The notes under the pieces were generated by a model, which made no database searches, had not been told where the DNA came from, and worked only from the letters and a program-made list of their open reading frames with translations. A stretch of DNA of 64,000 nucleotides, taken from positions 124,001-188,000 of the IMG/VR virus record IMGVR_UViG_3300020154_000003. One strand, given 5' to 3'. How positions within the stretch are numbered: the first letter of the stretch is position 1; every line of letters starts with the position of its first letter. Of this stretch, positions 1-64,000 are shown one piece after another. Both the position numbers and the translations under genes were made by a program.

Positions 1-17
1 CTAAGGTTAAATCCAAA

Positions 18-674
18 TTGGATTATACACACATAATCGCAGTACTGGACAAATCCAGTTCTATGCATTCAGTAGCGAATGCTGCCATGAAAGGTTTTAA
101 TGAATTCCTGACATCACAAAAAGCCTTAAAAGGGAAAGCCACTATGGACGTGTTATTGTTCAGTAGTGCTGATAAAATCGACTATATCTCGCAGGGTGTT
201 GACATCAGTGAGGTTGCTGAATTAACCTCTGAGACTTATCGTCCTCAGGGCACTACAGCATTATTCGATGCAATCGTGAAAGCCACTTCAACTTACAAAC
301 TGAAGTATGATGAATTGAAGCCTTCAAAGAGACCCGATAAGATTTTGGTAATTGCTATTACTGATGGAGAAGAAAATAGCAGCACAGAATTTCCTATAAG
401 TAAAGTTGGTGATGTCAAAGCATTGATCACAAAACGTAAGTCGGAAAACTGGCAGTTTATGTTCTTGTGCTCGACTGAAGATGCCGTGTTAACTGGCGAA
501 TCTCTTGGAGTTTCAAGAGGTAACACAATGCAGTTTACCAATAGCGATCTTGGTAATCAAGCCATGTACTCTGCTGTGGCATCTGCTGCGACCATGTACA
601 GATCGACTTCACTGAGAAGTAAGAGTTTTAGCAAGGTCAGCGATAATTTGCTGGCTGAGGATGATATTTCCTAA
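18..674 (+). CDS. von Willebrand factor A (vWA) domain protein
   Basis: MIDAS motif LDKSSSM, TALFDA, and ITDGEENSS. Confidence 0.85.
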   Translation: MDYTHIIAVLDKSSSMHSVANAAMKGFNEFLTSQKALKGKATMDVLLFSSADKIDYISQGVDISEVAELTSETYRPQGTTALFDAIVKATSTYKLKYDELKPSKRPDKILVIAITDGEENSSTEFPISKVGDVKALITKRKSENWQFMFLCSTEDAVLTGESLGVSRGNTMQFTNSDLGNQAMYSAVASAATMYRSTSLRSKSFSKVSDNLLAEDDIS

Positions 675-683
675 ATTTAATTA

Positions 684-977
684 ATGGGTGGTATGAATAA
701 TACCATCCATTTTTTTATGAAACGAAAGAAAGAACCAGTACCAATATTTCGAGATTACGTAGTGTTCTATGAGGTTAAGAATGATAAAAACTCTACCAAA
801 TGGGACATGTTATGGCGAGAAACAGGCGAAAAGGCAGGTGATGTAGAATTTTTTAAAGATAAATTCGACACTTATGTTTATAATGTTTTCCCACAATTTA
901 AGCGTTTAAGCGGGGTTTGGGTTGATCTCAGGAAACTTATAAAAGAAAAATCTGGTCACGACATTGCAAAATTCTAA
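684..977 (+). CDS. hypothetical protein (start may be ATG 717)
   Basis: ORF co-oriented with its neighbours; no recognised motif. Confidence 0.55.
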   Translation: MGGMNNTIHFFMKRKKEPVPIFRDYVVFYEVKNDKNSTKWDMLWRETGEKAGDVEFFKDKFDTYVYNVFPQFKRLSGVWVDLRKLIKEKSGHDIAKF

Positions 978-1002
978 AACATTTTTTAGATTTGCACGTA
1001 TA
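977..1002 (+). promoter_or_regulatory. ECF-type promoter (AAC-N16-CGTA) upstream of the Pth2-like/tRNA operon
   Basis: AAAC at 977-980 and CGTATA at 997-1002, with the same 16-nt spacing as the repeated promoters at 34-54 kb. Confidence 0.6.
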
Positions 1003-1022
1003 TATAGAAAACACCAAAAATC

Positions 1023-1403
1023 ATGAAAAAAGAACTGTAGATTTCCAATCCTAGCGATCTTAAACTGGTAACCATTACCAGACAAGACCTACCAATGGGC
1101 GCAATCATTGCCCAAACAGTACATTCAACAGCATCATTTGCCATCCAGTACCCTGACAAATTTCGTCATTGGGAACAAACATCAAACTACGTAGCGTGTC
1201 TAGCTGCAAAGGATGAGCAAGAACTACTCAAGTATTACGACCGATTAATAAAGGCAGGAGCCGATGTGGTATTATTCCGTGAACCCGACATGGATAACCA
1301 AGCAACATCCCTATGCTTTTACGGCACTCCTGAGTTTCGGAAAATTACAAGCAGTTTACCATTAATGTTCAAGCAGAAGAAGGAGGTGGCTATGGCAGCA
1401 TAA
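1023..1403 (+). CDS. peptidyl-tRNA hydrolase 2 (Pth2)-fold protein with in-frame TAG at codon 6 (1038-1040)
   Basis: From ATG 1023 reads MKKEL*ISNPSDLKLVTITRQDLPMGAIIAQTVH...FREPDMDNQATSLC. The Pth2 N-terminal strand (KLVxxxRxDL...AQxxH) lies upstream of the ORF-track start at 1095 and in frame with it. Confidence 0.75.
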
Positions 1404-1411
1404 TTTCACAT

Positions 1412-1486
1412 CCTTTGGTAGCTTAAGCTGGTTAAAGCCCATGACTGATCCTCATGGAGATGGTTGTTCGAATCGGCCCCAAAGGA
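1412..1486 (+). tRNA. tRNA-Ile(GAT), atypical C37/C38, no encoded CCA
   Basis: Cloverleaf: acceptor CCTTTGG/CCAAAGG, D stem GCTT/AAGC, anticodon stem CATGA/TCATG with loop CTGATCC, T arm GGTTG-TTCGAAT-CGGCC. Confidence 0.75.
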
Positions 1487-1493
1487 CTTAAAA

Positions 1494-1573
1494 CCTCGTG
1501 TAGCTTAGTGGTCTAAAGCAGCATACTTATAATATGCCTATCGTCTTAAACGGTTCGAATCCTACCACGAGGA
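1494..1573 (+). tRNA. tRNA-Ile(TAT)-like gene with a disrupted/inserted T stem
   Basis: Acceptor CCTCGTG/CACGAGG, anticodon stem GCATA/TATGC with loop CTTATAA, T loop GGTTCGAATCC. The 5' T strand is GT-CTTAAAC-GG instead of the GTAGG needed to pair with CCTAC. Confidence 0.65.
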
Positions 1574-1585
1574 CTTTAAAAAAAT

Positions 1586-1658
1586 GAGAGTATGGCTCAG
1601 TGGTTAGAGCAAGGACTTCTAAACTCCTAGGTCGTGGGTTCGAATCCCACTACTCTCT
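1586..1658 (+). tRNA. amber suppressor tRNA (anticodon CTA at 1619-1621)
   Basis: Acceptor GAGAGTA/TACTCTC, D stem GCTC/GAGC, anticodon stem AGGAC/CTCCT (C.C mismatch at 31-39) with loop TTCTAAA, variable loop AGGTC, T arm GTGGG-TTCGAAT-CCCAC. Confidence 0.8.
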
Positions 1659-1677
1659 CTCAATAAAATAAAAAGTT

Positions 1678-2205
1678 ATGAAAACAATTAGAGAAACAAG
1701 TCAACCAGTAATCGATGCTCTTTTGAAGCATGTCGATCTTTGTGATGATCATTAGATACTTGAACCTTCAGCAGGCTTCGGTAATCTTGCGGATGGAATC
1801 GTAAGAGCGTGTCCTGACATAAAAGTTGATTGTGTCGAATTGAATGAACGCAACGTACAAATTCTCAAGGAGAAAGGGCATAACGTAGTTGGTCGTGACT
1901 TCTTTCACTTCAAAACAGAAAAGAAGTACTGGTACATCATCGCAGCACCAAACTTCAAAGACAATATTGATGTCGAACACATCATGAAGATGTACACACA
2001 TCTTAGTAATGGTGGAACGATAGTATCACTCACATCCCCGTACTGGATGACAGGAAACTCTGAACGTCAGATTAAACTCAGGTACTGGTTAGCAGATAAA
2101 AATTATAAAATTGAAATGCTTCCAGACAACACTTTCATGGAAGATGGTCAGACTGTTCCAACGTGCATTATTGTAATACGTAAATCTTACTGTGATGGGA
2201 ATTGA
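1678..2205 (+). CDS. class I SAM-dependent methyltransferase with in-frame TAG at 1753-1755
   Basis: From ATG 1678 reads MKTIRE...CDDH*ILEPSAGFGNLAD...VDCVELNE...GRDFF...IIAAPNF...GGTIVSL. Motif I (LEPSAGxG) lies upstream of the ORF-track start at 1840 and in frame with it. Confidence 0.8.
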
Positions 2206-2641
2206 AAATAGCAAATATAAACCAGCGAAGAAAGTCTCTCCAATCCAAGTACGATGGAATGAGCCGTTAGGTAAAGCTGAATGTCCGTATGCTTTTAGAT
2301 GGGTGTTAAACCTTTGGGCATTCTCATTTAGAATACACCACTTCGTTAGGTCTGATGATAAGAGACATTTCCATGATCACGGTTGGTGGTTCCTTACGTT
2401 GGTATTGAAAGGTAGTTACGTGGATGTTAGCCCCGATAGGAGAGATCAATTAACCGCAGGTAGCATTAGATTCAGAAAGGCGACACATAAGCATTATGTT
2501 GAAGTACCTGATGGCGGTGTGTGGACATTCTTAATGACAGGCCCAAGTATAAGAAATTGGGGATTTTGGGTGAATGGAAAATTTAAACGACCATTGAAAT
2601 ATTTTCATCGATATGGTCATCCCCCGTGTGACGAACAATAA
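2192..2641 (+). CDS. cupin-like phage protein
   Basis: HHFVRSDDKRHFHDHGW...LKGSY...HKH...WTFLMTGP...WGFW pattern. Confidence 0.6.
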   Translation: MMGIENSKYKPAKKVSPIQVRWNEPLGKAECPYAFRWVLNLWAFSFRIHHFVRSDDKRHFHDHGWWFLTLVLKGSYVDVSPDRRDQLTAGSIRFRKATHKHYVEVPDGGVWTFLMTGPSIRNWGFWVNGKFKRPLKYFHRYGHPPCDEQ

Positions 2642-2664
2642 TTTAAAAACTAAATAATAACGCT

Positions 2665-2700
2665 ATGAAAAACTTATAGAGTATCTCGCGACCACCATAA
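2665..2700 (+). promoter_or_regulatory. putative leader peptide MKNL(TAG)SISRPP(TAA) followed by structured leader
   Basis: ATG AAA AAC TTA TAG AGT ATC TCG CGA CCA CCA TAA; hairpins at 2708-2722, 2723-2750 and 2778-2793. Confidence 0.55.
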
Positions 2701-2809
2701 TTGGGTTATACCGAATCGGTATTATAGTTCCGAAATCAGAAAAAACTATACCAACTTAGTATAATAAATTTAAAAACAGGCAGTATAATGCCTACAAAGA
2801 AAAACAATT

Positions 2810-3268
2810 ATGGAAAATACAATAGAAAAAAGACACATTAACGTGAAGGATGTAAATTATGAATTGATCATCACAACATTGAATCAAATCAAAACTTTCG
2901 TCAAGGAAAACAACTATCAATTCAAAGATGAGAAGGGGTTTGATGAGATCACAAAGGAGAACTTTGAAAAAGCTTGGAATGACTTGAGCAAGAAAAAAAG
3001 AAAGAAATTAGCGTCATACATTTGGGCAGTCACCAATCACCCAACTTTCGCTAAGGTGAATAAATTCTTGCACTTCTTGATGAAGCATTTCATGCATTCA
3101 GATACCAGAATTCGTGTAATCAAATCAGAAAAGGAAATCGCCATTCAAGAAAAACGAAAAATGTATAAGGAAGCTTTAGCGAAAGCGAAGGCAGCTTATG
3201 GAGCATATAAATTAGAGAAGGGCGACTTCTATAAAATAAGATTAGCTAAAAATCAGGGAGTTCAATAA
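2810..3268 (+). CDS. hypothetical basic helical protein downstream of the amber leader
   Basis: 152-aa ORF with an A-rich start context. Confidence 0.75.
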   Translation: MENTIEKRHINVKDVNYELIITTLNQIKTFVKENNYQFKDEKGFDEITKENFEKAWNDLSKKKRKKLASYIWAVTNHPTFAKVNKFLHFLMKHFMHSDTRIRVIKSEKEIAIQEKRKMYKEALAKAKAAYGAYKLEKGDFYKIRLAKNQGVQ

Positions 3269-3915
3269 TGAAAACAAAGGATTTTATAAAAATGCTACAG
3301 GAAGCAGACCCCACAGGTGAAGGCTATATACGCCTCCCTGATGGGGGTGCCCCGTGGTTCGCAGAACAGAAGCCCGGATATTGGGATGGGCCTTATCAGT
3401 ACTTGGAAAAAATTAACCCGGAACAACATGACCATGCAGGGAATTTCAAATTGATTACTTCAACCAAAGGTTATAAGGTGGACATCCATTGTATGGATTT
3501 TTCAAGTATTGTTTGGGATGAAGACGGTGACATGGAAGAGATCAAGAAGCGTATTGCGTTTGATTATGCTGGCTATGGCCCGGACATTAGATCAGAGAAA
3601 GAAGAGCGATGCTGGAAAACAATTGAAGACGAAGCTAAATATGCACGGAACTTACACGAAAAGTCGCTCATTGAATGGACTGATCGTGTCATACGTGATT
3701 ACGTTGACTGTGGATATGAGATACGCCAGCCGTTGGATAAACCTATTGGCTATTATCATTGCATGACTGCACATACTCTATTCACTAAAAAAGTGTTCTG
3801 TCAGGGTGAATGTATGGCCGTTATAATGAGTGGTAAATTTTATCCTGAAAAGGGAGAAAAACATTACGTCTGGAAATACGACCCGGAAAGGGGTAAAGAC
3901 TGGTCTATTCGTTGA
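3268..3915 (+). CDS. hypothetical protein
   Basis: 215-aa ORF coupled to the previous gene (TAATG). Confidence 0.75.
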   Translation: MKTKDFIKMLQEADPTGEGYIRLPDGGAPWFAEQKPGYWDGPYQYLEKINPEQHDHAGNFKLITSTKGYKVDIHCMDFSSIVWDEDGDMEEIKKRIAFDYAGYGPDIRSEKEERCWKTIEDEAKYARNLHEKSLIEWTDRVIRDYVDCGYEIRQPLDKPIGYYHCMTAHTLFTKKVFCQGECMAVIMSGKFYPEKGEKHYVWKYDPERGKDWSIR

Positions 3916-3940
3916 ATCCTTAATTAAGAAATTGAATTTA

Positions 3941-3966
3941 AGAGGCTTTTTTTAGCCTCTTTTTTT
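3941..3966 (+). terminator. intrinsic terminator closing the amber operon
   Basis: AGAGGCT...AGCCTCT followed by a T run. Confidence 0.7.
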
Positions 3967-4360
3967 TGTGTATTTGTTATTTATTACTAGATTTACACAA
4001 TATGCAAGATTTCATTTTACTCAAAAAAACCTATCCTGTCTCAATCTATGAGAGGGCTTGTGATGCCTATAAGTACTTCGCTGAGTGTACCACTGAAGAC
4101 CAGCGCAAAGAATGGGGTATCGATATATCAAAAATGAAAAAGACAATCCAACCTTACGAAAAATACATCTATCAAGCTGGTATTGAGGGAGGTAATTTTA
4201 AAACACTCAGCAGTTCTTTTGAAAACTATGCTCTTGTTCGAGAGCATGTTTTTGGTATAAAAGATAATGAGTGATTTTTATTTCGAAAAGTTTGCATTTC
4301 TTAAACTATTCACATAAGTTTACTTCTGACATAATATTATATTAAATTCCAGAACGGAAT

Positions 4361-4795
4361 ATGAGTGGAACCACTAAAAATTTGAATCAAACAAATGAGC
4401 CTAAAAGTACTTTTGAAAGAGAAATGGAGAATCCAGCATTTAAAGCTGAATTTGAGAAAGAGTACGCAAAAGATATTGAAGTAGCAGAATTAACAGAAGA
4501 TCAAATAAAATCTAAAATCGCCGAACTTCAAGAAGAAGAAAATGCAAAAAGACTCTTAAAGATTGAGGAAGTAAGAGCATTACATCCTTCTAAAGTGCTC
4601 AACCGCGCACAGCTTGAAGCACTTTTGTCTATCAAGGAAGAAGAACTGACTGATGCTGATAAAAGCAGAGTTCAACTTGCAACCCTTAGACTAAAACATC
4701 ATAAATATACTGGTACAGGCTACTCTAGCACCGAACGCAAAAAGGTTAGAGCAGCAAGAAGAGTATCCAGAAAATCTCGTAAGGTGAATAGATAA
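4361..4795 (+). CDS. hypothetical protein with very basic C-terminal tail
   Basis: Ends RKKVRAARRVSRKSRKVNR. Confidence 0.7.
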   Translation: MSGTTKNLNQTNEPKSTFEREMENPAFKAEFEKEYAKDIEVAELTEDQIKSKIAELQEEENAKRLLKIEEVRALHPSKVLNRAQLEALLSIKEEELTDADKSRVQLATLRLKHHKYTGTGYSSTERKKVRAARRVSRKSRKVNR

Positions 4796-4803
4796 AATCC
4801 GTC

Positions 4804-5163
4804 ATGGCAGAGCAAATTATTCAAAAAAAATGGGTAAGAAAAGTCGGCTATGTTTCGGAATTCGAAATTGATGCACGTTGGGTTCTCTATGAAGATGGTA
4901 ACCCAAGACCTCAAGGAAGCTTGCGTATAGTAAGCTTCCCTGATTTGCCTCCCGGACATTTAAAAAGTTTTTGCAGTATCGTCATCAAAAGAACACCAAA
5001 AACAGAACAGGAGATTATGGATACTGTAACTAAAAATGATATGACTGTCGAAGAATTAGAATTGTATTCAATTGATGAGCATATCGAAACTTGGGATGTA
5101 ACAGATACAGCACCACTATACAAACTAGAAAAAACATACGGAGTAAAAGTTTTTAACAACTAA
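4804..5163 (+). CDS. hypothetical protein
   Basis: ORF in operon context. Confidence 0.65.
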   Translation: MAEQIIQKKWVRKVGYVSEFEIDARWVLYEDGNPRPQGSLRIVSFPDLPPGHLKSFCSIVIKRTPKTEQEIMDTVTKNDMTVEELELYSIDEHIETWDVTDTAPLYKLEKTYGVKVFNN

Positions 5164-5171
5164 ACAATATA

Positions 5172-5870
5172 ATGATCATAGGACTCTCCGGGCATATCAA
5201 AAGTGGTAAATCCACAGCAGCCCAATTAATTCAAAGCGAAACCAATAATAAATTTGTTGAGAAATATTTTGCATACAAGTTAAAATTTATTGCCTCTTAC
5301 CTAACTGGTGACCCCATTCAATTGTTTGAAACTCAAGAAGGTAAGGAAGGATATTTGGAAGATTGGGGTATGACAAGGCGAGAAATTCTTCAAAAGCTTG
5401 GTACAGAATCACTCCGAGAAAATTTCGATAAAAACGTTTGGATAAAAGGAGTGTTTGCTGATTATAAACCACAATCAGTATCAGCACCTGCAGCCATATC
5501 TGGCAATCCTCAAATTGAAAAGTATCCTAATTGGATTATCTCCGATGTTCGTTTCCCCAACGAAGCTGACGCGATCAAAACAAAAGGTGGTCTATTACTT
5601 AGGGTTAACCGTCCAGTTGATTTGATATACCCCAATGAATGGAACTCTTATGCTAGTGAAAATAAGGATTCTGAGTTGAGTGAAAAAGGATTCCATGAAT
5701 GGTTATCATATGGCGATACTAAACAGTTTGATTTATTCAAAAAATTAACCCACCCATCAGAAATTGGATTGGATGACTATGAAGATTTTGACTTTATAGT
5801 TGACAATAATGACACCCTAGAATCTTTTCAAGGGAAAATTAAACATATTATTCACACACATTTAAACTAA
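5172..5870 (+). CDS. deoxynucleoside monophosphate kinase (T4 gp1-like)
   Basis: P-loop GHIKSGKST, FAYKLK, REILQKLGTE, IISDVRFPNE, HPSE. Confidence 0.9.
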   Translation: MIIGLSGHIKSGKSTAAQLIQSETNNKFVEKYFAYKLKFIASYLTGDPIQLFETQEGKEGYLEDWGMTRREILQKLGTESLRENFDKNVWIKGVFADYKPQSVSAPAAISGNPQIEKYPNWIISDVRFPNEADAIKTKGGLLLRVNRPVDLIYPNEWNSYASENKDSELSEKGFHEWLSYGDTKQFDLFKKLTHPSEIGLDDYEDFDFIVDNNDTLESFQGKIKHIIHTHLN

Positions 5871-6635
5871 ATGTCTTCACTAACATACGATGTTGCATTT
5901 GCAAAAACGCAACTAAATAAACTGATTCAAATATATGGTGCGCAACCTAATTATACTTGGTCAGTACTTTTATCAAAAATAGAACATCACTCCAATGCAA
6001 TTGCAAGGGGTGAAGACTATGATAGTAATGAGTTTCTTCATAGCGTATGGGTTCAATATTATTCATCTTTATTAAGTGAAAGTTACATTTTGAATCCTAA
6101 TGGGGATGATCGAAATCATTCATATTTGAACACTCCGAATATTGGTTTGGATATTGATGAAGTTTTAGCTGATTGGGTTACTGCTTGGACTAAGTTATAT
6201 AATTTAGAACGTCCAACAGCATGGTCTTTTGATCGTAAAATTTTAGAACGATTTAAGGAAATGGAGAAGGCAGGTACATTGGATGATTTCTATTTAAATT
6301 TAGAACCTAAATCAAAAGGTTGTGATCTTCCCTTTGAACCTGTTTGTTACATCACCTCAAGACCCGTAAAAAGCGAAGTGACTCAAGAATGGTTGCATAA
6401 ACACGGGTTCCCTTCAAAACCAGTTCATACTGTTCCAGTATACGAATCTAAAGTTAAAGTCGCGAAAGAAGCCAACGTAGAAATTTTTGTTGATGATGGA
6501 TGGCACAATTTCAGAGAGTTCAACAAGAACGGCATATGTTGTTATTTGTTTGACGCACTTCACAACCAAAAATATAAAGTAGGACATAAAAGAATTAAAT
6601 CACTAAACGAATTGCCATGTCTGTATTACAAATGA
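5871..6635 (+). CDS. HAD 5'(3')-deoxyribonucleotidase-like protein with N-terminal degenerate DUF5664 (dATP/dGTP diphosphohydrolase)-like segment
   Basis: GLDIDEVLAD, YITSR and FVDD HAD motifs; N-terminus HH..AIARGEDYD...P.GDDR. Confidence 0.7.
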   Translation: MSSLTYDVAFAKTQLNKLIQIYGAQPNYTWSVLLSKIEHHSNAIARGEDYDSNEFLHSVWVQYYSSLLSESYILNPNGDDRNHSYLNTPNIGLDIDEVLADWVTAWTKLYNLERPTAWSFDRKILERFKEMEKAGTLDDFYLNLEPKSKGCDLPFEPVCYITSRPVKSEVTQEWLHKHGFPSKPVHTVPVYESKVKVAKEANVEIFVDDGWHNFREFNKNGICCYLFDALHNQKYKVGHKRIKSLNELPCLYYK

Positions 6636-7024
6636 TTTATTTGGGTTGTGCTACTCTGCTGCTTGCAGACGCATTGTTTATGTTATTCAATTTTAAATAT
6701 AGTTATAATGTGTATTTAAAAGAACGAAAGATACATCACATAAACACCACCACGGAGGAAAGATCAGTACTTAATGATGAACATTTCAATGAGATGGGGC
6801 TGTACCGAAGTTTAGTAAAAATTTTCGTGTACTGGTTTTGGTTTATTGCAGGATTCTTCACCTTCTTGTGGCCTATACACTGTTCCGTATTCTTAATTAA
6901 TTTAATATCGGAACTGTCGGTTGGTGGGAAAATAAATATCTCAACTTTTTCATTTTTCTTTAAACTGTTTCTATATTTGTCCGTATATTTGACAACAATC
7001 ATAACTTTGTTAACAAGTTATTAA
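6617..7024 (+). CDS. membrane protein
   Basis: Several hydrophobic segments. Confidence 0.6.
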   Translation: MSVLQMIYLGCATLLLADALFMLFNFKYSYNVYLKERKIHHINTTTEERSVLNDEHFNEMGLYRSLVKIFVYWFWFIAGFFTFLWPIHCSVFLINLISELSVGGKINISTFSFFFKLFLYLSVYLTTIITLLTSY

Positions 7025-7252
7025 TCCCACCAACATGAGTATAGCAAAAGAAAAATCTTTAGAGTTGACCGACTACGAAATACTATTTAAAGATTCAAAT
7101 GAATATTTCTGTGTTGAGAAAGCCAAAATGATTCAGGAGGGCGTGTTTGTACGATTCATCTGCTTCGAATCTCAACAAGGTGTCTCCACTGTCAAGGAAA
7201 ATGTTTGGTTTCCTATAGCAAACATTCACCGCATTAAATCTTACGCAAAATA

Positions 7253-7738
7253 ATGATTGACAACAACTTGGACTACAATACCCTTGTTCAGAGGATGTAT
7301 TGTTTAACACTGTATAATATTAGCCCGATACAACAAGGTATACAATCGCTACATGCAGTTGTGGAGTACGCCAATCATTATGGCGACACACCTTCATACA
7401 AAAGATGGGCTAATGTTGATAAGACGGTAATTATTTTAAATGGTGGCTCATCCATCAGTTTAGAATCTCACATTCTCAACTTAAAAGCAATTGGTGTTGA
7501 TCTTGCAGTATTCAGAGAGCCAGATTTATTCAACGGTATTACTGCAGTTGGCCTCTTGGCAGATGAAAGAATTTGGGATCGAGAAAAATATCCAGATCGA
7601 TTACCACCATTAGAACCAATCAACGGTTTGACACCTGCGATTCATCGCGAATTTGATCTTGAGTTTTTCAAGAAAAGTATCGGAGGCGAAATGAATTTTC
7701 AATTAAAAGAATACTTATCTAAATTAAAATTAGCATAA
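7253..7738 (+). CDS. second Pth2-fold-like phage protein
   Basis: ISPIQQGIQSLHA...KTVIILNGG...FREPDL..ITAV. Confidence 0.6.
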   Translation: MIDNNLDYNTLVQRMYCLTLYNISPIQQGIQSLHAVVEYANHYGDTPSYKRWANVDKTVIILNGGSSISLESHILNLKAIGVDLAVFREPDLFNGITAVGLLADERIWDREKYPDRLPPLEPINGLTPAIHREFDLEFFKKSIGGEMNFQLKEYLSKLKLA

Positions 7739-8068
7739 ATGGGAAAAGCGAGTTCGAATGCAGGAAAAGATTATTATAGAAGACCAGATTATCAACATTT
7801 ATTCAAAGAGATCAAGGAAAAAGTTAAAGGAATACCATTTACCACCGAAACCCCGACATTTGTGGATACAGTAGTGAACACCGAGTACAAAGATAAGAAT
7901 GGGAAAGATTTGTTTTTCAGGGATGAAGTTCAGTTACAAGACGAAAAATTTATCATTGACTACGATGGAAAGCAATTCAAATGGGTAGTAAAAAATGAAA
8001 GTAAGGTAATTATGTTAAAAGAGGTCTCTAAAAAGATCGTTTTGACGAAAAAGCAAAAAAACCGTTAA
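7739..8068 (+). CDS. hypothetical protein with YopX-like C-terminal part
   Basis: TEYKDKNGKDLFFRDEV resembles the YopX TGxKDKNGxEIYEGDI motif. Confidence 0.45.
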   Translation: MGKASSNAGKDYYRRPDYQHLFKEIKEKVKGIPFTTETPTFVDTVVNTEYKDKNGKDLFFRDEVQLQDEKFIIDYDGKQFKWVVKNESKVIMLKEVSKKIVLTKKQKNR

Positions 8069-8138
8069 AACAGCTATTTTCAGCGTTTTTTAAACATTTC
8101 ACTTACTTTTTCGTATAATATTGTATTAAAGTATACAT

Positions 8139-8540
8139 ATGGACGAGGAAGAAATTTTGCTAGAAAAAACCGTTATGGCGATTAGAAACGATTTCCTTAA
8201 CAGTAATATTAAATCTCTAGGGGATTGGCTTAAAATCTATGGTGAAGAAACCTATGATGAAACGGCCAAGATCATTGAAGATTACGTTACAAAGGTCAGT
8301 GAAGGCAGATTTGACGAGATCGAGCATTGGCAAAAAGTAGTCATGCTTAATTCAATCGCACTGTACATGATTGAAATGGACTTCGATTTCATACCGCCAG
8401 TACCTGAACATAGGAATAAAATCGTTGCAACATTTATTGAAACCATCCGCACATACAAATACATTAAATTAGGGTATTTAAAACCTACAGGGGAGATATT
8501 GATCTCCAACCCTAAGACCCAAGAATTTGTACAGGCATAA
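8139..8540 (+). CDS. hypothetical protein
   Basis: ORF preceded by an AAC-N16-CGTATA motif (~8092-8118). Confidence 0.65.
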   Translation: MDEEEILLEKTVMAIRNDFLNSNIKSLGDWLKIYGEETYDETAKIIEDYVTKVSEGRFDEIEHWQKVVMLNSIALYMIEMDFDFIPPVPEHRNKIVATFIETIRTYKYIKLGYLKPTGEILISNPKTQEFVQA

Positions 8541-8563
8541 TCTTAATTAAGGATTTTATTAAA

Positions 8564-8851
8564 ATGACAGAAAAAGACAGATTGATCAGTAGATTGATCG
8601 AAAAGGGAGAAATTACGGAGCAAGAAGCTGCGTTGTTGAAAGAAAGTGAAATTGTAATTGTTAAGGAAGAAGATAATGTTTTCCCGAATGACGTGAATCC
8701 GTTCCCACCTGCACAGTTTCCGAAGAATAATTGGATTAACGATGAACTTCAAAGAAGGGCTGATATTGCCAAAAATTGTGGTTGTAATCCTGCCAATGGT
8801 GGTAGTGGTATTTGTGGATGCACCCTTACTGGCCCAATCATAACCTGTTAA
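8564..8851 (+). CDS. small protein with Cys-rich C-terminus
   Basis: NCGCNPANGGSGICGCTL. Confidence 0.65.
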   Translation: MTEKDRLISRLIEKGEITEQEAALLKESEIVIVKEEDNVFPNDVNPFPPAQFPKNNWINDELQRRADIAKNCGCNPANGGSGICGCTLTGPIITC

Positions 8852-8879
8852 TTTAGCTTTTTTCTTAGTATTTATTAGC

Positions 8880-9296
8880 ATGAAAGTTAAAGAAATTAAG
8901 AAAACGATAAATGAAAATGTGGGTAGAATGATGATTGACGAAGAATCCTTCTTTGAAGGTCATAACTTCATTACCTACGGCAAACAAATTGAATTGGTTA
9001 GCAGCGACAGTGAGCAAGGTCAAGTTGACAAGGATTCAGTAGTGGTCAAATGGATTGCCAAATTCGACATTGGAAATATTGGTGTGTTTGGTGTTAATAT
9101 TGATGTTAAATCGATCACTGCTGAAATTGGTGACGATGAGGACGAAGAGATCGAAAGAGCACCATTGAACTTAAATGGTTTCGAACACGTAATCACAAAA
9201 CGTAAAAATCCTGAAGTACAGGAATTACAAGTTTTTTTGTCGAGCGTTCATATAAACACTGCAGAACATAAAATCGAATACGAATTCACAATATAA
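8880..9296 (+). CDS. hypothetical protein (possible late gene)
   Basis: Preceded by GTATTTAT at 8868-8875. Confidence 0.65.
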   Translation: MKVKEIKKTINENVGRMMIDEESFFEGHNFITYGKQIELVSSDSEQGQVDKDSVVVKWIAKFDIGNIGVFGVNIDVKSITAEIGDDEDEEIERAPLNLNGFEHVITKRKNPEVQELQVFLSSVHINTAEHKIEYEFTI

Positions 9297-9322
9297 AAAA
9301 AGCCCTCCTTCGAGGGCTTTTT
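9295..9322. terminator. bidirectional intrinsic terminator
   Basis: AAAAAAAGCCCTC-CTTC-GAGGGCTTTTT between convergent genes. Confidence 0.8.
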
Positions 9323-9325
9323 CAT

Positions 9326-10204
9326 TTACCACATTACTGGTATTAAGTTTCTCAAAAAATCTTTATCCTGAGTGAAAATAGGTGGCTCAACGACTTGCCA
9401 AGTATTTCTCTTGATATAGTACTGGCCAACCCTTTCCAAATTCGGATGTTGATCATCATCTATCAACCATTTAACATTATCTGCAGTTTTAGGATTTTTC
9501 AAAGCAAGTTTGGCACGATCTTCGGGAAGTGCAACCCATGTCTCTTGTTTAAGAATTACCCTTCCTCTTTTTTGACCTACCGGATAATCATTCCAGTTCT
9601 GACCCTTTTTCCAAATCAGGTCTTGAAGTTGATCAGTGCTCTTCCCATTCAATTCCTTGTGTGAATATAGTGATTGAGCAACGGCCTGAATGGAGTTTCT
9701 GGTTGCATCTTGCTGCCTCCAAATGAAGTAATTAATGACTTCCTCTGATGGTGGAATGGTAAATAACCTGCTGTCAAACATTGCTGTTTTAAAATTTTCA
9801 ATATCCTCTGCAATCGGTATTAAGGCAGTTTCCTTAAACCAACGAGCAAGTCGTAATTGATTGAATTTAGCGGTAGCGAGACTCGATGAAATGGATGCCA
9901 TTTTCTGAACGTTACCATCAAACCATGCTGAGGTGGTTGTCTTTTCAAAATCACTCAATAGAATCGAAATTTCATCTGACTGGACATAACCAAATTTGGC
10001 TCCTTGAATGTTATCACAGAGATATTTTGTGGTTTCATCCATATCCTTAATTAAGTCCGCATCGAATGGTCGCTTAAGTCCACGAGTATAGGTGTGAAAT
10101 GCCTTCCCATCGATCCTTATCATTGTATAGGTTCTTCTAGGAAGATAGGTTCTACTTCTATCCTCATAATAGGTTTTCATTCTGTCGCCAAGTTCATCTT
10201 TCAT
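9326..10204 (-). CDS. thg1: tRNA(His) guanylyltransferase Thg1 / Thg1-like 3'-5' polymerase
   Basis: RIDGKAFHTYT, YVQSDEIS, FDSR, YFIWRQQDATRNS. Confidence 0.93.
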   Translation of the reverse strand: MKDELGDRMKTYYEDRSRTYLPRRTYTMIRIDGKAFHTYTRGLKRPFDADLIKDMDETTKYLCDNIQGAKFGYVQSDEISILLSDFEKTTTSAWFDGNVQKMASISSSLATAKFNQLRLARWFKETALIPIAEDIENFKTAMFDSRLFTIPPSEEVINYFIWRQQDATRNSIQAVAQSLYSHKELNGKSTDQLQDLIWKKGQNWNDYPVGQKRGRVILKQETWVALPEDRAKLALKNPKTADNVKWLIDDDQHPNLERVGQYYIKRNTWQVVEPPIFTQDKDFLRNLIPVMW

Positions 10205-10503
10205 GATTCAAAATATTTTTTGTAAAAATACGAATAATTTAAATAATATCATATATTTGCCATGTGAAGCACACAAATTTCATCAAAGATAATGAAGTAC
10301 TACTTAAAGTTGACTTTATTTTTGAGCCAATCAAGGAAATTTCGGCTGTAATTAGGATTAAAGACTGTTTATATCGAGTTGAAAAATTTTGTGATGATTT
10401 CCCCGGACATCCAAATGCACATATACGACACGTCTTTCTAATAGATTGTGAACAATTTTAAAACAAAAACAAGAACTTTACGTAAAATTCATAAATCCCC
10501 ACA

Positions 10504-11379
10504 ATGACACTAATATTAGACCTCACCAAAGGAGTCACCGAAACCACAGCATACAAAGCATGGAAATTTCCGGGTGGCGAAATTCACTTCAAGTTCTCAG
10601 ATGAATTTATACGTTGGCTAAATTCTCACAGATCGCTCGAAATTCAGACCAGAATAAACACCTCAGATGATTTTCTGTTTTTACTTCTAGTAATTGATAC
10701 GTTGAAGAAGGATTATCAGAATCACACCATCGATGTTTTCATCCCTTATATGCTTTACCAGCAAGCAGATAGAGATTTCAGTGTTGGCGAATGTTTTAGT
10801 CTCAGAACTGTAACCAAAATTCTGAATGCCATTGGTGTAAATTCATACACGATTTACGATCCCCACTCAGATGTTACTCCAGCTTTACTTCAGAACTGTA
10901 AGGTTATCGACAATAGCGATTACATCAAATGGGTGCTTGAGCAACTACCTTCATTAGGTAAATATTCCAATGGATTCAACGTTGTTATGCTTTCCCCCGA
11001 TGCTGGTGCATATAAGAAAATCTATAAACTCGCCAATAAAATTCAATTCAAGGGTGAGGTTGCGTCAGCCAATAAATCTCGTTCGATTTCAACTGGAAAT
11101 ATAGACTCATTGGAACTGTCGAAACATGATTTCGAAGGTAAGGATGTGTTGATTGTTGATGACATCTGTATCGGTGGTAGAACCTTTATTGAACTAGCAA
11201 AGAAGTTGAAGGAACGGAATGTTGGTGATTTATATCTCGCAATTTCTCACGGCATTTTTAGTAACGGATATGATGAACTAAGTCTCTACTACAAAAAGGT
11301 ATTCACTACTAACAGTAGAAAAAATGAATACAATCACGAATTAATTTCAACCTTTAACATTTTTGGCGATAATGACTGA
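10504..11379 (+). CDS. ribose-phosphate pyrophosphokinase-like protein (candidate NARP1 Adps)
   Basis: FPGGEIH, PYMLYQQADR, DPHSDV, SPDAGA, IVDDICIGGRTF, HGIFS. Confidence 0.88.
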   Translation: MTLILDLTKGVTETTAYKAWKFPGGEIHFKFSDEFIRWLNSHRSLEIQTRINTSDDFLFLLLVIDTLKKDYQNHTIDVFIPYMLYQQADRDFSVGECFSLRTVTKILNAIGVNSYTIYDPHSDVTPALLQNCKVIDNSDYIKWVLEQLPSLGKYSNGFNVVMLSPDAGAYKKIYKLANKIQFKGEVASANKSRSISTGNIDSLELSKHDFEGKDVLIVDDICIGGRTFIELAKKLKERNVGDLYLAISHGIFSNGYDELSLYYKKVFTTNSRKNEYNHELISTFNIFGDND

Positions 11380-11791
11380 TAGTTCGTTAGATACATTTTT
11401 CGATATTAAAACTTGTATTGATAGACTTTACTGCGAGTGGAAGAAACATCCCAAATTAATTATCGCTGTCGATTTCGATGACACGGTTTTTGATTTCCAT
11501 AATAGAAATCAAGTTCATGATAATGTGATTAATCTCCTTCATGAATGTAAAAAAGAAGGTTTCTACATTGTCGTATTCACAGCATCCAAGCCTGAACGCT
11601 ATGACTTCATAAAGGACTACATGGAAATGAAGGGTATCGAAATTGATGGCATTAATAAAAATGTTATCGAACTTCCTTACGGCAATAACGGAAAGATATA
11701 CTACAACATTTTATTGGATGACCGTGCTGGCTTATTTCAAGCTGTTACTATTCTCACTAGCGTTTTATTTAAAATACGAAACAAAGCATGA
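11372..11791 (+). CDS. HAD-superfamily phosphatase-like protein
   Basis: IIAVDFDDTV, FTAS, K..Y..LLDDRAG. Confidence 0.75.
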   Translation: MTDSSLDTFFDIKTCIDRLYCEWKKHPKLIIAVDFDDTVFDFHNRNQVHDNVINLLHECKKEGFYIVVFTASKPERYDFIKDYMEMKGIEIDGINKNVIELPYGNNGKIYYNILLDDRAGLFQAVTILTSVLFKIRNKA

Positions 11792-12213
11792 TAGTATTTG
11801 TGGCGACTCCATTTTGGAGTTTTGATAAAGAAGTGTCTGAACGAAGAACTGCGATAATAAGCAAGTATTGCGGGCAATTATTGCGTGAGGGTATTATGTG
11901 TACTTCGCCAGTTGTTTTTGGAGTAACTATACTGAAATATACTGACCTACCGGGAAATTTTGCCTTTTGGGATAAACTTAGTTTTACCACTTTGGCAGCT
12001 TCAGATGTGCTACACGTACTTATGCTCCCCGGATGGGATGAATCGAGAGGCGTTAGTGAGGAAATAAAATTCGCACTAGAAAGAAAAATACCAATAAAAT
12101 ATTTTGATGTTTCCGAAGATAGATATGGCAGTCCCACTTTCAAAGAAAATAGCAGATCAATAGCTATTGGCAACCTAATAAGAAAAATTAATCATAAAAA
12201 AAATAACCCATGA
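11788..12213 (+). CDS. DUF1937 / nucleoside 2-deoxyribosyltransferase-like protein
   Basis: VATPF...SPV...FW...LMLPGWDESRGVSEEIKFA. Confidence 0.7.
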   Translation: MIVFVATPFWSFDKEVSERRTAIISKYCGQLLREGIMCTSPVVFGVTILKYTDLPGNFAFWDKLSFTTLAASDVLHVLMLPGWDESRGVSEEIKFALERKIPIKYFDVSEDRYGSPTFKENSRSIAIGNLIRKINHKKNNP

Positions 12214-13781
12214 AAATGAATCCATTTTTAATGGCTGACTTTTACAAGATCGGTCACCCATTTCAATACCCCAAAGGTACAAATCTTGTTTATGCTAACT
12301 TAACACCACGTAATTCCAGAATCAAGGGAGTTGACAAGATGGTGTTCTTTGGCCTTCAATATTTTATCAAGCATTACTTGATTAAGTATTTCAACGAAAA
12401 CTTCTTCGATCTTCCGAAAGACGAAGTGATGAATTCATACAGAAGAAGAATTCTCACCTCATTAGGTTCCGATCTACCTTATTATGATCACATTGCAAAT
12501 CTTCACGATTTGGGTTATCTCCCAATCGAGATTAAAGCTTTGCCAGAAGGAAGCAAGGTGAAGATGCGTGTGCCAGTACTGACTGTCAAAAATACACACC
12601 CTGAATTTTATTGGTTGACCAATTTCATAGAAACAATCATGTCCGATATTGTGTGGCAACCATGTACCTCCGCTACTATTGCCCACGAATACCGTAAACT
12701 TCTCAACAAGTTTGGTGAAGAAACTGGTATGCACCCCGACTTTATTCAATGGCAAGGTCACGACTTCAGCTTTAGAGGTATGAGTTCCTTCGAGAGTGCA
12801 TATACTTCAGCTATGGGGCACTTATTATCTTTTACTGGCACTGACACCATTCCGGGGATTGATGCTCTTGAAACGTATTACAATGCTAATGCGGATTACG
12901 AATTAATTGGTGGTAGTGTCAATGCTACCGAACACAGTGTTATGTGTGCTGGTGAAAAGGATTCAGAGTACGAGACTTACAGACGTTTGATCTGTGATGT
13001 ATACCCTAAAGGCATCGTATCAATTGTTTCAGATACTTGGGATTTATGGTTCGTACTAACTCAGATCATACCTCAATTGAAAGAAGCGATTCTCAATAGG
13101 GAAGGTAAGGTTGTTATTCGTCCTGACAGTGGCGATCCTGTTAAAATTCTTACAGGTTACTTCAAGAACGAATTGACTGTGATCGATGGCAAATATTACC
13201 GTAACACTGATGTTGATGCTCATGATATTGACGCAACTAAGCTAACGCTTAAAGCAGGTGCCAAAGAAGTTGGTGAAGCTGAAAGAAAAGGTGTTATTGA
13301 GGTTCTTTGGGACGTGTTTGGTGGAACCATCACTGACAAAGGTTACAAACTACTGGACGAACATATTGGGGCAATTTACGGTGACAGTATCACACTTACT
13401 CGTGCAGAAGAAATTTGTCAGCGATTGAAAGATAAGGGATTTGCTTCACAAGTTGTACTTGGTATCGGTAGCTACACTTATCAGTACAACACCAGAGATA
13501 CCTTTGGTACTGCAATGAAGTCTACCTATGTTGAAGTTAACGGTGAAGGAAGAGAAATTTTCAAATCTCCTGCGACTGATGATGGAACTAAAAAATCTGC
13601 CAGAGGCTTGCTGAAAGTTGTGAAAGATGAGGACGGTGAATTCGTACTTGTAGATCAGGTGTCTTGGGAAGAAGAGGCTGAGGGAGAATTAACACCAGTC
13701 TTTAAGGATGGTAAGTTACTTGTTGACCAGTCATTGAGCGAAATAAGGGCAAGATTGAGTGAAGTAGTAGAGGTAGTATAA
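12210..13781 (+). CDS. nicotinamide phosphoribosyltransferase-like protein (candidate NARP1 Namat)
   Basis: ADFYKIGH..QYP, HDFSFRG, ATEHSVM, SIVSDTWD, IRPDSGDP, IYGDSIT, K.P.TD.G.KKSARG. Confidence 0.92.
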   Translation: MKMNPFLMADFYKIGHPFQYPKGTNLVYANLTPRNSRIKGVDKMVFFGLQYFIKHYLIKYFNENFFDLPKDEVMNSYRRRILTSLGSDLPYYDHIANLHDLGYLPIEIKALPEGSKVKMRVPVLTVKNTHPEFYWLTNFIETIMSDIVWQPCTSATIAHEYRKLLNKFGEETGMHPDFIQWQGHDFSFRGMSSFESAYTSAMGHLLSFTGTDTIPGIDALETYYNANADYELIGGSVNATEHSVMCAGEKDSEYETYRRLICDVYPKGIVSIVSDTWDLWFVLTQIIPQLKEAILNREGKVVIRPDSGDPVKILTGYFKNELTVIDGKYYRNTDVDAHDIDATKLTLKAGAKEVGEAERKGVIEVLWDVFGGTITDKGYKLLDEHIGAIYGDSITLTRAEEICQRLKDKGFASQVVLGIGSYTYQYNTRDTFGTAMKSTYVEVNGEGREIFKSPATDDGTKKSARGLLKVVKDEDGEFVLVDQVSWEEEAEGELTPVFKDGKLLVDQSLSEIRARLSEVVEVV

Positions 13782-13782
13782 T

Positions 13783-14208
13783 TTGAAAGGCGAAGATAGA
13801 TTAGATTTAAATCAGTTACTGAAAGGTTACCCAAAATGTGATCTTTTGGTGACTGATTTTTTTGGAGTTGAGGATAAGAACGAAATCCATTTCAGGGATT
13901 TATATGATTTTTTTGATAAGTACGATTACCATCCCACTGTTGAACACTATTATCGTAACGAAAACGCATATTGGGTTCACAATATAATGAACCCTTCGCA
14001 CCTACCAGTAAGTAAACAAAAAGAATTTAAGTATAGGAAAGATGCTGAACTGCAGATGTTTATACTCTCATTCCATAATATGGAGGAAATATTAACTCCA
14101 TTGGAACCACATTATAGAACTGACACAACATCAAACTTTGGATTTTATAATTATGGCGATAATGACGCTAACCAAAACACTACTGACTTTACGGAATTGC
14201 CTTTCTGA
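13783..14208 (+). CDS. hypothetical protein
   Basis: ORF directly after the NAMPT-like gene. Confidence 0.55.
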   Translation: MKGEDRLDLNQLLKGYPKCDLLVTDFFGVEDKNEIHFRDLYDFFDKYDYHPTVEHYYRNENAYWVHNIMNPSHLPVSKQKEFKYRKDAELQMFILSFHNMEEILTPLEPHYRTDTTSNFGFYNYGDNDANQNTTDFTELPF

Positions 14209-14545
14209 CGATCTTCTCAAACCAAAATATAGAAATCGGTATCGACCAATTAAAAGCACTGGTCATTGCTATGTCGCCTCTGAAGCAGTATATTATTTGG
14301 TTGGAAAGAAATTAGGATATAAACCACATTACGTTAAAATTAATGGTGATACCCATTGGTTTTTAATGACAGACAATGGAGTGGACATACTCGATCCCAC
14401 GTATGATCAATTTCCCTCATTACCAAATTATAGTTCAGGAAAGCGGTGTGGATTTTTAACAAAAAAGCCATCAAAAAGATGTAAAATTTTGTTGAAAAAG
14501 ATAAAAAGTTTAAATTTGAATAATGGACAAAGTAAACGAAATTGA
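14138..14545 (+). CDS. conserved phage hypothetical protein with C/H/D residues (true start probably downstream)
   Basis: GHCYVASEA...HWFL...ILDPT..QF...GFLTKKPSKR. Confidence 0.6.
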   Translation: MDFIIMAIMTLTKTLLTLRNCLSDDLLKPKYRNRYRPIKSTGHCYVASEAVYYLVGKKLGYKPHYVKINGDTHWFLMTDNGVDILDPTYDQFPSLPNYSSGKRCGFLTKKPSKRCKILLKKIKSLNLNNGQSKRN

Positions 14546-14933
14546 ACAACCTTCCTCATTGGAGAGTTGTTTTGAATATCTGGATAAGAAATTAGTCGAT
14601 AAAGACTTATTTAAAAACTCACCAGAAAATAAAGTGCTTGGAATGTGCCACTTTTCCTTGGGAATGTGGATGAGAAATAATTGGTATCTCTGGTGGAGTG
14701 AAGATTTGGCAAAGCAATTTGCTGAGAAGGGTTACCCACAAGAAAAACCTCTTCTAGTAAAATACTTCAATGAAGAGTTAGGGATATTTCATGCTGATGA
14801 TATGAGTAGCATTATCATAACTTCGTATCATAGAAAACTTAATGACCTCACCTTACGTCTTGACCTGCAGGCTAAGAAATATCAAGATTTCTGGCAAAAT
14901 AGTGTCGATAAAAAATTGATGGATGAAGAATAA
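14523..14933 (+). CDS. DUF6794-like protein
   Basis: HFSLGMWMRNNW.LW...GIFHADDMSSII...YHRKLN. Confidence 0.55.
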   Translation: MDKVNEIEQPSSLESCFEYLDKKLVDKDLFKNSPENKVLGMCHFSLGMWMRNNWYLWWSEDLAKQFAEKGYPQEKPLLVKYFNEELGIFHADDMSSIIITSYHRKLNDLTLRLDLQAKKYQDFWQNSVDKKLMDEE

Positions 14934-15552
14934 AATATCATACATATTAATACTCTTATTAGTAATATTAACTTCCTTTAATTCAAAACCAGCAACTGGT
15001 TGTCTCGAACTCGATTTAATTCTCATCGGGGATTACTCGTCCAGTTTAAGGGGTCAAGAACATTATTTTGTAGGTGCATGTAGAACATTCGTTAAGAAAT
15101 TTCAATTATCTGAACAAACAATCAAAATTGGTATAGTAACCTTTAATGATACTGCAAAACTAATCAGTCCTTTAAGTAGTGATACTTCCTTTATCACTAG
15201 CAGAATTAATGAGTTGGCTGAAGAAATAGGTGAAGATTGGACTAATATGGAGAAAGGATTATTCGTGGCTTTTAATGAGTTCACAAATAACGGCAGACCA
15301 AATGCACAGAAAATGATTATAATCCTTTCTGACGGTGCAGTCAACGATCCGGGCGATAAAACTTCAGCACCCATAACTACGATGGAAATTATTCAACAAC
15401 TTAGAATGACTGGTATGGGTGTGTGTAGCATCTTAATTAAGAGCGGTGAAGAGGAACCAGAATTCATGAAAGCGATTTCATCAGGATGTTACGCAGAATC
15501 TAGCTACGAAAATCTAGCAATCGAATTGGCTAAATTAGATGTTTGTCTCTAA
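14923..15552 (+). CDS. exported vWA domain protein
   Basis: N-terminal signal-like hydrophobic segment; DYSSS, TNM, LSDG. Confidence 0.8.
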   Translation: MKNKISYILILLLVILTSFNSKPATGCLELDLILIGDYSSSLRGQEHYFVGACRTFVKKFQLSEQTIKIGIVTFNDTAKLISPLSSDTSFITSRINELAEEIGEDWTNMEKGLFVAFNEFTNNGRPNAQKMIIILSDGAVNDPGDKTSAPITTMEIIQQLRMTGMGVCSILIKSGEEEPEFMKAISSGCYAESSYENLAIELAKLDVCL

Positions 15553-16153
15553 AAAAAATGTGTGGAAGCCAGCTTCTCTGGATGTGATGCGTCAAATTGC
15601 AAACGCTGAGAAAGATTGGGCATCCTTACTGAAATCGGAGAACACATATAAAAAATTTTTCAAGAAATTGCTTTTTTGGCGTAAACCAAAAACACAATTC
15701 GAAGGAGTTACGTTTCCGGTAGTAAGAAAAGTCTTTGCTAATTTGATGGCTAACGATATTGTTGGAGTACAACCAATGGCAGCACCATCCAATGGTCTTT
15801 ATGCGAATTACATCACAATAACATTCAAACTTGGGAAACCAATTAAGCATAAAATTGTTGGAAAGACACCCGGAGAATATTTAATAAATTTAATACATGC
15901 TTGGAATAGTTTGCCTGATCGATTTGTGAAAGAGGACATTGTTGGTTACTATCACTATAAACTCGCGGCACTGCTTAAGGTTTATCCTACCATCCTCGAT
16001 GAGTATGAAACTGACGATTACACAAAAGATTTGATGTTTGTATTGGAAGGACAGAAGCCCAAACATAAATTTGAAGGTTACAAACCGATACCCCAAATTT
16101 TAAATGGTAATGATGGACATATACCGTTATGGCCTATTCCAAATAAAATATAG
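15539..16153 (+). CDS. protein containing a T4 gp23 major-capsid (Gol-region)-like segment
   Basis: FPVVRKVFANLMANDIVGVQPMAAPSNG. Confidence 0.65.
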   Translation: MFVSKKNVWKPASLDVMRQIANAEKDWASLLKSENTYKKFFKKLLFWRKPKTQFEGVTFPVVRKVFANLMANDIVGVQPMAAPSNGLYANYITITFKLGKPIKHKIVGKTPGEYLINLIHAWNSLPDRFVKEDIVGYYHYKLAALLKVYPTILDEYETDDYTKDLMFVLEGQKPKHKFEGYKPIPQILNGNDGHIPLWPIPNKI

Positions 16154-16157
16154 CAAA

Positions 16158-16997
16158 ATGAAGACTAACAAAAAACAAAAACATATTGCAGTATTATTTT
16201 CCTCAGGATTGGATTCAACATATCTCATCTATAAAAATCTGAAGGAAGGACATATAGTCCAACCCTATTATGTTGACATTAAAAACAATGAGAATAAGCG
16301 GATAGTGGAATTGCAAAACGTGCAGAAGTTAACTGAATTATTCATTGAGGAATTTCCAAACATGCGATTCCATAAAACGTTGACTGAAGTTTCGGTTAAT
16401 ATTGAATGGGGTTGCGATCTTTTATTCACACAAATCCCTGTGTGGTTGTTTAGTTTATCTTTCATAAGCAATCCGAATGTTCAGGAAATTCATATCGGTT
16501 ATGTTTCAAACGATGATGCAATTTCTTATATAGATGAAATAAAGAAATTTTATAAAGCACAGCAGTGGTTACATAGAGATAAACTTCCTAAACTTTGTTT
16601 CCCGCTTTTGAAAGAAACGAAATCAAGTATGATGGAGGAACTACCAGTAAAGTACAGAACCTATATTACTTCTTGTGAAAATCCAACTTTAAAACCATAT
16701 TTTATTAAAAGTGGAAGTCGAAGAATCCAGTACTTCGAACCTTGTGGTACATGTGTCGCTTGTAATAGGGTTATAAGAGAAAAATTAGATTACAATTTTC
16801 AATATAGAAAACTCATAGTAGATCACTATAAAAAATTGGAGGAAGCACAATATTTTGCACGATTTAAAGAGCATCATCCCAAAGAATATGATGGGATTTT
16901 GAAACTCATTGAAGAAACGAATAGTAATGCTTTTGAGCAGGTGTGGATAGAATCAGGTGGGGATGTTAAAGGAGGTTATGAAGCTGTAGGATGTTGA
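16158..16997 (+). CDS. QueC-like PP-loop ATPase
   Basis: AVLFSSGLDSTY, TSC, PCGTCVAC. Confidence 0.7.
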   Translation: MKTNKKQKHIAVLFSSGLDSTYLIYKNLKEGHIVQPYYVDIKNNENKRIVELQNVQKLTELFIEEFPNMRFHKTLTEVSVNIEWGCDLLFTQIPVWLFSLSFISNPNVQEIHIGYVSNDDAISYIDEIKKFYKAQQWLHRDKLPKLCFPLLKETKSSMMEELPVKYRTYITSCENPTLKPYFIKSGSRRIQYFEPCGTCVACNRVIREKLDYNFQYRKLIVDHYKKLEEAQYFARFKEHHPKEYDGILKLIEETNSNAFEQVWIESGGDVKGGYEAVGC

Positions 16998-17518
16998 TTT
17001 TAAGCACTTTATGAATTTTTCTTAGGGGTTTTCGTACCAAAGTAAAAAATGCTGGTATTTATAGAATATTACGCAATAAACTAAAGCATGGTATGAATTA
17101 TATATTAACTGTCGATAGTTCCAAAGTAGATAAGGTTATCTCTCAGCTTTCTGCGCTGAACATTGAAATAACTGATGTCGTCCGATCAAGTGGGTACATT
17201 CATGTTAATACCAAGACCTCTCAAAAATTGAATCAATTAAATGAAGTGGTTGAAATCAAAAGAGACACATTTTTCTCCCAACTTCTTTTCTAAATTAAGC
17301 ATTTTTTTAAAAACATTTTCATTCCAGTTACGTATATTTACTACGGTGGATAAAAGCAAAATAGTAAGTATTAAGCTTGAAATATTAGAACAAAATTATT
17401 GGGAACACTTTAAATTTGCGAAGGATTTGGCACAATATTTTCCAATAAGCCACCCCAAACGGCAATTACTCGATAAAGAGATGAATTCAATGCTTAAACA
17501 GATAAACGCATTAAAACA

Positions 17519-17656
17519 ATGAAAAATCACGAAACAACCACAGCCCCTCAACCTACAATAAAGCCCGATGTTGCTCCATCACCTACGATCACTCCTAGGC
17601 CAACTCAAACCCCATTCACCCCTTCTATAGAGCCAGAAACGACTCCTAAAGGGTAA
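17519..17656 (+). CDS. 45-aa Pro/Thr-rich peptide (not in ORF track)
   Basis: MKNHETTTAPQPTIKPDVAPSPTITPRPTQTPFTPSIEPETTPKG, coupled to both neighbours. Confidence 0.6.
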   Translation: MKNHETTTAPQPTIKPDVAPSPTITPRPTQTPFTPSIEPETTPKG

Positions 17657-17657
17657 A

Positions 17658-18044
17658 ATGGAACCAGCTAAGAATCTCTTGATATTACTTTTGGCAATGG
17701 GCGTATTTACCGCCCTTTGCTGTTTATTGGGGGAAATTATTTTCCGTTACTTGAAACGGTTAGGTCAAAAGCATATGATGACATATGCCGAATACATCCC
17801 TGACTGTACTATCGGTGAAAGGGACGATAATAGATTTTTTGTCGTTTCTGGAGTGATTCGTAAGGATGGAATATTCCACTCTGGATGGTTTGTCTATGAT
17901 AGAGAACTTAAAAAATATGTTGACGTTGATTTTTCAACCACGGATCATCCTCTCGGTGTAGCAAAAGATCGTGCAGGTCTTCTCAATCATGCCAGCAGTA
18001 ATCAACCATACAATAAAGTCGTTTGGGATTTTATACAAAACTAG
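17658..18044 (+). CDS. membrane-anchored hypothetical protein
   Basis: N-terminal TM segment; ends in TAG. Confidence 0.6.
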   Translation: MEPAKNLLILLLAMGVFTALCCLLGEIIFRYLKRLGQKHMMTYAEYIPDCTIGERDDNRFFVVSGVIRKDGIFHSGWFVYDRELKKYVDVDFSTTDHPLGVAKDRAGLLNHASSNQPYNKVVWDFIQN

Positions 18045-18066
18045 GTATTTATGAGAAATCATAGAT

Positions 18067-18378
18067 ATGAAAAAGAACAGACTCTTTGAAGTATTCGAGT
18101 ACGTTACTGGTGTTAAAATCAATGAAGACTTAACCTACGCTCACGTAGATGATGCTTCGCCTGAGCAAGATCAATCTCAGATCGGTACTGAAGTCAGTGA
18201 AGGTAGAGGAATATATAACTTTGACAACAAGCCCGGACAGTCCAAGAACAATTTCCTTCAGAACGAATGGTCGAAGAAATACAGAAGACAATTCGGTTCT
18301 TATCGAGAATATCTAGCTGCAATGGAAAGTAAGGCAGTATTGAATCCTGAAACGCAGACCTATCAGTGGTCTATGTAA
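18067..18378 (+). CDS. hypothetical protein (possible late gene)
   Basis: GTATTTAT at 18045-18052 upstream. Confidence 0.6.
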   Translation: MKKNRLFEVFEYVTGVKINEDLTYAHVDDASPEQDQSQIGTEVSEGRGIYNFDNKPGQSKNNFLQNEWSKKYRRQFGSYREYLAAMESKAVLNPETQTYQWSM

Positions 18379-18454
18379 TAAAAACAAATCCCCGTAGGCC
18401 ACTCCAAACAGGATGTACAGCCATTTGTGATGCACACTTTACGGGGACATTTTT

Positions 18455-19471
18455 TTAATCTACGTACTTGTTCTTCTCGTAGTCTTTCAAATCGTAGTAG
18501 CAATTTCTTGCCAGTACCTCAAATTTTGAACGATTGGGATTACCATTCAGAATACCTTCGGTAAGTGATACTACATCGTCAGCAGGAAGTTTCGATAGTG
18601 CGACAATGAACATTTCGAAGAAAGATGGATGTTCGTAATACTTCTCAAAGTTGTCGAGCAAGTAAGTTCGGAGTGCATTGAGTAACATCTTACCACACCC
18701 AATATCTTCAATCTCGCTATAGATCGAATCAGTATATTCAGTGATCTCATAGTACTCATTCACGTCATCATAAGCATTGAGCGTGAGATAAGTGTATACT
18801 CCTTTGATAATCTCATGAACCAAGTTCACGTAATTCTTGGCCCTAGCTACAATATAAGGAACCCCATTTCTGAATTCAACTTTATTTGTGCCTCCCACAT
18901 CGTTGTGATCATTCGCCATCATAGCCATCCTTGCAAAGTGCTCGGTAGGAATGTTCAAATAAGCTGCTTCATTTGACTTCATGAGCACGTCATAATTCTC
19001 TATGAGGAACGGGCTGACATGGTTCATAGCCTCAGAGTTCATATGATGAATACTATTCATCGACACCCCTGCACCCTGAGTAATGGCATTGAGTATTTTT
19101 TGTTTGGCAATTTTTTTGTATAATTCGGGATTATCCTTCGGGGTTGGTTTAGGGAAATTTGGTGTTCCCCTTGGACTGAGATCAGTATGAGAAATCTCAT
19201 AAGAAATTTCAGCCTCGATTTGGATTTTGGCAATATCAATTACAGGGAACAATTCCTTGGCTGTTGTAACGGCCATCTGCTCCAACTGTGGTTTGTAACT
19301 AGCCTCCATGCCGATGATTTTGACCAGTGTGGGGATAATTTTACTGTAGTCAACCTGAAAGTTCAAGGCAGCAGCTTGCTGCTCTTTGAAAGCTTCGTAT
19401 TTTCGTTGGAAGGTTTGTCCAAAGAAATTAGGGTCGGCAAAACTGATGAAATTTTTATTCTTCATATACAA
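18455..19471 (-). CDS. hypothetical protein
   Basis: 338-aa ORF with its own AAC-N16-CGTATA promoter (~19474-19499); NAITQGA and LVHEIIKGVY motifs. Confidence 0.8.
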   Translation of the reverse strand: MYMKNKNFISFADPNFFGQTFQRKYEAFKEQQAAALNFQVDYSKIIPTLVKIIGMEASYKPQLEQMAVTTAKELFPVIDIAKIQIEAEISYEISHTDLSPRGTPNFPKPTPKDNPELYKKIAKQKILNAITQGAGVSMNSIHHMNSEAMNHVSPFLIENYDVLMKSNEAAYLNIPTEHFARMAMMANDHNDVGGTNKVEFRNGVPYIVARAKNYVNLVHEIIKGVYTYLTLNAYDDVNEYYEITEYTDSIYSEIEDIGCGKMLLNALRTYLLDNFEKYYEHPSFFEMFIVALSKLPADDVVSLTEGILNGNPNRSKFEVLARNCYYDLKDYEKNKYVD

Positions 19472-19582
19472 ATTATACGCAAAAATAGATAAAAGGTTTT
19501 GAATTGTTTAAACTATACTTTATTTTTGATAAATCTTTGCATGAATTTGCAACAAAATACTACGTTTTCCGTATAATTAACC

Positions 19583-21601
19583 ATGAAAGTAACGAAAGAA
19601 TATCTCAAGGCCAGAAACATCAGCGAAAACAACGGTGCTGTTCAAGCCATCCTGAAACTTACTGAAAAAAACCCAAATTATGAATTCTTTTTCATAAAAT
19701 CCCATTTTGGGACGGAGCACGTTGCCTTGAAAGATATTGAGGAAACCTTTAAAACCATGCGGGATAAAAACATTAAGGTTTCCCGGTCAGTTGATCAGTA
19801 CGTGAGATTTGTCGTTAAAGAAGCCTTCACCCATAAAGTCAACACTTATAATGATAAGGGTGAGATCACAGGCGAAAAGAAAACCGACTTTGAACAGGGT
19901 GAGGTCATTGATAAAAAACTCTATAAATCACTTCCTGACTTCGATAAAGAAAAGGTTGACGTTCGCACAGACTTCGAAGCTTTCTCTGATGAAATTCGGG
20001 ATGCGTTAACAAAAACGAACGCAAACAAAATTATCCAGCAATTCCCTGCAGCAGCTAAACATGTTGTTGAAAACTTAACTCCAGAAGAAAAGAAAGAATT
20101 TTACTTCAACTTGAATTCTTTGTTGGAAATGAACACCAAATATTTGGTGGTGAATCCCTTCGTAAAAAAATATAAAGTTGAACGTGGCGATAGAACCGAA
20201 GTCGCTGAAAAAACTTTCAACCGTGGAGCCAAACTCACTCTTGAAGTTTACAAAACTCTTACCGATGCACAAAGGGAGAATGTACTTGAAGAATATCAAA
20301 AACCCCTTCTGGCCTTCATTAAAAAATCTGCAAGGTATAAAAACAAAGAAGCATTGTTCTCTGATCTCAATGCTGCCATGTATTCTCTTTCAGGTGATGA
20401 GGAATACAAAAGCCTGATCGAGAGAATCGAAGATACGGAAGGTGCAATACTTGAAGGTCTGAATCCTGATAAGGGTATTGTGGTTGCCTCTGCTTTGAAT
20501 GCAGAAGCCTACAAGAAAATAGGTGGTAATAACACTAACCATTGTATTCGTGCTCAACACACCTTTTCTTCGTATGTTAAATTCGCATACAAGCAATATT
20601 TAATTACCAACACGAAATTGGAGCCTACTGATGACCTTCGCATTATCGGTATGACTATTGATGGGAGGGGCAACGTGACCCATGCTCACACTAAAAGTGA
20701 CGTTAACATCCGTGATAGAATATCTGGTATCCTATTAAAATGGAATATTGCTCAGTACGTTAAACCGATGAGTGAAGATGACATCATTGAGATGTTGTAC
20801 ATCGGTATCAATGATGGCACCATATTCACGGACAAGGAACGTTCTGATATGGTGGTTGCTTATCTCCCTAAACTGGATAAGACCAGATTTGAAAAGAAAA
20901 AGTTGTTGCAATTTATCCGTCATTGCCATGAGCCTAAAGAAATGATGGAGATTGTTAGAACTTCTCTGGACATGAGAAATTCTAAGGAATTCAGCGAGAA
21001 CTATGATTACTTGGCAAACAACATTTTGAAGTTGATTTCCGATGAAAATCAGTCTTACAATATCGTTCAGTCTTTTGTTGCGGAATACAACAACAAGGTT
21101 GGAATAACTCCTGAAGATGCAGTGACCATGCTGGTTAATAAATCCAAGTACATCCAACCTAATAAGTTGCTTGAAATTATTGGAAGAGATAAATTCCAGA
21201 CGTTCATAAAAGAATTTACTGAAGAGCAGTTCGAAAAAATATTGAACACTATCCCTCAATTCTTTATCAATTTTGTTAGGGATAGAAAGACTCTGAACAA
21301 CCGTGAGATCGTCAAAATCATTGCTGCGATGTATGAGTATGAAACAAGAAAAGACATCAGACAACTGGTTTTGATAAAAATCTACAAGAAAGGTTATTTT
21401 GATAACTTGGATTTGACTAGTCATCCTCAGTTGTTGAACTTAATTGTGGCTGACAATAATCCTTTGGACAATGCAATATTGGCCATTGCAGTTAAGTTAG
21501 GTCACAAGGACAATAAAATCAAGGTAGACGATAAGAAAATAGATTTCGCAAGTGCCATACAGTCAATAACCTCATCGTTAAAACCGTCTAGTCAACGGTA
21601 A
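19583..21601 (+). CDS. large hypothetical protein
   Basis: 672-aa ORF with internal repeats (FEQGEVI../FNRGAKL..) and no internal TAG. Confidence 0.85.
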   Translation: MKVTKEYLKARNISENNGAVQAILKLTEKNPNYEFFFIKSHFGTEHVALKDIEETFKTMRDKNIKVSRSVDQYVRFVVKEAFTHKVNTYNDKGEITGEKKTDFEQGEVIDKKLYKSLPDFDKEKVDVRTDFEAFSDEIRDALTKTNANKIIQQFPAAAKHVVENLTPEEKKEFYFNLNSLLEMNTKYLVVNPFVKKYKVERGDRTEVAEKTFNRGAKLTLEVYKTLTDAQRENVLEEYQKPLLAFIKKSARYKNKEALFSDLNAAMYSLSGDEEYKSLIERIEDTEGAILEGLNPDKGIVVASALNAEAYKKIGGNNTNHCIRAQHTFSSYVKFAYKQYLITNTKLEPTDDLRIIGMTIDGRGNVTHAHTKSDVNIRDRISGILLKWNIAQYVKPMSEDDIIEMLYIGINDGTIFTDKERSDMVVAYLPKLDKTRFEKKKLLQFIRHCHEPKEMMEIVRTSLDMRNSKEFSENYDYLANNILKLISDENQSYNIVQSFVAEYNNKVGITPEDAVTMLVNKSKYIQPNKLLEIIGRDKFQTFIKEFTEEQFEKILNTIPQFFINFVRDRKTLNNREIVKIIAAMYEYETRKDIRQLVLIKIYKKGYFDNLDLTSHPQLLNLIVADNNPLDNAILAIAVKLGHKDNKIKVDDKKIDFASAIQSITSSLKPSSQR

Positions 21602-21624
21602 TTTAAAATCCCCTATTTATAAGT

Positions 21625-22101
21625 ATGATGCCTCATAATTGGTGTCATACTTATTTTTGTATTATGAAACAACCTGACTCGCATAAATGGGAAATCCGCA
21701 CCGTCACACTAAGTTCTGACGAACTAAAAAAACAGCTAGGAGAAAAACGATTTGCTGCATTGATGGATGATATAAATAATAGATTGAATGTAACTATTAT
21801 TTACGAATTCTACGATGAGAATGATGACATGTTTCCTGATCAGGGAGCCTACGCACATGTCATAGGAGTAAAACCTTCAAATTTGAAAATTCAACTCAAC
21901 AACATGTCATCCTCAACTCTGAAAAAAATAATCTCGCAATCATTCGAGTCGATGGAAGAAAATCTAAAAAAGGTAATTGAAAGGCAGTCAAGGGGTGAGT
22001 ATACCTGTATTGGTTATAATGCTTACGCAGAAGATCGTAAAACATATACCATTCTGTACATTCAGTATAAACTTAAAAAGTTAGAAACAGAGGTTAATTA
22101 A
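21625..22101 (+). CDS. hypothetical protein, paralogous to 22104..22481
   Basis: Both share TxIYExYDExDxxF and YxExRK...I.Y.QYK. Confidence 0.6.
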   Translation: MMPHNWCHTYFCIMKQPDSHKWEIRTVTLSSDELKKQLGEKRFAALMDDINNRLNVTIIYEFYDENDDMFPDQGAYAHVIGVKPSNLKIQLNNMSSSTLKKIISQSFESMEENLKKVIERQSRGEYTCIGYNAYAEDRKTYTILYIQYKLKKLETEVN

Positions 22102-22103
22102 GA

Positions 22104-22481
22104 ATGGAACAATATGAGGATGAATTTGAAGACGATCAAGGGGATTTTTCTGATGATGATCCTGATCAAATAGATCAAATCGACAACAGGTTGTATCTCT
22201 ATTCTGATAATTACAATACCACCGTCATATATGAGTATTATGATGAAGAGGATAATTTATTTTTAGTTAAAGACAAAAAATATGTTGGACTTATAAGTAA
22301 GAGAAATATCCAAAGCATGGTTGACTTTTCTCGTACTGAAGAATACTTCAATGAAACGGAAAAACAAATTCAAAATAATGAAAATACTTTAATTTTACAT
22401 GCCATTCATAGCTATTGCGAATATCGAAAAGATAGTGCAATCGTGTATGTACAGTATAAAGTCAGTGCAAAAAATGAGTGA
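22104..22481 (+). CDS. hypothetical protein, paralogous to 21625..22101
   Basis: Shares the motifs above. Confidence 0.6.
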   Translation: MEQYEDEFEDDQGDFSDDDPDQIDQIDNRLYLYSDNYNTTVIYEYYDEEDNLFLVKDKKYVGLISKRNIQSMVDFSRTEEYFNETEKQIQNNENTLILHAIHSYCEYRKDSAIVYVQYKVSAKNE

Positions 22482-22734
22482 GAAAGAACTTAAGGATGAA
22501 TTAGAATACTGTTATAGCACCCTTGATACTGACAAGAATGGGGAAGATGAAGATTTATCGTACATTGACTATGATATGAGACAAGCTGATCTAGTCGATG
22601 CGTATGAAGAGTGGGAAGAACATAGTAGAAATATAATTTTCCAGAACACCCTCAATAAAATGCTTAAGAAGCAAATGAAAACTGAACGAAGAAAATATTT
22701 GAAATCGATCAATCAATTTTTAAAGTCCTAAAAA

Positions 22735-22971
22735 GTGTATTGTGCAAAACCATCCATAAATCTAAAACTAACCAGCATCGTAGTTCAAGCTGAGACAAGA
22801 AAATTACGTGCAGAATGGACACCTGAAGCAGTGATGGAAATAAATAATTTTATAGACATGGACATGGGTGTTAATGTAAATGAAGTTATGGTAGATATGT
22901 TGGTTGCAAATTTAAAAGAAAAGGAAATTATAAAATATAACGAACTCCTAAATGATTGGTTGAAACTATGA
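22735..22971 (+). CDS. small protein containing a second gp23 major-capsid-like segment
   Basis: LTSIVVQAETRKLRAEWTPE. Confidence 0.55.
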   Translation: MYCAKPSINLKLTSIVVQAETRKLRAEWTPEAVMEINNFIDMDMGVNVNEVMVDMLVANLKEKEIIKYNELLNDWLKL

Positions 22972-23496
22972 AAGGCGAAAAAGTAATTAATGAAACTATA
23001 AAATATCTCAACAATAATTCCAATAGGGTGGGGGAGAAATTAACCGAATATGATTGGCGCGAATGCTGTGACCTAATTATGTGCTTGGAGGAATTGTTGA
23101 AAACAGGAGTACTAAAAAATGTTGAACTACCTAAAAATAAATTATGAAATACGAATGGAGTTTAAGGAAGTACTGGAAGTCTTGGTTCATTCAAGATGTA
23201 AAAAAAATCTGGTATAAAACAGTGCATGGTATTGAATTAGGAAACTACAAAACCATCATCCCTAGTACTGGCAATGGTAGATTTTATTCCGTGAAAAGGA
23301 AAACAGCAATCTTCGAGATTACTGAAAAGAAAACAGGTAATTTGGTTAGGATTATTCCATACAAAGAAAACCACGGGTTCATGATTGAAAATTGGATGGA
23401 TGGAAAGTTGATCAGCAGGAAATGTTTGGGTTTCGAGGAATTATGGGTTGGTGCAGAAATTCATGAAAATGCTTAGTTAATTAAGTATTTATTGGT

Positions 23497-24309
23497 ATGG
23501 ATTTACGTAAACTAGTTCAGGAAGAGTTTGAAAATCAGATTGTACCGACACATTCTGGCCAATTCCTCTACCACGTAACCAATACCAAGAACTACAACGA
23601 CATAAAGTCCTATGGCCTGCTACCTCAATTTGGTGAGACCGTAAAACAAGCCTATGGCGATTCTTACGATCTGGATGGTGATGGAGATAACGAAGAACTG
23701 GTTAAATTGGATATTGATGGCCTGCTATTTTTCTCCGAGAAACCAATGCTTGGGTATTCTCAACCAATGCAGCAGAATTTTAAGTGGAATGAGGTACTGG
23801 TTGTGATTGTGGAAAAGAATGACACTATCTTTAGAAAGGTGGATTCTTACCCCAAATTCACTGATCATCAAGGTAATGAGGTGAGTTCTGTTAATTACAT
23901 ACACATCCATGATCTTCCTATAATCATTGAAACAGGAGATTGGTTTTCATTTGAAGAGCAGGAACCTGCCTACCTGCTTTATGGCGATCTCCTAATGAAA
24001 TTTCTGGAGAAAAACTTCCCCGATCTTATAGAAAAACACACTCCAACCTCCTTAAATGAGGGTTCCGACTTTGAGAAGTTAAAGAAAAATAAGGTAACTT
24101 TGACCGATGAGGAACGTGCTGAGGTCATGAAGCGCAAAGCTGTATGGCATATGGGGGCTGATGGGAAGGCTTCTCCTGCGGTTTGGAAGAGCGTAAACGA
24201 CAAAGGGGAGGTAACTTATGTTACCAATACTCACCGAGCCTATAACACAGCTAAAACGCTTAAAGGAGCCATTGGAAGGTATCATAAATTTATCAAAGGA
24301 ACTGCTTAA
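23497..24309 (+). CDS. ADP-ribosyltransferase/Tpt1-fold-like N-terminal domain fused to a C-terminal domain
   Basis: LYHVT...I.SYGLLP...FFS; preceded by GTATTTAT at 23485. Confidence 0.5.
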   Translation: MDLRKLVQEEFENQIVPTHSGQFLYHVTNTKNYNDIKSYGLLPQFGETVKQAYGDSYDLDGDGDNEELVKLDIDGLLFFSEKPMLGYSQPMQQNFKWNEVLVVIVEKNDTIFRKVDSYPKFTDHQGNEVSSVNYIHIHDLPIIIETGDWFSFEEQEPAYLLYGDLLMKFLEKNFPDLIEKHTPTSLNEGSDFEKLKKNKVTLTDEERAEVMKRKAVWHMGADGKASPAVWKSVNDKGEVTYVTNTHRAYNTAKTLKGAIGRYHKFIKGTA

Positions 24310-25102
24310 TTAAATGGATGAGGAATTATTATATCCATCAACTGGCTTGGTTTATGCTACAGATTATACTGCGACCTTCACCGAGCGATCCTTAGTAGAT
24401 AGAATTTATGTTGATGGTGAGATGTCAATGGCCCTAATGCTTCAAAAGATAAAAAATGATGAATATAACGCTTATAACGAATCAGTAATAAAATTTGCTT
24501 ATGGAGAATGAGATAGTTATTACCGAAATGCAAATGCCTGTTGATTATGTTGAAAACAGCACTGCGGAAAATGATTATCTGACAGCGTATATGGACACAT
24601 TACTTGAGATATGTCTAATAGAACAAGAGCAATCCCATCAAATAAAAAAAAGGCGAATGTTGCTCAAGAAAATTAAAGTTGAAGAACACAAAGCATACAA
24701 TAAACAAGTCAACCTTTTTATTGCTTCATGAAAAAAATGAAATTCTCTGATCGAGATATTTTTACTAAAATAAGATACACCGAAGGGAAAAAATATCGCG
24801 AAAACAATCCATTTTATTTCGAAACCCTTGAAGCATTTCTAGGGAAAAAAATATGTCTCTATAAACGAGACGGAGAATTTAGGTAAATGTTTATTTAAAC
24901 AATCGATTTCTGAAAGTAAACAACAAACCAGAAATACATCCCAACAAAATTAATCCATAACCTGCAATCGCTCTGAATGTTTGATTGCACAGATAACTAT
25001 CATTGCATTGCCAATCCAAAGTGTATATCAAACCAAGTCCGGGTAGTATTAGAAGTATTCCATACAACAAATCTCCTAGTCCTAAATTTTTAAAGATTTT
25101 TT

Positions 25103-25720
25103 TCATGTTACTTTTGGGGTTTCCCTGTCGAAAATATGACCTACTACCCTGACGGTTCCTTTATCAATATCAAAATAATAGTCTGACGTTTTCCACCAAA
25201 GTTTAAAACCACCATCTCGAAACTTAACAACTAAGTTGATCGTAACATCTTTGATGTAATTGTTAGTGTATGATACAATGTCGCCTTCGTAAATTTCAAC
25301 TCCAGTTATGTCCTTGATGCCAGTATATTCCTGCCACACATAATTTGCATCGGATTTAAATAAAGATTTATCCGTGATGTAAATCTCCTTACTTATGTTG
25401 TTGAATTGTACTGCATCGTAAATGATTTTCTTAGCATCCAAATCCCACGCTCTAAATTTAATGATTCTTTGAGATGGTAATACGGCATGATTCTTATTCA
25501 TTTCCTCAACTTCAAATGTTGTATAGGTTGTTTCACATAGCGGACAAATGTAACCCGCAGTGCGAATACCTCCAACTTTATTCTGTGGTTTTAATTCCCC
25601 ACATTCACATATCTGACAGATAGCACGACTTATCTCCTGAGGATTGAGAGAAACGAGGTTTGATCTTACTTCTGCTGTTTGACGTAACACTTTGAAAATT
25701 AGGGTTGAATGAGTTTCCAT
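25103..25720 (-). CDS. YopX-family protein with N-terminal Zn-ribbon
   Basis: CxxCxC..CPLC; IKFRAWD...QEYTGIKD..G.EIYEGDIV...VVGHIFD. Confidence 0.8.
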   Translation of the reverse strand: METHSTLIFKVLRQTAEVRSNLVSLNPQEISRAICQICECGELKPQNKVGGIRTAGYICPLCETTYTTFEVEEMNKNHAVLPSQRIIKFRAWDLDAKKIIYDAVQFNNISKEIYITDKSLFKSDANYVWQEYTGIKDITGVEIYEGDIVSYTNNYIKDVTINLVVKFRDGGFKLWWKTSDYYFDIDKGTVRVVGHIFDRETPKVT

Positions 25721-26807
25721 TTAAACTTAAACTTGTCTGTATTATAGGGTTTAGGTTCACCTGTACTGGCAATTTCCCGAAAAGGCAATGTCGCGAATTC
25801 TGTTGTTGTAAGTGATTTACCGCAATTAAGACATTGATACCATGCGGATAATGATCCTTGATGGTACGTTAATTGACCACCACAACTACACGCTCTTTCA
25901 GGCTCGTTCATGATGTAAGTTCTGCTTTTCCAAACATTAGTGCAAGAGCCAATCTCATATCACCAGATGCAAGCGCACCGTTGATACAAATATCTCTTTC
26001 TTTTTCATTATCCAAAATAAATTGGGCAACTTTTGTTCGCTCTTCGATACTTAAATTTTCTCTACCTCTAGCTAACAATTCCTCAAATTCTTTTTTATTC
26101 ATAATCTCAAAGTTTAAAGACAACAAAACAACCCCATATCCCATAAGCACCAATAGCAATAAAAACTAGATAGGCAAGCCAAGGGCATTCATCAAACATG
26201 CAAGTCGGATTGGGCCTTGGGCTAAGGTGCAAGTAAATGGCTTTAAATATTTTTTTCATCTTCCTTCTTGATAACAATGTTTGATGCGGGGATGTATGGG
26301 TTCATCACCTAATGCCCTAAGATATTTTGGATAAATAAACGTCTTACAAAACATCATGACTCTCTGATCACCCTCTGCGATGGCTGCAAGGAGAATACTT
26401 TCGAGTTCATACAATTTGGTTGTTGGCAATGTGACACTCATAATTTCACGAATTTTCTCTGGCCTTTAGTTGAGCGTAATCTACAAAAACGAAAGTGAAA
26501 CATTCACTATCATCTGACTGAGTTTTTTTCATTGTGGGTATTCTAAAAACAAATTTATCAGTCAGAACGATATATTCTTCAACTCCTTCACTAATTTGTC
26601 TGGTGTCAAGAGGAAGTATGATTTTACGATCATCTTTCCTGTAAAAATTCTTTTTGAACGTACAATCGAATCCACTGTAATTCTTAATTACCCTTTCGAT
26701 TCTATTGATGATAAGCTGAGGTAATTCACTCACTCCTTTATGAATTGTATTAAACTCATCAACATTATTGGTAATGATATTGGGGAAGTATGGTTTTTCG
26801 GTGGTAT

Positions 26808-27437
26808 TCATTGCCTGTATGGTTTGGTGTATTTTTTAAAATGTCCTTTACTGATTCTACCATCATCAAACTGCACATCGATGAGTGTTTCCTCACCTGA
26901 CTCATATTCGGAAAGAATTCTGGCAGGTAGATAGAATTGTGAGTTATCACCAACATCACCAATTTTTTGCCATGAGTCAGAATCGAATACGGTGACCTTA
27001 TCTTGTTTCATCATCTCGTTGTATGCTTTAACAAAATTAACGACACCCTTAAAGATCGCTTCCTTCTTGCTTAATGACTCTGCCTTCTCAATAGTTTCTA
27101 AATCCATCAACGTTTCTGCAATGACGTTGTAATCCAAACTCACAACAAACTGATGAAATTTCCCACCTGCAGAATCACGGTACTCGATAGCTGTGTGGTA
27201 ACCCATCGACTCAATTTTCTCCACAACTTCCATCAACCATTCCCAATCAGTCCTGTAGTAAAGACCTTTTTCGTCACAAATAACATATTCTTTATCCTTG
27301 ATAATTCTGCGATTAAACGGCCATGTTGATTTGAAGTGATACATGAACCTGTCACCAAACCCAAGATTATATACGTGCTGTTCAGCACCCATAAATATTG
27401 CTACAATCTCTTCATCAGTTAATGGTGTCTTTTTCAT
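26808..27437 (-). CDS. paralog array member 6
   Basis: IVAIFMG...WEWLMEVVEKIE...VVNFVKAYN. Confidence 0.75.
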   Translation of the reverse strand: MKKTPLTDEEIVAIFMGAEQHVYNLGFGDRFMYHFKSTWPFNRRIIKDKEYVICDEKGLYYRTDWEWLMEVVEKIESMGYHTAIEYRDSAGGKFHQFVVSLDYNVIAETLMDLETIEKAESLSKKEAIFKGVVNFVKAYNEMMKQDKVTVFDSDSWQKIGDVGDNSQFYLPARILSEYESGEETLIDVQFDDGRISKGHFKKYTKPYRQ

Positions 27438-27808
27438 GCCCTATCTTGTTTGTTGTTATAATACCAATCCATAAAATTCGCAACTGCCTTGTATAAGTGA
27501 TCGATTGATAAAAAAGAATCTCTGAAATAAATCCGAACAATACGCAACCTGCCAGCCCTTGTATTTGAAATGATGATTGCGTTCTCTCCAATACTCTGCT
27601 CCCAACAAACACCATATTTCTGCCTACCCCAACTCATGATCTTAATCCATACAGGCATGAGCGTATGCCATTTACGGTAATCTGGCAAAGGTACTGGCAT
27701 AGGGTCTTCCGCTCCTTTAAACCACCACTTATTACCAGTACAAATACCACCCATGAATTTGGCGATCATTGTGTCGAACTCAACTTTCCTTGTTGCTTCA
27801 ATCTCCAT
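27434..27808 (-). CDS. paralog array member 5
   Basis: MIAKFMG...WHTLMPVWIKI...YKAVANFMDWYY. Confidence 0.7.
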   Translation of the reverse strand: MEIEATRKVEFDTMIAKFMGGICTGNKWWFKGAEDPMPVPLPDYRKWHTLMPVWIKIMSWGRQKYGVCWEQSIGENAIIISNTRAGRLRIVRIYFRDSFLSIDHLYKAVANFMDWYYNNKQDRA

Positions 27809-28325
27809 ACATCGCTTCAAATTTCTTCTTCCATTCATTGAAATCAATCCCATTAATCCCTGCAGCGTAAGCAGCACGAAGTTTATCGTCAGTATGCTTC
27901 TTCTTTCGAAATCTTACTGATTTCGGTCTAACAGGGTTGTTGAACCATTCTATGAATTCAACAACTGCTTTGTATGTGGCTTGTTGCTTTGTTACATGTA
28001 ATGGTACTGGAATATTGGAAATAATTAAGTTTTCTGCTTTACGTCTATATGATGGTATACTGTCCCATACCTGACATTGATGACCATCCTCATCTTTGAA
28101 AATAGTCGTATCAAAACCAAGACTTTCAATTTTATCCACTGCAAGCATTATCCACTCCCATGAAAGGTGGAAAGCAAGATGATCAGGGTCAAATGATTTG
28201 TCATTCCCGGTAATTGGGTTGTAGAGAAAATCATCAAATTGTTTGTAATATCCGTAGACCCCGATACTATTCAGTTTCCAACCTAAAAAATCAGCGATCA
28301 GCTTATTATTTACTTGCGTGTTCAT
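27798..28325 (-). CDS. paralog array member 4
   Basis: LIADFLG...SWEWIMLAVDKIE...YKAVVEFIEWFN. Confidence 0.75.
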   Translation of the reverse strand: MNTQVNNKLIADFLGWKLNSIGVYGYYKQFDDFLYNPITGNDKSFDPDHLAFHLSWEWIMLAVDKIESLGFDTTIFKDEDGHQCQVWDSIPSYRRKAENLIISNIPVPLHVTKQQATYKAVVEFIEWFNNPVRPKSVRFRKKKHTDDKLRAAYAAGINGIDFNEWKKKFEAMYGD

Positions 28326-28638
28326 TGTGCCATTTAATATAATCAACAACTCCCATATATACGGCTTGTTTCTTTGTGCGTCTCAGTGTGCCAATTTCAA
28401 TCCACCCACTAGCGTCATCGGTGTTCTCAATTAAGATTCCTGATCGTTCAATTGTCACCCGATGCTTTTCTTCGATTTTGCTAACAACTTCCATTAGCCA
28501 TTCCCAAGAAGTGTCAAACTTGAATGTGTTAATCGTTTCAACACGTCCACCAAACCTGTACACATGATTTTTATCTGGAAATGAGTTATCAATAACCCAC
28601 CCCATGAAAATGGCAATCAACTCGTTATCGTTTCTCAT
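28306..28638 (-). CDS. paralog array member 3
   Basis: LIAIFMG...SWEWLMEVVSKIE...YMGVVDYIKWHN. Confidence 0.75.
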   Translation of the reverse strand: MRNDNELIAIFMGWVIDNSFPDKNHVYRFGGRVETINTFKFDTSWEWLMEVVSKIEEKHRVTIERSGILIENTDDASGWIEIGTLRRTKKQAVYMGVVDYIKWHNEHASK

Positions 28639-28978
28639 TCTCGTTAAGCCATTTAATGAAGTCAACAACAGCTTCGTAAAGCACTTCGAACTTCACGAAT
28701 ATTTTCATGTTTCCAATCCTGTCGGTTTGCTCAGGATATGCAAGACGATAAGTAAGCACCTGATTAACTACTGGCATAAGCCACTCATACGACTCATCAT
28801 ATTTCAATTCCTCAACTTCGACCAATTGTCCATGAAGCTTCCAGTTTGGCTTACGAAACAAAATGAATGTTCCATCTTCATTTTCAGCTTCAACCTCACC
28901 ACCCATGAAGGCAGCGATCAGTGGGTTGTAAACAGTTTTGTTGATCTTAAAAAGATCACCCATTAGTTCTTTCTCCAT
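28625..28978 (-). CDS. paralog array member 2
   Basis: LIAAFMG...SYEWLMPVV...YEAVVDFIKWLN. Confidence 0.75.
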   Translation of the reverse strand: MEKELMGDLFKINKTVYNPLIAAFMGGEVEAENEDGTFILFRKPNWKLHGQLVEVEELKYDESYEWLMPVVNQVLTYRLAYPEQTDRIGNMKIFVKFEVLYEAVVDFIKWLNENEKR

Positions 28979-29375
28979 GACTGTTATAATATTTTATGAA
29001 TTCAACAATTGCGAGATAGGTTTTATCCAAATAAGGAATCTGGTACTTGATATTACTGAAAATACCCAACGGCCCTGAAGGAGGATGTGGCCTGTCACCA
29101 GTAGATGGTAGATTGCAAATCTTTTGGTATACTACCATGAGCCATTCCCATGAGGAGTGAAACTGCATAGACCTTGTTTCCATCATCTTTTGAGATTTAC
29201 CGTTTATTATTATCCCTTCGCGGGGATGTTCAAAGATGTTGAAGTCTTTATCAGTTGGAGTTGTGTTAATGTACCCCATGAACTTCGCAATCATTCTGTT
29301 GGTAGCATAATGAGATGGCTCGAACTGTTTTCGCATAGATTCAATATCCCAATGACAATGATCTTTAGGTGTCAT
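28956..29375 (-). CDS. paralog array member 1
   Basis: MIAKFMG...SWEWLMVVYQKI...YLAIVEFIKYYN. Confidence 0.75.
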   Translation of the reverse strand: MTPKDHCHWDIESMRKQFEPSHYATNRMIAKFMGYINTTPTDKDFNIFEHPREGIIINGKSQKMMETRSMQFHSSWEWLMVVYQKICNLPSTGDRPHPPSGPLGIFSNIKYQIPYLDKTYLAIVEFIKYYNSHGERTNG

Positions 29376-30121
29376 ACTTCTTCTTTGGCTTGATGATATT
29401 CTTCTTCTGCCTTATCAGCAGTGATCGACCAGTACATGATTTCCTTCTGATTGATCTCACTCTCGTAAGGTGAAATCCAACAATAAACAGGATTACCACG
29501 TTGAACCCTTCTGTTAAGTCCGTGAGGATCGTCAATTCGATCAAGCTTCAATGCTTCAATCAAATCTTCAGCATCCCTGTATTTGGCTTGCTTAAAGGTT
29601 GAACCGTTGTAAACGTAGATCATCGATTCAGACAGTTATCTTATCAAAAAGAAATTTAAACGTTTCGATTTTGGATTGAACTGAAGCGAAAATGGTTTGA
29701 TGAACCTCAACAGGTAATTCACCATCCATGCGAAGTAATTCAATTCTCTTTCCCTTGGCTGGTTTGAAGTAGATAGGTCTGTCACCCATCCACCTATCAG
29801 GCATAATTAATTTTCCCATAGTTTTATTCTTTGAAATTGAATGGTAATTGATCTCCACGCTTCAACCTCTGAAGCACGTCCTCCCAACAGTAAGCCATAT
29901 TAGCCATAGCTGCCAGCTTCTTGGCAATCTCTGTTAACTTCTCTTCTCTGGTAGGAGGTTCAAACTCCTTAAGAACAACCCCTTGCTGTTCAGCAATCTT
30001 CAACATTTCATCGATACCCGTTTGACAAGCATACATCCAGATGTCGTAATGTAAAAAATTATCGGATGTAACACTCATGTAAAGGTGTCTCGCAAGTTTC
30101 TTTGAATCTATTTTTTCCATA

Positions 30122-30523
30122 TTATTTAAATCTTGCTTTAATCAACTCACTGGCAAGCTTACCATCGTAACGACCACCGTACTCTGCCTTCAGCACGGCC
30201 ATGATCTTGCCCATATCCTTAATGGAATTACAACCCTCATCGTCACCGATCTGAGCAATCAACATCTTAAGCTGATCCTCAGTAAGCATCGCAGGCAAGT
30301 ACGAATAAATGATCTCTGCTTCAACAGGATTCGCACTTGCAGGGTTCGTGGCATTCTCCAACATCTTTTTCAAAATGGCAGAAGCCTTCGCATCGTCAAC
30401 CTCCTTACCAACACGGTTAAACTCTCCGATGATAACCCGAAGCAACGACTTCTTAGTCTCATCCTTTGCAAGCATCGCCTGCTTTAAATCCTGTGTGATC
30501 TTCTCCTGTATAGTCATAATCAT
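30122..30523 (-). CDS. GatB/YqeY domain protein
   Basis: I.QDLKQAM.AKDE....LR...YLP.ML.EDQL...KDMGKIM..LK....G..DGK. Confidence 0.85.
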   Translation of the reverse strand: MIMTIQEKITQDLKQAMLAKDETKKSLLRVIIGEFNRVGKEVDDAKASAILKKMLENATNPASANPVEAEIIYSYLPAMLTEDQLKMLIAQIGDDEGCNSIKDMGKIMAVLKAEYGGRYDGKLASELIKARFK

Positions 30524-32487
30524 TTCATTTCAGTGTACTTAAAAGAAATCAATGCAAGTAAAGCACCACGCTTAAACCAAAACTTACTGTGCTTTGTAGG
30601 TGCATAGGTACGCTTTACTTTAGCATTCATTTCCATAGTCGATAGTACTGGCCGCAAAGCAAACAAGTGTCAAGCGGCTTCGTTTATATTTTTTTATAAA
30701 TTTTTTCAAAAACCCGCTTCTCAATACTCATAAAGAATATCTCCCTGCGTACAACCAGTACCAGATTAGATAATATTCGTTTAACCGTTTTCATTTTCTG
30801 TGGTGTTTATTTGCCTTACAAAATCCATAGCCTTCTTCGTTTCCTCCACAATGTACTTCTCACTCACTGGCCCTATGGTTATACTCATGCCCGGACGCAA
30901 TAAAGGTGCCTCGATCTTAATTATATATGGGGTATTCTTAACTGTCTTTGCCATGTTTTTATTTATTCAATTCAATCTCCTGTTTTTCAAGCAAACCCAA
31001 ACCCCTCATAAAATCCTGCTTCGCTTCATCAAAATATCTGGTGGCAGATTCACCATACTCATACCCAAGCAATGTACAAAGGTATCTGGCTGCATCCACA
31101 CTGTTACCCTCAAGTTCAATGTCCCCACCCGAACTATCCTTAAACACCAAGCTGAAATATACCAACTTGTCGTTCGCCTTGTCATCATCCTCATTCACAG
31201 GATGACCAACCTGAATGGCACATTCCCTCCTAAAGAAATTCAACACATCCCTCTTATAATACTCCGCTTTCAAATATTTCATATCCAGTACCTTTGTTTA
31301 TTTTCTAAACTTCCAACTATCATTTATGCCAGACCAATTACTGGCCCGCGATAACTCCATCTGATTTCCAATCTCACGCGACTCGTAATAAAACTGAACG
31401 TCCCTGCGATCCTGAGCACTCAAACTCGCCAGTACCTTCTTCGCTCTGGCAATACGCTCTTCATTCTCACGCTTCATGCGTTCACGCCATTGCTCAACCG
31501 TCTCTTCCATATCCAGTACTGGTTTATTTTATCGTTTTCTTCTGTCAGACCAACCTTCAAATGTCCAAACAGGTAAGGACGTATCCTTCTCAGGTAAAGC
31601 CAGTACCCGTTCCAAATCACTCTGACCGTCCGACCTTTTCTCTAACTGGCTTTCAGCCAAATATCCCCAAATGTGACCTGTCTTTTCTTCCATCACAAAA
31701 GGTACATACCAGCCCCTGTGGTCACCGTCCAGACATGCGTTGCACATTACTCGCTCCTGTCTGAAGAACTCGCCATACGGCCTGTATAAGCGAACCTGCG
31801 TGTCCTTGCAACCGTGACAGATATATTTTGCCATATCAAGTACTGGTTTAAGCTTTGTATCTGCAAACTTCCTGCGAAGTAAGAACCTTATTCAAAAGCT
31901 TCTCCTTCAATTCCATAAGATTCATACGCTCCTTGCGCAATGCATCTTCATCTGCCTGCAACTCTTCCAGCTTTTTCCAAACGTGCTTGTTTGTTGCTAT
32001 GGTGAAAACACCAGCACCTCCAAAGACCACAAGAAACCCTGCAACAACAAGCGCAGGCAAAATAAAGCCCCAATTCAAGGATACAAAGTCGATTGGCTTC
32101 TGTGACCAAATACTGATCGCCACAACAGCTATAAACATGGTGGCGATAATAGACATCGTGGCACAAATTTTATAAAGCGTTCTCATTTTTATTATTTATT
32201 TAACAGTAATTGAAACCTTTCTCCAATCTGTCTCAGTGACAGAACATGACCAGTTGGCATCTTCTATGATATTGCTCCCGATCATGTCGCAAAGAAATAG
32301 GTACACAATGGGCCTATCAGAATAATCTGCCAGATAATTCTCCAACCCTCCAGTTTCCCTGTCAAAAGCTTCCTTGAGACCATTCTCTCTGGCCAATTCA
32401 ACAATGGTAGTGTAAACCTTGGGCTTTAATGTGACCTTTTTCATTTTGTTGCGTTTATTCTATTATACGCAGAAAAATGTATATTGT

Positions 32488-33579
32488 TTAGGATTTTGTA
32501 ACCGTAAGGGTAACCTTATGGGATTGCATCACATTGAACTCACGCTCAATTACTTTGTACCTTTTTTCACCAACGTTGATCACATCACCCTTGTTTGGTA
32601 CAACATCAGCAATATATTCAACGATGGGAGAATCACTACTGCTATCCAAATAACCCCTTACCGTGATGTTGAACATCCCCGGTCTACGAGCCTTGAAATC
32701 CATATCCTCCTTGGTGATGAAATTAACTTTCTCACGATTCAAATGGCTGGATGGCATCTCATGATTGATCACAGGTTGATCAGTACCAATACGCCCAATC
32801 TTGCTCCTGTATTCAGGAGAAGTATACGCTTTGACAGCTTGGTCAGCATCCAGACAATTCACGCCCGGAATAGGTTTCATATCGTAAGACACCTTCCTTG
32901 AAACCTGTAAATCAACCCCCGAATCAGGATGGAATTCACCATACAGGGAATTCTTCTCAGATTTTAATCCAGTACCATCCGCTTTTTGAGGAATTTCCAC
33001 GATCTCGATCTTGGGTGTGGAACGCAAGAAGTTAGCAACCTCCTTGGAGAATTCCGGGGTACGCTCAGGTTCCTTGTAAACAAGTTCCTGAAACTTAAGA
33101 CTCTGCAGCGAACTGTGCAAAATGTGGGTCAGTACCTGAAGACCAGTACCTGCCTTCCCAACAATGGCAACTTGGAATTTGTCATCGACCTTTTTCATGG
33201 TTGAAATTATTTCGGGTAAAAGATGATTATTATAATAGTTTTCAGCACCCTCTAACGCATCATGAATGGTTGCGTACTTGTGCTGGACTGTGGTAGCCCC
33301 GTTAAGGTGAGATTCGCTTTTGGGATGCGTGATCTGATAGCCCCACATCGGATTGCCAGTACTAGTAGAAAAATCCTCATAGATCACAGAAACCAGATGG
33401 TCATCCAAAAACCCGACTTTAGCATAATCAGGTACTGGCCTGAATACAGCCTTGGCATTGCGATAATTCCTTTCAGCTTCCTGCCTTGCTTCGGTTATGC
33501 TGGTTCCATATTGGATTCTGACCTTATTATTCATCTTGTTTTGTTTGTAATCGTGATAATGTTTCTGCGTGTAAGGCAT
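32488..33579 (-). CDS. hypothetical protein
   Basis: 363-aa ORF downstream of an AAC-N16-CGTATA motif (~33605-33630). Confidence 0.7.
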   Translation of the reverse strand: MPYTQKHYHDYKQNKMNNKVRIQYGTSITEARQEAERNYRNAKAVFRPVPDYAKVGFLDDHLVSVIYEDFSTSTGNPMWGYQITHPKSESHLNGATTVQHKYATIHDALEGAENYYNNHLLPEIISTMKKVDDKFQVAIVGKAGTGLQVLTHILHSSLQSLKFQELVYKEPERTPEFSKEVANFLRSTPKIEIVEIPQKADGTGLKSEKNSLYGEFHPDSGVDLQVSRKVSYDMKPIPGVNCLDADQAVKAYTSPEYRSKIGRIGTDQPVINHEMPSSHLNREKVNFITKEDMDFKARRPGMFNITVRGYLDSSSDSPIVEYIADVVPNKGDVINVGEKRYKVIEREFNVMQSHKVTLTVTKS

Positions 33580-34136
33580 ATGATTGATCTGGTACTGGTT
33601 AAATTATACGTAAATATCGTTAAATTGTTTCCAGTACCTATTTAATTTCGATTTTATTGAATAGATCAAGATACTGTAGTCTATTGATTCCGTAGAGTTT
33701 CACTTTTGTCCACATCCATTGAATATTCATAAATTCCTTTTCATTCCAATGGGTGTTCCAAGTAGGCACTTCGCTAAACTCAAATCCCTCAATCAGATAG
33801 ATTTTACCCCTTTGCAGGTCTTTAGGGGTCTTATATTGCTTATCCTCATCGGTATCATCATCAACACATATGATTCGATCTCCCACAGCCAGACCGAATT
33901 TCTCCAATAACTGCTTTTCTTCTTTTCTCGTCAATTTAGTCATCTTCTCCATTGTTTAGGTTGGTTAAGTAGAACATTCATTTTTACCAAATTCAAAAAA
34001 TTTCCCGGAAAAATTTTAGGGCTTTTTTCTAAACCTAAAAAAATTTCCCCAAAAAAAATTATAAAATTTTATAAAAGGAAGAGGTCGATTTTCTAGGGAG
34101 GAAAATATTTATTCATGTAGGGCCGACAGCCCTATA

Positions 34137-34221
34137 GAGGGGGCGGGGGAGGGAGGGGAGACCAAGGGGGGGATACGGGGGCCACAGTGGGAGGGTAGTC
34201 CCAAGGTGGGAAGGGTGTCCC
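34137..34221 (+). other. G-tract cluster with G-quadruplex potential
   Basis: Ten runs of 3-7 G within about 80 nt of an AT-rich genome, preceded by A/T tracts. Confidence 0.6.
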
Positions 34222-34277
34222 ATAATGAGAAAGCCCCACCGTATTGGTGAGGCTTAATTCAGATGGGCTTTCTTAAT

Positions 34278-34562
34278 TTACTTTACCATTGCTTTGAGTT
34301 CAGCCTTAACTCTTTTTGCAACCTCCCCGCGCCAAGTGCTGGCATTGCTAAGGAAGTAGAGCACGATACTTTTTGCGTCATCCGCACCATACATATCGTT
34401 CACTGAGTTGAGCGTTCCCATTGCTTGCAGATAAGGAACAGCACCAAAGTTAACGTTTTTCCAGTCACTGCGGATTTCGCGGGCGATTTCAGATAGACTT
34501 CTTTTGCGAGTCAAATCTTTGTTCAGAAGAGTTCCGTTTGTTGTCATGATGATAAGTGCCAT
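34278..34562 (-). CDS. conserved phage hypothetical protein
   Basis: RSLSEIAREIRSDW...PYL.AM...YFLSNASTWRG. Confidence 0.7.
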   Translation of the reverse strand: MALIIMTTNGTLLNKDLTRKRSLSEIAREIRSDWKNVNFGAVPYLQAMGTLNSVNDMYGADDAKSIVLYFLSNASTWRGEVAKRVKAELKAMVK

Positions 34563-34970
34563 TTTGTTTCGTTGTTTATACTAAGTTAAACGGGAATTCT
34601 TAATTAAGGTTACAGTATATCCGCTTTTTCTTTGTAGCATTTTTCAGCATACTGAATTGCCTCAAAGTCATCGTTGGCCACAACCAGCCCATGAGTTTCC
34701 CCGAAACTTGTTAGCCAAAAGTATAAGGTTGCCTTTACCTTTCCAACCAGACAAGGGTAAATTCCTGCTTCAGTTGGCACAGGTTCAGCGATACTGAAAA
34801 TATCGTATCCGTTTTCACTCTCCAATTTGCCGTGCAGGTAAGTGAAAGGAATGCGTTTGGAAGGGAAGTCGAAACGTTGCTTTCCTAAAACTGATTCGGG
34901 GTTGATCCTAAGTGTTTCCATATCTCATTAAACGTCAAATAGTTAATTAAGGTTACACAAAAGTAATAAA

Positions 34971-34993
34971 AAAAAGGGACTTTTTTAAGTCCC
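34971..34993 (-). terminator. intrinsic terminator; GGGAC/GTCCC family also near 38363, 38825, 39171 and 40581
   Basis: Hairpin adjacent to an A run on the + strand (U tail on the - strand). Confidence 0.7.
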
Positions 34994-34999
34994 GTATTT

Positions 35000-35884
35000 T
35001 TATGCTGCTTCAACCGTTTCGGTTTCTTTGGTCAACTTTTTGTCGAACAGTTGCAGGATGTTCGCATAGATTTTATTGTCGGCTTCCATGCGTAACTTTT
35101 GCGAAAGGTCTGCTTCACAATTTTCCAAGATAAAGTTCATGGAATTGTAAAGTATCCAAAGGTTCAAGTCACATTCAAACACGTCCATTTCATACTCAAT
35201 CCGTTGAATCGTTTCGTCAATCGACTTGAGCGGGAAGTGAGTTCCTTTGACAAGGTTGCGAATTAATTTTTCAATTTTCGCAGACGTTGGCTTTTCAATG
35301 GTCACGGCTTTCATAAGGTTGATCTGATTTTCAACCGTCTCAAAATTCGTGATATAGTTATCAATGTGGGTTGAAACCTCTTCCATTGAATAAATCGCTG
35401 AGTTGCTATGTTTGAATTCATACACGAAAGAAAGACCTTTCAGGTACGTTGAGAACGTTACAGATACACGTCCCTTTTCGTCAACCATATAGCGAACCAG
35501 CCCACCGATTGCTTGTGCTTTGATTTTTCCATCGTAAGAATTCACGAAAGAAACGGCAGGCAGAATGATTTCAGATTTCGGGCTGACAGTCGGGATAGTC
35601 GGAGTAACGTTCACGAAAAATTGTGCATCTTTCGTTGACTTTACGCGAGTCTCAAAACCTTTGAATTTCTTTTCCAGTACTGGCATAAGAGGTTCGAGCA
35701 CGGCACTGTTTTCAACCAGCTTGTAAACGTCTGAACAAAAGTTCAGGGCTTTTTTACGTTTACCGATACGACCAACAATGGCGTAAGCGTTTTCGCTATT
35801 CACTTCCATTGTCGCATCTTTGAAGAGTTCCACAGTCGCCTCTTTTGTGACAGGGAAACAGATAGCTTTAATTTCGGGATGCAT
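35000..35884 (-). CDS. DUF932-like protein
   Basis: CSDVYKLVEN...NSYDG...F.H...NLW.LYN. Confidence 0.6.
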   Translation of the reverse strand: MHPEIKAICFPVTKEATVELFKDATMEVNSENAYAIVGRIGKRKKALNFCSDVYKLVENSAVLEPLMPVLEKKFKGFETRVKSTKDAQFFVNVTPTIPTVSPKSEIILPAVSFVNSYDGKIKAQAIGGLVRYMVDEKGRVSVTFSTYLKGLSFVYEFKHSNSAIYSMEEVSTHIDNYITNFETVENQINLMKAVTIEKPTSAKIEKLIRNLVKGTHFPLKSIDETIQRIEYEMDVFECDLNLWILYNSMNFILENCEADLSQKLRMEADNKIYANILQLFDKKLTKETETVEAA

Positions 35885-36471
35885 ATTTTTGGTTGTTTGT
35901 TATATCCTATTATACGTACTTAATTCAGAAAGGTTGCCTTAATTTAGAATATTTTTCTTAATTCCCTGCTAGGTACTGGCACGTATCCGGTGAATTCATA
36001 AACCTCCACTATCCTGCCAGCCGTATTGTATTTGACAAATAGCGACCTGTTTTGAGTGTATTCCCTTTTAATGAGTTCAAACACTTTTACGACTGCTAAT
36101 TGAGCACGGACTAAAGTATAGTCGGGATTGCCTAAAATATCGTTGACAGTTTTCATATTAGAATACATAACAGTTCAGTTCATACTTTACTTTCATGCCA
36201 TAGACTTGAACGGCAAGGGCTTTCTTTGACTCTTTGCCATCTTTCAGAAGGGCAATTATATAGCGATTAGTTATTCCCTCAGAAGGTCTTTTTGGCCCTA
36301 CTGTGACCTTATTAAACCAGTCCGTTTCGTCAATGGTGAAACCTTTGGAGGTTGCAACGCGAACGGCCTCTGCCATTGCTGAGGTAAAAGAGTCGTGATA
36401 TAGTTGAAAGTTCATGTGAGTATTAACGTAGTTAATTAAGAAAGGTTGCACTAAATTAAGAAAAAAGCCCG

Positions 36472-36798
36472 TTAATTTACGGGCTGTTCATTTGCAATGC
36501 GAGTCAATTGCTTTGCGTATTTCATGATTTTCTTTTTGGCCATTGCCAGTTGCTTTGCAGTCATGAAACCCTTTTCAATATACCACTTTGCAAATTTAGT
36601 CATGATAAACGCATCCGTACCGTTGAAACCTACTCCATTGTTGTGAGCAGTCGAATCGGAATTCTTTTCGTCTTCCGTTTGACGTTCATAGATTTTCACT
36701 ACCGAACGCATAACAAATTTGTCATCGTTTTCGAGCAGCAATTTGATTTGTTCAACTTGCCAGACTCTTTTTTTGGTTGCTATGATCGTTGTTTCCAT
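36472..36798 (-). CDS. conserved phage hypothetical protein
   Basis: IYERQTEDEK...HNNGVGF..D...KYAKQL. Confidence 0.7.
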   Translation of the reverse strand: METTIIATKKRVWQVEQIKLLLENDDKFVMRSVVKIYERQTEDEKNSDSTAHNNGVGFNGTDAFIMTKFAKWYIEKGFMTAKQLAMAKKKIMKYAKQLTRIANEQPVN

Positions 36799-37311
36799 AC
36801 TGAGTTAAACGGACTTAATTAAGAAAGGTTGCGTTAATTAAGAAATATTTTTCCAGTACTGGTAAAAAAAATAAAAAGTAGGTTGGAGTACACTCTCTCG
36901 AAAACATTGACGTTTTCCACCCATCTTAACATATTGCAGGTTCGATAAGTATATTAACGGCAATACTTAATTAAGGTTGCGTAAAAGCTAAATTATTTTC
37001 GAATTATTTTGGAGGTCTGACAGACCAGTTCAGTTCCCCGTTGTGGATGTAGTAACCAAACTGTTTAAATTTATCCGGGCTGTTCAGTGTAACCCTGATA
37101 ATAAAATCATGTTTCTCCTTTTCGCTCCATTGTTGTGGCATTGTTTGGCTTTCCCTATGTTCCGGGAAGTCGCACCAAAGATTTACAAGGGTATGCATAA
37201 AATGGTCAGTGCTTACCACAAAGTTTGCAAAAGTTAAAATGTGTGCTTTCATATACTGAGTTAAACGGGTAAACTTAATTAAGGTTACATAAAAAGAAAA
37301 AAATCCCTGAT

Positions 37312-38181
37312 TTATTCAGGGACTGACATATAAACGTCTTCCATTATACTATGAGTGTAACCACGTCTAAGGGTATAATTTGGTACTTCATTCTTACCGA
37401 TTAGCACGGCTTTCCAAGTGATATTCCCCTCTGAATCTTTGTAAAGTTTCACGTCCATACCGTCAAAATAATTTGCAAGTTCTTGAGCGGGATTGTTAGT
37501 ACAAAACTCTTCAAAGAATGCGTAAAAGTCACAAAGGGTATTTCTGTTTTCCAAAGTATCGGGAATCATTTTTGCAGCCATACGGTAACCGTATCTATGG
37601 AGGTCAGCAATTTTGCGGAAACTCACAGACTTTTTATAATCTTCCCCGTATTGTCTTTCATCTTCATAGTTAGTATCGGGTGAAAATTGTTTCACCTTAT
37701 TCCAGTACTCAGATATTTGATCTTCCAAGTCATAGTCATTTGTCGGACGTTGTTTCGGTACGTTGCTTTCCAGCGTTGAACCAAACTGAGTATTCCCGCA
37801 TTCAATAGATTCTTGAATCATGTCTTGAGTCGTTAACCTCATTAGTTCAGCATTTGAATAGCGATAGTTACGACCTTGCAGCCTATTCCATACTCCGAGC
37901 GTATTGATATAATACCACATTGCGCCCATTGCAGCCATTTCGCCCCCTACATTCATTGCATAGTCCCCGCGAAAGTATTTGTTTGAATATTCATGACTAT
38001 GTTCAAACACGTCATGAAAAATTCCAGTACCACCCCAAAATGCATTGAATGACGAACCTGAATGGTTATTGTCATAGGTATCTTTGTGCGCTAAACCATA
38101 TTCACCAGTTGCATCGTCACAAAAGAACGTCAATTCGACTTTTTTAACTAACCGTTTCATATTCTTTGTTGTTGTGTTCAT
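37312..38181 (-). CDS. hypothetical protein, possible HD/HExxH-like metal site
   Basis: FHDVFEH...GGEMAAMGA. Confidence 0.7.
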   Translation of the reverse strand: MNTTTKNMKRLVKKVELTFFCDDATGEYGLAHKDTYDNNHSGSSFNAFWGGTGIFHDVFEHSHEYSNKYFRGDYAMNVGGEMAAMGAMWYYINTLGVWNRLQGRNYRYSNAELMRLTTQDMIQESIECGNTQFGSTLESNVPKQRPTNDYDLEDQISEYWNKVKQFSPDTNYEDERQYGEDYKKSVSFRKIADLHRYGYRMAAKMIPDTLENRNTLCDFYAFFEEFCTNNPAQELANYFDGMDVKLYKDSEGNITWKAVLIGKNEVPNYTLRRGYTHSIMEDVYMSVPE

Positions 38182-39188
38182 GAGTATATTAACGGACTTA
38201 ATTAAGAAAGGTTGCCTTAATTAAGATTTTTTTTGAATTATTTCACCAGTACTGGTAAAAAAAAGAGGGCGTGTTGGAGTATACTCGGTGCCGTTTTTAA
38301 GAAACGTTACAAGTATATTAACGGGCAAACCTTAATTAAGGTTACACAAAAGATGAAAAAAAGAGGGACTTTTTTTGTCCCTCCCTTTCGTGTTAACTGA
38401 TTGCACTTTCCGGGCATCCCTCTGCTTTCATTGCCATTTCCTTGGCAGCTTTCAGGGATTGAGCGGTGACCTTTAAAACCTTTGTCCCGTTGTCATGTTT
38501 CAATCTGAGTGCAAAGGTTGTCATTCTTAAGTGTCGAGGCAATTTCATGCGTTTTGTGGGTTACGTAAAAGATTCATTTCGATAACTTTTTCACGGCATT
38601 GTCTACAGCTAGGCAAACTTAATGCCTGCCCCATAAATGTGGGAACCAGATTCAAACTACCTTTACCACCGTTCCATAGTCCTTTCCCGCAAAGGGTAGA
38701 GCCGTGCTGGAATTGTGTCAATCCTTCCCGACTTGCGGGCATGTGAGTAAGATCGTTTAAGTTCGTTGTCATATGTATACTAACGGGCATCCTTAATTAA
38801 GGTTACACAAAAAGGATAAAAAAAAGGGACTTTTTTTCAAGTCCCCTAATTTTCAGGCTGTTAGCAGATGTGCCACTTTGAACTTTGTCACCGTGTCGTT
38901 GAAGTCGTCAGCGAGGTTGTTTTCCTCATAGGTACGTTTCAGTTCTGCCAGTACCTTGAGATTCGATGCACCTTTGGGCAGTCCCACCAGTCTCTTAAAT
39001 TGAGCCTTTACAGGGGCAGCATTTCTGGCGATAGGCATTCCGAATTTAATTTCGGTAATGATCGACATAAGGAGGACTTTTAGAGTGAATGAATTCATAT
39101 TGTTTTTTGTTTTGTTATATGAGTTATAACGGCATTCCTTAATTAAGGTTACACAAAACGAGAAAAAAAAGGGACTTTTTTCAGTCCC

Positions 39189-39551
39189 TTAAATTTTGAT
39201 CGCTTTGTTGGTTACATGTGGCTTATTCCATTTCCCTATGTGGATGTTATAGTAATAATTCGGGATATTACCATAGTCGCCATCGGTTGAAACCGTTCTG
39301 CTTTTTGCGCTGATTATTTCAGCGATTGACAAAAGGAATTCAAGATAAGGCTTTCCCGCATGATGTTCTTTTATGTACATCGGGATAGGATTGAGTTGCA
39401 TGTAATTTTCGGGAAACTCAAAAGGGCTTTCCATTACCGCGACCTCAATGGTCGAAAGGTGTTGGCGTGTTATGCTAAATTTCACATTCGGATATTTAGC
39501 TTTGATCTTTGCCCTCATTTCCTGAACGGTCTCGGTTGTGATATAACTCAT
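39189..39551 (-). CDS. LPD29-like protein
   Basis: R.KIK.KYP.VKFSI...H...YY.NIHIGKWNKP. Confidence 0.55.
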   Translation of the reverse strand: MSYITTETVQEMRAKIKAKYPNVKFSITRQHLSTIEVAVMESPFEFPENYMQLNPIPMYIKEHHAGKPYLEFLLSIAEIISAKSRTVSTDGDYGNIPNYYYNIHIGKWNKPHVTNKAIKI

Positions 39552-39729
39552 AACTTTAACGGTTATAAAGTGAAAGTAAGTAAAAACTGGTTAACACCAA
39601 AAAAACGAAGATGTTTATTATTATGCGTTTCATGAGTATATTAACGGGCAAACGTTAATTAAGGTTACAAAAAAAAATATTTTATTTTTTCGTGAATAAT
39701 GTAACCTTTGTGAATAGTTCACGTTAATA

Positions 39730-39813
39730 TACATACGAACGCTGACAAGCTAGTAGGAGAGCCGAAAAGAAGGAAAAGGAGAGAACGGTTTCTGCAGCCA
39801 TCCGTTCTTTTTT
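39730..39813 (+). ncRNA. candidate small RNA copy 1
   Basis: Promoter at 39701-39727, no ORF, terminal hairpin GAACGG/CCGTTC plus T run. Confidence 0.55.
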
Positions 39814-41091
39814 AAAAAAAAGAGAAACAAAAAAAGGGGATTATTCTCCCCTTGCTTCTTTGTCAAGTTGTTCTTTCAGGTCTTGTTCGTGCTGTTTTTC
39901 AGCCTCGATGTCCAAAAGTTCCTCAACTTGCTGCTCGATAATAAAATCCGGGATTTCGTCTTCCATTGCTTTTTATTTAAGTTGTGGGTATCTCCATAGA
40001 GTATCTTTCACCGTGCGGTTGTTAACTATGACTTTCGTTTCATCCATGATGCAGGAAAGTTCACAGTTCCCGAAGTAGGATGTTTGAGCGTTTTTCTTTG
40101 CTTGTTTCAAAGAATTGCCCCAACCTTCCCGGACTGAATAACCTGATTGTTTCAGGCCATTTTTTTCGCAAAGTACCCTTTCCATTGCATCAGCTAAAAA
40201 GAATTCGACCAATAGAAAGTAGCAGGCGTTTCGTGTTGTTGTGTGTCTCATGAGTATATTAACGGGGATTGTTAATTAAGGTTGCGTGAAAAGAAAAAAT
40301 ATTTTTTGTAACCTTTGTTGCATTGTTCCCGTTAACAATGCCAAACAACGAAAAACTATGAAATTTTATGGCTATGTTCCCACAAAAGAGGGGAAAGAAC
40401 CTTTAGGGACTGAAGGGCGCACAATGTTTGAACTTGAAACAGTTCCGGGCGCAATTCGAAAGATGAGACGGTATGCCAGTACTGTGAATTCTCCTAAACT
40501 TTCCGCTCCATCATTTAAGCTATTCAGCTATTCTAATTTTTACGATCAATCAACTTTTACTGAAATTATTTAAAAGGAAAGGGACTATTTTTTAGTCCTT
40601 TTTAGTCCCTTTTTTTGCCTTTACCCTTGCGTAATTTCCGCTACTCTTATAGTATGTTCCCACATACGTTAGGCCATTCACTGCCTTTATTGTGACTGCC
40701 TGTCGCTTGTCACCAAAGTTTGATCGCCATTCCCTGCCAAGTACCACTACTCCTAATTTGTCGCCTGTCCAAGTTGTGGCGTATGTCATCGGAGTTCCTT
40801 CAGTGATATACAGGAAATAATTCTCAGGCTTATCGTGCATGAATTCGTAGCACTCAACCAGACTGCGAAGATCGTTTGTAACAATGTCCGCATGAGGGAA
40901 TGTCGCACAGATTTCAGCAGGGATGCCATTGGTCTTGTGCAATGTACGGTACTCTAAAGATGCTGCATCGTATTCAGCGATTTTCATCTTGTAGATTGCG
41001 TAATGTTCAGCGTTCATATCGTGTTTGTTTTGTTGTTAAGTATATTAACGGACAATGTACGTAAAGGTTACATAAAATGTTATATTATTTT

Positions 41092-41196
41092 AGGACAATG
41101 TTCACCGTGCCAGTACTGGTATAGGACAATGTACGTGCTGGTTAATTAAGGATAGGACAATGTACGCTGGCAGGGCATGAGGGAAGGACAATGTAC
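41092..41196 (+). repeat. four AGGACAATGT(A/T)C repeats at an exact 31-bp period
   Basis: GG starts at 41093, 41124, 41155 and 41186; a fifth copy at 41050. Confidence 0.85.
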
Positions 41197-41259
41197 ATAA
41201 AATAAAAAAAGGGGGTTAACAACTCCCCCTTTTGAACACAAAACAACAAAACAACAATG

Positions 41260-41898
41260 CTAATTATTATGACCCCATTCACCGTCCCAATTCGGATTGA
41301 TGTGGGAGTTCTTTTTATCTGCGATCATTCGGTCGATGAAAAGTTTCTGTCCGGGATTCAATCCCTTGATGTCAACGCGACCGTTTTTAAATGCTTTCAC
41401 TGAAATCTTTTGAACTAGTTCACCTTTCTCATCCAGAATGTGAATATCCTTCAGGTCGTTACCTGCTGCCCGGAATTCTTTTGCAATGTCAGCAGCGATG
41501 GTAAAATCCGGGTCTTGTTTCTTCAGGATCACAAAGCGAAGGAAACCAAACAGGTTTGTATCCGCATAGTGAATGTCTGAGATGGTATAATGGTCGCCAG
41601 ACTTTCTGAAGTAATAGTGCCAAAACAGGCTGTTATTGTTCGCATACGCGAGAAACAGATTTTTGTTTCCATCGTAATTTTTCTTCAGCCACTGGTCGAA
41701 CCTGTCAGCATTCCACTGAAAAGATTTCGTAAAATCGAACAGGGAGCGACCAAAGAACCTGCTTTCCCTCGGATAATATCCGATATACGTGCTCACTTTG
41801 TTTTCTGTGATTGCTTTCACAGTATCCATCAGGGCATCCTCATCCAATAGATCAAGATTATCGGAGATGTACTTGAGTCTTTTCTGAATTGTATCCAT
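41260..41898 (-). CDS. hypothetical protein
   Basis: 212-aa ORF with its own promoter; VKAFKNGRVDIK. Confidence 0.7.
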   Translation of the reverse strand: MDTIQKRLKYISDNLDLLDEDALMDTVKAITENKVSTYIGYYPRESRFFGRSLFDFTKSFQWNADRFDQWLKKNYDGNKNLFLAYANNNSLFWHYYFRKSGDHYTISDIHYADTNLFGFLRFVILKKQDPDFTIAADIAKEFRAAGNDLKDIHILDEKGELVQKISVKAFKNGRVDIKGLNPGQKLFIDRMIADKKNSHINPNWDGEWGHNN

Positions 41899-42632
41899 TT
41901 TCTTTAGTTGTTTGTTGTTACTACGTTTAACGGAAACAGTTTGAAAAGGTTACATTATTCTTCAGTTATTTGCCCCAAAAGTTCAACCAAGTCAGCAGCC
42001 GTGAATAAATTTCTTCCAGTACCTTCCAGATCATAGCTGGAATTGTATGCAAAATCATCTTCTTCAGCATCTTCAAAATCCATGTTCCCTTCATTTTCAG
42101 TTGCCAGTACCTCCACAATTCCCTTATCGCTTACCCATGCACCAACGATTGACACGTTCTCATCTTTCTCAGCAGCGAAGGGATTATCAATCAGGATTTT
42201 CCCTAATTGTTTTACCTGCTTTATAATAGCTTCGCGGGCCTGATCTTCAATCCCCTGAAGTTGTTCGAGTAATACTATTGATAGCTTATCCATCGGATTA
42301 AAGATTTTTGTCTGAAACAATTTTTTGTGCTTCTTTGAGACTCATTTTCGGTTGCTCATCTTCCCCTGAGAGGTTGAATGCTTCTTCTTCAGTCACAATT
42401 GCTTTTTGTACTGCCGTATCCTGAATGTGGTCAATGAGATTGATGATTCCTTCCAGCGTATCCCATTCAGGTTTGGTGATTGTCTTCTTTGCCTGAAGGT
42501 TAACCAGTACTGATTTTTGTGCTTTCAGTAGGGTGAAGTCCAGTTTCATTAGAACTTCGAATGCGGGTGCTGTTGCCATTTTCTTTTGTTGTTTGTTTTG
42601 TATGTATACTAACGGCTGCTATCCGCAAAAGG

Positions 42633-43331
42633 TTACGCATTCACAAAAGATTTTACGGATTTGTTGTATTGTTTGAATTCTAAATTAAACTTGTCGAATT
42701 CTTTAACGTTCAAACCTCCGAGACCATTTGTGAATAAGTCCACATCTTTCACATAGAAAGATTTGTGTTTGAAATACCACACAACAAAATCGTATGCTTC
42801 TTTCAAAGTAGGGAAACTCATTCCAGCGTACCCACCGATTCCCATTCTGCCAGCTTCGAAACTGAATTGTATGGTTCTGTTCGGGTTCTGCCAGACTTCA
42901 TAAAAGGTTTTTTCCTTTGGAAGTCTTTCCCTACTCCATACGGGTTCGAAAGTTCCCGTTATGGTGAGGTTGTATTTTTTAATTAAGATGCTCTTTCTGA
43001 ATTCAGGGTATTTCATCCCTACTTCACAACGTTGGTTGCCTTTCATGTATTGTTCTGCGAACTCAATTGCAATGCCCAACATAATCGTATCGTGCATACG
43101 CGACCAATTCCAGCTACTAGCCAATTCATTTTCGCATTGAGGCGTTTCAGGAATGCCGTGAACGGCAGCGTGAGCGTATTTGTGAGGGATGCCTGCGAAT
43201 TCCAAAATTTCAATTGCAGCTTCATTCGCTCCGGGAATTTCAATGTATCTTTCCCGGTTTTTGATGGTGGAGAAAGTGATGCCCAACTTTTTGCATACTT
43301 CGAGCACCTTGTTTGTTAATTCCGTTTTCAT
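42633..43331 (-). CDS. hypothetical protein
   Basis: 232-aa ORF with its own promoter. Confidence 0.7.
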   Translation of the reverse strand: MKTELTNKVLEVCKKLGITFSTIKNRERYIEIPGANEAAIEILEFAGIPHKYAHAAVHGIPETPQCENELASSWNWSRMHDTIMLGIAIEFAEQYMKGNQRCEVGMKYPEFRKSILIKKYNLTITGTFEPVWSRERLPKEKTFYEVWQNPNRTIQFSFEAGRMGIGGYAGMSFPTLKEAYDFVVWYFKHKSFYVKDVDLFTNGLGGLNVKEFDKFNLEFKQYNKSVKSFVNA

Positions 43332-46300
43332 CGCTTTGTTGTTTTGTTGTTGCTATGTTTAACGGCTGCTATCCGCAAAGGTTACATTATTTCCGACTAA
43401 ATTTGAAAAAGGATAAAAATAATCGAATTGAACCTCAACAAAATCGGAAGTGAATGCCATAAAGGCCATCAGTTTATTTTTGTAATACACTGAAATTACC
43501 CAACCATTTGTCGAGCGAATTTCAGAACTTACCCTAGGATCAATGTTTTTCACATTCTGAATATCCAGCGTGTAAACACTATGTTTCACCTTTCCTTCGG
43601 TGAGTTTTACGTTACCTCTTTTGAGAGACTGGAAAATCTTTTCGACACGTTTGGGAGTAGTCATTTTGTGTGTTTGTTGTGTTGTACGTATATTAACGAA
43701 AAAACCCTGCAAAGGTTGCAAGGTTTTCGTTTTTTTCTTTTCACCTTTTAGCTTATCGCATGGTGAGTCACATTGCCATCGGGAGTCATAAGGGCATAGT
43801 CAATTTTGATTTGATTCCTACCCTTTGCCGTTTGTGGCCAAATTTCAGCACTTACTACCGAGTTCCCTTTTTCTTTCTGGTACTGGTTCTCTGCTGCGAT
43901 AATTCCTTTCACTTCTTTGAAAGTCATTGCACCGTAACAGGTCTGAGTGCTCAACACTTTTCCACCGTTGGAGAGGTTGATGTTTACTGCGAAGTTACAA
44001 GTTACTGAGCGTCCCATATCGTTTTGTTTTGTTGTTAATTAGTTAAACGTGAACAAAACGAAAAGGTTACGATAATCCGTGAATAAAATTGAATAATTCT
44101 TCCACCTGCAATTCCAAAATTATTTGTAAGGATAGTTCTGAGTCCTCATTCACGAAATCGCCTTGCCTATCTGTAATTGCATAGAAAGGATTATTTATAT
44201 CCTTAATTACACTTCCAAGTAGTACGTGCTTTTCGTATGGAATGTATTTTGTGCTGGCATAGAACTTTGTGACCAGTACTGGCAGATGTGCTGCTACCCG
44301 CTTTTTCCAGTCCTTAAACTTTTCGCGGGCATATCGCTTATATCTTGCGGTTGCCATTACCAGAAAAGTGATTTTGGCAGCTTTGCTTTTTCTCTAATCC
44401 AGTCCATTACTTGTTCAGAATAGTAATGCGTAGTCAACTCATTCAGAAATTGCGTGAGTGTTCTTTGCAGTTGTGGGTCACCGATAGCCACAGTTTCGCG
44501 TGTGAATTCTTTTGCGTTTGACTGGTTGGAAGACTTTCCATAGCCTGTTGAAGTATCCCAATCTTTACCGATAACGGTGATGGTCTTCTTTGTAATTTCA
44601 ACGGTGATAACACCACCTTTGCAGTACTCACCGATTTTGAATGTTTTCGTTGCCATTTAGTTTGTTGTTTGTGTTATACTATCTTTTAACGGCTGCTATG
44701 TGAAAAGGTTACATTCTTTTCAATTTATTTAGCAAACGCATATGTTCATCGATGTATCCTTTCTTTTTCCATTTGATAGGATCGTAACAGAATTGAGGAT
44801 CGAATACCCTTCCCGATTCCCGCTCGAATTCGTTAATTAAGGATAGCAGGCGTTTGACCGTTGGATTGCTTTTTGGAATTTCTTCACCCGTTTTGAGACT
44901 GACAAATTCAACTCCATAGCAGTTAACTACCCATTGGTACTTATCACATACTCGAACTATTTCACCAAGTATTGTATCTTCGATGTGAGTAGCAAGTTTG
45001 TGAAGTTTGTCGTATTCTTTTCGTAGCGTTCTCATAATGTTAATTAACGAACCAGTACTGGAAAGGTTACACTATATAACAAAAAAAAGGGAGAAACTTT
45101 CCCCCTTTAAACTAACCTGTATTTGTAGACAAGTTCTTTCGTGCTTTCCTTTTGCAGGGCTTCTGCGATAGCTTTGCAATAGTCCCGGAAAAACATTTGT
45201 CCACTGCTGAGTCTTTTCTTTTTACTCTTTCGGGCAATTTCATTTACCAAGGCATTGATTTGATGCGTTGGAAGATTCTGAATGTTTTCGACCAAATTTT
45301 CCATAGCTTTATGATTTGTTTTCGTTTCTTTTATTTTTTACGAATTCAGCCCAATACTTGTCTCTGGCCACATGTTCTTTGATGTCCTTACCAGTCATCC
45401 GGTGTGCCAAGGGTGCATCCCATGCGTCACCTATCGGAAGGTGAATAAGTTTCACAGGTTTGGTACTGAAAACTACGTAGGCTGCTTTTCCATCAGCGTG
45501 AGGGATGTAGATCGTTTCCCCTGCGAGTTCATCTTTGCTGTTTTTCTTTGCCCATTCGCGAATGCTATTCACGTAAGCCTCTTCTGCTTCTCTTGATGCT
45601 TTCAAGTTGCGAAAGTCGAATTTCGGTAGTTCGAATTCTTTTGGAGCGTTATAAACTTTTCCCATTGTTTTGTTAGTTTGTTTTGTGTTACTACATTTAA
45701 CGGGAAAGATTTGGTAAGGTTACGTAAAATGTAAATTATTTTCTTTTTTGTATTTCTCCCATTCCGCTATGACTCTATGTTCAGACTCAAACGGATAGCG
45801 GGCGCAAAGTGTGCTCATGAGGTCGCTGGCAAAATAGGCAGCGTTATAGTTTTGCTGAACAGTATACTTTTGGCGTTCATTGTGAATTAACCATTTGGCG
45901 AATTCCAGTAGTTCATTTTTCTTTTCCATCTACGTTAAATGTTTTTCTTGCAACGTTAATTAACTGTTCATCCGTCAATCGTTCTAACCTATGGAATTCA
46001 TTCGAGGTTGCTAAACTTGCATGGATACCACAGGAACATCTTACAAAAAATGCAAGTCCTTTAAGATCATTTCTTACCTGTTCAGGCTTTCTTGTACCAT
46101 AGGCAAGCGATTCCAATTGTATCATGAAGAACCTTTTGATATGACCCTCAATTAACTCCGAAGGAATTTTTTGGTCGTCAGCAATTGGCCTGCCCGGACA
46201 AGATGTATCGTATATTGGATACATTATTCTTTATCTTTGATTGATACCTCAGTTCTTTTATTCCATGTTCTGGAATATCTGAAACCTTTTGCAGATTCCA

Positions 46301-47178
46301 CAACCAGATCAACTTTCCCGGAAGGAGTGCTGATACCTGCTGAGGGAGCGACAACCACTTTCACATTTGTGGGAGTAAGGATGTCACCTACACTTAAATC
46401 TTTTACCAGTTTTTTCACGGCTCAATTGTTTTCTGATTTCTGAAAATAAACAAACTCTTTTATTTCATCCTCGAAGTCACGTTTCACGTCATGAAAGTTA
46501 GGATATTTGCAAGCATAGTATGCTTGAACTTCCTTTTGCTTTTCCTCGGATGAGGCACGATACCATTCCTTTGCATCACTCCAAGATATTGTTTCTGTTT
46601 CCATACCCATATAAACGAAAAAAAGTACTGTAGGGTTACAGTACTTTTCACATTTTTCAAACTTTTTTTAATCTTCGACTGTTACGTCATCCAGTTTCAG
46701 GAAGTCATAGGCATCGGAACCACGTTGGTGTGCTGCTTTTTCTGACCTTTCCTCTAAGCCTTGTATTTGAGCAATTATCCTTGGATACCCGAAACGAGGT
46801 ACGGTAATGTGACCGAACGCTCTACCTTCATCCACAAAGGCATCCGCATAGATGATTCCCTTTTCAGAACCGATCATATAATACTTGATATTCGGGCTGC
46901 TGAAATGGAGTTTCAGTTTTACCGTTTTGCCATTGACAATGCCTGACACTGAAAGATCATCATGGTCAATCAGTACCCGTATATCAATGCCAGTTGCAAT
47001 TGTTGCCAGTACTGACAGAATGAGGGCGATGTCATGCTTTTGATGTGATTGAACAATTTCCATAGTTTTTTGTTGTTTGGTGATATGAGTATAAACGGCA
47101 CTATTCACAAAAGGTTGCCAGAAATTTAAAATATATTTTCTTGAATATTGTAACCTTTTCAAACGGCATCCGTTAATA

Positions 47179-47260
47179 TACATACGAACGCTAACAAAGC
47201 AAGTAGGAGAGGGGAAACCAACCAAATTAGAGGACGGTTATTGCAGGGGTCTGTCTGTTT
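47179..47260 (+). ncRNA. candidate small RNA copy 2
   Basis: Promoter at 47150-47176; ATACGAA..AGTAGGAGAG..ACGGTTATTGCAGGGGTCTGTC. Confidence 0.55.
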
Positions 47261-47284
47261 ACTATTGATGGCAAATATAGGAGG

Positions 47285-47845
47285 TTACAATTCGAACTCC
47301 AAAGTTTCTCCGTTCATTCTGATTTCAACCAACTTGTCAACGCAAAACTGTCTGAACGTATTGGTTTTCAAATTTTTGCGAATGATGTTTTTCGCGATTG
47401 TCAAAGGTGCGCTATTCACTTCCCGGTATCTTACAGGAACCAGCACTTCTTTTGAGATACGATTTCCGTAAACGTAAACTCTGCCAGTTTCATTGTGAAC
47501 GCGAACATTCGGGAAAACTTGGGTATACGTACCCTGCTGCGCCCGCGACTGATTTGATTCATTCTCAATGGCATACAAAAGGGCTATCCGGGCTTGCTCC
47601 GCATATTGAGCCACAGAACCAAATTCGAGACCAGCAATATTGCTAGGGTCGCTAAGGAATTTTCTGTCAGCTTCTTTTGCGTTTGCATAGGAGGCACCAA
47701 CGTTTACCACGTAGTTTGAAATTTCACCCTGATTGTTGCAGTAGTTTTTTACCGATACAAAGGTAGGGGTTTTTTGACCTGCCAAATTCGCATACAATTT
47801 GAGTTGAGCGATAACTTCGGAAGGTGATAAGAGGACAAGTATCAT
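47285..47845 (-). CDS. conserved phage hypothetical protein
   Basis: FVSVKNY.N..GE.SNYVVNVG.SY...Y..VNS.PLTIAK. Confidence 0.7.
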   Translation of the reverse strand: MILVLLSPSEVIAQLKLYANLAGQKTPTFVSVKNYCNNQGEISNYVVNVGASYANAKEADRKFLSDPSNIAGLEFGSVAQYAEQARIALLYAIENESNQSRAQQGTYTQVFPNVRVHNETGRVYVYGNRISKEVLVPVRYREVNSAPLTIAKNIIRKNLKTNTFRQFCVDKLVEIRMNGETLEFEL

Positions 47846-48282
47846 GGTTCGTTTTGTGTTTGGTTATATGTATTATACGGCTGCTTCAATAAAAGGTTGC
47901 GATAATATAGGGTTATTTTTCAATTAATCCATATATCCATGCTCAATTGAAAAGTCACTTTCCTTTGCACCCTCATTCTCAATTAAGTGTGCCTTAACGC
48001 GATCAAAGTAGGCGTAGTTAGTCATATTACCCTGAACAATTCCCTCAGTAATTGTCCTTCCATTTTGTCTTAAGCGCATACCGATGCAGCAAGTTCCTTG
48101 GTCACCCATTTCAGATATGACCTCCTTTGCGATTTGTTTCAGTGTTATTGCGTCCATGTTTTTTTGTGTTTGTTAATATAGAGTTAAACGGCCATGCCCG
48201 CAAAAGGTTGCGTAATTAAGGATAAAAAAAGTTAAATTATTTTCACAAATAATGTAACCTTTGTGAATAGTTCCCGTTAATA

Positions 48283-48356
48283 TACATACGAATCAAGTAG
48301 GAGAGCCGAAAAAAAGGAAATTAGAAAACGGTTATTGCAGGGGTCTGTCTTGTTTA
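48283..48356 (+). ncRNA. candidate small RNA copy 3
   Basis: Promoter at 48254-48280; same conserved blocks as copies 1 and 2. Confidence 0.55.
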
Positions 48357-48474
48357 ACTTATGCCAGTACTGGAAAAAATATTTAAACTATTTTCGTGAA
48401 AAACGTAACCTTTGTACAAAAGTCAACGTATAAAGAGCATACGCAAACAACAAACAAAACAAACTTTACTAGCT

Positions 48475-49278
48475 ATGCGACACGACTTTAATTTTTCCTA
48501 CATTGGCGGTGTTAACCTGACTGCGAAAATTGCACACGGTAAAGAGTACGGTATTGATACTTATACTCTATATTTTGCTCCTTATAAATTGAGCGGGCAA
48601 AACGTGTGCGCAAAGGCAACAAAGGAATGTATAATGGGTTGCCTTAACACGTCCGGGCGGGTTAAAATGGACAAAAAGAACATTATTGTCAATGCCCGCA
48701 CACAAAGGACTATTGCCTTTTACGAACAAAGGGAAAAATTTATGACTTTAATGATTCATGAAATTTCCCTTGCAAAAAAGCGTTCGGAAAAAAAGGGGAC
48801 TATCTTTGCAGTCCGTTTAAACGGTACTTCCGACCTGTCCCCGGAAATTTTCAAAGCGTTCGGGCAAAATATTCTCGAATTGTTCCCGGATGTTCAGTTT
48901 TACGATTACACAAAGGTACTGAACCGCAAAAAGTTGGTTGAAAAATACCCAAATTACGACCTGACTTTTTCTTATACGGGCTACAATTGGTCTGAATGCC
49001 AGCAAGCGTTATCGGACAATGTTCGGGTCGCTGTAGTGTTTGACGTGAAAAGAGGTAAAGCCCTGCCTAAAACTTTCAACGGGTACAAAGTTATTGACGG
49101 TGATTTGAATGATTACCGTCCAATGGATGAAAAGAATGTGATTGTAGGCTTACGGTGGAAAGATATTGCAAACCGTGAAAATAATACCGCGATCAAAAAT
49201 AGTCCCTTCGTGGTAAAGGTAACGACTGAAAATGTCGTTACCACTTCGGACAATGTACATGAAACACAAACAGTTTAA
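48475..49278 (+). CDS. GP88-family phage protein
   Basis: NVC..AT..C...CL..SGR, VRLNGTSD, QFYDYTK, NYDLTFS, IDGD..D.R. Confidence 0.7.
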   Translation: MRHDFNFSYIGGVNLTAKIAHGKEYGIDTYTLYFAPYKLSGQNVCAKATKECIMGCLNTSGRVKMDKKNIIVNARTQRTIAFYEQREKFMTLMIHEISLAKKRSEKKGTIFAVRLNGTSDLSPEIFKAFGQNILELFPDVQFYDYTKVLNRKKLVEKYPNYDLTFSYTGYNWSECQQALSDNVRVAVVFDVKRGKALPKTFNGYKVIDGDLNDYRPMDEKNVIVGLRWKDIANRENNTAIKNSPFVVKVTTENVVTTSDNVHETQTV

Positions 49279-50601
49279 ATAGTACTGGCATGAAAACTAC
49301 AAACCTACTCAGAAAATACAATAGGCTTGAGGACAATAACGATCACAATGAAGCTGCTGCCTTGCTGGTTAATAACTTTGGTACGGATGACGAAAAGCAA
49401 ACCATGAAGGAAATTATTGCCCGTGCTGAAAAACAAAACGGCATGACCAGTGAGGATATAAAATTGAGGTATGAAATATCTCAAAAGTACTATCCGATAA
49501 TCACAGGCAAAGCCTATCCAATACAAAAGAAGTAACCCGGACAATGTTCACCCTTAATTAATAAAGCTATGGACACTCAAAAAATTGATAACCTTATCCA
49601 TCAATTGGATAGTATTGCACGAAGTTACGATGGCTATGAGTATGGCCTGCCTACTCATCATGACCATACGATGATTGAAATGGAGAATGCTATTAAACAT
49701 GCTTTCCCGGACAATGTACAGACCAGTACTGACAAGTCAGAAAAGATGCGGGCGGTATTGGAAAAATTGGTAGCTTCGTTCCCGGAAATGGATACCGATG
49801 AACCAATAGCTGGCAGCGATGCCGTTGACATCCTTTGCGGGATGTGGGATGAAATTAAAGACGCTATAAAATAACCTCCTATGAAAAATCCGATTATCAT
49901 AATTAAGGTTGGTAAAACTGTAATTGGAGATACTAGGGATTCACGTACAACTAATGATGCTAAGAGAAAATTTCTCAAGCAATACTCAGGGTACAATCCT
50001 AAATCAGTTACTGCGACTATTAAATATAACTAATATGGCAAAGAAAAATAAAATTGTCATCACTGACAATAAGGAAATGATAGCAGAGTTCATGAACTTA
50101 ATTAACAAACCCATCTACGAAAAGAAGTCCCCGATGTTCTTTAAGGATGAGGGAGGTTATTACGTAACCAAACTGACTGCCAGTAATGAGCCTGCTGACC
50201 CTAACAAAATGTATGAATTCGGTACGCTCACAGAGGTGCCAGTACCAAATAAAAGGACTGCCATCCAATACGCAAAACAATTCGGTCGCACTGCAATATT
50301 TGGTTAGAATAATGTAACCTTTACGTACAATGTACGTTAGATAACATATGAACAAACGCATCTTAGAATTCGCAAAGCTTCCCTTGGAGGAAAGAATCAA
50401 AGTGATCATGCTCTTCGGAGTATCCCTGATGACTATCCCTCATTGTGGCCTGATTGGTTCACTCTTTACCCTTGGCACTGAGTACGTTGAAATGATGGCT
50501 GATACCCGTACTGGTGAGATAGTTCACCTTGGCATCGCGGATTACAGCGACCTGAATAAGTACGCTGCTCACATCGACCTCGATATTTAATAAACTGTAC
50601 A

Positions 50602-51267
50602 ATGTACGTCAAGTATAACGATTTCAAAGATCATTGTGGATTACTGCCTGACTGGTACTCTGAAGAGATACATGATCAAATAAACAAATACCTGCCTGAA
50701 AGTAAGCTGCAGGCCGTTAAGTATCTGAAGGACACCTCCAAAGAATTCGAGACTGAAACCACGCATGGCTTAGGGCTGAAGGAATGTAAAGACATCGTTG
50801 ACTCGATGGCCACAGTACTGGCAAAGCTTGAGTCTATTCGAGAGGCATATGATCATGAACTTTCTTCATTTATTGAGCATTCATTAATTAAGAATACCAA
50901 TACCGCCCTGTCTCTAAAAGAATTCAAACAAAAAGCAAAAATCATTCTCCCAAACTGGTATACTGAATCTTTCCATCAAAAGGTCGTTAACCTGATGGTC
51001 AATGAACAGAAACTCAATGCCTGCAAATTGATCTGCGATACCTCATCCAGCTATGGAACCCGCCACATCTATGATCTGAAGTGGGCAAAGATTGAAATCG
51101 TTGACGTACTCAACGATATGATGAGCAAAATCAATAAAGATGAACTGTCTGGCAAAATTATATCCTTAATTGAGGATGGAGCCTTCCGCACCAGTATTTT
51201 AAAAGAAGTACTGGAATTCGTCCCAAAAGCGGAAATGCTTAAAATAGTTGAAAAATATTCACCATAA
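50602..51267 (+). CDS. protein with two ribosomal L7/L12 C-terminal-like repeats
   Basis: KLQAVKYLKD...GLGLKECKDIVD and KLNACKLICD...DLKWAK; each unit preceded by LPxWYxExxH. Confidence 0.55.
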   Translation: MYVKYNDFKDHCGLLPDWYSEEIHDQINKYLPESKLQAVKYLKDTSKEFETETTHGLGLKECKDIVDSMATVLAKLESIREAYDHELSSFIEHSLIKNTNTALSLKEFKQKAKIILPNWYTESFHQKVVNLMVNEQKLNACKLICDTSSSYGTRHIYDLKWAKIEIVDVLNDMMSKINKDELSGKIISLIEDGAFRTSILKEVLEFVPKAEMLKIVEKYSP

Positions 51268-51355
51268 TTCGAAACAATTTTCTTAACTTTCGCAACCTTT
51301 ACGTACAATGTACGTTAGTATACATAAAAGAAAATAACTTTAACTAACCACTCTT

Positions 51356-51919
51356 ATGAAATCCAGCAAAGTTGTCATCCTTGAGATCAATGCAATTTAC
51401 AAAGCTTTCAAGCCTGCGATCACGAAGTACGTGAATCTCAAGATCAGGGATAAGATGATTGCTGAAGAACTCATCAATGACGTGTTCGTTAAAGTTCACA
51501 CATCTCTCCGCACCTACGATTCGAAGAAAGCACAATTTAATACTTGGATATTCAACATCGCCAAGAATGTGCTGATCGACCACTTCAGAAAGAAGTCGCT
51601 CGAAACCACCTCTCTGGAAGTTTCCAAACAGGATGACTCTGAAGACACAATGTCTGAGACTCTGCCCGTGGCTACCCCGGATCGGAACCCCCTTGAATCC
51701 ATGATCAGCGATGAAACAATGTACAATGTACAAACCGCTATGGGCCACCTCAATGAGACTCAACGTGAAATGCTCACAATGTACGCTCTGGATAACCTGA
51801 CCTACGAAGAGATCGCAGCCATGCTCAACATGCCTATGGGTACTGTCAAAGGCACGATCTTTAACGCTCGTACCAGACTGAAAGAAATCCTTGGCAACCG
51901 TATACCAGTACTGGCATGA
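51356..51919 (+). CDS. ECF-type RNA polymerase sigma factor
   Basis: Region 2 AEELINDVFVKV...FNTWIFNIAKNVLIDHFRK; region 4 LTYEEIAAMLNMPMGTVKGTIFNARTRLK. Confidence 0.93.
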   Translation: MKSSKVVILEINAIYKAFKPAITKYVNLKIRDKMIAEELINDVFVKVHTSLRTYDSKKAQFNTWIFNIAKNVLIDHFRKKSLETTSLEVSKQDDSEDTMSETLPVATPDRNPLESMISDETMYNVQTAMGHLNETQREMLTMYALDNLTYEEIAAMLNMPMGTVKGTIFNARTRLKEILGNRIPVLA

Positions 51920-54694
51920 ATAATATAGCACAACCTGAAGACATGTTGAAGTGTAGCGATTGTAAGACAATCTACGATCCTCTGCTCAACAAAAGATGTC
52001 CCTGCTGTGGGAATAACCAGCGATTTCTTAATAGCGTTATTGAAGGGCTGGATGATGAGTCCAACTTCATTGGCGAGGATGATGACCATTAATTAAGGAA
52101 ACCATGTTACAAGCATTCTTAGCACAAACCGCACAAGATTACGATCTGCCAGTACATATCGTGCAACAGATTTGGGAGAAGTATGAAGGTACTGGATTGT
52201 TTTACGATAAATTGGAAGAATATCTCAAAAGTCGTAACCTTTGTAACTAGTTCTCGTTAACATACTCATATGGACTCACCCAAAGAAATTGTAGTAAGCG
52301 TCAAGACGAAACACACCTACAAGGTAGGGGAAGACCGTCTGGAACTCGACACACCTCTGACTGTCGATATGAAGAAATATAAAAAGACAGGGGAAAATAA
52401 CCACTTCATCTTCTATACCAGAAAGTCTTCCAAATGAATAAGCATCTCATCAACACGGGAACCCCGAAGTCAGCCCAACAAGCTTATAACAAACTTGCAA
52501 GCTTTCTTCATAAGAATTCTCAAGGGATCAATGATCCTGACACAGCCTTCCTGAAGCACCAGAAAGTATTATCAGTACTGGTTGGGAGGTACACGCCCGC
52601 TATCGATATGATGATCAGGGTCTGGTATAACGTGGAAGACTTCGTGGCTGATGGCGAACCTATGGATCAGGTATGGGCTGACATCGAAGACATGTGCAAT
52701 TAAACCAGTACTGGATATGAATAAGAAAGATATAAAAGTAGCTTGCTGGCTCAAGAATGGTACTGAATGGTATTATCCGGTAAAGACTATCGACTTGAGC
52801 GAATACGATCACGTTCAACTCCTAATCAAGGATGACCATTCAGGTGACATTTACATTGCTTGGAATGGTGATTCTGATGCTCAGAAACATGCCACAGGTA
52901 GACTCTTCAAATCAAAATAAACCAGTACTGGTATGACATCATTATCCGAACAACAACTCAATGACGTTTTGGAACATCTCAAAGAAAAACTTGAGGTAAA
53001 AGTCAAGACCAAAAGAGACGAAGGTTATCTCGCAGTAAGGGTTGAACTCTATTTGGATGGCGAAGTCATCGCTGCTGATGAGGACTCAGCCAGAGTGGAT
53101 TACTAAATTAAGGATCGGACAATGTACAAGACACCCACAATAGTCGAACAATTGGATCGAATAGGAGAGGATATATTGCGAGTACTGGCCGAAGAGAAGA
53201 CCCCTATGACTGTCTTTCAACTACACGTCTTGAGAGATAAGGAAAAATGCGATCTCTCATCCTATGGCTGGTCATTCGCCCTCGATAGACTCGAAAGAAA
53301 ACATCTGGTAGAATTCGTATCACCATGCCACTGGCAACTCAAAGATCAATCCCGCACAATGTACATAAGAGAACTCGAAGATTTATTGGATAAAAGAATA
53401 ACCCCCGACTAATGAAATATTTCAGGATCACCAGCAAAAAAACCAGTACTGGTGAAGTTCACTATTACATCGAAGCAAAAAGGAAATGGTATCACTTCTG
53501 GAAACTGCAGGGTGTATATGCAACCCATAAGATCGCTGCAGGAGTACTGGAGAAGCTGCTGGCTCAACCCCTTAATTAAGTAAACTGTACAATGTACGAT
53601 GAATAAGAACGTCAAAATCTATAAGCGAGACGAAATCCAAAAGGTCTATCATCAACACGCTTACCATTGTGGTTCCGTGCTCTATTCCAATGATGGCTAT
53701 ACGTGGCAGTCAGTACCGATGGATTCCGGGAAATGGGATATTCACAAATGGTCATTCGCCTTCATTGAACGGCCAAAAACCAGTACCGTGACATCGCTGC
53801 AGAGATTCCAGAATTATGTCTATAAGAATATCTGTGGGGCATATACCCCGGAGAAGCGACTGAAATCAATCGAAACATTGTACAGTAAAATTAATGGAAA
53901 TTGATCCTGAATTCATGAACAAGTTAATACTTTTGACGTATAATTGATCACATATGAACTCTCCAATCATTTCAGTTAAACCAGTACGAGGCAGCAAAGG
54001 AAAGCTTGAAGTCTTCCCCCAACACCTCTTCGTAAAGAATTGGGTCTTCAATGAAGACGAAAAGGATGAGGCAGCACTCGCCCATTACATCGCTGCAGTA
54101 GCTGAAAAGAATGGTATGTCAGCAAATGAAGTATACCAAATATTCCCTGCCATGCTCCGTATGCTCAGAAGCAATATCGATTGGGCTAACCCCAATAAGA
54201 TCACTCAAGCTGATCTCGATAAGGCAAATGAAAAAGGAATGATGTCCAAATAAACCAGTACTGGATAATGACAACAACCATCGAGAAACTCAGAGACCTG
54301 ACCGTGGAGCAACTACTCATCCTGTCAAACGAACTTTGTCAAACGACAGTACCTGAAGACGCTCTTATCCGGGAAGTGATCAAAGATACCCAACTAGACA
54401 CACTAACTCCGGGTCTGGCTTTCATTGGCTTGGCAGGCCATCTACATGTGGAAATGGCTGAACGTCTTAAACTCTTGACCAGTACTGGACAAATATCTTC
54501 CCCGGATGATACCTTAGAAAGATTGAACCCGAAAGGAAAAATGATCCTCTAATCAGTAATTATGAATATGGAATTCCGATTCGTCCTCATGGTGCCTTGC
54601 CCTAATTGCCATATCCAAATAAGCTGCATGGCCAGTACTTGCACCCATTGCAAAACCAAAGTGAGCAATCACAATTAAAAACCAGTACTGGACA

Positions 54695-54928
54695 ATGTAC
54701 AAGACTCTTGCGCTCATCAGCATATTCCTTTTATCCTTCTCCTGTTCCCCTAAATTAAGTAAGATAGAAAGACAACAAGCCAACGCTGACTCGCTATTAA
54801 CAAAATCCCAACCAGAACAACAGCGAATTCTTAAAGAAAAGAAATATCACATTACCACAGCCAAGATTAGCTTAATTGTCTTTGCAGTATGGTTTGTGGC
54901 CTTCCAAAATGCTGAAGATAAGGATTGA
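54695..54928 (+). CDS. small lipoprotein-like membrane protein
   Basis: LLSFSC lipobox-like signal and a C-terminal hydrophobic segment. Confidence 0.5.
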   Translation: MYKTLALISIFLLSFSCSPKLSKIERQQANADSLLTKSQPEQQRILKEKKYHITTAKISLIVFAVWFVAFQNAEDKD

Positions 54929-55199
54929 CTTACTCGTCATTGATCTTGGCCAGCATCTTCTTAATTACATCAACCCTCTTCGAAGCTACCTTCAGTTCCT
55001 TTTCCAATACACTCCTGAGAATAGGCTCTTCATTCCCATCCACATGAAAGGTGATCTCATACCCATCAACCTTTACCTTCGTGTTGACATTGTTCGACTC
55101 CTGCTCTCCATCGTTCTCTGGAAACTTAGTGCGCTTCATGCTCGTCTTACCAGTACCTTTCTTGTTACGATTATAAATTCCTCTTGGCATATTAAAAAT

Positions 55200-55970
55200 T
55201 GTTTAAGTGAAAAATCTAGTCCCAATTGGTTTAATGGCCCCAAGTTAAGAAATTTTATATACCCTCCAAATCACTGACGGTACAATGTACGTTCCCGCTC
55301 GGTAATATTTACCCCTCTCCAGTACTGGCCTATACCAAATGTTCCCGCACGGTAATATATAAATCCCACAACACCATATCCTAATACCAGTACTGGCCCC
55401 TGTCAATATCAACCCCGTTTTGACAGATCGTACAATGTACTGTCAATCTTAATTAAGACTACCCCACAATGTACGGTGATAAACCAGTACCTGTATAATA
55501 AACCTCCCTAGTTTATTATCCGAGATCAGGTTTATTATATGCAATCACATATAATGTACGCCTCTCCAGTACTGGTTATATGCATTCACATATAATTCCC
55601 GTTCATGGCCCATGAACATGTAAACTTCGTGAACAGAAATTTACCAGTACTGGTTCCTGAATTAAGTATCCAGTACCTAATTAAGTATTCGAGTATTAAT
55701 TAAGGTACAGTAAAAAACAGGTACTGGCAGCAGGATACCGCGAAGAAAACGCCCATTCTGGTACTGGTTTCCACTTTTGGTACTTATAAATTTTTATAAA
55801 ACAGGATTCCCAAAATGGTACTGGTCTTAAATCGAGACATGTGGGGCATACATAAACGCTAAAATTTACGTATATGGGTTAAAAATCGCAATATCCAGTA
55901 CTTGAGTAAGATACAAAAGTACGTATACCCCCCCTATTAAGGTACAATTAAAATGGGGTTAAAAACCAGT
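55200..55970. repeat. repeat-dense non-coding region (origin/terminus-like)
   Basis: Four CCAGTACTGG, three ACAATGTAC, several TTAATTAA-like sites; direct repeats GTTCCCGCWCGGTAATAT (55291, 55341) and TTATATGCAWTCACATATAAT. Confidence 0.65.
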
Positions 55971-56611
55971 ACTACTTAACTTGTAAATGTTCGATATAGG
56001 ATTTCATCATTGCGTGAACAATGGAATTAAACATTTCTATTATTGTCTTATTATCAAATTCTTTAATCCTCAACTTAGGATTTTTACGGTTTAATTTCAT
56101 TCTGACGTATAGATCGAATCTATCCCAATCATTCTGTATAGTCTCAGGTAAATGCTTTTTAAAAACATTCAATCTCGACTTTATATATTGATGAACAGAC
56201 TTTACTTTATCGTAATGGCTCTCTGATGAAGCAGCCACTCCCATAAGACCATGAAAAAATACTTCAAATAAAATATAGGTATCGGTTACGTGAGTAGGAT
56301 ATTCTTCTTCCATAACTTATATTTAGGTGGTTTAATTATCTGATCCTAATCTTTTAATGCCAAGGAATTCGATCCATTCATTATAATAGGTCTGACCGAA
56401 TGTTGGAATATATCCTAATCTATGGCAAGTCTGTATTAATAATTCCTTATTTTCAATACGTACTGGAAAGCCATTATTCATAATGACCTGATCACCACGT
56501 TCCAGTTTTTCAAGGAGTCTACCATATTCGACACCATAGGTGAAGGATTGCGATGCATCGGGGAAGGAGATGAATAATTCCATTGGTTATAGGATAAAGT
56601 AAAGTGGGTGA

Positions 56612-57208
56612 TCACTTTTTATAATCCCATCCAGTAAGGATGGCGTGTTTATGTTTTGCTTCCACCCAAGTTTTAGGGGATATAAACTTATCTAACCAAA
56701 AATCATCATAGGCCATACGCATTTGTTTTGCTGCTTGTCCGAAGGGCATTGCACCGACACCAGTACAGAATCCGCTCATTGTTATGGAATTAATATTACG
56801 GTCAGGAGCATATTCTTTTAGGGTTAGGAATACAGCACGGGCAGCGAGATAGGCATTCAATGTATCTGGAACGAACAATGGAATTCGCATTGTTGGGGCT
56901 ACGATACACCAAGGAATATCTGTATGAGTGGTATCCACCAGAATTGCTTGGCCAACCAAGAGTTCTCCACTATAATAGTTTCTTATTATGTTTTGAACTT
57001 TAGTTTGTAGTTGCCAACCGAATCTTTTTGAAATAACCAGATCAAGGCCACCATCCATATATCCGAACGAATTAGCGGGAGAAACGATACAATCTACTTT
57101 TTGGGAGAAGAAATCACCATGTATGACATTTACGTCATTTTCACCGTGGAATTCTTTTCTCCACATTTCGACCATTTCTTCGTTTCTATCTATTAGGTAG
57201 AACTTCAT
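56612..57208 (-). CDS. macrodomain (ADP-ribose processing) protein
   Basis: IVSPANSFGYMDGGLD, APTMR, GFCTGVG. Confidence 0.9.
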   Translation of the reverse strand: MKFYLIDRNEEMVEMWRKEFHGENDVNVIHGDFFSQKVDCIVSPANSFGYMDGGLDLVISKRFGWQLQTKVQNIIRNYYSGELLVGQAILVDTTHTDIPWCIVAPTMRIPLFVPDTLNAYLAARAVFLTLKEYAPDRNINSITMSGFCTGVGAMPFGQAAKQMRMAYDDFWLDKFISPKTWVEAKHKHAILTGWDYKK

Positions 57209-57819
57209 TCCAGTACTATTTAGGAATATAACTGATGGTTGAGATAAAGGAATTCGGATAGGGTTGCATCGTATGCTTTATAGTCTTTATTCATTCTATT
57301 ACACTGGTCATATACGTGAGTGGCAAAATCGTTGGAATTGATAAGTTCTTGGTACACTACTTTTCTTGATAATATATCGATAATCTTCACCAATCTTGAT
57401 GGTATGATTAATTTGGGGATGGTATGTTCAGTATGTGGTTCCACCTTTATTTTCCCATAAAATAAGGCTTCTTCAACTAAGTATTTTCCCATATCAGTAC
57501 CTTGATTTTTTTATTGGGAGTTGACATATTCGAGTACTATTTTTTGGTAAGCTTCGTATTCATCATTAAGCATGATACATCTATCAAGAATATAGGATGC
57601 GGGTTCACAACTTTGGGTTATGTTTACCGTATGCACAGGGGTTTTAGGGTTGAATCTATCCATAATTCTCATTATACGACAGGGTATTGGATCGAGATCA
57701 TATATTCTTCCTTGGGATGCTATTTTAGGAGGATCGGAGAATGCTAAGAGTTCATCAATATAGTATCGATCATTTTTATCGCTGCGTAATGCAGGTATGT
57801 TATTCATACCAGTACTGGT

Positions 57820-58245
57820 TTAAAACAATTCCAGTTTACTAGTGATTTCATCTACTTCATCTGACCATGCAGGCCCGATTGCGCAGCAGGTGATGGTTGG
57901 TACGCCATTAAACTCGGTCAGTCCTGCATCTTTAATTAAGGAACATGGTAATCCTTTCTGTCTTGCAGCCCCATAGAGTGCCATAATTTCTTCTTCGGTT
58001 TCGACCACACAGCAGATTTTGGTGAAGATACCTGTAATCCAGTTATGTATTGCACTTTCTTTATCCAAGGTCAATACCAAATTATCCCAATCATTAGCAC
58101 CTTTTACAAATTCACCAGAGTCAAGAATTGCCTTCAGGGATGCATGGGCACCTTGGCCGATATACTTTCCTTTTCTTGGGGTGACTTTCTTTCCATCGAC
58201 AACGAAGGATTTACGCATCACTATGACTTGTTTGCTTACTTTCAT
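57820..58245 (-). CDS. pth2: peptidyl-tRNA hydrolase Pth2
   Basis: KQVIVMRK...KGK..GQGAHAS...TKI...DAGLTEF...T.TCCAIGP...VDEITSKLEL. Confidence 0.9.
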   Translation of the reverse strand: MKVSKQVIVMRKSFVVDGKKVTPRKGKYIGQGAHASLKAILDSGEFVKGANDWDNLVLTLDKESAIHNWITGIFTKICCVVETEEEIMALYGAARQKGLPCSLIKDAGLTEFNGVPTITCCAIGPAWSDEVDEITSKLELF

Positions 58246-60581
58246 ATGAATGTCTTTAGTTCTCTCATGTAATTCAATTTATTCACCTTCTTTGCCTTCT
58301 CATCTATAAACTCATCAACTGGCAACACGTAAACAATATATTCATCCCCCTTTTTAATGAATTTCAAAATATTGTATTTAGACTTACGGATAAGTATGAT
58401 GTTTCGTTTTTCAATAAACTCTTTAAAACTGGTGATAAGGTATCTTGCCCACGAATTATCTTTTTTTGGATGTTTATCTTTCCAATATAGATGACCTGTT
58501 TTAAAATCATAATAGGATAATGTTATTTTATCCATCATGTGCTTCAAATACTATATATCCTTTGGGGAGGTCGGAGTTGAATTCTTTCCAATCCCACCAC
58601 CCTTCGGTTTTTGTTTTCTTATAGGTGCCACTGGCTGAATGATAAGAAATCCAATTAGAATTAATCTCACAAACATCATTCAAGGGATCATAATTAACAC
58701 CTTTGATCAGGCTATGTGCTGGTATTGGGGTTTGGTGTTCGATGCCGTGTTGGACATAAAAATCGTCACCCTCGCGATAGTCTTTATAAAGGTTTTCGAA
58801 ATAAGTTCGCATAGCTTGAAAAGCTTCTTCCATTGAATCAGCCACGACAATCCACATCACTACTTCGTAGCTACCGAATACCTTTTGGAATATGAAGGTT
58901 TTATTCATTTACAAATTAAGGTTTATTCACTTTATTATGCAATTCCACGATCTGCAGTTTCAGCAATTCGACTTCCAGTTCTTCTTTTGTGAGGTTTACC
59001 ACAGCTACGGTAAATCCGGTATGATGTGAGGTATTATCCATACTCAGGCTCCATACGCCATACTTCATCCCATGACGTTCTTCTTCATGGTACTGGTAAT
59101 TAAAGTAAGAACTATTGTCATAAAATTTTTCCTTTGTGGAATAAGATCGTTCTTGTGCATCTGCGGTTCTTGGTTTAATCTCACAGTTAGCCAGTACTGT
59201 GAAAATGGCTATGAGTATAATTATCTTTTTCATTCTTCAGGTATGGATTTTAATTCAATAGTAAATTTCAGGGTTTTGATGTCGTAGCCACGTTCTTCCA
59301 GTTCTTTAAGGAAGTTTTCCATCTTATATGGTGGACGGTGGTTATATTTGTTTTCACTCCATTTGGTGTAGTCGAAGATCATCCTGTCACTGAGTAGCAT
59401 ATAATGGACGAGTGCGCCATCACATCTTCGTGGGTAGTGTATCATCAGATCATTCTCCCGTTTGCTCCATTTGACTGCCAGTACTGTGTCTTTCATCTTA
59501 ATTTAGGGCAGTAACTCGCCTCAAGTATGTGTTATATTCCTCATTCAGGACTTTACAGCGTTTGTCCATTTCAGTTTCAATCTTAATTACAAATTCAATT
59601 ATGGATGAACCTGTGACTTCGCCATCTTGAATTTCTTCGACTATTTGATTATTCTTATGTCTGTCAACCACACAATAATATTTTCCATCACGGGGATCAA
59701 CATCTACAGCATATCGTTCCATCAGGTATTAATTTGATCAATGAGCAGTTTCACGTAATGGAGAGCATTCTTTTTATTGGGTTTCAAGCTGGAATGCCAA
59801 GTCATTTGATCTCCATCGTAGACCACTGTGATTATGTAGTTGTACTTTTTGTAATTGAGGTTATTGTCTTTCCATATGTGAGGACGTGTTGTCCACAGTA
59901 CGTAGCCATTATCGAGATTGAATTGAACTGATTTTATTTTCATCTTAGCCCTTATGTTTTCTCATGATGGCCAGTACTGCTTCACCGAACGCAATTAATT
60001 CACGTTCCTTTACGACTATAGCTTCAACACCACGTTCTTCCCAAATGGCCAGTCGTTCTCTCCTGCGGGCTTGTACTCGTTCATACTGTTCGATAGTATA
60101 ACCCTCTTCAATAATGTCTTTGGCTGCTTCTTCTGGATTTCTCATTTATCTGTGTTTATACCTCACCTTCGAATCGTATCGCCTGCTTAGGTCTGCATAA
60201 TCCACATCATTGAAGTTCTCAGATGCCTCACCATCAGTGAAGGCAATGATCAGGTTATCATCATTAAAACCTTGGGCAGATGTAAAGAATACGTCTTTGA
60301 TGTCTTTCTTGATACCTTTGTGGATAGCAAATTTAGCATCACGTTTTATCCACCATGTAAATTCGGTATGGCCGCTCATGATTTTTCAGGGATTAGTTCA
60401 TCCAGATAAGTGAGGGAAGTGCAGTTATCACAGCAGATTACCACAGCCTGTTTCTCTTGTTGCGTATCGTCCTCAACGTATTTGCTTATTTTATAATTGA
60501 AGAACTTATTACTTCCACATATTCCGCAGATGATATGTATTCGTGGATTAGCAATTGCCATCGCCAGTACTGGTTAATATT

Positions 60582-61019
60582 TTAGTCTTCCTGATATATT
60601 TTTTCATCCTCAGGAAGTCCTTCGTTGCTATCCAGCATGGTAAGCTGTTCAGCGAAATCTCCTTCATACTTACCATTCTTGTCAGGGATAAGCAATCTCA
60701 ACACTTTTCTTCCGCATTCCATTGCTTCGATGAATCTGACCATATATCCACCTCCTACAATATTTGCGTACTCTTTATTGGGTTCAAATCTTTCCCCTGC
60801 CTTGATCTTATCAATGATGTCACCTACGATATGGTGAGCAGTTTCCATACGCAATGGTAGTACGATCTGGATGTTGGGATGGTTGTAGGATGCTTCCATA
60901 CCGTGTGTGTGGTAGTTGTAACCTCCACACGGCGTATTGTCACCTGCTGGAACGCAATGGGCGAACCATCCAAATTTCTCGAAACCTTGTTCGTCTGAAT
61001 GTGAGAGTGTGTGTGGCAT
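60582..61019 (-). CDS. DUF4262-like protein
   Basis: GW..H.V...YHTHG...HP.I.I...L.L..PD.NG.Y. Confidence 0.5.
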   Translation of the reverse strand: MPHTLSHSDEQGFEKFGWFAHCVPAGDNTPCGGYNYHTHGMEASYNHPNIQIVLPLRMETAHHIVGDIIDKIKAGERFEPNKEYANIVGGGYMVRFIEAMECGRKVLRLLIPDKNGKYEGDFAEQLTMLDSNEGLPEDEKIYQED

Positions 61020-63218
61020 ATTTTTACATTCTTGCTGTCAAATAGGTGAACGCTTTCTCTATTGCTCCATCAAAGGCATCATATTTCGTAGCGAACTCTT
61101 TATCACGGGAAATTTCAGCACCATGTTTACCAACATCAAATTTCCATTGCCACTGGCCATTATATCTGAAAGCATAGATGTAAATATCATATCGCTCAAA
61201 CCAGTCAATGACTTGCCAGTACATGGGAGCGGAAACTATATCGTCAACGGGGGATGAACGCCATGTTTTGTTGAACTCGAAGTTATTGTAGTTTAACGGC
61301 TTTCCTATTCCGATTGGCCCATTCTCTGGATAGTCCTCGTTATAGATTGAGAAGCATGGGTCAACAAATCCAAGTTCTTTTAACTTCTTTGCGGTTGGGT
61401 ATTTGACGAATACGTTTTTGAAGTCTTTCATGGTTTCTCTTTTCGCAATGCTACGAGTTTATTGATAAGTTCCTCATGAAGTAGTCTACCTTCTTGTGAC
61501 AGGTAGGGCTTATATCCACCGCTTCCCCATTGGGAGAAAGGTATATAGACACGACCAGCTTCCAAGTCTTCAGCAGCCCTTAACATTTCGTATGCATCGG
61601 GAGAGGTGTATTTCTCTTCGATGGGGTCTGAGGTTGGGTCATAGTCTGGTCTGACACCAGCATACTGGTCAATAAATTTCCTTATTTCTTCTGAGAGTGT
61701 CATCATTATTTAACGTATTCCATTTCACCCAATTCTCTTATGGTTTGGTCAAGCATCGATTTATAGAAGTATTCCTTACCCATTTTCTCGATAATCTCCA
61801 CAATAAATTTAGTTGCCTCAAGGTATTGTTGGTCAAGAGAGTTTGGATTTTTAACTTCTTGTATCCATCGTTCGTAACGAGCGAAGACATCATCTTTAAA
61901 CCTGATCGTGATGTATAGATCAAGTTCCTTAAAATATCGCCTTGCTTCTTGGTCTGGTACAATGGATTGGGAAAGGTATTTCACCCTGAAATCTTCGATC
62001 TCAGTCTTGCTCATCGAGTCCAGTACCTGCTTACCTTTTGGTTTTATTGTTGCCATTTATTTCTTATACGTAAACATGAGGAAATTGTTCAAATCCTTAA
62101 TTAAGGATGTCTGCCATTACTTTCTCATATTCCTCATGTTCGCGGTTCAACTCTTCACACAATCTATTTAACTGATCACGGTGTGGAGAATTGCCAGCAG
62201 AGAACCTTGATTTTCTAACGGTTACTTCCTCCACAACCTTCAATCCGTTCATCGTATCTAAAATACCAAAGGTTCGATAATTATGTATGGTCACCGACCT
62301 AAGGATATATCTTTTATTCACCATTATAATGAGGCCAACAACCTAATTCCATCAACTCTTTATTATACCACCTATATTCCCTATTCATCTGCTTACACAT
62401 AAATTTAATATTTCTATGCCCATCATCTTCATAATTGAATATATTAAAAAATTCTTCCTTATGAATTATTTGATATTGATTATAAGTATCTCTGAGGATG
62501 TAACGATGTTTTGAATCAACCATTTCCACATCCACAACATATCTTTCTTCAACTCCCATTCAACAACTACAGATTGACAATAGCACAATTATAAAAAACA
62601 TGAGTAGACCTGACAGGCCAGCAAGACCGAGTATCCAAGGATTGGTTTCCTTTTCCAGTTTTTTGCCTTCCATGTTTATCTATCTTGAAGGGATGCAGTC
62701 ACAATAAATTTAGAGGCAATCATCTTGCAGCGTTTCAGCTTAACAAAATTGAATGTGGTTATTGTTGTGGTTTCTCCATCGCGATCACTCACTATCCAAG
62801 AATCCTTAGTTTTAGTTCTTGTCTTCCAATTATTCTGATGGAGTTTTGTATATCCGTTACCTCTACGATGTTCCTTTTCCTTTTTATCAACATACTTCCT
62901 AGCAGCCTTTCCATTTTCAAATAGAAGGTCACCCATTACGTATGAAGCAGAATGCTCGTAATCAGTTTTATAGTTTGAGTGTTGGATGTGTTTGAGAATA
63001 ACAACCATTACTTAAAATTTAGGATCAAATCTTTCGTCAACATAGGTTCGTCTTGCCCTTGCAGCCATGTTACAGCGATCCTGTATCATTTGGTGCAGCT
63101 TCCAAGCATCTTCTTCTGCAAGGTAGATCACTAATGCTGTTTGACCATCCTCTTGGGTAAAGGTCATCTTGATCTTTCCTTGGTTGTAATCGACTGCTTC
63201 TGGATTTAACATGAGCGT

Positions 63219-63944
63219 TTACTTTATATGTTTTTGAAACCATTCATCGGAAGACATGTGTGTAATTTGGAACTTCTCAGGTGCAGTTCTATTTCCTTCC
63301 ATTGCCTTGATGAAGTTGTGATACTTATAGCAGAAGGTAATCACTTCGTCTCGCGTGTATTTTTCTTCTTCCTCAACACGATGGAGAGTAGTTTTATAGT
63401 TGGAATTTAGTTTGACTTCATATCGCCACTTATATCTATGCTCAACCCTATCCTCTGGATTAGGGTGATACACCTTTTCACATTCTACCAATACCTTATC
63501 ACCATTCTTCATCTTACCATCTACAATTGCTTGCATATGTTCAGGTGAGAATTGTTCAGGTAGGACAAGTACCTTCTTTCCCATTCCATTTGGTTCAAAA
63601 GCACCATAGTCTTTATCTTCTTTAGTATGAATTATATCGCCAGTGAAAGGCATCCACCATTTATCACCTGACTCTATATTCTCTGTTTCAGAAATGATAA
63701 TTGGTTTGTAGCATTTACCTTTAGAATCACCATCTGAGTTTATACCTAGGAATGGCTCACAGAGAAATAATCTACCGTCCGATTTCTTAAAAATTAGATA
63801 TTTATTTTCCTCCCAATGTGTTTCAATAAGAAGAAGTTTACCTTCAACAACAGGCACATCCATCGTTACCATTTGAGGTAGTCCATCATTATTATCAGGA
63901 TATGTGATGGTGTGATTTTTAATGTTTCTAACCTTAATTCCCAT
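63219..63944 (-). CDS. hypothetical protein
   Basis: 241-aa ORF in the - strand small-gene block (56-64 kb). Confidence 0.7.
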   Translation of the reverse strand: MGIKVRNIKNHTITYPDNNDGLPQMVTMDVPVVEGKLLLIETHWEENKYLIFKKSDGRLFLCEPFLGINSDGDSKGKCYKPIIISETENIESGDKWWMPFTGDIIHTKEDKDYGAFEPNGMGKKVLVLPEQFSPEHMQAIVDGKMKNGDKVLVECEKVYHPNPEDRVEHRYKWRYEVKLNSNYKTTLHRVEEEEKYTRDEVITFCYKYHNFIKAMEGNRTAPEKFQITHMSSDEWFQKHIK

Positions 63945-64000
63945 GTCTTCCTTTTATGAAGTTTTTCTTTTTAAATTCTTCCCATGCAGTTTCATCACTA

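What the first reader, a model, noticed from the sequence alone, without database searches (positions are those of the whole stretch)
39701..48356. Three-copy family of promoter-driven small non-coding RNAs
Seen: at 39730, 47179 and 48283 a consensus promoter is followed by ATACATACGAA...AGTAGGAGAG...purine-rich linker...ACGGTT(A/T)(T/C)TGCAG. The ACGG pairs with CCGT (copy 1) or CTGT (copies 2 and 3) around a conserved TGCAG loop, followed by T-rich sequence; there is no ATG-led ORF. Each copy is divergent from a minus-strand promoter. Inference: an undescribed ~75-85 nt phage sRNA family, perhaps a protein sponge (GGA/SD-like motifs) or an anti-defence RNA.
Basis: partly seen in the sequence, partly recalled or inferred. 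Interest (0 to 1): 0.72.

Follow-up and report, generated by a model that had tools for sequence, protein, structure and literature searches.

The report
Multi-copy small RNA of jumbo phages
Three promoter-driven, ORF-less blocks of about 80 bases in this 366-kb soil phage belong to an undescribed small-RNA family, kept in 3-4 copies in at least three related jumbo phages, with compensatory base changes that point to a folded RNA whose job is still unknown.

Summary
Window 39731-39813, 47180-47260 and 48284-48356 (+) are three copies of one element, and a covariance model finds no others in the 366-kb genome.

The promoter in front is not a sigma-70 consensus. It is the phage's own ECF-type motif (GYAACC-N16-CGT), seen about 40 times in this block. 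It almost always sits at a fixed distance before an ATG. The phage encodes an ECF sigma at 51356-51919.

The element is not in Rfam, GenBank phages or 185,000 prokaryote genomes. It recurs 3-4 times in two other ~365-kb phages and in about 12 metagenome contigs.

Two tiny helices covary: P1 is 91-97% paired with changes on both sides at all three pairs, and P2 is paired in 28 of 28 members with three pair types. Spacing varies by non-multiples of three, so it is not coding. G-U pairs favour the + strand.

Best reading: an independent small RNA gene with a 5' stem-loop, an exposed GGAGAG tract, a mini-hairpin and a variable 3' hairpin. It probably acts in trans as a stoichiometric binder or decoy.

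No transcript evidence could be obtained. Predicted thermodynamic stability is weak, and no target or partner was found.

The parts
39701..39724 (+). ECF-type phage promoter of copy 1 (GTAACC ... CGT)
   Evidence: Same motif as about 40 promoters of this block. AAC-N16-CGT spacing read.
39731..39813 (+). Small RNA copy 1. P0 39734-36/39753-55; P1 39741-43/39748-50; invariant AGTAGGAGAG 39752-61; P2 39762-63/39772-73; 3' hairpin 39782-88/39802-08, then a T run.
   Evidence: (86 bits). The 5' end is inferred as the 7th nt after CGT. The 3' end is inferred from the hairpin plus T6.
39834..39853 (.). Bidirectional terminator-like hairpin between copy 1 and the convergent minus-strand genes
47150..47173 (+). 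ECF-type phage promoter of copy 2
47180..47260 (+). Small RNA copy 2. P0 47183-85/47203-05; P1 47190-92/47198-200; AGTAGGAGAG 47202-11; P2 of the GG/CC type 47212-13/47222-23; weak 3' hairpin 47232-37/47251-56.
   Evidence: (84 bits). The 3' end is uncertain.
48254..48277 (+). ECF-type phage promoter of copy 3
48284..48356 (+). Small RNA copy 3, the short form without P1. P0 48287-89/48297-99 closes a 7-nt loop; AGTAGGAGAG 48296-305; P2 48306-07/48316-17; weak 3' hairpin 48328-31/48345-48.
   Evidence: (68 bits). It is 95% identical to a G001 copy. The 3' end is uncertain; the next promoter starts at 48405.
39644..39668 (-). Divergent minus-strand promoter next to copy 1
47095..47118 (-). Divergent minus-strand promoter next to copy 2
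48188..48211 (-). Divergent minus-strand promoter next to copy 3
51356..51919 (+). Phage ECF-type sigma factor gene (187 aa). It is the likely reader of these promoters and lies behind one of them (51292).
   Evidence: Sigma70_r2 and Sigma70_r4_2 are above cut-off, and phrog_1740 matches. The link to the promoter motif is inferred.

Best explanation
The three blocks are genes for a small non-coding RNA.

How it is made (inferred). A phage-specific ECF-type promoter (AAC-N16-CGT), probably read by the phage's own ECF sigma, starts transcription about 7 nt after CGT. The product is a 75-85 nt RNA that ends at a 3' hairpin with a U-rich tract or just before the next promoter.

Fold. The RNA has four parts in order:
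- a 5'-terminal stem-loop: P0 (UAC/GUA), extended in most members by a covarying 3-4 bp hairpin P1;
- an exposed, almost invariant purine tract, (A)GUAGGAGAG;
- a 2-bp covarying mini-hairpin P2 (SS-GAnnnnA-SS);
- an A/G-rich linker and a more variable 3' domain, usually ACGGUUAUUGCAG inside a weak hairpin.

Likely action (inferred). It is made from 3-4 separately promoted copies in the promoter-dense early/middle block. It most likely acts in trans and stoichiometrically. The unpaired GGAGAG tract, held between the two small clamps, would bind and titrate a conserved host or phage factor: an RNA-binding protein, a nuclease, or a pyrimidine-rich RNA such as the 16S 3' end.

What is shown and what is not. 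Shown: repetition, conservation across phages, covariation, lack of coding potential and cassette autonomy. Inferred: transcription, the RNA ends, the sigma dependence and the decoy mechanism.
For: Promoter and cassette.
- The promoter motif is the one that sits at a fixed distance before an ATG in about 36 of about 40 cases in this block. The ATG lies 10-12 nt after CGT (leaderless) or 24-45 nt after it. The three copies are among the few with no ORF for 94-197 nt.
- The phage encodes an ECF sigma inside the block.

Distribution.
- G000 has exactly 3 copies. G001 has 4 and G002 has 3-4; both are complete ~365-kb relatives.
- About 12 further metagenome contigs carry it, always behind the same promoter type.
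- None was found in 185,579 prokaryote species genomes, in GenBank phages or in Rfam.

Conservation. The core is 95% identical between G000 copy 3 and a G001 copy. Genes shared by those genomes align at only 64-76%.

Covariation.
- P1 is 91-97% paired, with double-sided changes at all three pairs, and 0 of 500 shuffles reach the observed score.
- P2 is paired in 28 of 28 members, as CC/GG x23, GG/CC x3 and GC/GC x2. Pairing falls to 0-46% when the partner is slid.
- Many G-U pairs in the 3' hairpin only work on the + strand.

Not coding. The distance from TACGAA to AGTAGG takes values of 11, 18, 20, 21, 22 and 23 nt. The P2 loop is 7 or 8 nt. The few ATG or GTG micro-ORFs use two different frames over the conserved 13-mer.

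Autonomy.
- The element occurs co-oriented, convergent or divergent to its neighbours. Where the next gene is co-oriented, that gene usually has its own promoter.
- In close relatives the same promoter slot holds an ordinary leader plus ATG instead (loose ends at 47185 and 48279).
Against: - No transcript evidence. The metatranscriptome-labelled runs behave like DNA. The one true RNA run holds only a 209-nt contig inside gene 47285-47845.
- The helices are very short. RNAalifold predicts no consensus structure.
- Single-sequence folds are no more stable than shuffles, with z-scores of -0.3 to +1.1.
- Mean predicted pair probabilities are low: P0 0.24, P1 0.41, P2 0.16 and the 3' hairpin 0.06.
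- P0 never covaries, so it is untested.
- The 3' domain is not uniform. At least three module types exist, and only copy 1 has a convincing terminator.
- No binding partner or target was found.
- GGAG is altered in a few divergent members (GUGAGAG, GGUAGAG, GUAAGAGAG). A strict Shine-Dalgarno mimic therefore does not fit all copies.
Confidence: 0.5

Rival explanations
1. It is a base-pairing riboregulator. The RNA is real, but it works by antisense pairing to host or phage mRNAs. The seed would be the conserved UUAUUGCAG sequence of the 3' hairpin loop or the GGAGAG tract.
For: The architecture fits: a 5' stem-loop, then a single-stranded conserved stretch, then a 3' hairpin. That is the usual layout of trans-acting bacterial sRNAs (established knowledge). 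The 13-mer ACGGUUAUUGCAG is invariant in most members from different phages.
Against: Complements of the 13-mer and of the purine tract occur in G000 and G001 only at chance frequency, and not at orthologous places. The 13-mer complement is in 31 of 201 Bacteroidota genomes, so it does not lie in a universal host RNA. The 3' module is replaced by other modules in several members while the 5' module stays. Three to four separately promoted copies suggest a dosage need rather than catalytic regulation.
Confidence: 0.2
2. It is an R-loop or primer RNA of replication origins. The promoter would fire a purine-rich transcript that stays hybridised to the template and primes DNA synthesis, as at T4 ori(uvsY)/ori(34), ColE1 RNA II or the T7 primary origin.
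For: There is a strong promoter directly followed by a 35-40 nt tract that is about 90% purine on the RNA-like strand. Each genome has several copies near one genome end: in G001 they lie 9-20 kb from the terminal repeat. The promoters are arranged divergently.
Against: Cumulative GC-skew extremes do not coincide with the copies. In G000 the maximum is at 148.7 kb and the copies are at 163.7-172.3 kb. In G001 the minimum is at 162.6 kb and the copies are at 9-20 kb. No conserved AT-rich unwinding element follows the block. The orientation of the copies is not fixed relative to their neighbours. Covarying hairpins and base-specific conservation are not needed for a simple R-loop.
Confidence: 0.08
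3. It is a cis-acting promoter-proximal element, either a put-like antiterminator or a leader/attenuator. The nascent RNA would modify the transcribing polymerase or control read-through into downstream DNA.
For: It starts at +1 of an early-type promoter and occurs several times per genome, like putL and putR of HK022 (established knowledge). Copy 3 and several relatives lie upstream of co-oriented genes.
Against: Copies 1 and 2, and at least three relatives, face convergent genes. Copy 1 is followed by two terminators. Where the next gene is co-oriented, it usually has its own promoter 40-110 nt further on. Downstream genes differ between loci: GP88 in some and an unrelated 275-287 aa protein in others.
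Confidence: 0.07
4. It is not an RNA gene. The blocks would act as DNA sites for a protein bound next to the promoter, or they are decayed remains of leaderless protein genes kept by recombination between copies.
For: The ACG of UACGAA sits exactly where leaderless genes of this block have ATG, and ATGAAC is a common start there. That hints at descent from a leaderless gene cassette. There is no transcript evidence, and thermodynamic support is weak.
Against: Compensatory changes keep complementarity while the sequence changes in P1 and P2. A protein-bound duplex site would conserve sequence instead. G-U pairs make the fold strand-specific. The core is conserved far above the flanking genes across genomes that are only 64-76% identical, which argues against decay.
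Confidence: 0.05

Closest known systems
Phage-encoded trans-acting small RNAs with their own promoter and intrinsic terminator (the general class)
   Same: A self-contained promoter-RNA-terminator cassette of about 80 nt with no ORF. It has a 5' stem-loop, an exposed conserved stretch and a 3' hairpin, and it sits among early genes.
   Different: It has no sequence or Rfam relation to any described family. It is present in 3-4 diverged copies per genome. It is driven by an ECF-type phage promoter. No target is known.
CsrB/RsmZ-type protein-sponge RNAs
   Same: It is purine-rich with GGA-containing motifs, and high dosage is implied by the several copies.
   Different: Only one GGA is near-invariant, and it is not in a hairpin loop. 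The second 'GGA' is half of a covarying helix. No CsrA was found in the phages or in the Bacteroides control genome.
HK022 putL/putR antitermination RNAs
   Same: Several copies per genome, each starting right at an early promoter, with small stem-loops.
   Different: Many copies face convergent genes or terminators. Downstream genes carry their own promoters. There is no sequence or structural similarity.
R-loop primer transcripts of origins (T4 ori(uvsY)/ori(34), ColE1 RNA II)
   Same: A promoter is followed by a purine-rich transcript, with several sites per genome.
   Different: No skew or unwinding-element signature is present. The covarying hairpins and the base-specific conservation are unexplained by this model.
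RNA anti-CRISPRs (Racr, solitary repeat mimics) and pseudo-ToxI antitoxin mimics
   Same: These are phage-borne small non-coding units that act as stoichiometric decoys early in infection.
   Different: No CRISPR-repeat family matches the element. There is no tandem array. The host and its defence systems are unknown.

Membership tests
Any Rfam 15 family | Score at or above the family's gathering threshold | tested here: not met
   Only tRNAs pass in the window. E-value mode over the three copies gives only weak chance hits. Five relatives' loci give none.
Independent small RNA gene (generic) | Own promoter of a type shown to be used elsewhere in the genome | tested here: met
   The motif occurs 40 times in the window against 4.3 expected. 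It lies at a fixed distance before an ATG in about 36 of about 40 cases. Promoter activity itself is inferred.
Independent small RNA gene (generic) | No conserved reading frame | tested here: met
   Spacings vary by non-multiples of three. The micro-ORFs use two different frames.
Independent small RNA gene (generic) | Conserved secondary structure supported by covariation | tested here: met
   P1 and P2 covary. P0 is invariant, and the 3' hairpin is weak and mostly changes on one side.
Independent small RNA gene (generic) | Discrete transcript with defined ends | tested here: inconclusive
   Public runs give no usable RNA coverage. Only copy 1 has a clear hairpin plus T6.
CsrB/RsmZ-type sponge | Multiple GGA motifs presented in hairpin loops | tested here: not met
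   There is one near-invariant GGA in a single-stranded tract. The second is the 3' arm of P2 and changes to CC or GC.
CsrB/RsmZ-type sponge | A CsrA/RsmA partner in the system | tested here: not met
   PF02599 is absent from G000, G001, G002 and the B. thetaiotaomicron control. The true host genome is unknown.
HK022 put-like antiterminator | Lies upstream of, and is co-transcribed with, a terminator-containing operon | tested here: not met
   Copies 1 and 2 and several relatives are convergent with their neighbours. Co-oriented downstream genes have their own promoter.
Type III antitoxin RNA (ToxI-like) | Tandem array of repeats next to an endoribonuclease toxin gene | tested here: not met
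   There is no tandem array at or near the copies. The neighbours have no such domain.
Type I antitoxin RNA | Overlaps or faces a small hydrophobic toxin ORF | tested here: not met
   The 41-aa ORF facing copy 1 is highly acidic, not hydrophobic. Copy 2 faces a 186-aa gene.
RNA anti-CRISPR (Racr) | Resembles the CRISPR repeat of the host's system | not testable with these tools
   The host is unknown. No Rfam CRISPR-DR model matches inside the element.
Origin R-loop primer RNA | Coincides with a replication start | tested here: inconclusive
   GC-skew extremes lie elsewhere. Skew in this genome largely follows gene orientation, so it is a weak test.

The most novel reading that the evidence does not exclude
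The RNA is the first RNA-based host-takeover or anti-defence factor of Bacteroidota-type jumbo phages. It would be an abundant decoy made from 3-4 genes by a phage ECF sigma. Its clamped GGAGAG tract would mimic a Shine-Dalgarno or nuclease-target sequence. That would titrate either the normally sequestered 16S anti-SD end or a host RNA-targeting defence or turnover enzyme, reprogramming translation or protecting early phage transcripts.
Probability: 0.15. Interest if true: 0.85.

Novelty: new member of a known kind. Interest (0 to 1): 0.6.

Why it matters
Non-coding RNAs of jumbo phages are almost unexplored, and none is described for soil phages with Bacteroidota-like (Shine-Dalgarno-poor) gene starts. 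This family has several features that point to a function needing dosage and contact with a conserved partner:
- it is conserved more strongly than the surrounding proteins;
- it is kept in several separately promoted copies;
- it sits in the early/middle takeover block.

It also comes with a clean regulatory frame: a phage ECF sigma and about 40 matching promoters, including many leaderless genes. That makes it directly testable in a heterologous host. If it proves to be a decoy for ribosomes or for an RNA-targeting defence, it would add an RNA layer to phage takeover in a phylum whose translation initiation is unusual.

Tried and rejected
- Rfam, in gathering and E-value modes, on the window and on relatives: nothing.
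- RNAalifold on MAFFT alignments: no consensus structure. The helices had to be named by eye and then counted.
- Sigma-70 promoter scan: hits at chance level.
- Coding readings: ATG, GTG, ATT or ACG-led micro-ORFs use inconsistent frames and lengths.
- Targets by complementarity inside G000 and G001: chance level and not orthologous.
- Universal host RNA target: the 13-mer complement is in only 31 of 201 Bacteroidota genomes.
- Pairing with the second ORF-less unit at 38.3 kb: no better than shuffles.
- Phage-encoded partner proteins: no RRM, CsrA or S21 gene. There is no constant neighbouring gene; GP88 is next to some copies only.
- Type I or type III toxin-antitoxin readings: rejected.
- Long-range helix AGCCG/CGGUU, which RNAfold often predicts: rejected. 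The GG and GC variants of the 5' side are compensated locally in P2, not at CGGUU.
- Sarcin-ricin-loop resemblance (AGUAGGAGAG against AGUACGAGAG, recalled from memory): the 3' strand needed for that motif is absent, so it was treated as chance.
- Stop-codon recoding, prompted by a CTA-anticodon tRNA: no clear signal.
- Public read data: uninformative for small RNAs.
- Loose gapped patterns in the viral and metagenome collections gave mostly coding false positives. These were filtered out by the upstream promoter and TACGAA.

Full report
WHERE WE ARE. The window is bases 124001-188000 of a 366,038-bp virus record rated complete, so this is a jumbo phage. It has no close relative in GenBank phages. 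Shine-Dalgarno-like motifs precede only 28 of 317 long ORFs. Leaders are short and A/C-rich, or absent. The nearest phage relatives of its sigma factor include crAss-like phages, at under 30% identity. A Bacteroidota-type host is therefore likely, but this is an inference.

THE OBSERVATION. BLAST of copy 1 against the whole genome returns the three copies plus one promoter-only hit. A covariance model built from relatives (R1) scores them at 86, 84 and 68 bits and finds no fourth copy. No ATG lies inside the conserved block. Each copy is back-to-back with a minus-strand promoter.

THE PROMOTER. It is not a sigma-70 consensus. Sigma-70-like sites in 39.5-48.7 kb are at chance level, 24 against 22.1 expected.
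- The repeated motif is GYAACCTT-N13/14-(C)CGTTAATATAC. The octamer alone occurs 40 times in the window against 4.3 expected. Genome-wide, the sites that carry the full motif cluster at 158.6-212 kb.
- AAC-N16-CGT is the signature of ECF-sigma promoters (established knowledge).
- The phage encodes a two-domain ECF-type sigma at window 51356-51919, itself behind such a promoter, and a second sigma at about 300.5 kb.
- Of about 40 such promoters in the block, about 36 are followed by an ATG-led ORF at one of two set distances. These are 10-12 nt after CGT (leaderless) or 24-45 nt after it.
- The three copies have no such ORF for 94-197 nt. One further unit, at 38345 on the minus strand, is also ORF-less.
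- The start site is inferred to lie about 7 nt after CGT, at 39731, 47180 and 48284.
- The ACG of the conserved UACGAA sits exactly where leaderless genes have ATG.

RELATIVES. Pattern scans found the element in the following places.
- G001 is a 362.6-kb phage with terminal repeats. It has four copies, at 8.9, 15.0, 16.2 and 20.4 kb.
- G002 is a 371.5-kb phage with three to four copies.
- About 12 distinct JGI metagenome contigs carry it, always behind the same promoter type.
- Hits in gut metagenomes and in 185,579 prokaryote species genomes were coding false positives.
- G001 is colinear with G000 in reverse orientation. The promoter-rich block with the RNAs lies 9-30 kb from G001's physical end.
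- Shared genes align at 64-76% identity, yet copy 3 is 95% identical to a G001 copy.
- Positional orthologues can carry different sequence types. The G001 copy upstream of the GP88 gene is a divergent variant, which suggests exchange between copies.

ANATOMY.
- UACGAA near the 5' end can pair, as UAC, with the GUA of AGUAGG. This helix, P0, is 97.5% paired but invariant, so it is untested.
- Inside P0, most members have a 3-4 bp hairpin, P1, whose sequence changes freely. Arm pairs seen are GCU/AGC, ACC/GGU, CCA/UGG, AGGG/CCCU, CCUU/AAGG, CCU/AGG and GCA/UGC. It stays 91-97% paired, with double-sided changes at all three pairs and 0 of 500 shuffles reaching the observed score.
- Short forms, including copy 3, replace P1 with UCA or UUA.
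- Next comes the near-invariant AGUAGGAGAG.
- Then comes P2: two bases that always pair with two bases 7-8 nt downstream. The types are CC/GG x23, GG/CC x3 and GC/GC x2, and 28 of 28 members are paired. Pairing drops to 0-46% when the partner is slid.
- After an A/G-rich linker, most members have ACGGUUAUUGCAG. Its ACGG can pair with a downstream CYGU around a 13-nt loop. This 3' hairpin is 75-78% paired, with mostly one-sided changes and many G-U pairs.
- Several members instead carry other 3' modules, for example ones ending in AAAUCCAUCU or containing GAGAAUUWUUCAGAG. The 5' module is therefore the constant part.

NOT CODING, NOT DUPLEX DNA. The distance from TACGAA to AGTAGG takes values of 11, 18, 20, 21, 22 and 23 nt. 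P2 loops are 7 or 8 nt, and linkers vary by 1-2 nt. The occasional ATG or GTG micro-ORFs read the conserved 13-mer in two different frames. Complementarity-preserving changes and G-U pairs point to a folded + strand. A protein-bound duplex site would not behave this way.

WEAK POINTS.
- RNAalifold sees no consensus structure.
- Single-sequence folds are no more stable than shuffles.
- Mean predicted pair probabilities are low: P0 0.24, P1 0.41, P2 0.16 and the 3' hairpin 0.06.
- Only copy 1 has a convincing terminator: 7 bp plus T6, followed by a second, bidirectional hairpin.
- Public runs gave no transcript evidence. Three 'metatranscriptomic' runs look like DNA. The one true RNA run holds a single contig inside gene 47285-47845.
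- Those DNA-like runs do show one useful thing. In close relatives the same promoter slots are followed by an ordinary leader plus ATG, or by a copy 3 with a P1 insert. The RNA therefore occupies a gene-equivalent cassette slot.

CONTEXT. The units occur co-oriented, convergent or divergent to their neighbours. Where the next gene is co-oriented, it usually has its own promoter. Neighbouring proteins are small and mostly of unknown function. A GP88-family protein follows copy 3 and some relatives, while an unrelated protein follows others. The 41-aa ORF facing copy 1 is strongly acidic.

MECHANISM. Several features fit a stoichiometric trans-acting RNA best: the copies are separately promoted, base-specific conservation of unpaired purines is strong, the units lie in the takeover block, and each cassette is autonomous. 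Under this reading the GGAGAG tract, held between P0/P1 and P2, binds a conserved factor. I put about 0.75 on 'independent small RNA gene family' and about 0.3 on the decoy step, giving 0.5 for the combined statement.

The alternatives were examined as follows.
- Antisense regulator: no targets in the phages, and no universal host RNA target.
- CsrA-type sponge: not met.
- Origin primer: no skew support.
- put-like cis element: orientation and downstream promoters argue against it.
- Toxin-antitoxin RNAs: not met.
- No phage RRM, CsrA or S21 gene is present.

NOVELTY. There is no Rfam family and no match in GenBank phages. A full-text search for the element's two invariant motifs found only unrelated papers, and two keyword searches on jumbo-phage promoters and phage-encoded small RNAs found nothing describing it. 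The family is a new member of the known kind 'phage-encoded small RNA', restricted so far to one clade of ~365-kb soil and sediment phages.

Noticed in passing
window 38216-38345 (-): This is a second kind of ORF-less unit behind the same promoter type. About 60 nt without an ATG end in a T8 run, followed directly by the next promoter. A 34-nt stretch of it is 100% identical in G001 (22186-22219), although the two genomes are otherwise 64-76% identical.
   Followed up: partly
window 34600-52300 (genome 158.6-212 kb): About 40 ECF-type promoters (GYAACC-N15-18-CGT) lie here, one per small gene. Many genes are leaderless, with the ATG at the 11th nt after CGT; the others have 24-45 nt A/C-rich leaders. 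Several promoters have a palindrome such as AACCTTAATTAAGGTT between the -35 and -10 boxes, which could be an operator.
   Followed up: partly
window 51356-51919 (+); genome 300529-300951 (-): There are two phage-encoded ECF-type sigma factors. The first sits inside the promoter-rich block behind its own promoter type, which suggests autoregulation.
   Followed up: partly
window 1412-1659 (+): A tRNA cluster includes a tRNA with anticodon CTA, an amber suppressor that ARAGORN labels Pyl. ORF-length statistics give no clear sign of TAG or TGA recoding.
   Followed up: partly
window 39735-39737, 47184-47186, 48288-48290: The ACG of the conserved UACGAA lies exactly where leaderless genes of the block have their ATG, and ATGAAC is a common gene start there. 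The RNA cassette may descend from a leaderless gene, or the shared bases may serve promoter escape.
   Followed up: no
window 39841-39966 (-): A 41-aa, extremely acidic ORF (rich in E and D) faces copy 1. It could be a small DNA-mimic or anti-restriction type protein.
   Followed up: no
window 39634 downward (-), behind promoter 39644-39668: A leaderless ATG opens a short hydrophobic reading frame (MKRIIINIFVFLVL...) before the annotated 120-aa LPD29-domain ORF at 39189-39551. The true gene start here is unclear.
   Followed up: no
window 47185 and 48279-48292 (relatives seen in public runs): In closely related phages the promoter slots of copies 2 and 3 are followed by ordinary leader-plus-ATG genes, or by a copy 3 carrying a P1 insert. 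This points to cassette exchange at promoter boundaries.
   Followed up: partly
L210:1480-1500: The 3' tail of one relative contains the palindrome AUCUACUGUAGAU, which loosely recalls the Cas12a repeat hairpin. It is a single case and probably just a terminator.
   Followed up: no

What the first reader, a model, noticed from the sequence alone, without database searches (positions are those of the whole stretch)
41050..41196. Iteron-like array with 31-bp period whose spacers carry the other two motifs
Seen: AGGACAATGT(A/T)C four times at an exact 31-bp spacing (about three helical turns). The 19-nt spacers differ; one contains CCAGTACTGG and one TTAATTAAG. Inference: a phased protein-binding platform (replication, partition or injection control) where three DNA signals converge.
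Basis: partly seen in the sequence, partly recalled or inferred. Interest (0 to 1): 0.65.

Follow-up and report, generated by a model that had tools for sequence, protein, structure and literature searches.

The report
Phased operator array beside phage promoter
An uncultured soil jumbo phage has five conserved copies of one 11-bp near-palindrome: one sits inside a phage promoter and four lie just upstream on the same face of the DNA helix, which most likely makes them a docking platform for an unidentified transcription regulator rather than a replication or partition site.

Summary
The repeat is real. GGACAATGT(A/T)C starts at window 41093, 41124, 41155 and 41186, an exact 31-bp period, with a fifth copy at 41050. 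CCAGTACTGG and TTAATTAAG lie in two of the spacers.

The window belongs to a 366-kb soil jumbo myovirus. About 33 small genes in this region are driven by one promoter type that looks ECF-sigma-like: G(T/C)AACCTT, 12-14 nt, CGTTAA. Short palindromes sit in the spacers of these promoters.

The copy at 41050 lies in the spacer of such a promoter on the minus strand, which drives a 141-aa gene. The four periodic copies fill the untranscribed gap between that promoter and the upstream terminator. Their centres lie 43, 74, 105 and 136 bp from the promoter copy, so all five fall on about the same helix face.

The same motif sits in the spacer of the promoter of the phage's ECF sigma gene, here and in two relatives.

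In relatives the cores are conserved and the spacers drift (variable columns 5/55 against 32/95). Spacing stays near three or four helical turns (31-32 or 40-43 bp).

Best reading: a cooperative operator array for an unknown regulator. No initiator or ParB gene was found. The strict one-strand polarity of the motif is unexplained.

The parts
41039..41072 (-). ECF-type promoter of the 141-aa gene. On the minus strand it reads TGTAACCTT (-35 part), then TACGTACATTGTC (13-nt spacer holding the M copy), then CGTTAATATACT (-10 part). The estimated transcription start is near 41038 (inference).
   Evidence: Found by the pattern scans. The same architecture occurs at about 33 places in window 34.6-52.2 kb, with 46 hits genome-wide against about 9 in shuffles. 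The flanks are identical to those of the + strand promoters at 50313 and 51291.
41050..41060 (+). M0: GGACAATGTAC, the copy that lies inside the promoter spacer, centred at about -17 (inference).
   Evidence: Unchanged in the five close variants; altered in the more distant L161.
41061..41092 (.). 32-bp A+T-rich stretch between M0 and M1. It includes the -35 element of the promoter.
   Evidence: Largely conserved in close relatives; a 1-bp length difference gives 42 instead of 43 bp.
41093..41103 (+). M1: GGACAATGTTC, the first stand-alone copy, with its centre 43 bp from M0.
   Evidence: Degenerate in one lineage of relatives: GTACATTTGTCC or GTACATTATCC on the gene strand.
41110..41119 (.). 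CCAGTACTGG (S motif) centred in the M1-M2 spacer, about 1.5 helical turns from the neighbouring M centres.
   Evidence: Intact in the window and in L158/L160; changed to CTAGTACTGG or CCAGTACCTG in other relatives.
41124..41134 (+). M2: GGACAATGTAC
   Evidence: Invariant in all six variants.
41141..41150 (.). GTTAATTAAG, matching 9 of 10 bases of the palindrome CTTAATTAAG (P motif), centred in the M2-M3 spacer.
   Evidence: TTAATTAA is kept in this spacer in all six variants, and L161 has a perfect CTTAATTAAG.
41155..41165 (+). M3: GGACAATGTAC
   Evidence: Becomes GAACAATGTAC in L172-L175.
41186..41196 (+). M4: GGACAATGTAC, 10 bp from the terminator.
   Evidence: Invariant in close relatives. 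In L161 the equivalent copy forms part of the terminator stem.
41207..41233 (-). Two-way intrinsic terminator that ends the upstream 212-aa gene. It has a 9-bp stem and is followed by seven U on the minus strand.
   Evidence: -12.8 kcal/mol on the minus strand and -13.8 kcal/mol on the plus strand. Conserved in relatives.
40592..41017 (-). The gene served by the promoter: a 141-aa protein of unknown function, with a leader of about 21 nt and no Shine-Dalgarno sequence.
   Evidence: 50 homologues. The AlphaFold2 model has mean pLDDT 93.5 (three helices plus a six-stranded sheet). No Pfam, PHROG or Foldseek-PDB match.
41260..41898 (-). Upstream 212-aa gene of unknown function, which ends at the terminator.
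50313..50346 (+). M-class ECF-type promoter in the + strand gene cluster: TGTAACCTT TACGTACAATGTA CGTTAGATAACA.
51291..51324 (+). M-class ECF-type promoter directly in front of the phage ECF sigma gene (51356-51919).
   Evidence: The same arrangement occurs in relatives L168 and L170.
55278..55971 (.). 694-bp non-coding hub at a convergent gene junction. It is the second place where the M, S and P motifs cluster: 3 M, 4 S plus many GGTACTGG-like sites, and 2 P.
   Evidence: Conserved in L168 at 13386-14040.

Best explanation
The array is a cis-regulatory operator platform for transcription.

A sequence-specific DNA-binding protein, probably a dimer and not yet identified, recognises the 11-bp near-palindrome G(G/T)ACA-A-TGTAC (called M here). 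One site, M0, lies in the spacer of an ECF-sigma-type promoter and directly abuts its CGT -10 element. Occupying it should gate RNA polymerase at the 141-aa gene.

Four more sites lie at about -60, -91, -122 and -153, in the untranscribed gap between that promoter and the terminator of the upstream gene. They are on the same helix face as M0. They would load further copies of the protein that cooperate with the one at M0, sharpening repression or possibly activation; the sign cannot be told from sequence.

The same protein would act at the other two M-class promoters, including the promoter of the phage's own ECF sigma gene. That would tie this gene to the sigma-factor switch.

The TTAATTAA palindrome, and in this strain CCAGTACTGG, sit between M sites on the opposite helix face. 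Each also occurs in the spacers of other promoters of the same type, so regulators of those two classes could compete or cooperate with the M-binding protein on the array.

Shown: the anatomy, the promoter context, the conservation and the phasing. Inferred: protein binding, dimer binding, cooperativity, and the sigma factor that reads the promoters.
For: 1. Promoter context. The window holds a recurrent promoter, [T/C]G[T/C]AACCTT-N12-14-CGTT(A/T)A. It fits the AAC-N16-CGT layout typical of ECF sigma promoters (established knowledge). There are 46 genome hits against about 9 in shuffles, and 33 of them lie in window 34.6-52.2 kb, upstream of nearly every small gene. The copy at 41050 lies in the spacer of one of these on the minus strand, with the same flanks (AACCTTTAC...CGTTA) as the + strand promoters at 50313 and 51291.

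2. A sigma gene preceded by this promoter. ORF 51356-51919 is an ECF-type sigma factor (Sigma70_r2 and Sigma70_r4_2). It is preceded by an M-class promoter here, in L168 (88% identical sigma) and in L170 (59%). This layout is typical of an autoregulated ECF sigma gene. A small zinc-ribbon-like ORF follows it, on weak Pfam matches only.

3. Other promoters of the same type carry other palindromes in the spacer. TTAATTAA occurs in 13, a GTGAATAGTTC-like sequence in 4, and CCAGTACTGG in one, at 45071. So spacer palindromes look like exchangeable control modules.

4. Position. The four periodic copies lie between a terminator and the promoter, so they are not part of either neighbouring mRNA.

5. 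Phasing. The M centres lie 43, 74, 105 and 136 bp from M0, which is 4.1, 7.05, 10.0 and 12.95 turns at 10.5 bp per turn (sequence).

6. Conservation. Across five distinct close variants from other soil samples, 5 of 55 core columns vary against 32 of 95 spacer columns (Fisher p = 7e-4). A 1-bp deletion and a 1-bp insertion within one spacer cancel out and keep 31 bp. A relative whose 141-aa protein is 73% identical keeps three perfect cores at 40/31/40 bp among unrelated spacers. Spacings seen are 31-32 or 40-43 bp, that is three or four turns.

7. Stand-alone copies elsewhere are conserved too. (C)GGACAATGT(A/T)C(A) lies about 20 nt before the stop codon of the GP88-family gene in four phages, down to 51% sigma identity, while its flanks diverge.
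Against: - No binder is identified. No HTH_3, HTH_17 or RHH_1 domain was found anywhere in the 366-kb genome. The neighbouring proteins have no recognisable DNA-binding fold.
- A symmetric dimer does not explain the strict polarity. All 18 copies have the central A, and GG where present, on the + strand. Relative to the minus-strand promoter, M0 is therefore flipped compared with the two + strand M-class promoters.
- In the + strand cluster every copy is in the sense orientation. Five lie within 20 nt of a start codon, and three of those contain the ATG itself. That would also suit an RNA-level signal.
- The copy nearest the promoter (M1) has decayed in one lineage.
- Homologues of the 141-aa gene at 63% identity or less have no array. 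The array is a lineage-specific addition and not essential to that gene.
- The promoter and the estimated transcription start are predictions only.
- The available runs were laid only as assembled contigs, which gave no usable expression evidence.
Confidence: 0.5

Rival explanations
1. The motif acts on RNA. GGACAAUGUAC on sense transcripts would be bound by a phage RNA-binding protein or cut by a nuclease, in the manner of a translational operator such as the T4 RegA sites (from memory). The array would then be a short + strand non-coding RNA of about 40-190 nt, ending at the two-way terminator, that carries 3-5 such sites and soaks up that protein.
For: - All 18 copies are on the + strand. 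All copies in the + strand gene clusters of four phages are in the sense orientation.
- Five cluster copies lie within 20 nt of a start codon, and three contain the ATG.
- The hairpin at 41207-41233 also folds on the + strand (-13.8 kcal/mol, followed by UUUU).
- The phage does make small promoter-plus-terminator units without an ORF, on the + strand inside minus-strand gene regions.
Against: - No promoter of the phage's own type points into the array on the + strand. The nearest is at 40307, and it is closed by a terminator at 40577-40603.
- Three copies sit in promoter spacers and always abut the -10 element, which is a DNA-level position.
- Several copies lie deep inside ORFs or in the non-coding hub, far from any start codon.
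- The array RNA shows no notable fold beyond the terminator (z = -2.0).
Confidence: 0.15
2. The array is a replication origin: iterons bound by a phage initiator next to the A+T-rich 32-bp stretch, which would unwind. Comparable cases are lambda ori and T4 oriE (both from memory).
For: - There are four to five repeated binding sites, each an inverted repeat, phased on the helix and next to an A+T-rich segment, in an intergenic gap.
- Unrelated phages of about 40 kb carry repeats of the near-identical GGACAATGTCC inside their replisome-organiser genes, which is the classic position of an origin.
Against: - No Phage_rep_org_N or Rep3_N gene is in the genome, and there is no tblastn match to those organisers.
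- GC skew follows gene orientation and shows no feature at genome position 165 kb.
- Thirteen further copies are scattered through a gene cluster 8-14 kb away, three of them in promoter spacers, which an origin does not explain.
- The A+T-rich stretch contains the -35 element of the promoter.
- Replication genes (PolB, ribonucleotide reductase, an SbcCD-like protein) lie far away.
Confidence: 0.1
3. The sites are boxes for a host regulator. The likeliest candidate is a LexA-like SOS repressor of a Bacteroidota host, whose known boxes are 11-bp GGA-N5-TCC palindromes. That would make this gene and the sigma gene respond to host DNA damage.
For: - M has the same architecture as the published box: 3-bp arms and a 5-bp centre, 11 bp in all, with an identical left arm GGA (PMC8565304).
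- That paper reports two or more boxes per promoter as common, and divergent specificities among paralogues.
- The host is probably Bacteroidota. There is no Shine-Dalgarno enrichment (8% against 7% background), leaders are A-rich, the phage has DUF5122 propeller proteins, and Flavobacterium phages are among the nearest tail-sheath relatives.
- No phage-encoded classical repressor domain was found.
Against: - The right arm is TAC (or TTC), never TCC, in all 18 copies. Half the copies have GTA rather than GGA on the left. In the paper, changes to either arm abolished binding.
- The centre ACAATGT is as conserved as the arms, unlike the published box.
- The host is unknown, so its regulator and its own boxes cannot be checked.
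Confidence: 0.1
4. The array is a centromere-like or packaging-related platform, where repeated sites organise the genome through a partition adaptor or the small terminase subunit rather than controlling a gene.
For: - The layout is repeated palindromic sites at a fixed period with unlike spacers, next to a promoter. R1 parC and F sopC are comparable (from memory).
- A second non-coding cluster of the same three motifs exists at 55278-55971.
- CTTAATTAAG occurs 41 times across the genome, where roughly one would be expected from base composition (my estimate).
Against: - No ParB_N was found, and no partition or terminase gene lies nearby.
- M is confined to 14 kb of the genome.
- A large lytic-type myovirus has no evident need for a plasmid-style centromere (inference).
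Confidence: 0.05
5. The array is a leftover of a tandem duplication of a 31-bp unit and has no function of its own.
For: The ends of the spacers are also alike (..CCAGC / ..CCAGCAC before each core on the gene strand), so the array did arise by tandem duplication. One copy has decayed in a relative.
Against: The cores are far better conserved than the spacers. Three perfect cores survive in a relative whose spacers are unalignable. An insertion and a deletion compensate to keep the period.
Confidence: 0.05

Closest known systems
Cooperative operator arrays at phage promoters (lambda OR/OL with CI; phi29 p4 sites). Comparison from memory.
   Same: Several copies of a short, nearly symmetric site. 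One overlaps the core promoter and the others lie upstream on the same helix face, giving cooperative occupancy that sets a developmental switch.
   Different: The sites here are 31 bp apart (three turns) rather than adjacent. The promoter is ECF-type. No repressor gene is recognisable. The motif keeps a single genomic orientation. Two other palindrome classes are interleaved.
Autoregulated ECF sigma promoters (AAC-N16-CGT type, e.g. Bacillus SigW/SigM, E. coli RpoE). Comparison from memory.
   Same: The -35 AAC and -10 CGT elements are at the standard distance, the same promoter stands in front of the sigma gene itself, and a small Zn-ribbon-like ORF follows the sigma gene.
   Different: The spacers carry conserved palindromes, which is not a known feature of ECF promoters. 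Dozens of promoters serve tiny phage genes, many apparently without a leader. Which of the three phage sigma-like proteins (or a host sigma) reads them is untested.
Plasmid R1 parC / ParR and F sopC / SopB centromeres. Comparison from memory.
   Same: Phased repeats next to or around a promoter bind an adaptor cooperatively. sopC has a palindromic core inside a longer repeat period (43 bp).
   Different: There are no par genes and no ParB_N domain in the genome. There are only 4-5 sites, and the same motif is used in promoter spacers elsewhere.
Origin iterons inside replisome-organiser genes of small Firmicutes-type phages (SPP1 G38P type)
   Same: Nearly the same word (GGACAATGTCC) is repeated 2-3 times in eight viral contigs, inside Phage_rep_org_N genes.
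   Different: Those repeats lie within a coding region, are irregularly spaced (20 and 31 bp) and belong to unrelated phages. The jumbo phage has no such initiator. The likeness is best taken as coincidence.
Bacteroidetes LexA-like SOS boxes GGA-N5-TCC (PMC8565304)
   Same: An 11-bp palindrome with 3-bp arms, the same left arm, and often several boxes per promoter.
   Different: The right arm is TAC and the centre is conserved. The sites belong to a phage, and the host regulator is unknown.
T4-type promoter-early stem-loop cassettes (PeSLs). Comparison from memory.
   Same: Small genes of a variable region are each flanked by a repeated promoter plus a terminator hairpin. Relatives differ by loss of a whole gene between two promoter repeats: a 750-bp skip with 20 shared letters at the joint.
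   Different: That concerns the surrounding region, not the array. The promoters here are ECF-type rather than sigma-70 early promoters.

Membership tests
Iteron-type replication origin | Three or more direct repeats of an initiator-binding site at helical spacing in a non-coding stretch | tested here: met
   Five copies at 43/31/31/31 bp in a 242-bp intergenic gap.
Iteron-type replication origin | A cognate initiator gene (Rep, replisome organiser or O-like) encoded nearby or elsewhere in the genome | tested here: not met
   No Phage_rep_org_N or Rep3_N in 366 kb. No tblastn match to the organisers that carry GGACAATGTCC repeats. Neighbouring ORFs have no family match. Unknown initiator families cannot be excluded.
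Iteron-type replication origin | Replication starts at the site | not testable with these tools
   GC skew is uninformative because it follows gene orientation. This needs marker-frequency or 2D-gel data.
Partition centromere (parS / parC / sopC) | Adjacent or genome-encoded ParB/ParR-type adaptor and ParA/ParM motor | tested here: not met
   No ParB_N in the genome. The flanking genes are of unknown function. ParA, ParM and ParR were not searched for.
Operator array of a transcription regulator | At least one site overlaps the core promoter of a gene | tested here: met
   M0 lies in the spacer of the predicted promoter at 41039-41072 and abuts its CGT -10 element. The promoter itself is predicted, not mapped.
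Operator array of a transcription regulator | Sites are conserved relative to the sequence between them and keep their helical phase in relatives | tested here: met
   5/55 against 32/95 variable columns, p = 7e-4. Spacings are 31-32 or 40-43 bp in six variants.
Operator array of a transcription regulator | The same site recurs at other co-regulated promoters (a regulon) | tested here: met
   M lies in the spacers of the promoters at 50313 and 51291 (the sigma gene), and at the equivalent promoters in L168, L170 and L171.
Operator array of a transcription regulator | A DNA-binding protein that recognises the site | tested here: inconclusive
   No HTH_3, HTH_17 or RHH_1 in the genome. The S24 ORF lacks a DNA-binding domain. 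The only recognised DNA-reading domains are in three sigma-like ORFs. Most ORFs are unannotated, so a novel binder or a host protein remains possible.
ECF sigma-dependent promoter | -35 AAC and -10 CGT elements about 16 nt apart | tested here: met
   GTAACC-TTTACGTACATTGTC-CGTTAA at 41072-41045 on the minus strand. The pattern is enriched fivefold over shuffles.
ECF sigma-dependent promoter | An ECF sigma gene preceded by the same promoter (autoregulation) | tested here: met
   The sigma ORF 51356-51919 has this promoter at 51291. The same holds in L168 and L170.
ECF sigma-dependent promoter | Transcription depends on that sigma factor | not testable with these tools
   Needs in vitro transcription or mapping of transcription starts.
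Bacteroidetes LexA-like SOS box (GGA-N5-TCC) | Both 3-bp arms GGA and TCC, 5 bp apart | tested here: not met
   The length and the left arm fit in 10 of the 18 copies; the rest have GTA on the left. The right arm is TAC or TTC in all 18. In PMC8565304, changes to an arm abolished binding.

The most novel reading that the evidence does not exclude
The array would be a three-input control platform of a kind not yet described in phages. Binding sites for three different palindrome-reading regulators (M, P and S) are interleaved on opposite faces of one 150-bp stretch. Each of those regulators also occupies the spacers of its own subset of ECF-type promoters.

On this reading the array either integrates the three temporal signals at one gene, or acts as a decoy that soaks up the M-binding factor and so times the switch-on of the phage's ECF sigma gene.

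The strict single-strand polarity of M would then point to an unusual asymmetric reader, for example a sigma-domain-like protein or one that reads a single strand.
Probability: 0.15. Interest if true: 0.7.

Novelty: new variant of a known kind. Interest (0 to 1): 0.45.

Why it matters
Gene regulation in jumbo phages of soil bacteria is almost unknown. This locus gives a concrete, testable wiring diagram:
- a phage ECF-type sigma factor with its own promoter class;
- about 30 promoters of that class in front of small genes, many of which appear to make mRNAs with little or no leader;
- interchangeable short palindromes in the promoter spacers that would divide the promoters into sub-regulons.

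The array is the densest cluster of one of these palindromes, so it is the best bait for finding the unknown binder, for example by DNA pull-down or gel-shift assay.

If the binder proves to be a new kind of DNA reader, or if the array proves to be a decoy or an integrator, that would add a new regulatory device to phage biology. If it is an ordinary repressor array, the promoter system around it would be the main result.

Tried and rejected
- Known phages. A megablast of 5 kb around the array against 50,697 phage records found nothing. Protein-level hits for the tail sheath and the sigma factor are only distant: 32-42% for the sheath (Microcystis and Flavobacterium phages, a huge uncultured phage) and 26-31% for the sigma factor.
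- Searches for related loci. Using the two flanking proteins and the sigma factor against viral contigs found no relatives.
- Pattern scans. The viral-contig scan for two copies 31 bp apart returned only unrelated phages of about 40 kb with GGACAATGTCC repeats inside replisome-organiser genes. The metagenome scan with a variable gap returned 120 stretches, about what chance would give on my rough estimate. tblastn of all the phage's ORFs against them found no relative of this region. That scan was wasted.
- The motif as a promoter. Copies M1-M4 lack the AAC and CGT elements at any workable distance, and no -10-like element follows at a fixed distance. The sigma-70 scan gives no more hits than shuffles do.
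- The 141-aa protein as the binder. The model is confident but matches no known fold, there is no Pfam or PHROG match, and a profile search against solved structures found nothing. More distant homologues have no array.
- Other candidate binders. The GP88-family protein and the 221-aa protein were also considered. Family scans, a search of solved structures and atlas look-ups gave no functional lead.
- Classical DNA-binding, initiator and partition domains: none found in the genome. The single S24 peptidase ORF has no DNA-binding part.
- Rfam: only tRNAs in the window.
- Sequencing runs. The runs labelled metatranscriptomic hold even, DNA-like contig coverage of a roughly 90-95% identical relative. 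They give no strand, transcript-end or expression information. They were useful only for showing that variants exist.
- Literature: no paper in the library contains the M motif.
Full report
**The observation**

Window 41018-41259 is a 242-bp gap between two minus-strand ORFs: 40592-41017 (141 aa) and 41260-41898 (212 aa). GGACAATGT(A/T)C starts in it at 41093, 41124, 41155 and 41186, exactly 31 bp apart. A fifth exact copy starts at 41050, 43 bp before the first. CCAGTACTGG (41110-41119) and TTAATTAAG (41142-41150) are centred in the first two 20-nt spacers; the third spacer has neither.

None of this is chance:
- With one mismatch allowed, the motif gives 20 hits in the window against 2.5 in shuffles.
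- The other two motifs give 41 against 0.9 and 50 against 2.
- G[GT]ACAATGT[AT]C occurs 18 times in the whole genome, always on the + strand and only in window 41050-55440.

**The genome**

The window is bases 124001-188000 of a 366,038-bp IMG/VR virus record from a soil metagenome.
- It encodes a tail sheath, a family-B DNA polymerase, an SbcCD-like protein, ribonucleotide reductase and a large polyvalent protein.
- It has three sigma-like ORFs but no RNA polymerase subunit that I could find. The T7-type search rang in no control genome, so that blank is uninformative.
- Known phages are only distant relatives.
- Shine-Dalgarno motifs are not enriched upstream of ORFs (8% against 7% background) and leaders are 45% A. 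Together with DUF5122 propeller proteins and Flavobacterium phages among the sheath hits, this suggests a Bacteroidota host. That is an inference.

**The surroundings explain the motif**

Listing every intergenic gap of window 24-62 kb shows that nearly every small gene between 34 and 52 kb is preceded by the same signal: [T/C]G[T/C]AACCTT, 12-14 nt, CGTT(A/T)A, often continuing as TATAC. This is the AAC-N16-CGT layout typical of ECF sigma promoters (established knowledge). The pattern has 46 genome hits against about 9 in shuffles, and 33 of them lie in window 34.6-52.2 kb. In many cases the start codon follows the -10 part by a few bases, so many of these mRNAs would have little or no leader.

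ORF 51356-51919 is an ECF-type sigma factor with regions 2 and 4. It is preceded by this promoter, the usual sign of autoregulation, and is followed by a 58-aa ORF with weak zinc-ribbon matches.

The spacers of these promoters often hold a short palindrome:
- TTAATTAA / CTTAATTAAG (P) in 13;
- a GTGAATAGTTC-like sequence in 4;
- CCAGTACTGG (S) in one;
- GTACA(A/T)TGT(A/C)C (M, the motif of this finding) in three.

The three M-class promoters are at 50313 (+), at 51291 (+, the sigma gene) and at 41072 (-). Read on the minus strand, the 'fifth copy' at 41050 is the spacer of TGTAACCTT-TACGTACATTGTC-CGTTAATATACT. This has the same flanks as the two + strand M-class promoters.

**Anatomy of the array**

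Going leftwards on the minus strand:
1. The 212-aa gene ends at a good intrinsic terminator, 41233-41207. It has a 9-bp stem, -12.8 kcal/mol, and is followed by seven U.
2. Ten bases later comes M4, then M3, M2 and M1 at 31-bp steps.
3. Then come a 32-bp A+T-rich stretch that contains the -35 element, M0 in the promoter spacer, the -10 element, a leader of about 21 nt, and the ATG at 41017.

The four periodic copies therefore lie in DNA that neither neighbouring gene transcribes. Their centres are 43, 74, 105 and 136 bp from the centre of M0. That is 4.1, 7.05, 10.0 and 12.95 helical turns, so all five fall on about one face. S and P are centred about 1.5 turns from the adjacent M centres, on the other face.

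**Relatives**

Laying contigs from other soil runs showed strains about 90-95% identical. The 141-aa protein has 50 homologues. Their contigs, and contigs reached through a neighbouring gene, gave the upstream DNA.
- Five distinct close variants keep the array. Spacings are 31/31/31/43 in the window, 31/31/31/42 in L157/L158, and 32/32/31/41-42 in L172-L175.
- Core columns vary at 5 of 55 positions and spacer columns at 32 of 95 (Fisher p = 7e-4).
- One spacer has a 1-bp deletion and a 1-bp insertion that cancel out.
- In L172-L175 the copy nearest the promoter has decayed.
- L161, whose protein is 73% identical, keeps three perfect cores at 40/31/40 bp among unalignable spacers. It has a perfect CTTAATTAAG in the 31-bp spacer, and its distal core forms part of the terminator stem.
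- So the exact 31-bp period is not conserved, but a spacing of three or four turns is.
- TTAATTAA is kept in its spacer in all six variants. CCAGTACTGG is intact in only two.
- Homologues at 63% identity or less have no array, although L176 has the same promoter type.

**The motif elsewhere**

The + strand cluster (48.4-55.3 kb: a GP88-family protein, small ORFs, the sigma factor) holds 11 M copies. The non-coding hub that follows it, beginning at 55278, holds two more exact copies and one core-only copy.

The cluster was recovered from three relatives with 88, 59 and 51% identical sigma factors. In all of them M is in the sense orientation. Two subtypes are conserved:
- GTACAATGTA directly abutting CGTTA in promoter spacers;
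- a stand-alone (C)GGACAATGT(A/T)C(A), for instance about 20 nt before the stop codon of the GP88-family gene in all four phages, with diverged flanks.

The array copies M1-M4 are of the stand-alone subtype. The 694-bp non-coding stretch at 55278-55971, at a convergent gene junction, again combines M, S and P with other repeats. It is conserved in L168.

**Interpretation**

The simplest reading is an operator array. A protein reads M; one site gates the promoter; the four phased upstream sites add cooperative occupancy. The same protein would act at the sigma gene's promoter, and P- and S-reading factors could interfere on the array.

The weak points are these:
- No binder is recognisable. There is no HTH_3, HTH_17 or RHH_1 domain in the genome, and the one S24 ORF has no DNA-binding part.
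- The 141-aa protein has a confident model with no known fold match.
- The strict polarity is unexplained. All 18 copies have the same strand orientation, so M0 is flipped relative to its promoter when compared with the two + strand M-class promoters.
- In the gene cluster the copies are all sense, and five are at or next to start codons.

This polarity keeps alive an RNA-level reading, in which the array would be a + strand decoy RNA ending at the two-way terminator. I found no promoter pointing into the array, and the position in promoter spacers argues for DNA.

**Other readings**

- Origin. This reading has the iteron-plus-A+T-rich look, and near-identical repeats occur in the replisome-organiser genes of unrelated phages. 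Against it, there is no initiator, no skew signal, and no account of the scattered copies.
- Partition. No ParB was found.
- Host regulator. A literature lead is that the LexA-like SOS repressors of Bacteroidetes bind 11-bp GGA-N5-TCC boxes (PMC8565304). M shares the length and the left arm but never the right arm, so it is not a canonical box. A host regulator of related type cannot be excluded.

**Verdict**

It is best explained as a phased operator platform attached to an ECF-type phage promoter. This is a new variant of a familiar kind of element, set in an undescribed promoter and palindrome system of a soil jumbo phage. Replication, partition and injection control are not supported. The binder, the sign of regulation and the cause of the strand polarity remain open.

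Noticed in passing
window 34600-52300 (also genome 203-208 kb): There is a family of about 33 near-identical ECF-type promoters ([T/C]G[T/C]AACCTT-N12-14-CGTTAA) in front of small genes. Many have the ATG only a few bases after the -10 part, so the mRNAs would have little or no leader. Most are paired with a GGGACTTTTTT..GTCCC-type terminator, giving promoter-plus-terminator cassettes.
   Followed up: partly
window 55278-55971: A 694-bp non-coding hub lies where the + and - gene clusters converge. It holds 3 M, 4 CCAGTACTGG plus many GGTACTGG-like sites, 2 TTAATTAAG and several other direct and inverted repeats (for example TTATATGCA(A/T)TCACATATAAT twice). It is conserved in relative L168 at 13386-14040. 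It could be an origin or a regulatory hub.
   Followed up: partly
whole genome (e.g. window 3919, 8542, 10046, 15432): CTTAATTAAG occurs 41 times in 366 kb, where base composition predicts about one (my estimate). Many copies lie inside coding regions far from the promoter region, so the motif has a genome-wide role beyond promoter spacers.
   Followed up: no
window 31513, 52705, 52922, 54255, 57809, 60564 and others: CCAGTACTGG (26 in the genome, 21 of them in window 31.5-60.6 kb) often makes up almost the whole gap between two co-directional genes, sitting 1-4 nt before the ATG on either strand. At 54682 it overlaps an M copy (CCAGTACTGGACAATGTAC).
   Followed up: partly
window 39734-39830, 47183-47270, 48287-48360 (+ strand): Three related units without an ORF each sit behind their own ECF-type promoter (TACGAA..CAAGTAGGAGAG..ACGGTT.TTGCAG..). 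The first ends in a hairpin plus a T run. They are candidate phage small RNAs and have no Rfam match.
   Followed up: partly
window 1412-1659: There is a tRNA cluster: two tRNA-Ile and one tRNA with anticodon CTA, which would read the TAG stop codon. ARAGORN calls the last one tRNA-Pyl, and Rfam scores it 67 bits as a tRNA. It may be an amber suppressor. Whether the phage recodes TAG was not examined.
   Followed up: no
window 42600-43360: The 232-aa gene 42633-43331 is missing in relatives from three other soil runs. The contigs skip 750-789 bp, with up to 20 shared letters at the joint, and the joint falls in two copies of the promoter repeat. This looks like gain or loss of a gene cassette by recombination between promoter repeats.
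   Followed up: partly
window 51916-52092: The 58-aa ORF directly after the ECF sigma gene has weak zinc-ribbon matches and is 95% conserved in L168. It is a candidate anti-sigma factor.
   Followed up: partly
window 48475-49278: The GP88-family protein (PF17338) is the first gene of the + cluster and by far the best conserved one: 97, 89 and 82% identity in relatives whose sigma factors are 88, 59 and 51% identical. It has a cysteine cluster (CAKATKECIMGC). Its function is unknown.
   Followed up: partly
window 51721 and 51776 (inside the sigma gene): Two ACAATGTAC cores lie within the sigma coding sequence, both encoding T-M-Y, and both are present in L168 and L170. This could be coding constraint or an internal regulatory site; it is undecided.
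   Followed up: no
genome 106655-106993 (outside the window; L180 356-694): A short S24-peptidase ORF without a DNA-binding domain is preceded by CTTAATTAAG and a GGTACTGG site.
   Followed up: partly
L009-L016 (viral contigs of 23-47 kb): Unrelated small phages carry 2-3 copies of the perfect palindrome GGACAATGTCC inside their replisome-organiser (Phage_rep_org_N) genes. These are probably their origins.
   Followed up: partly
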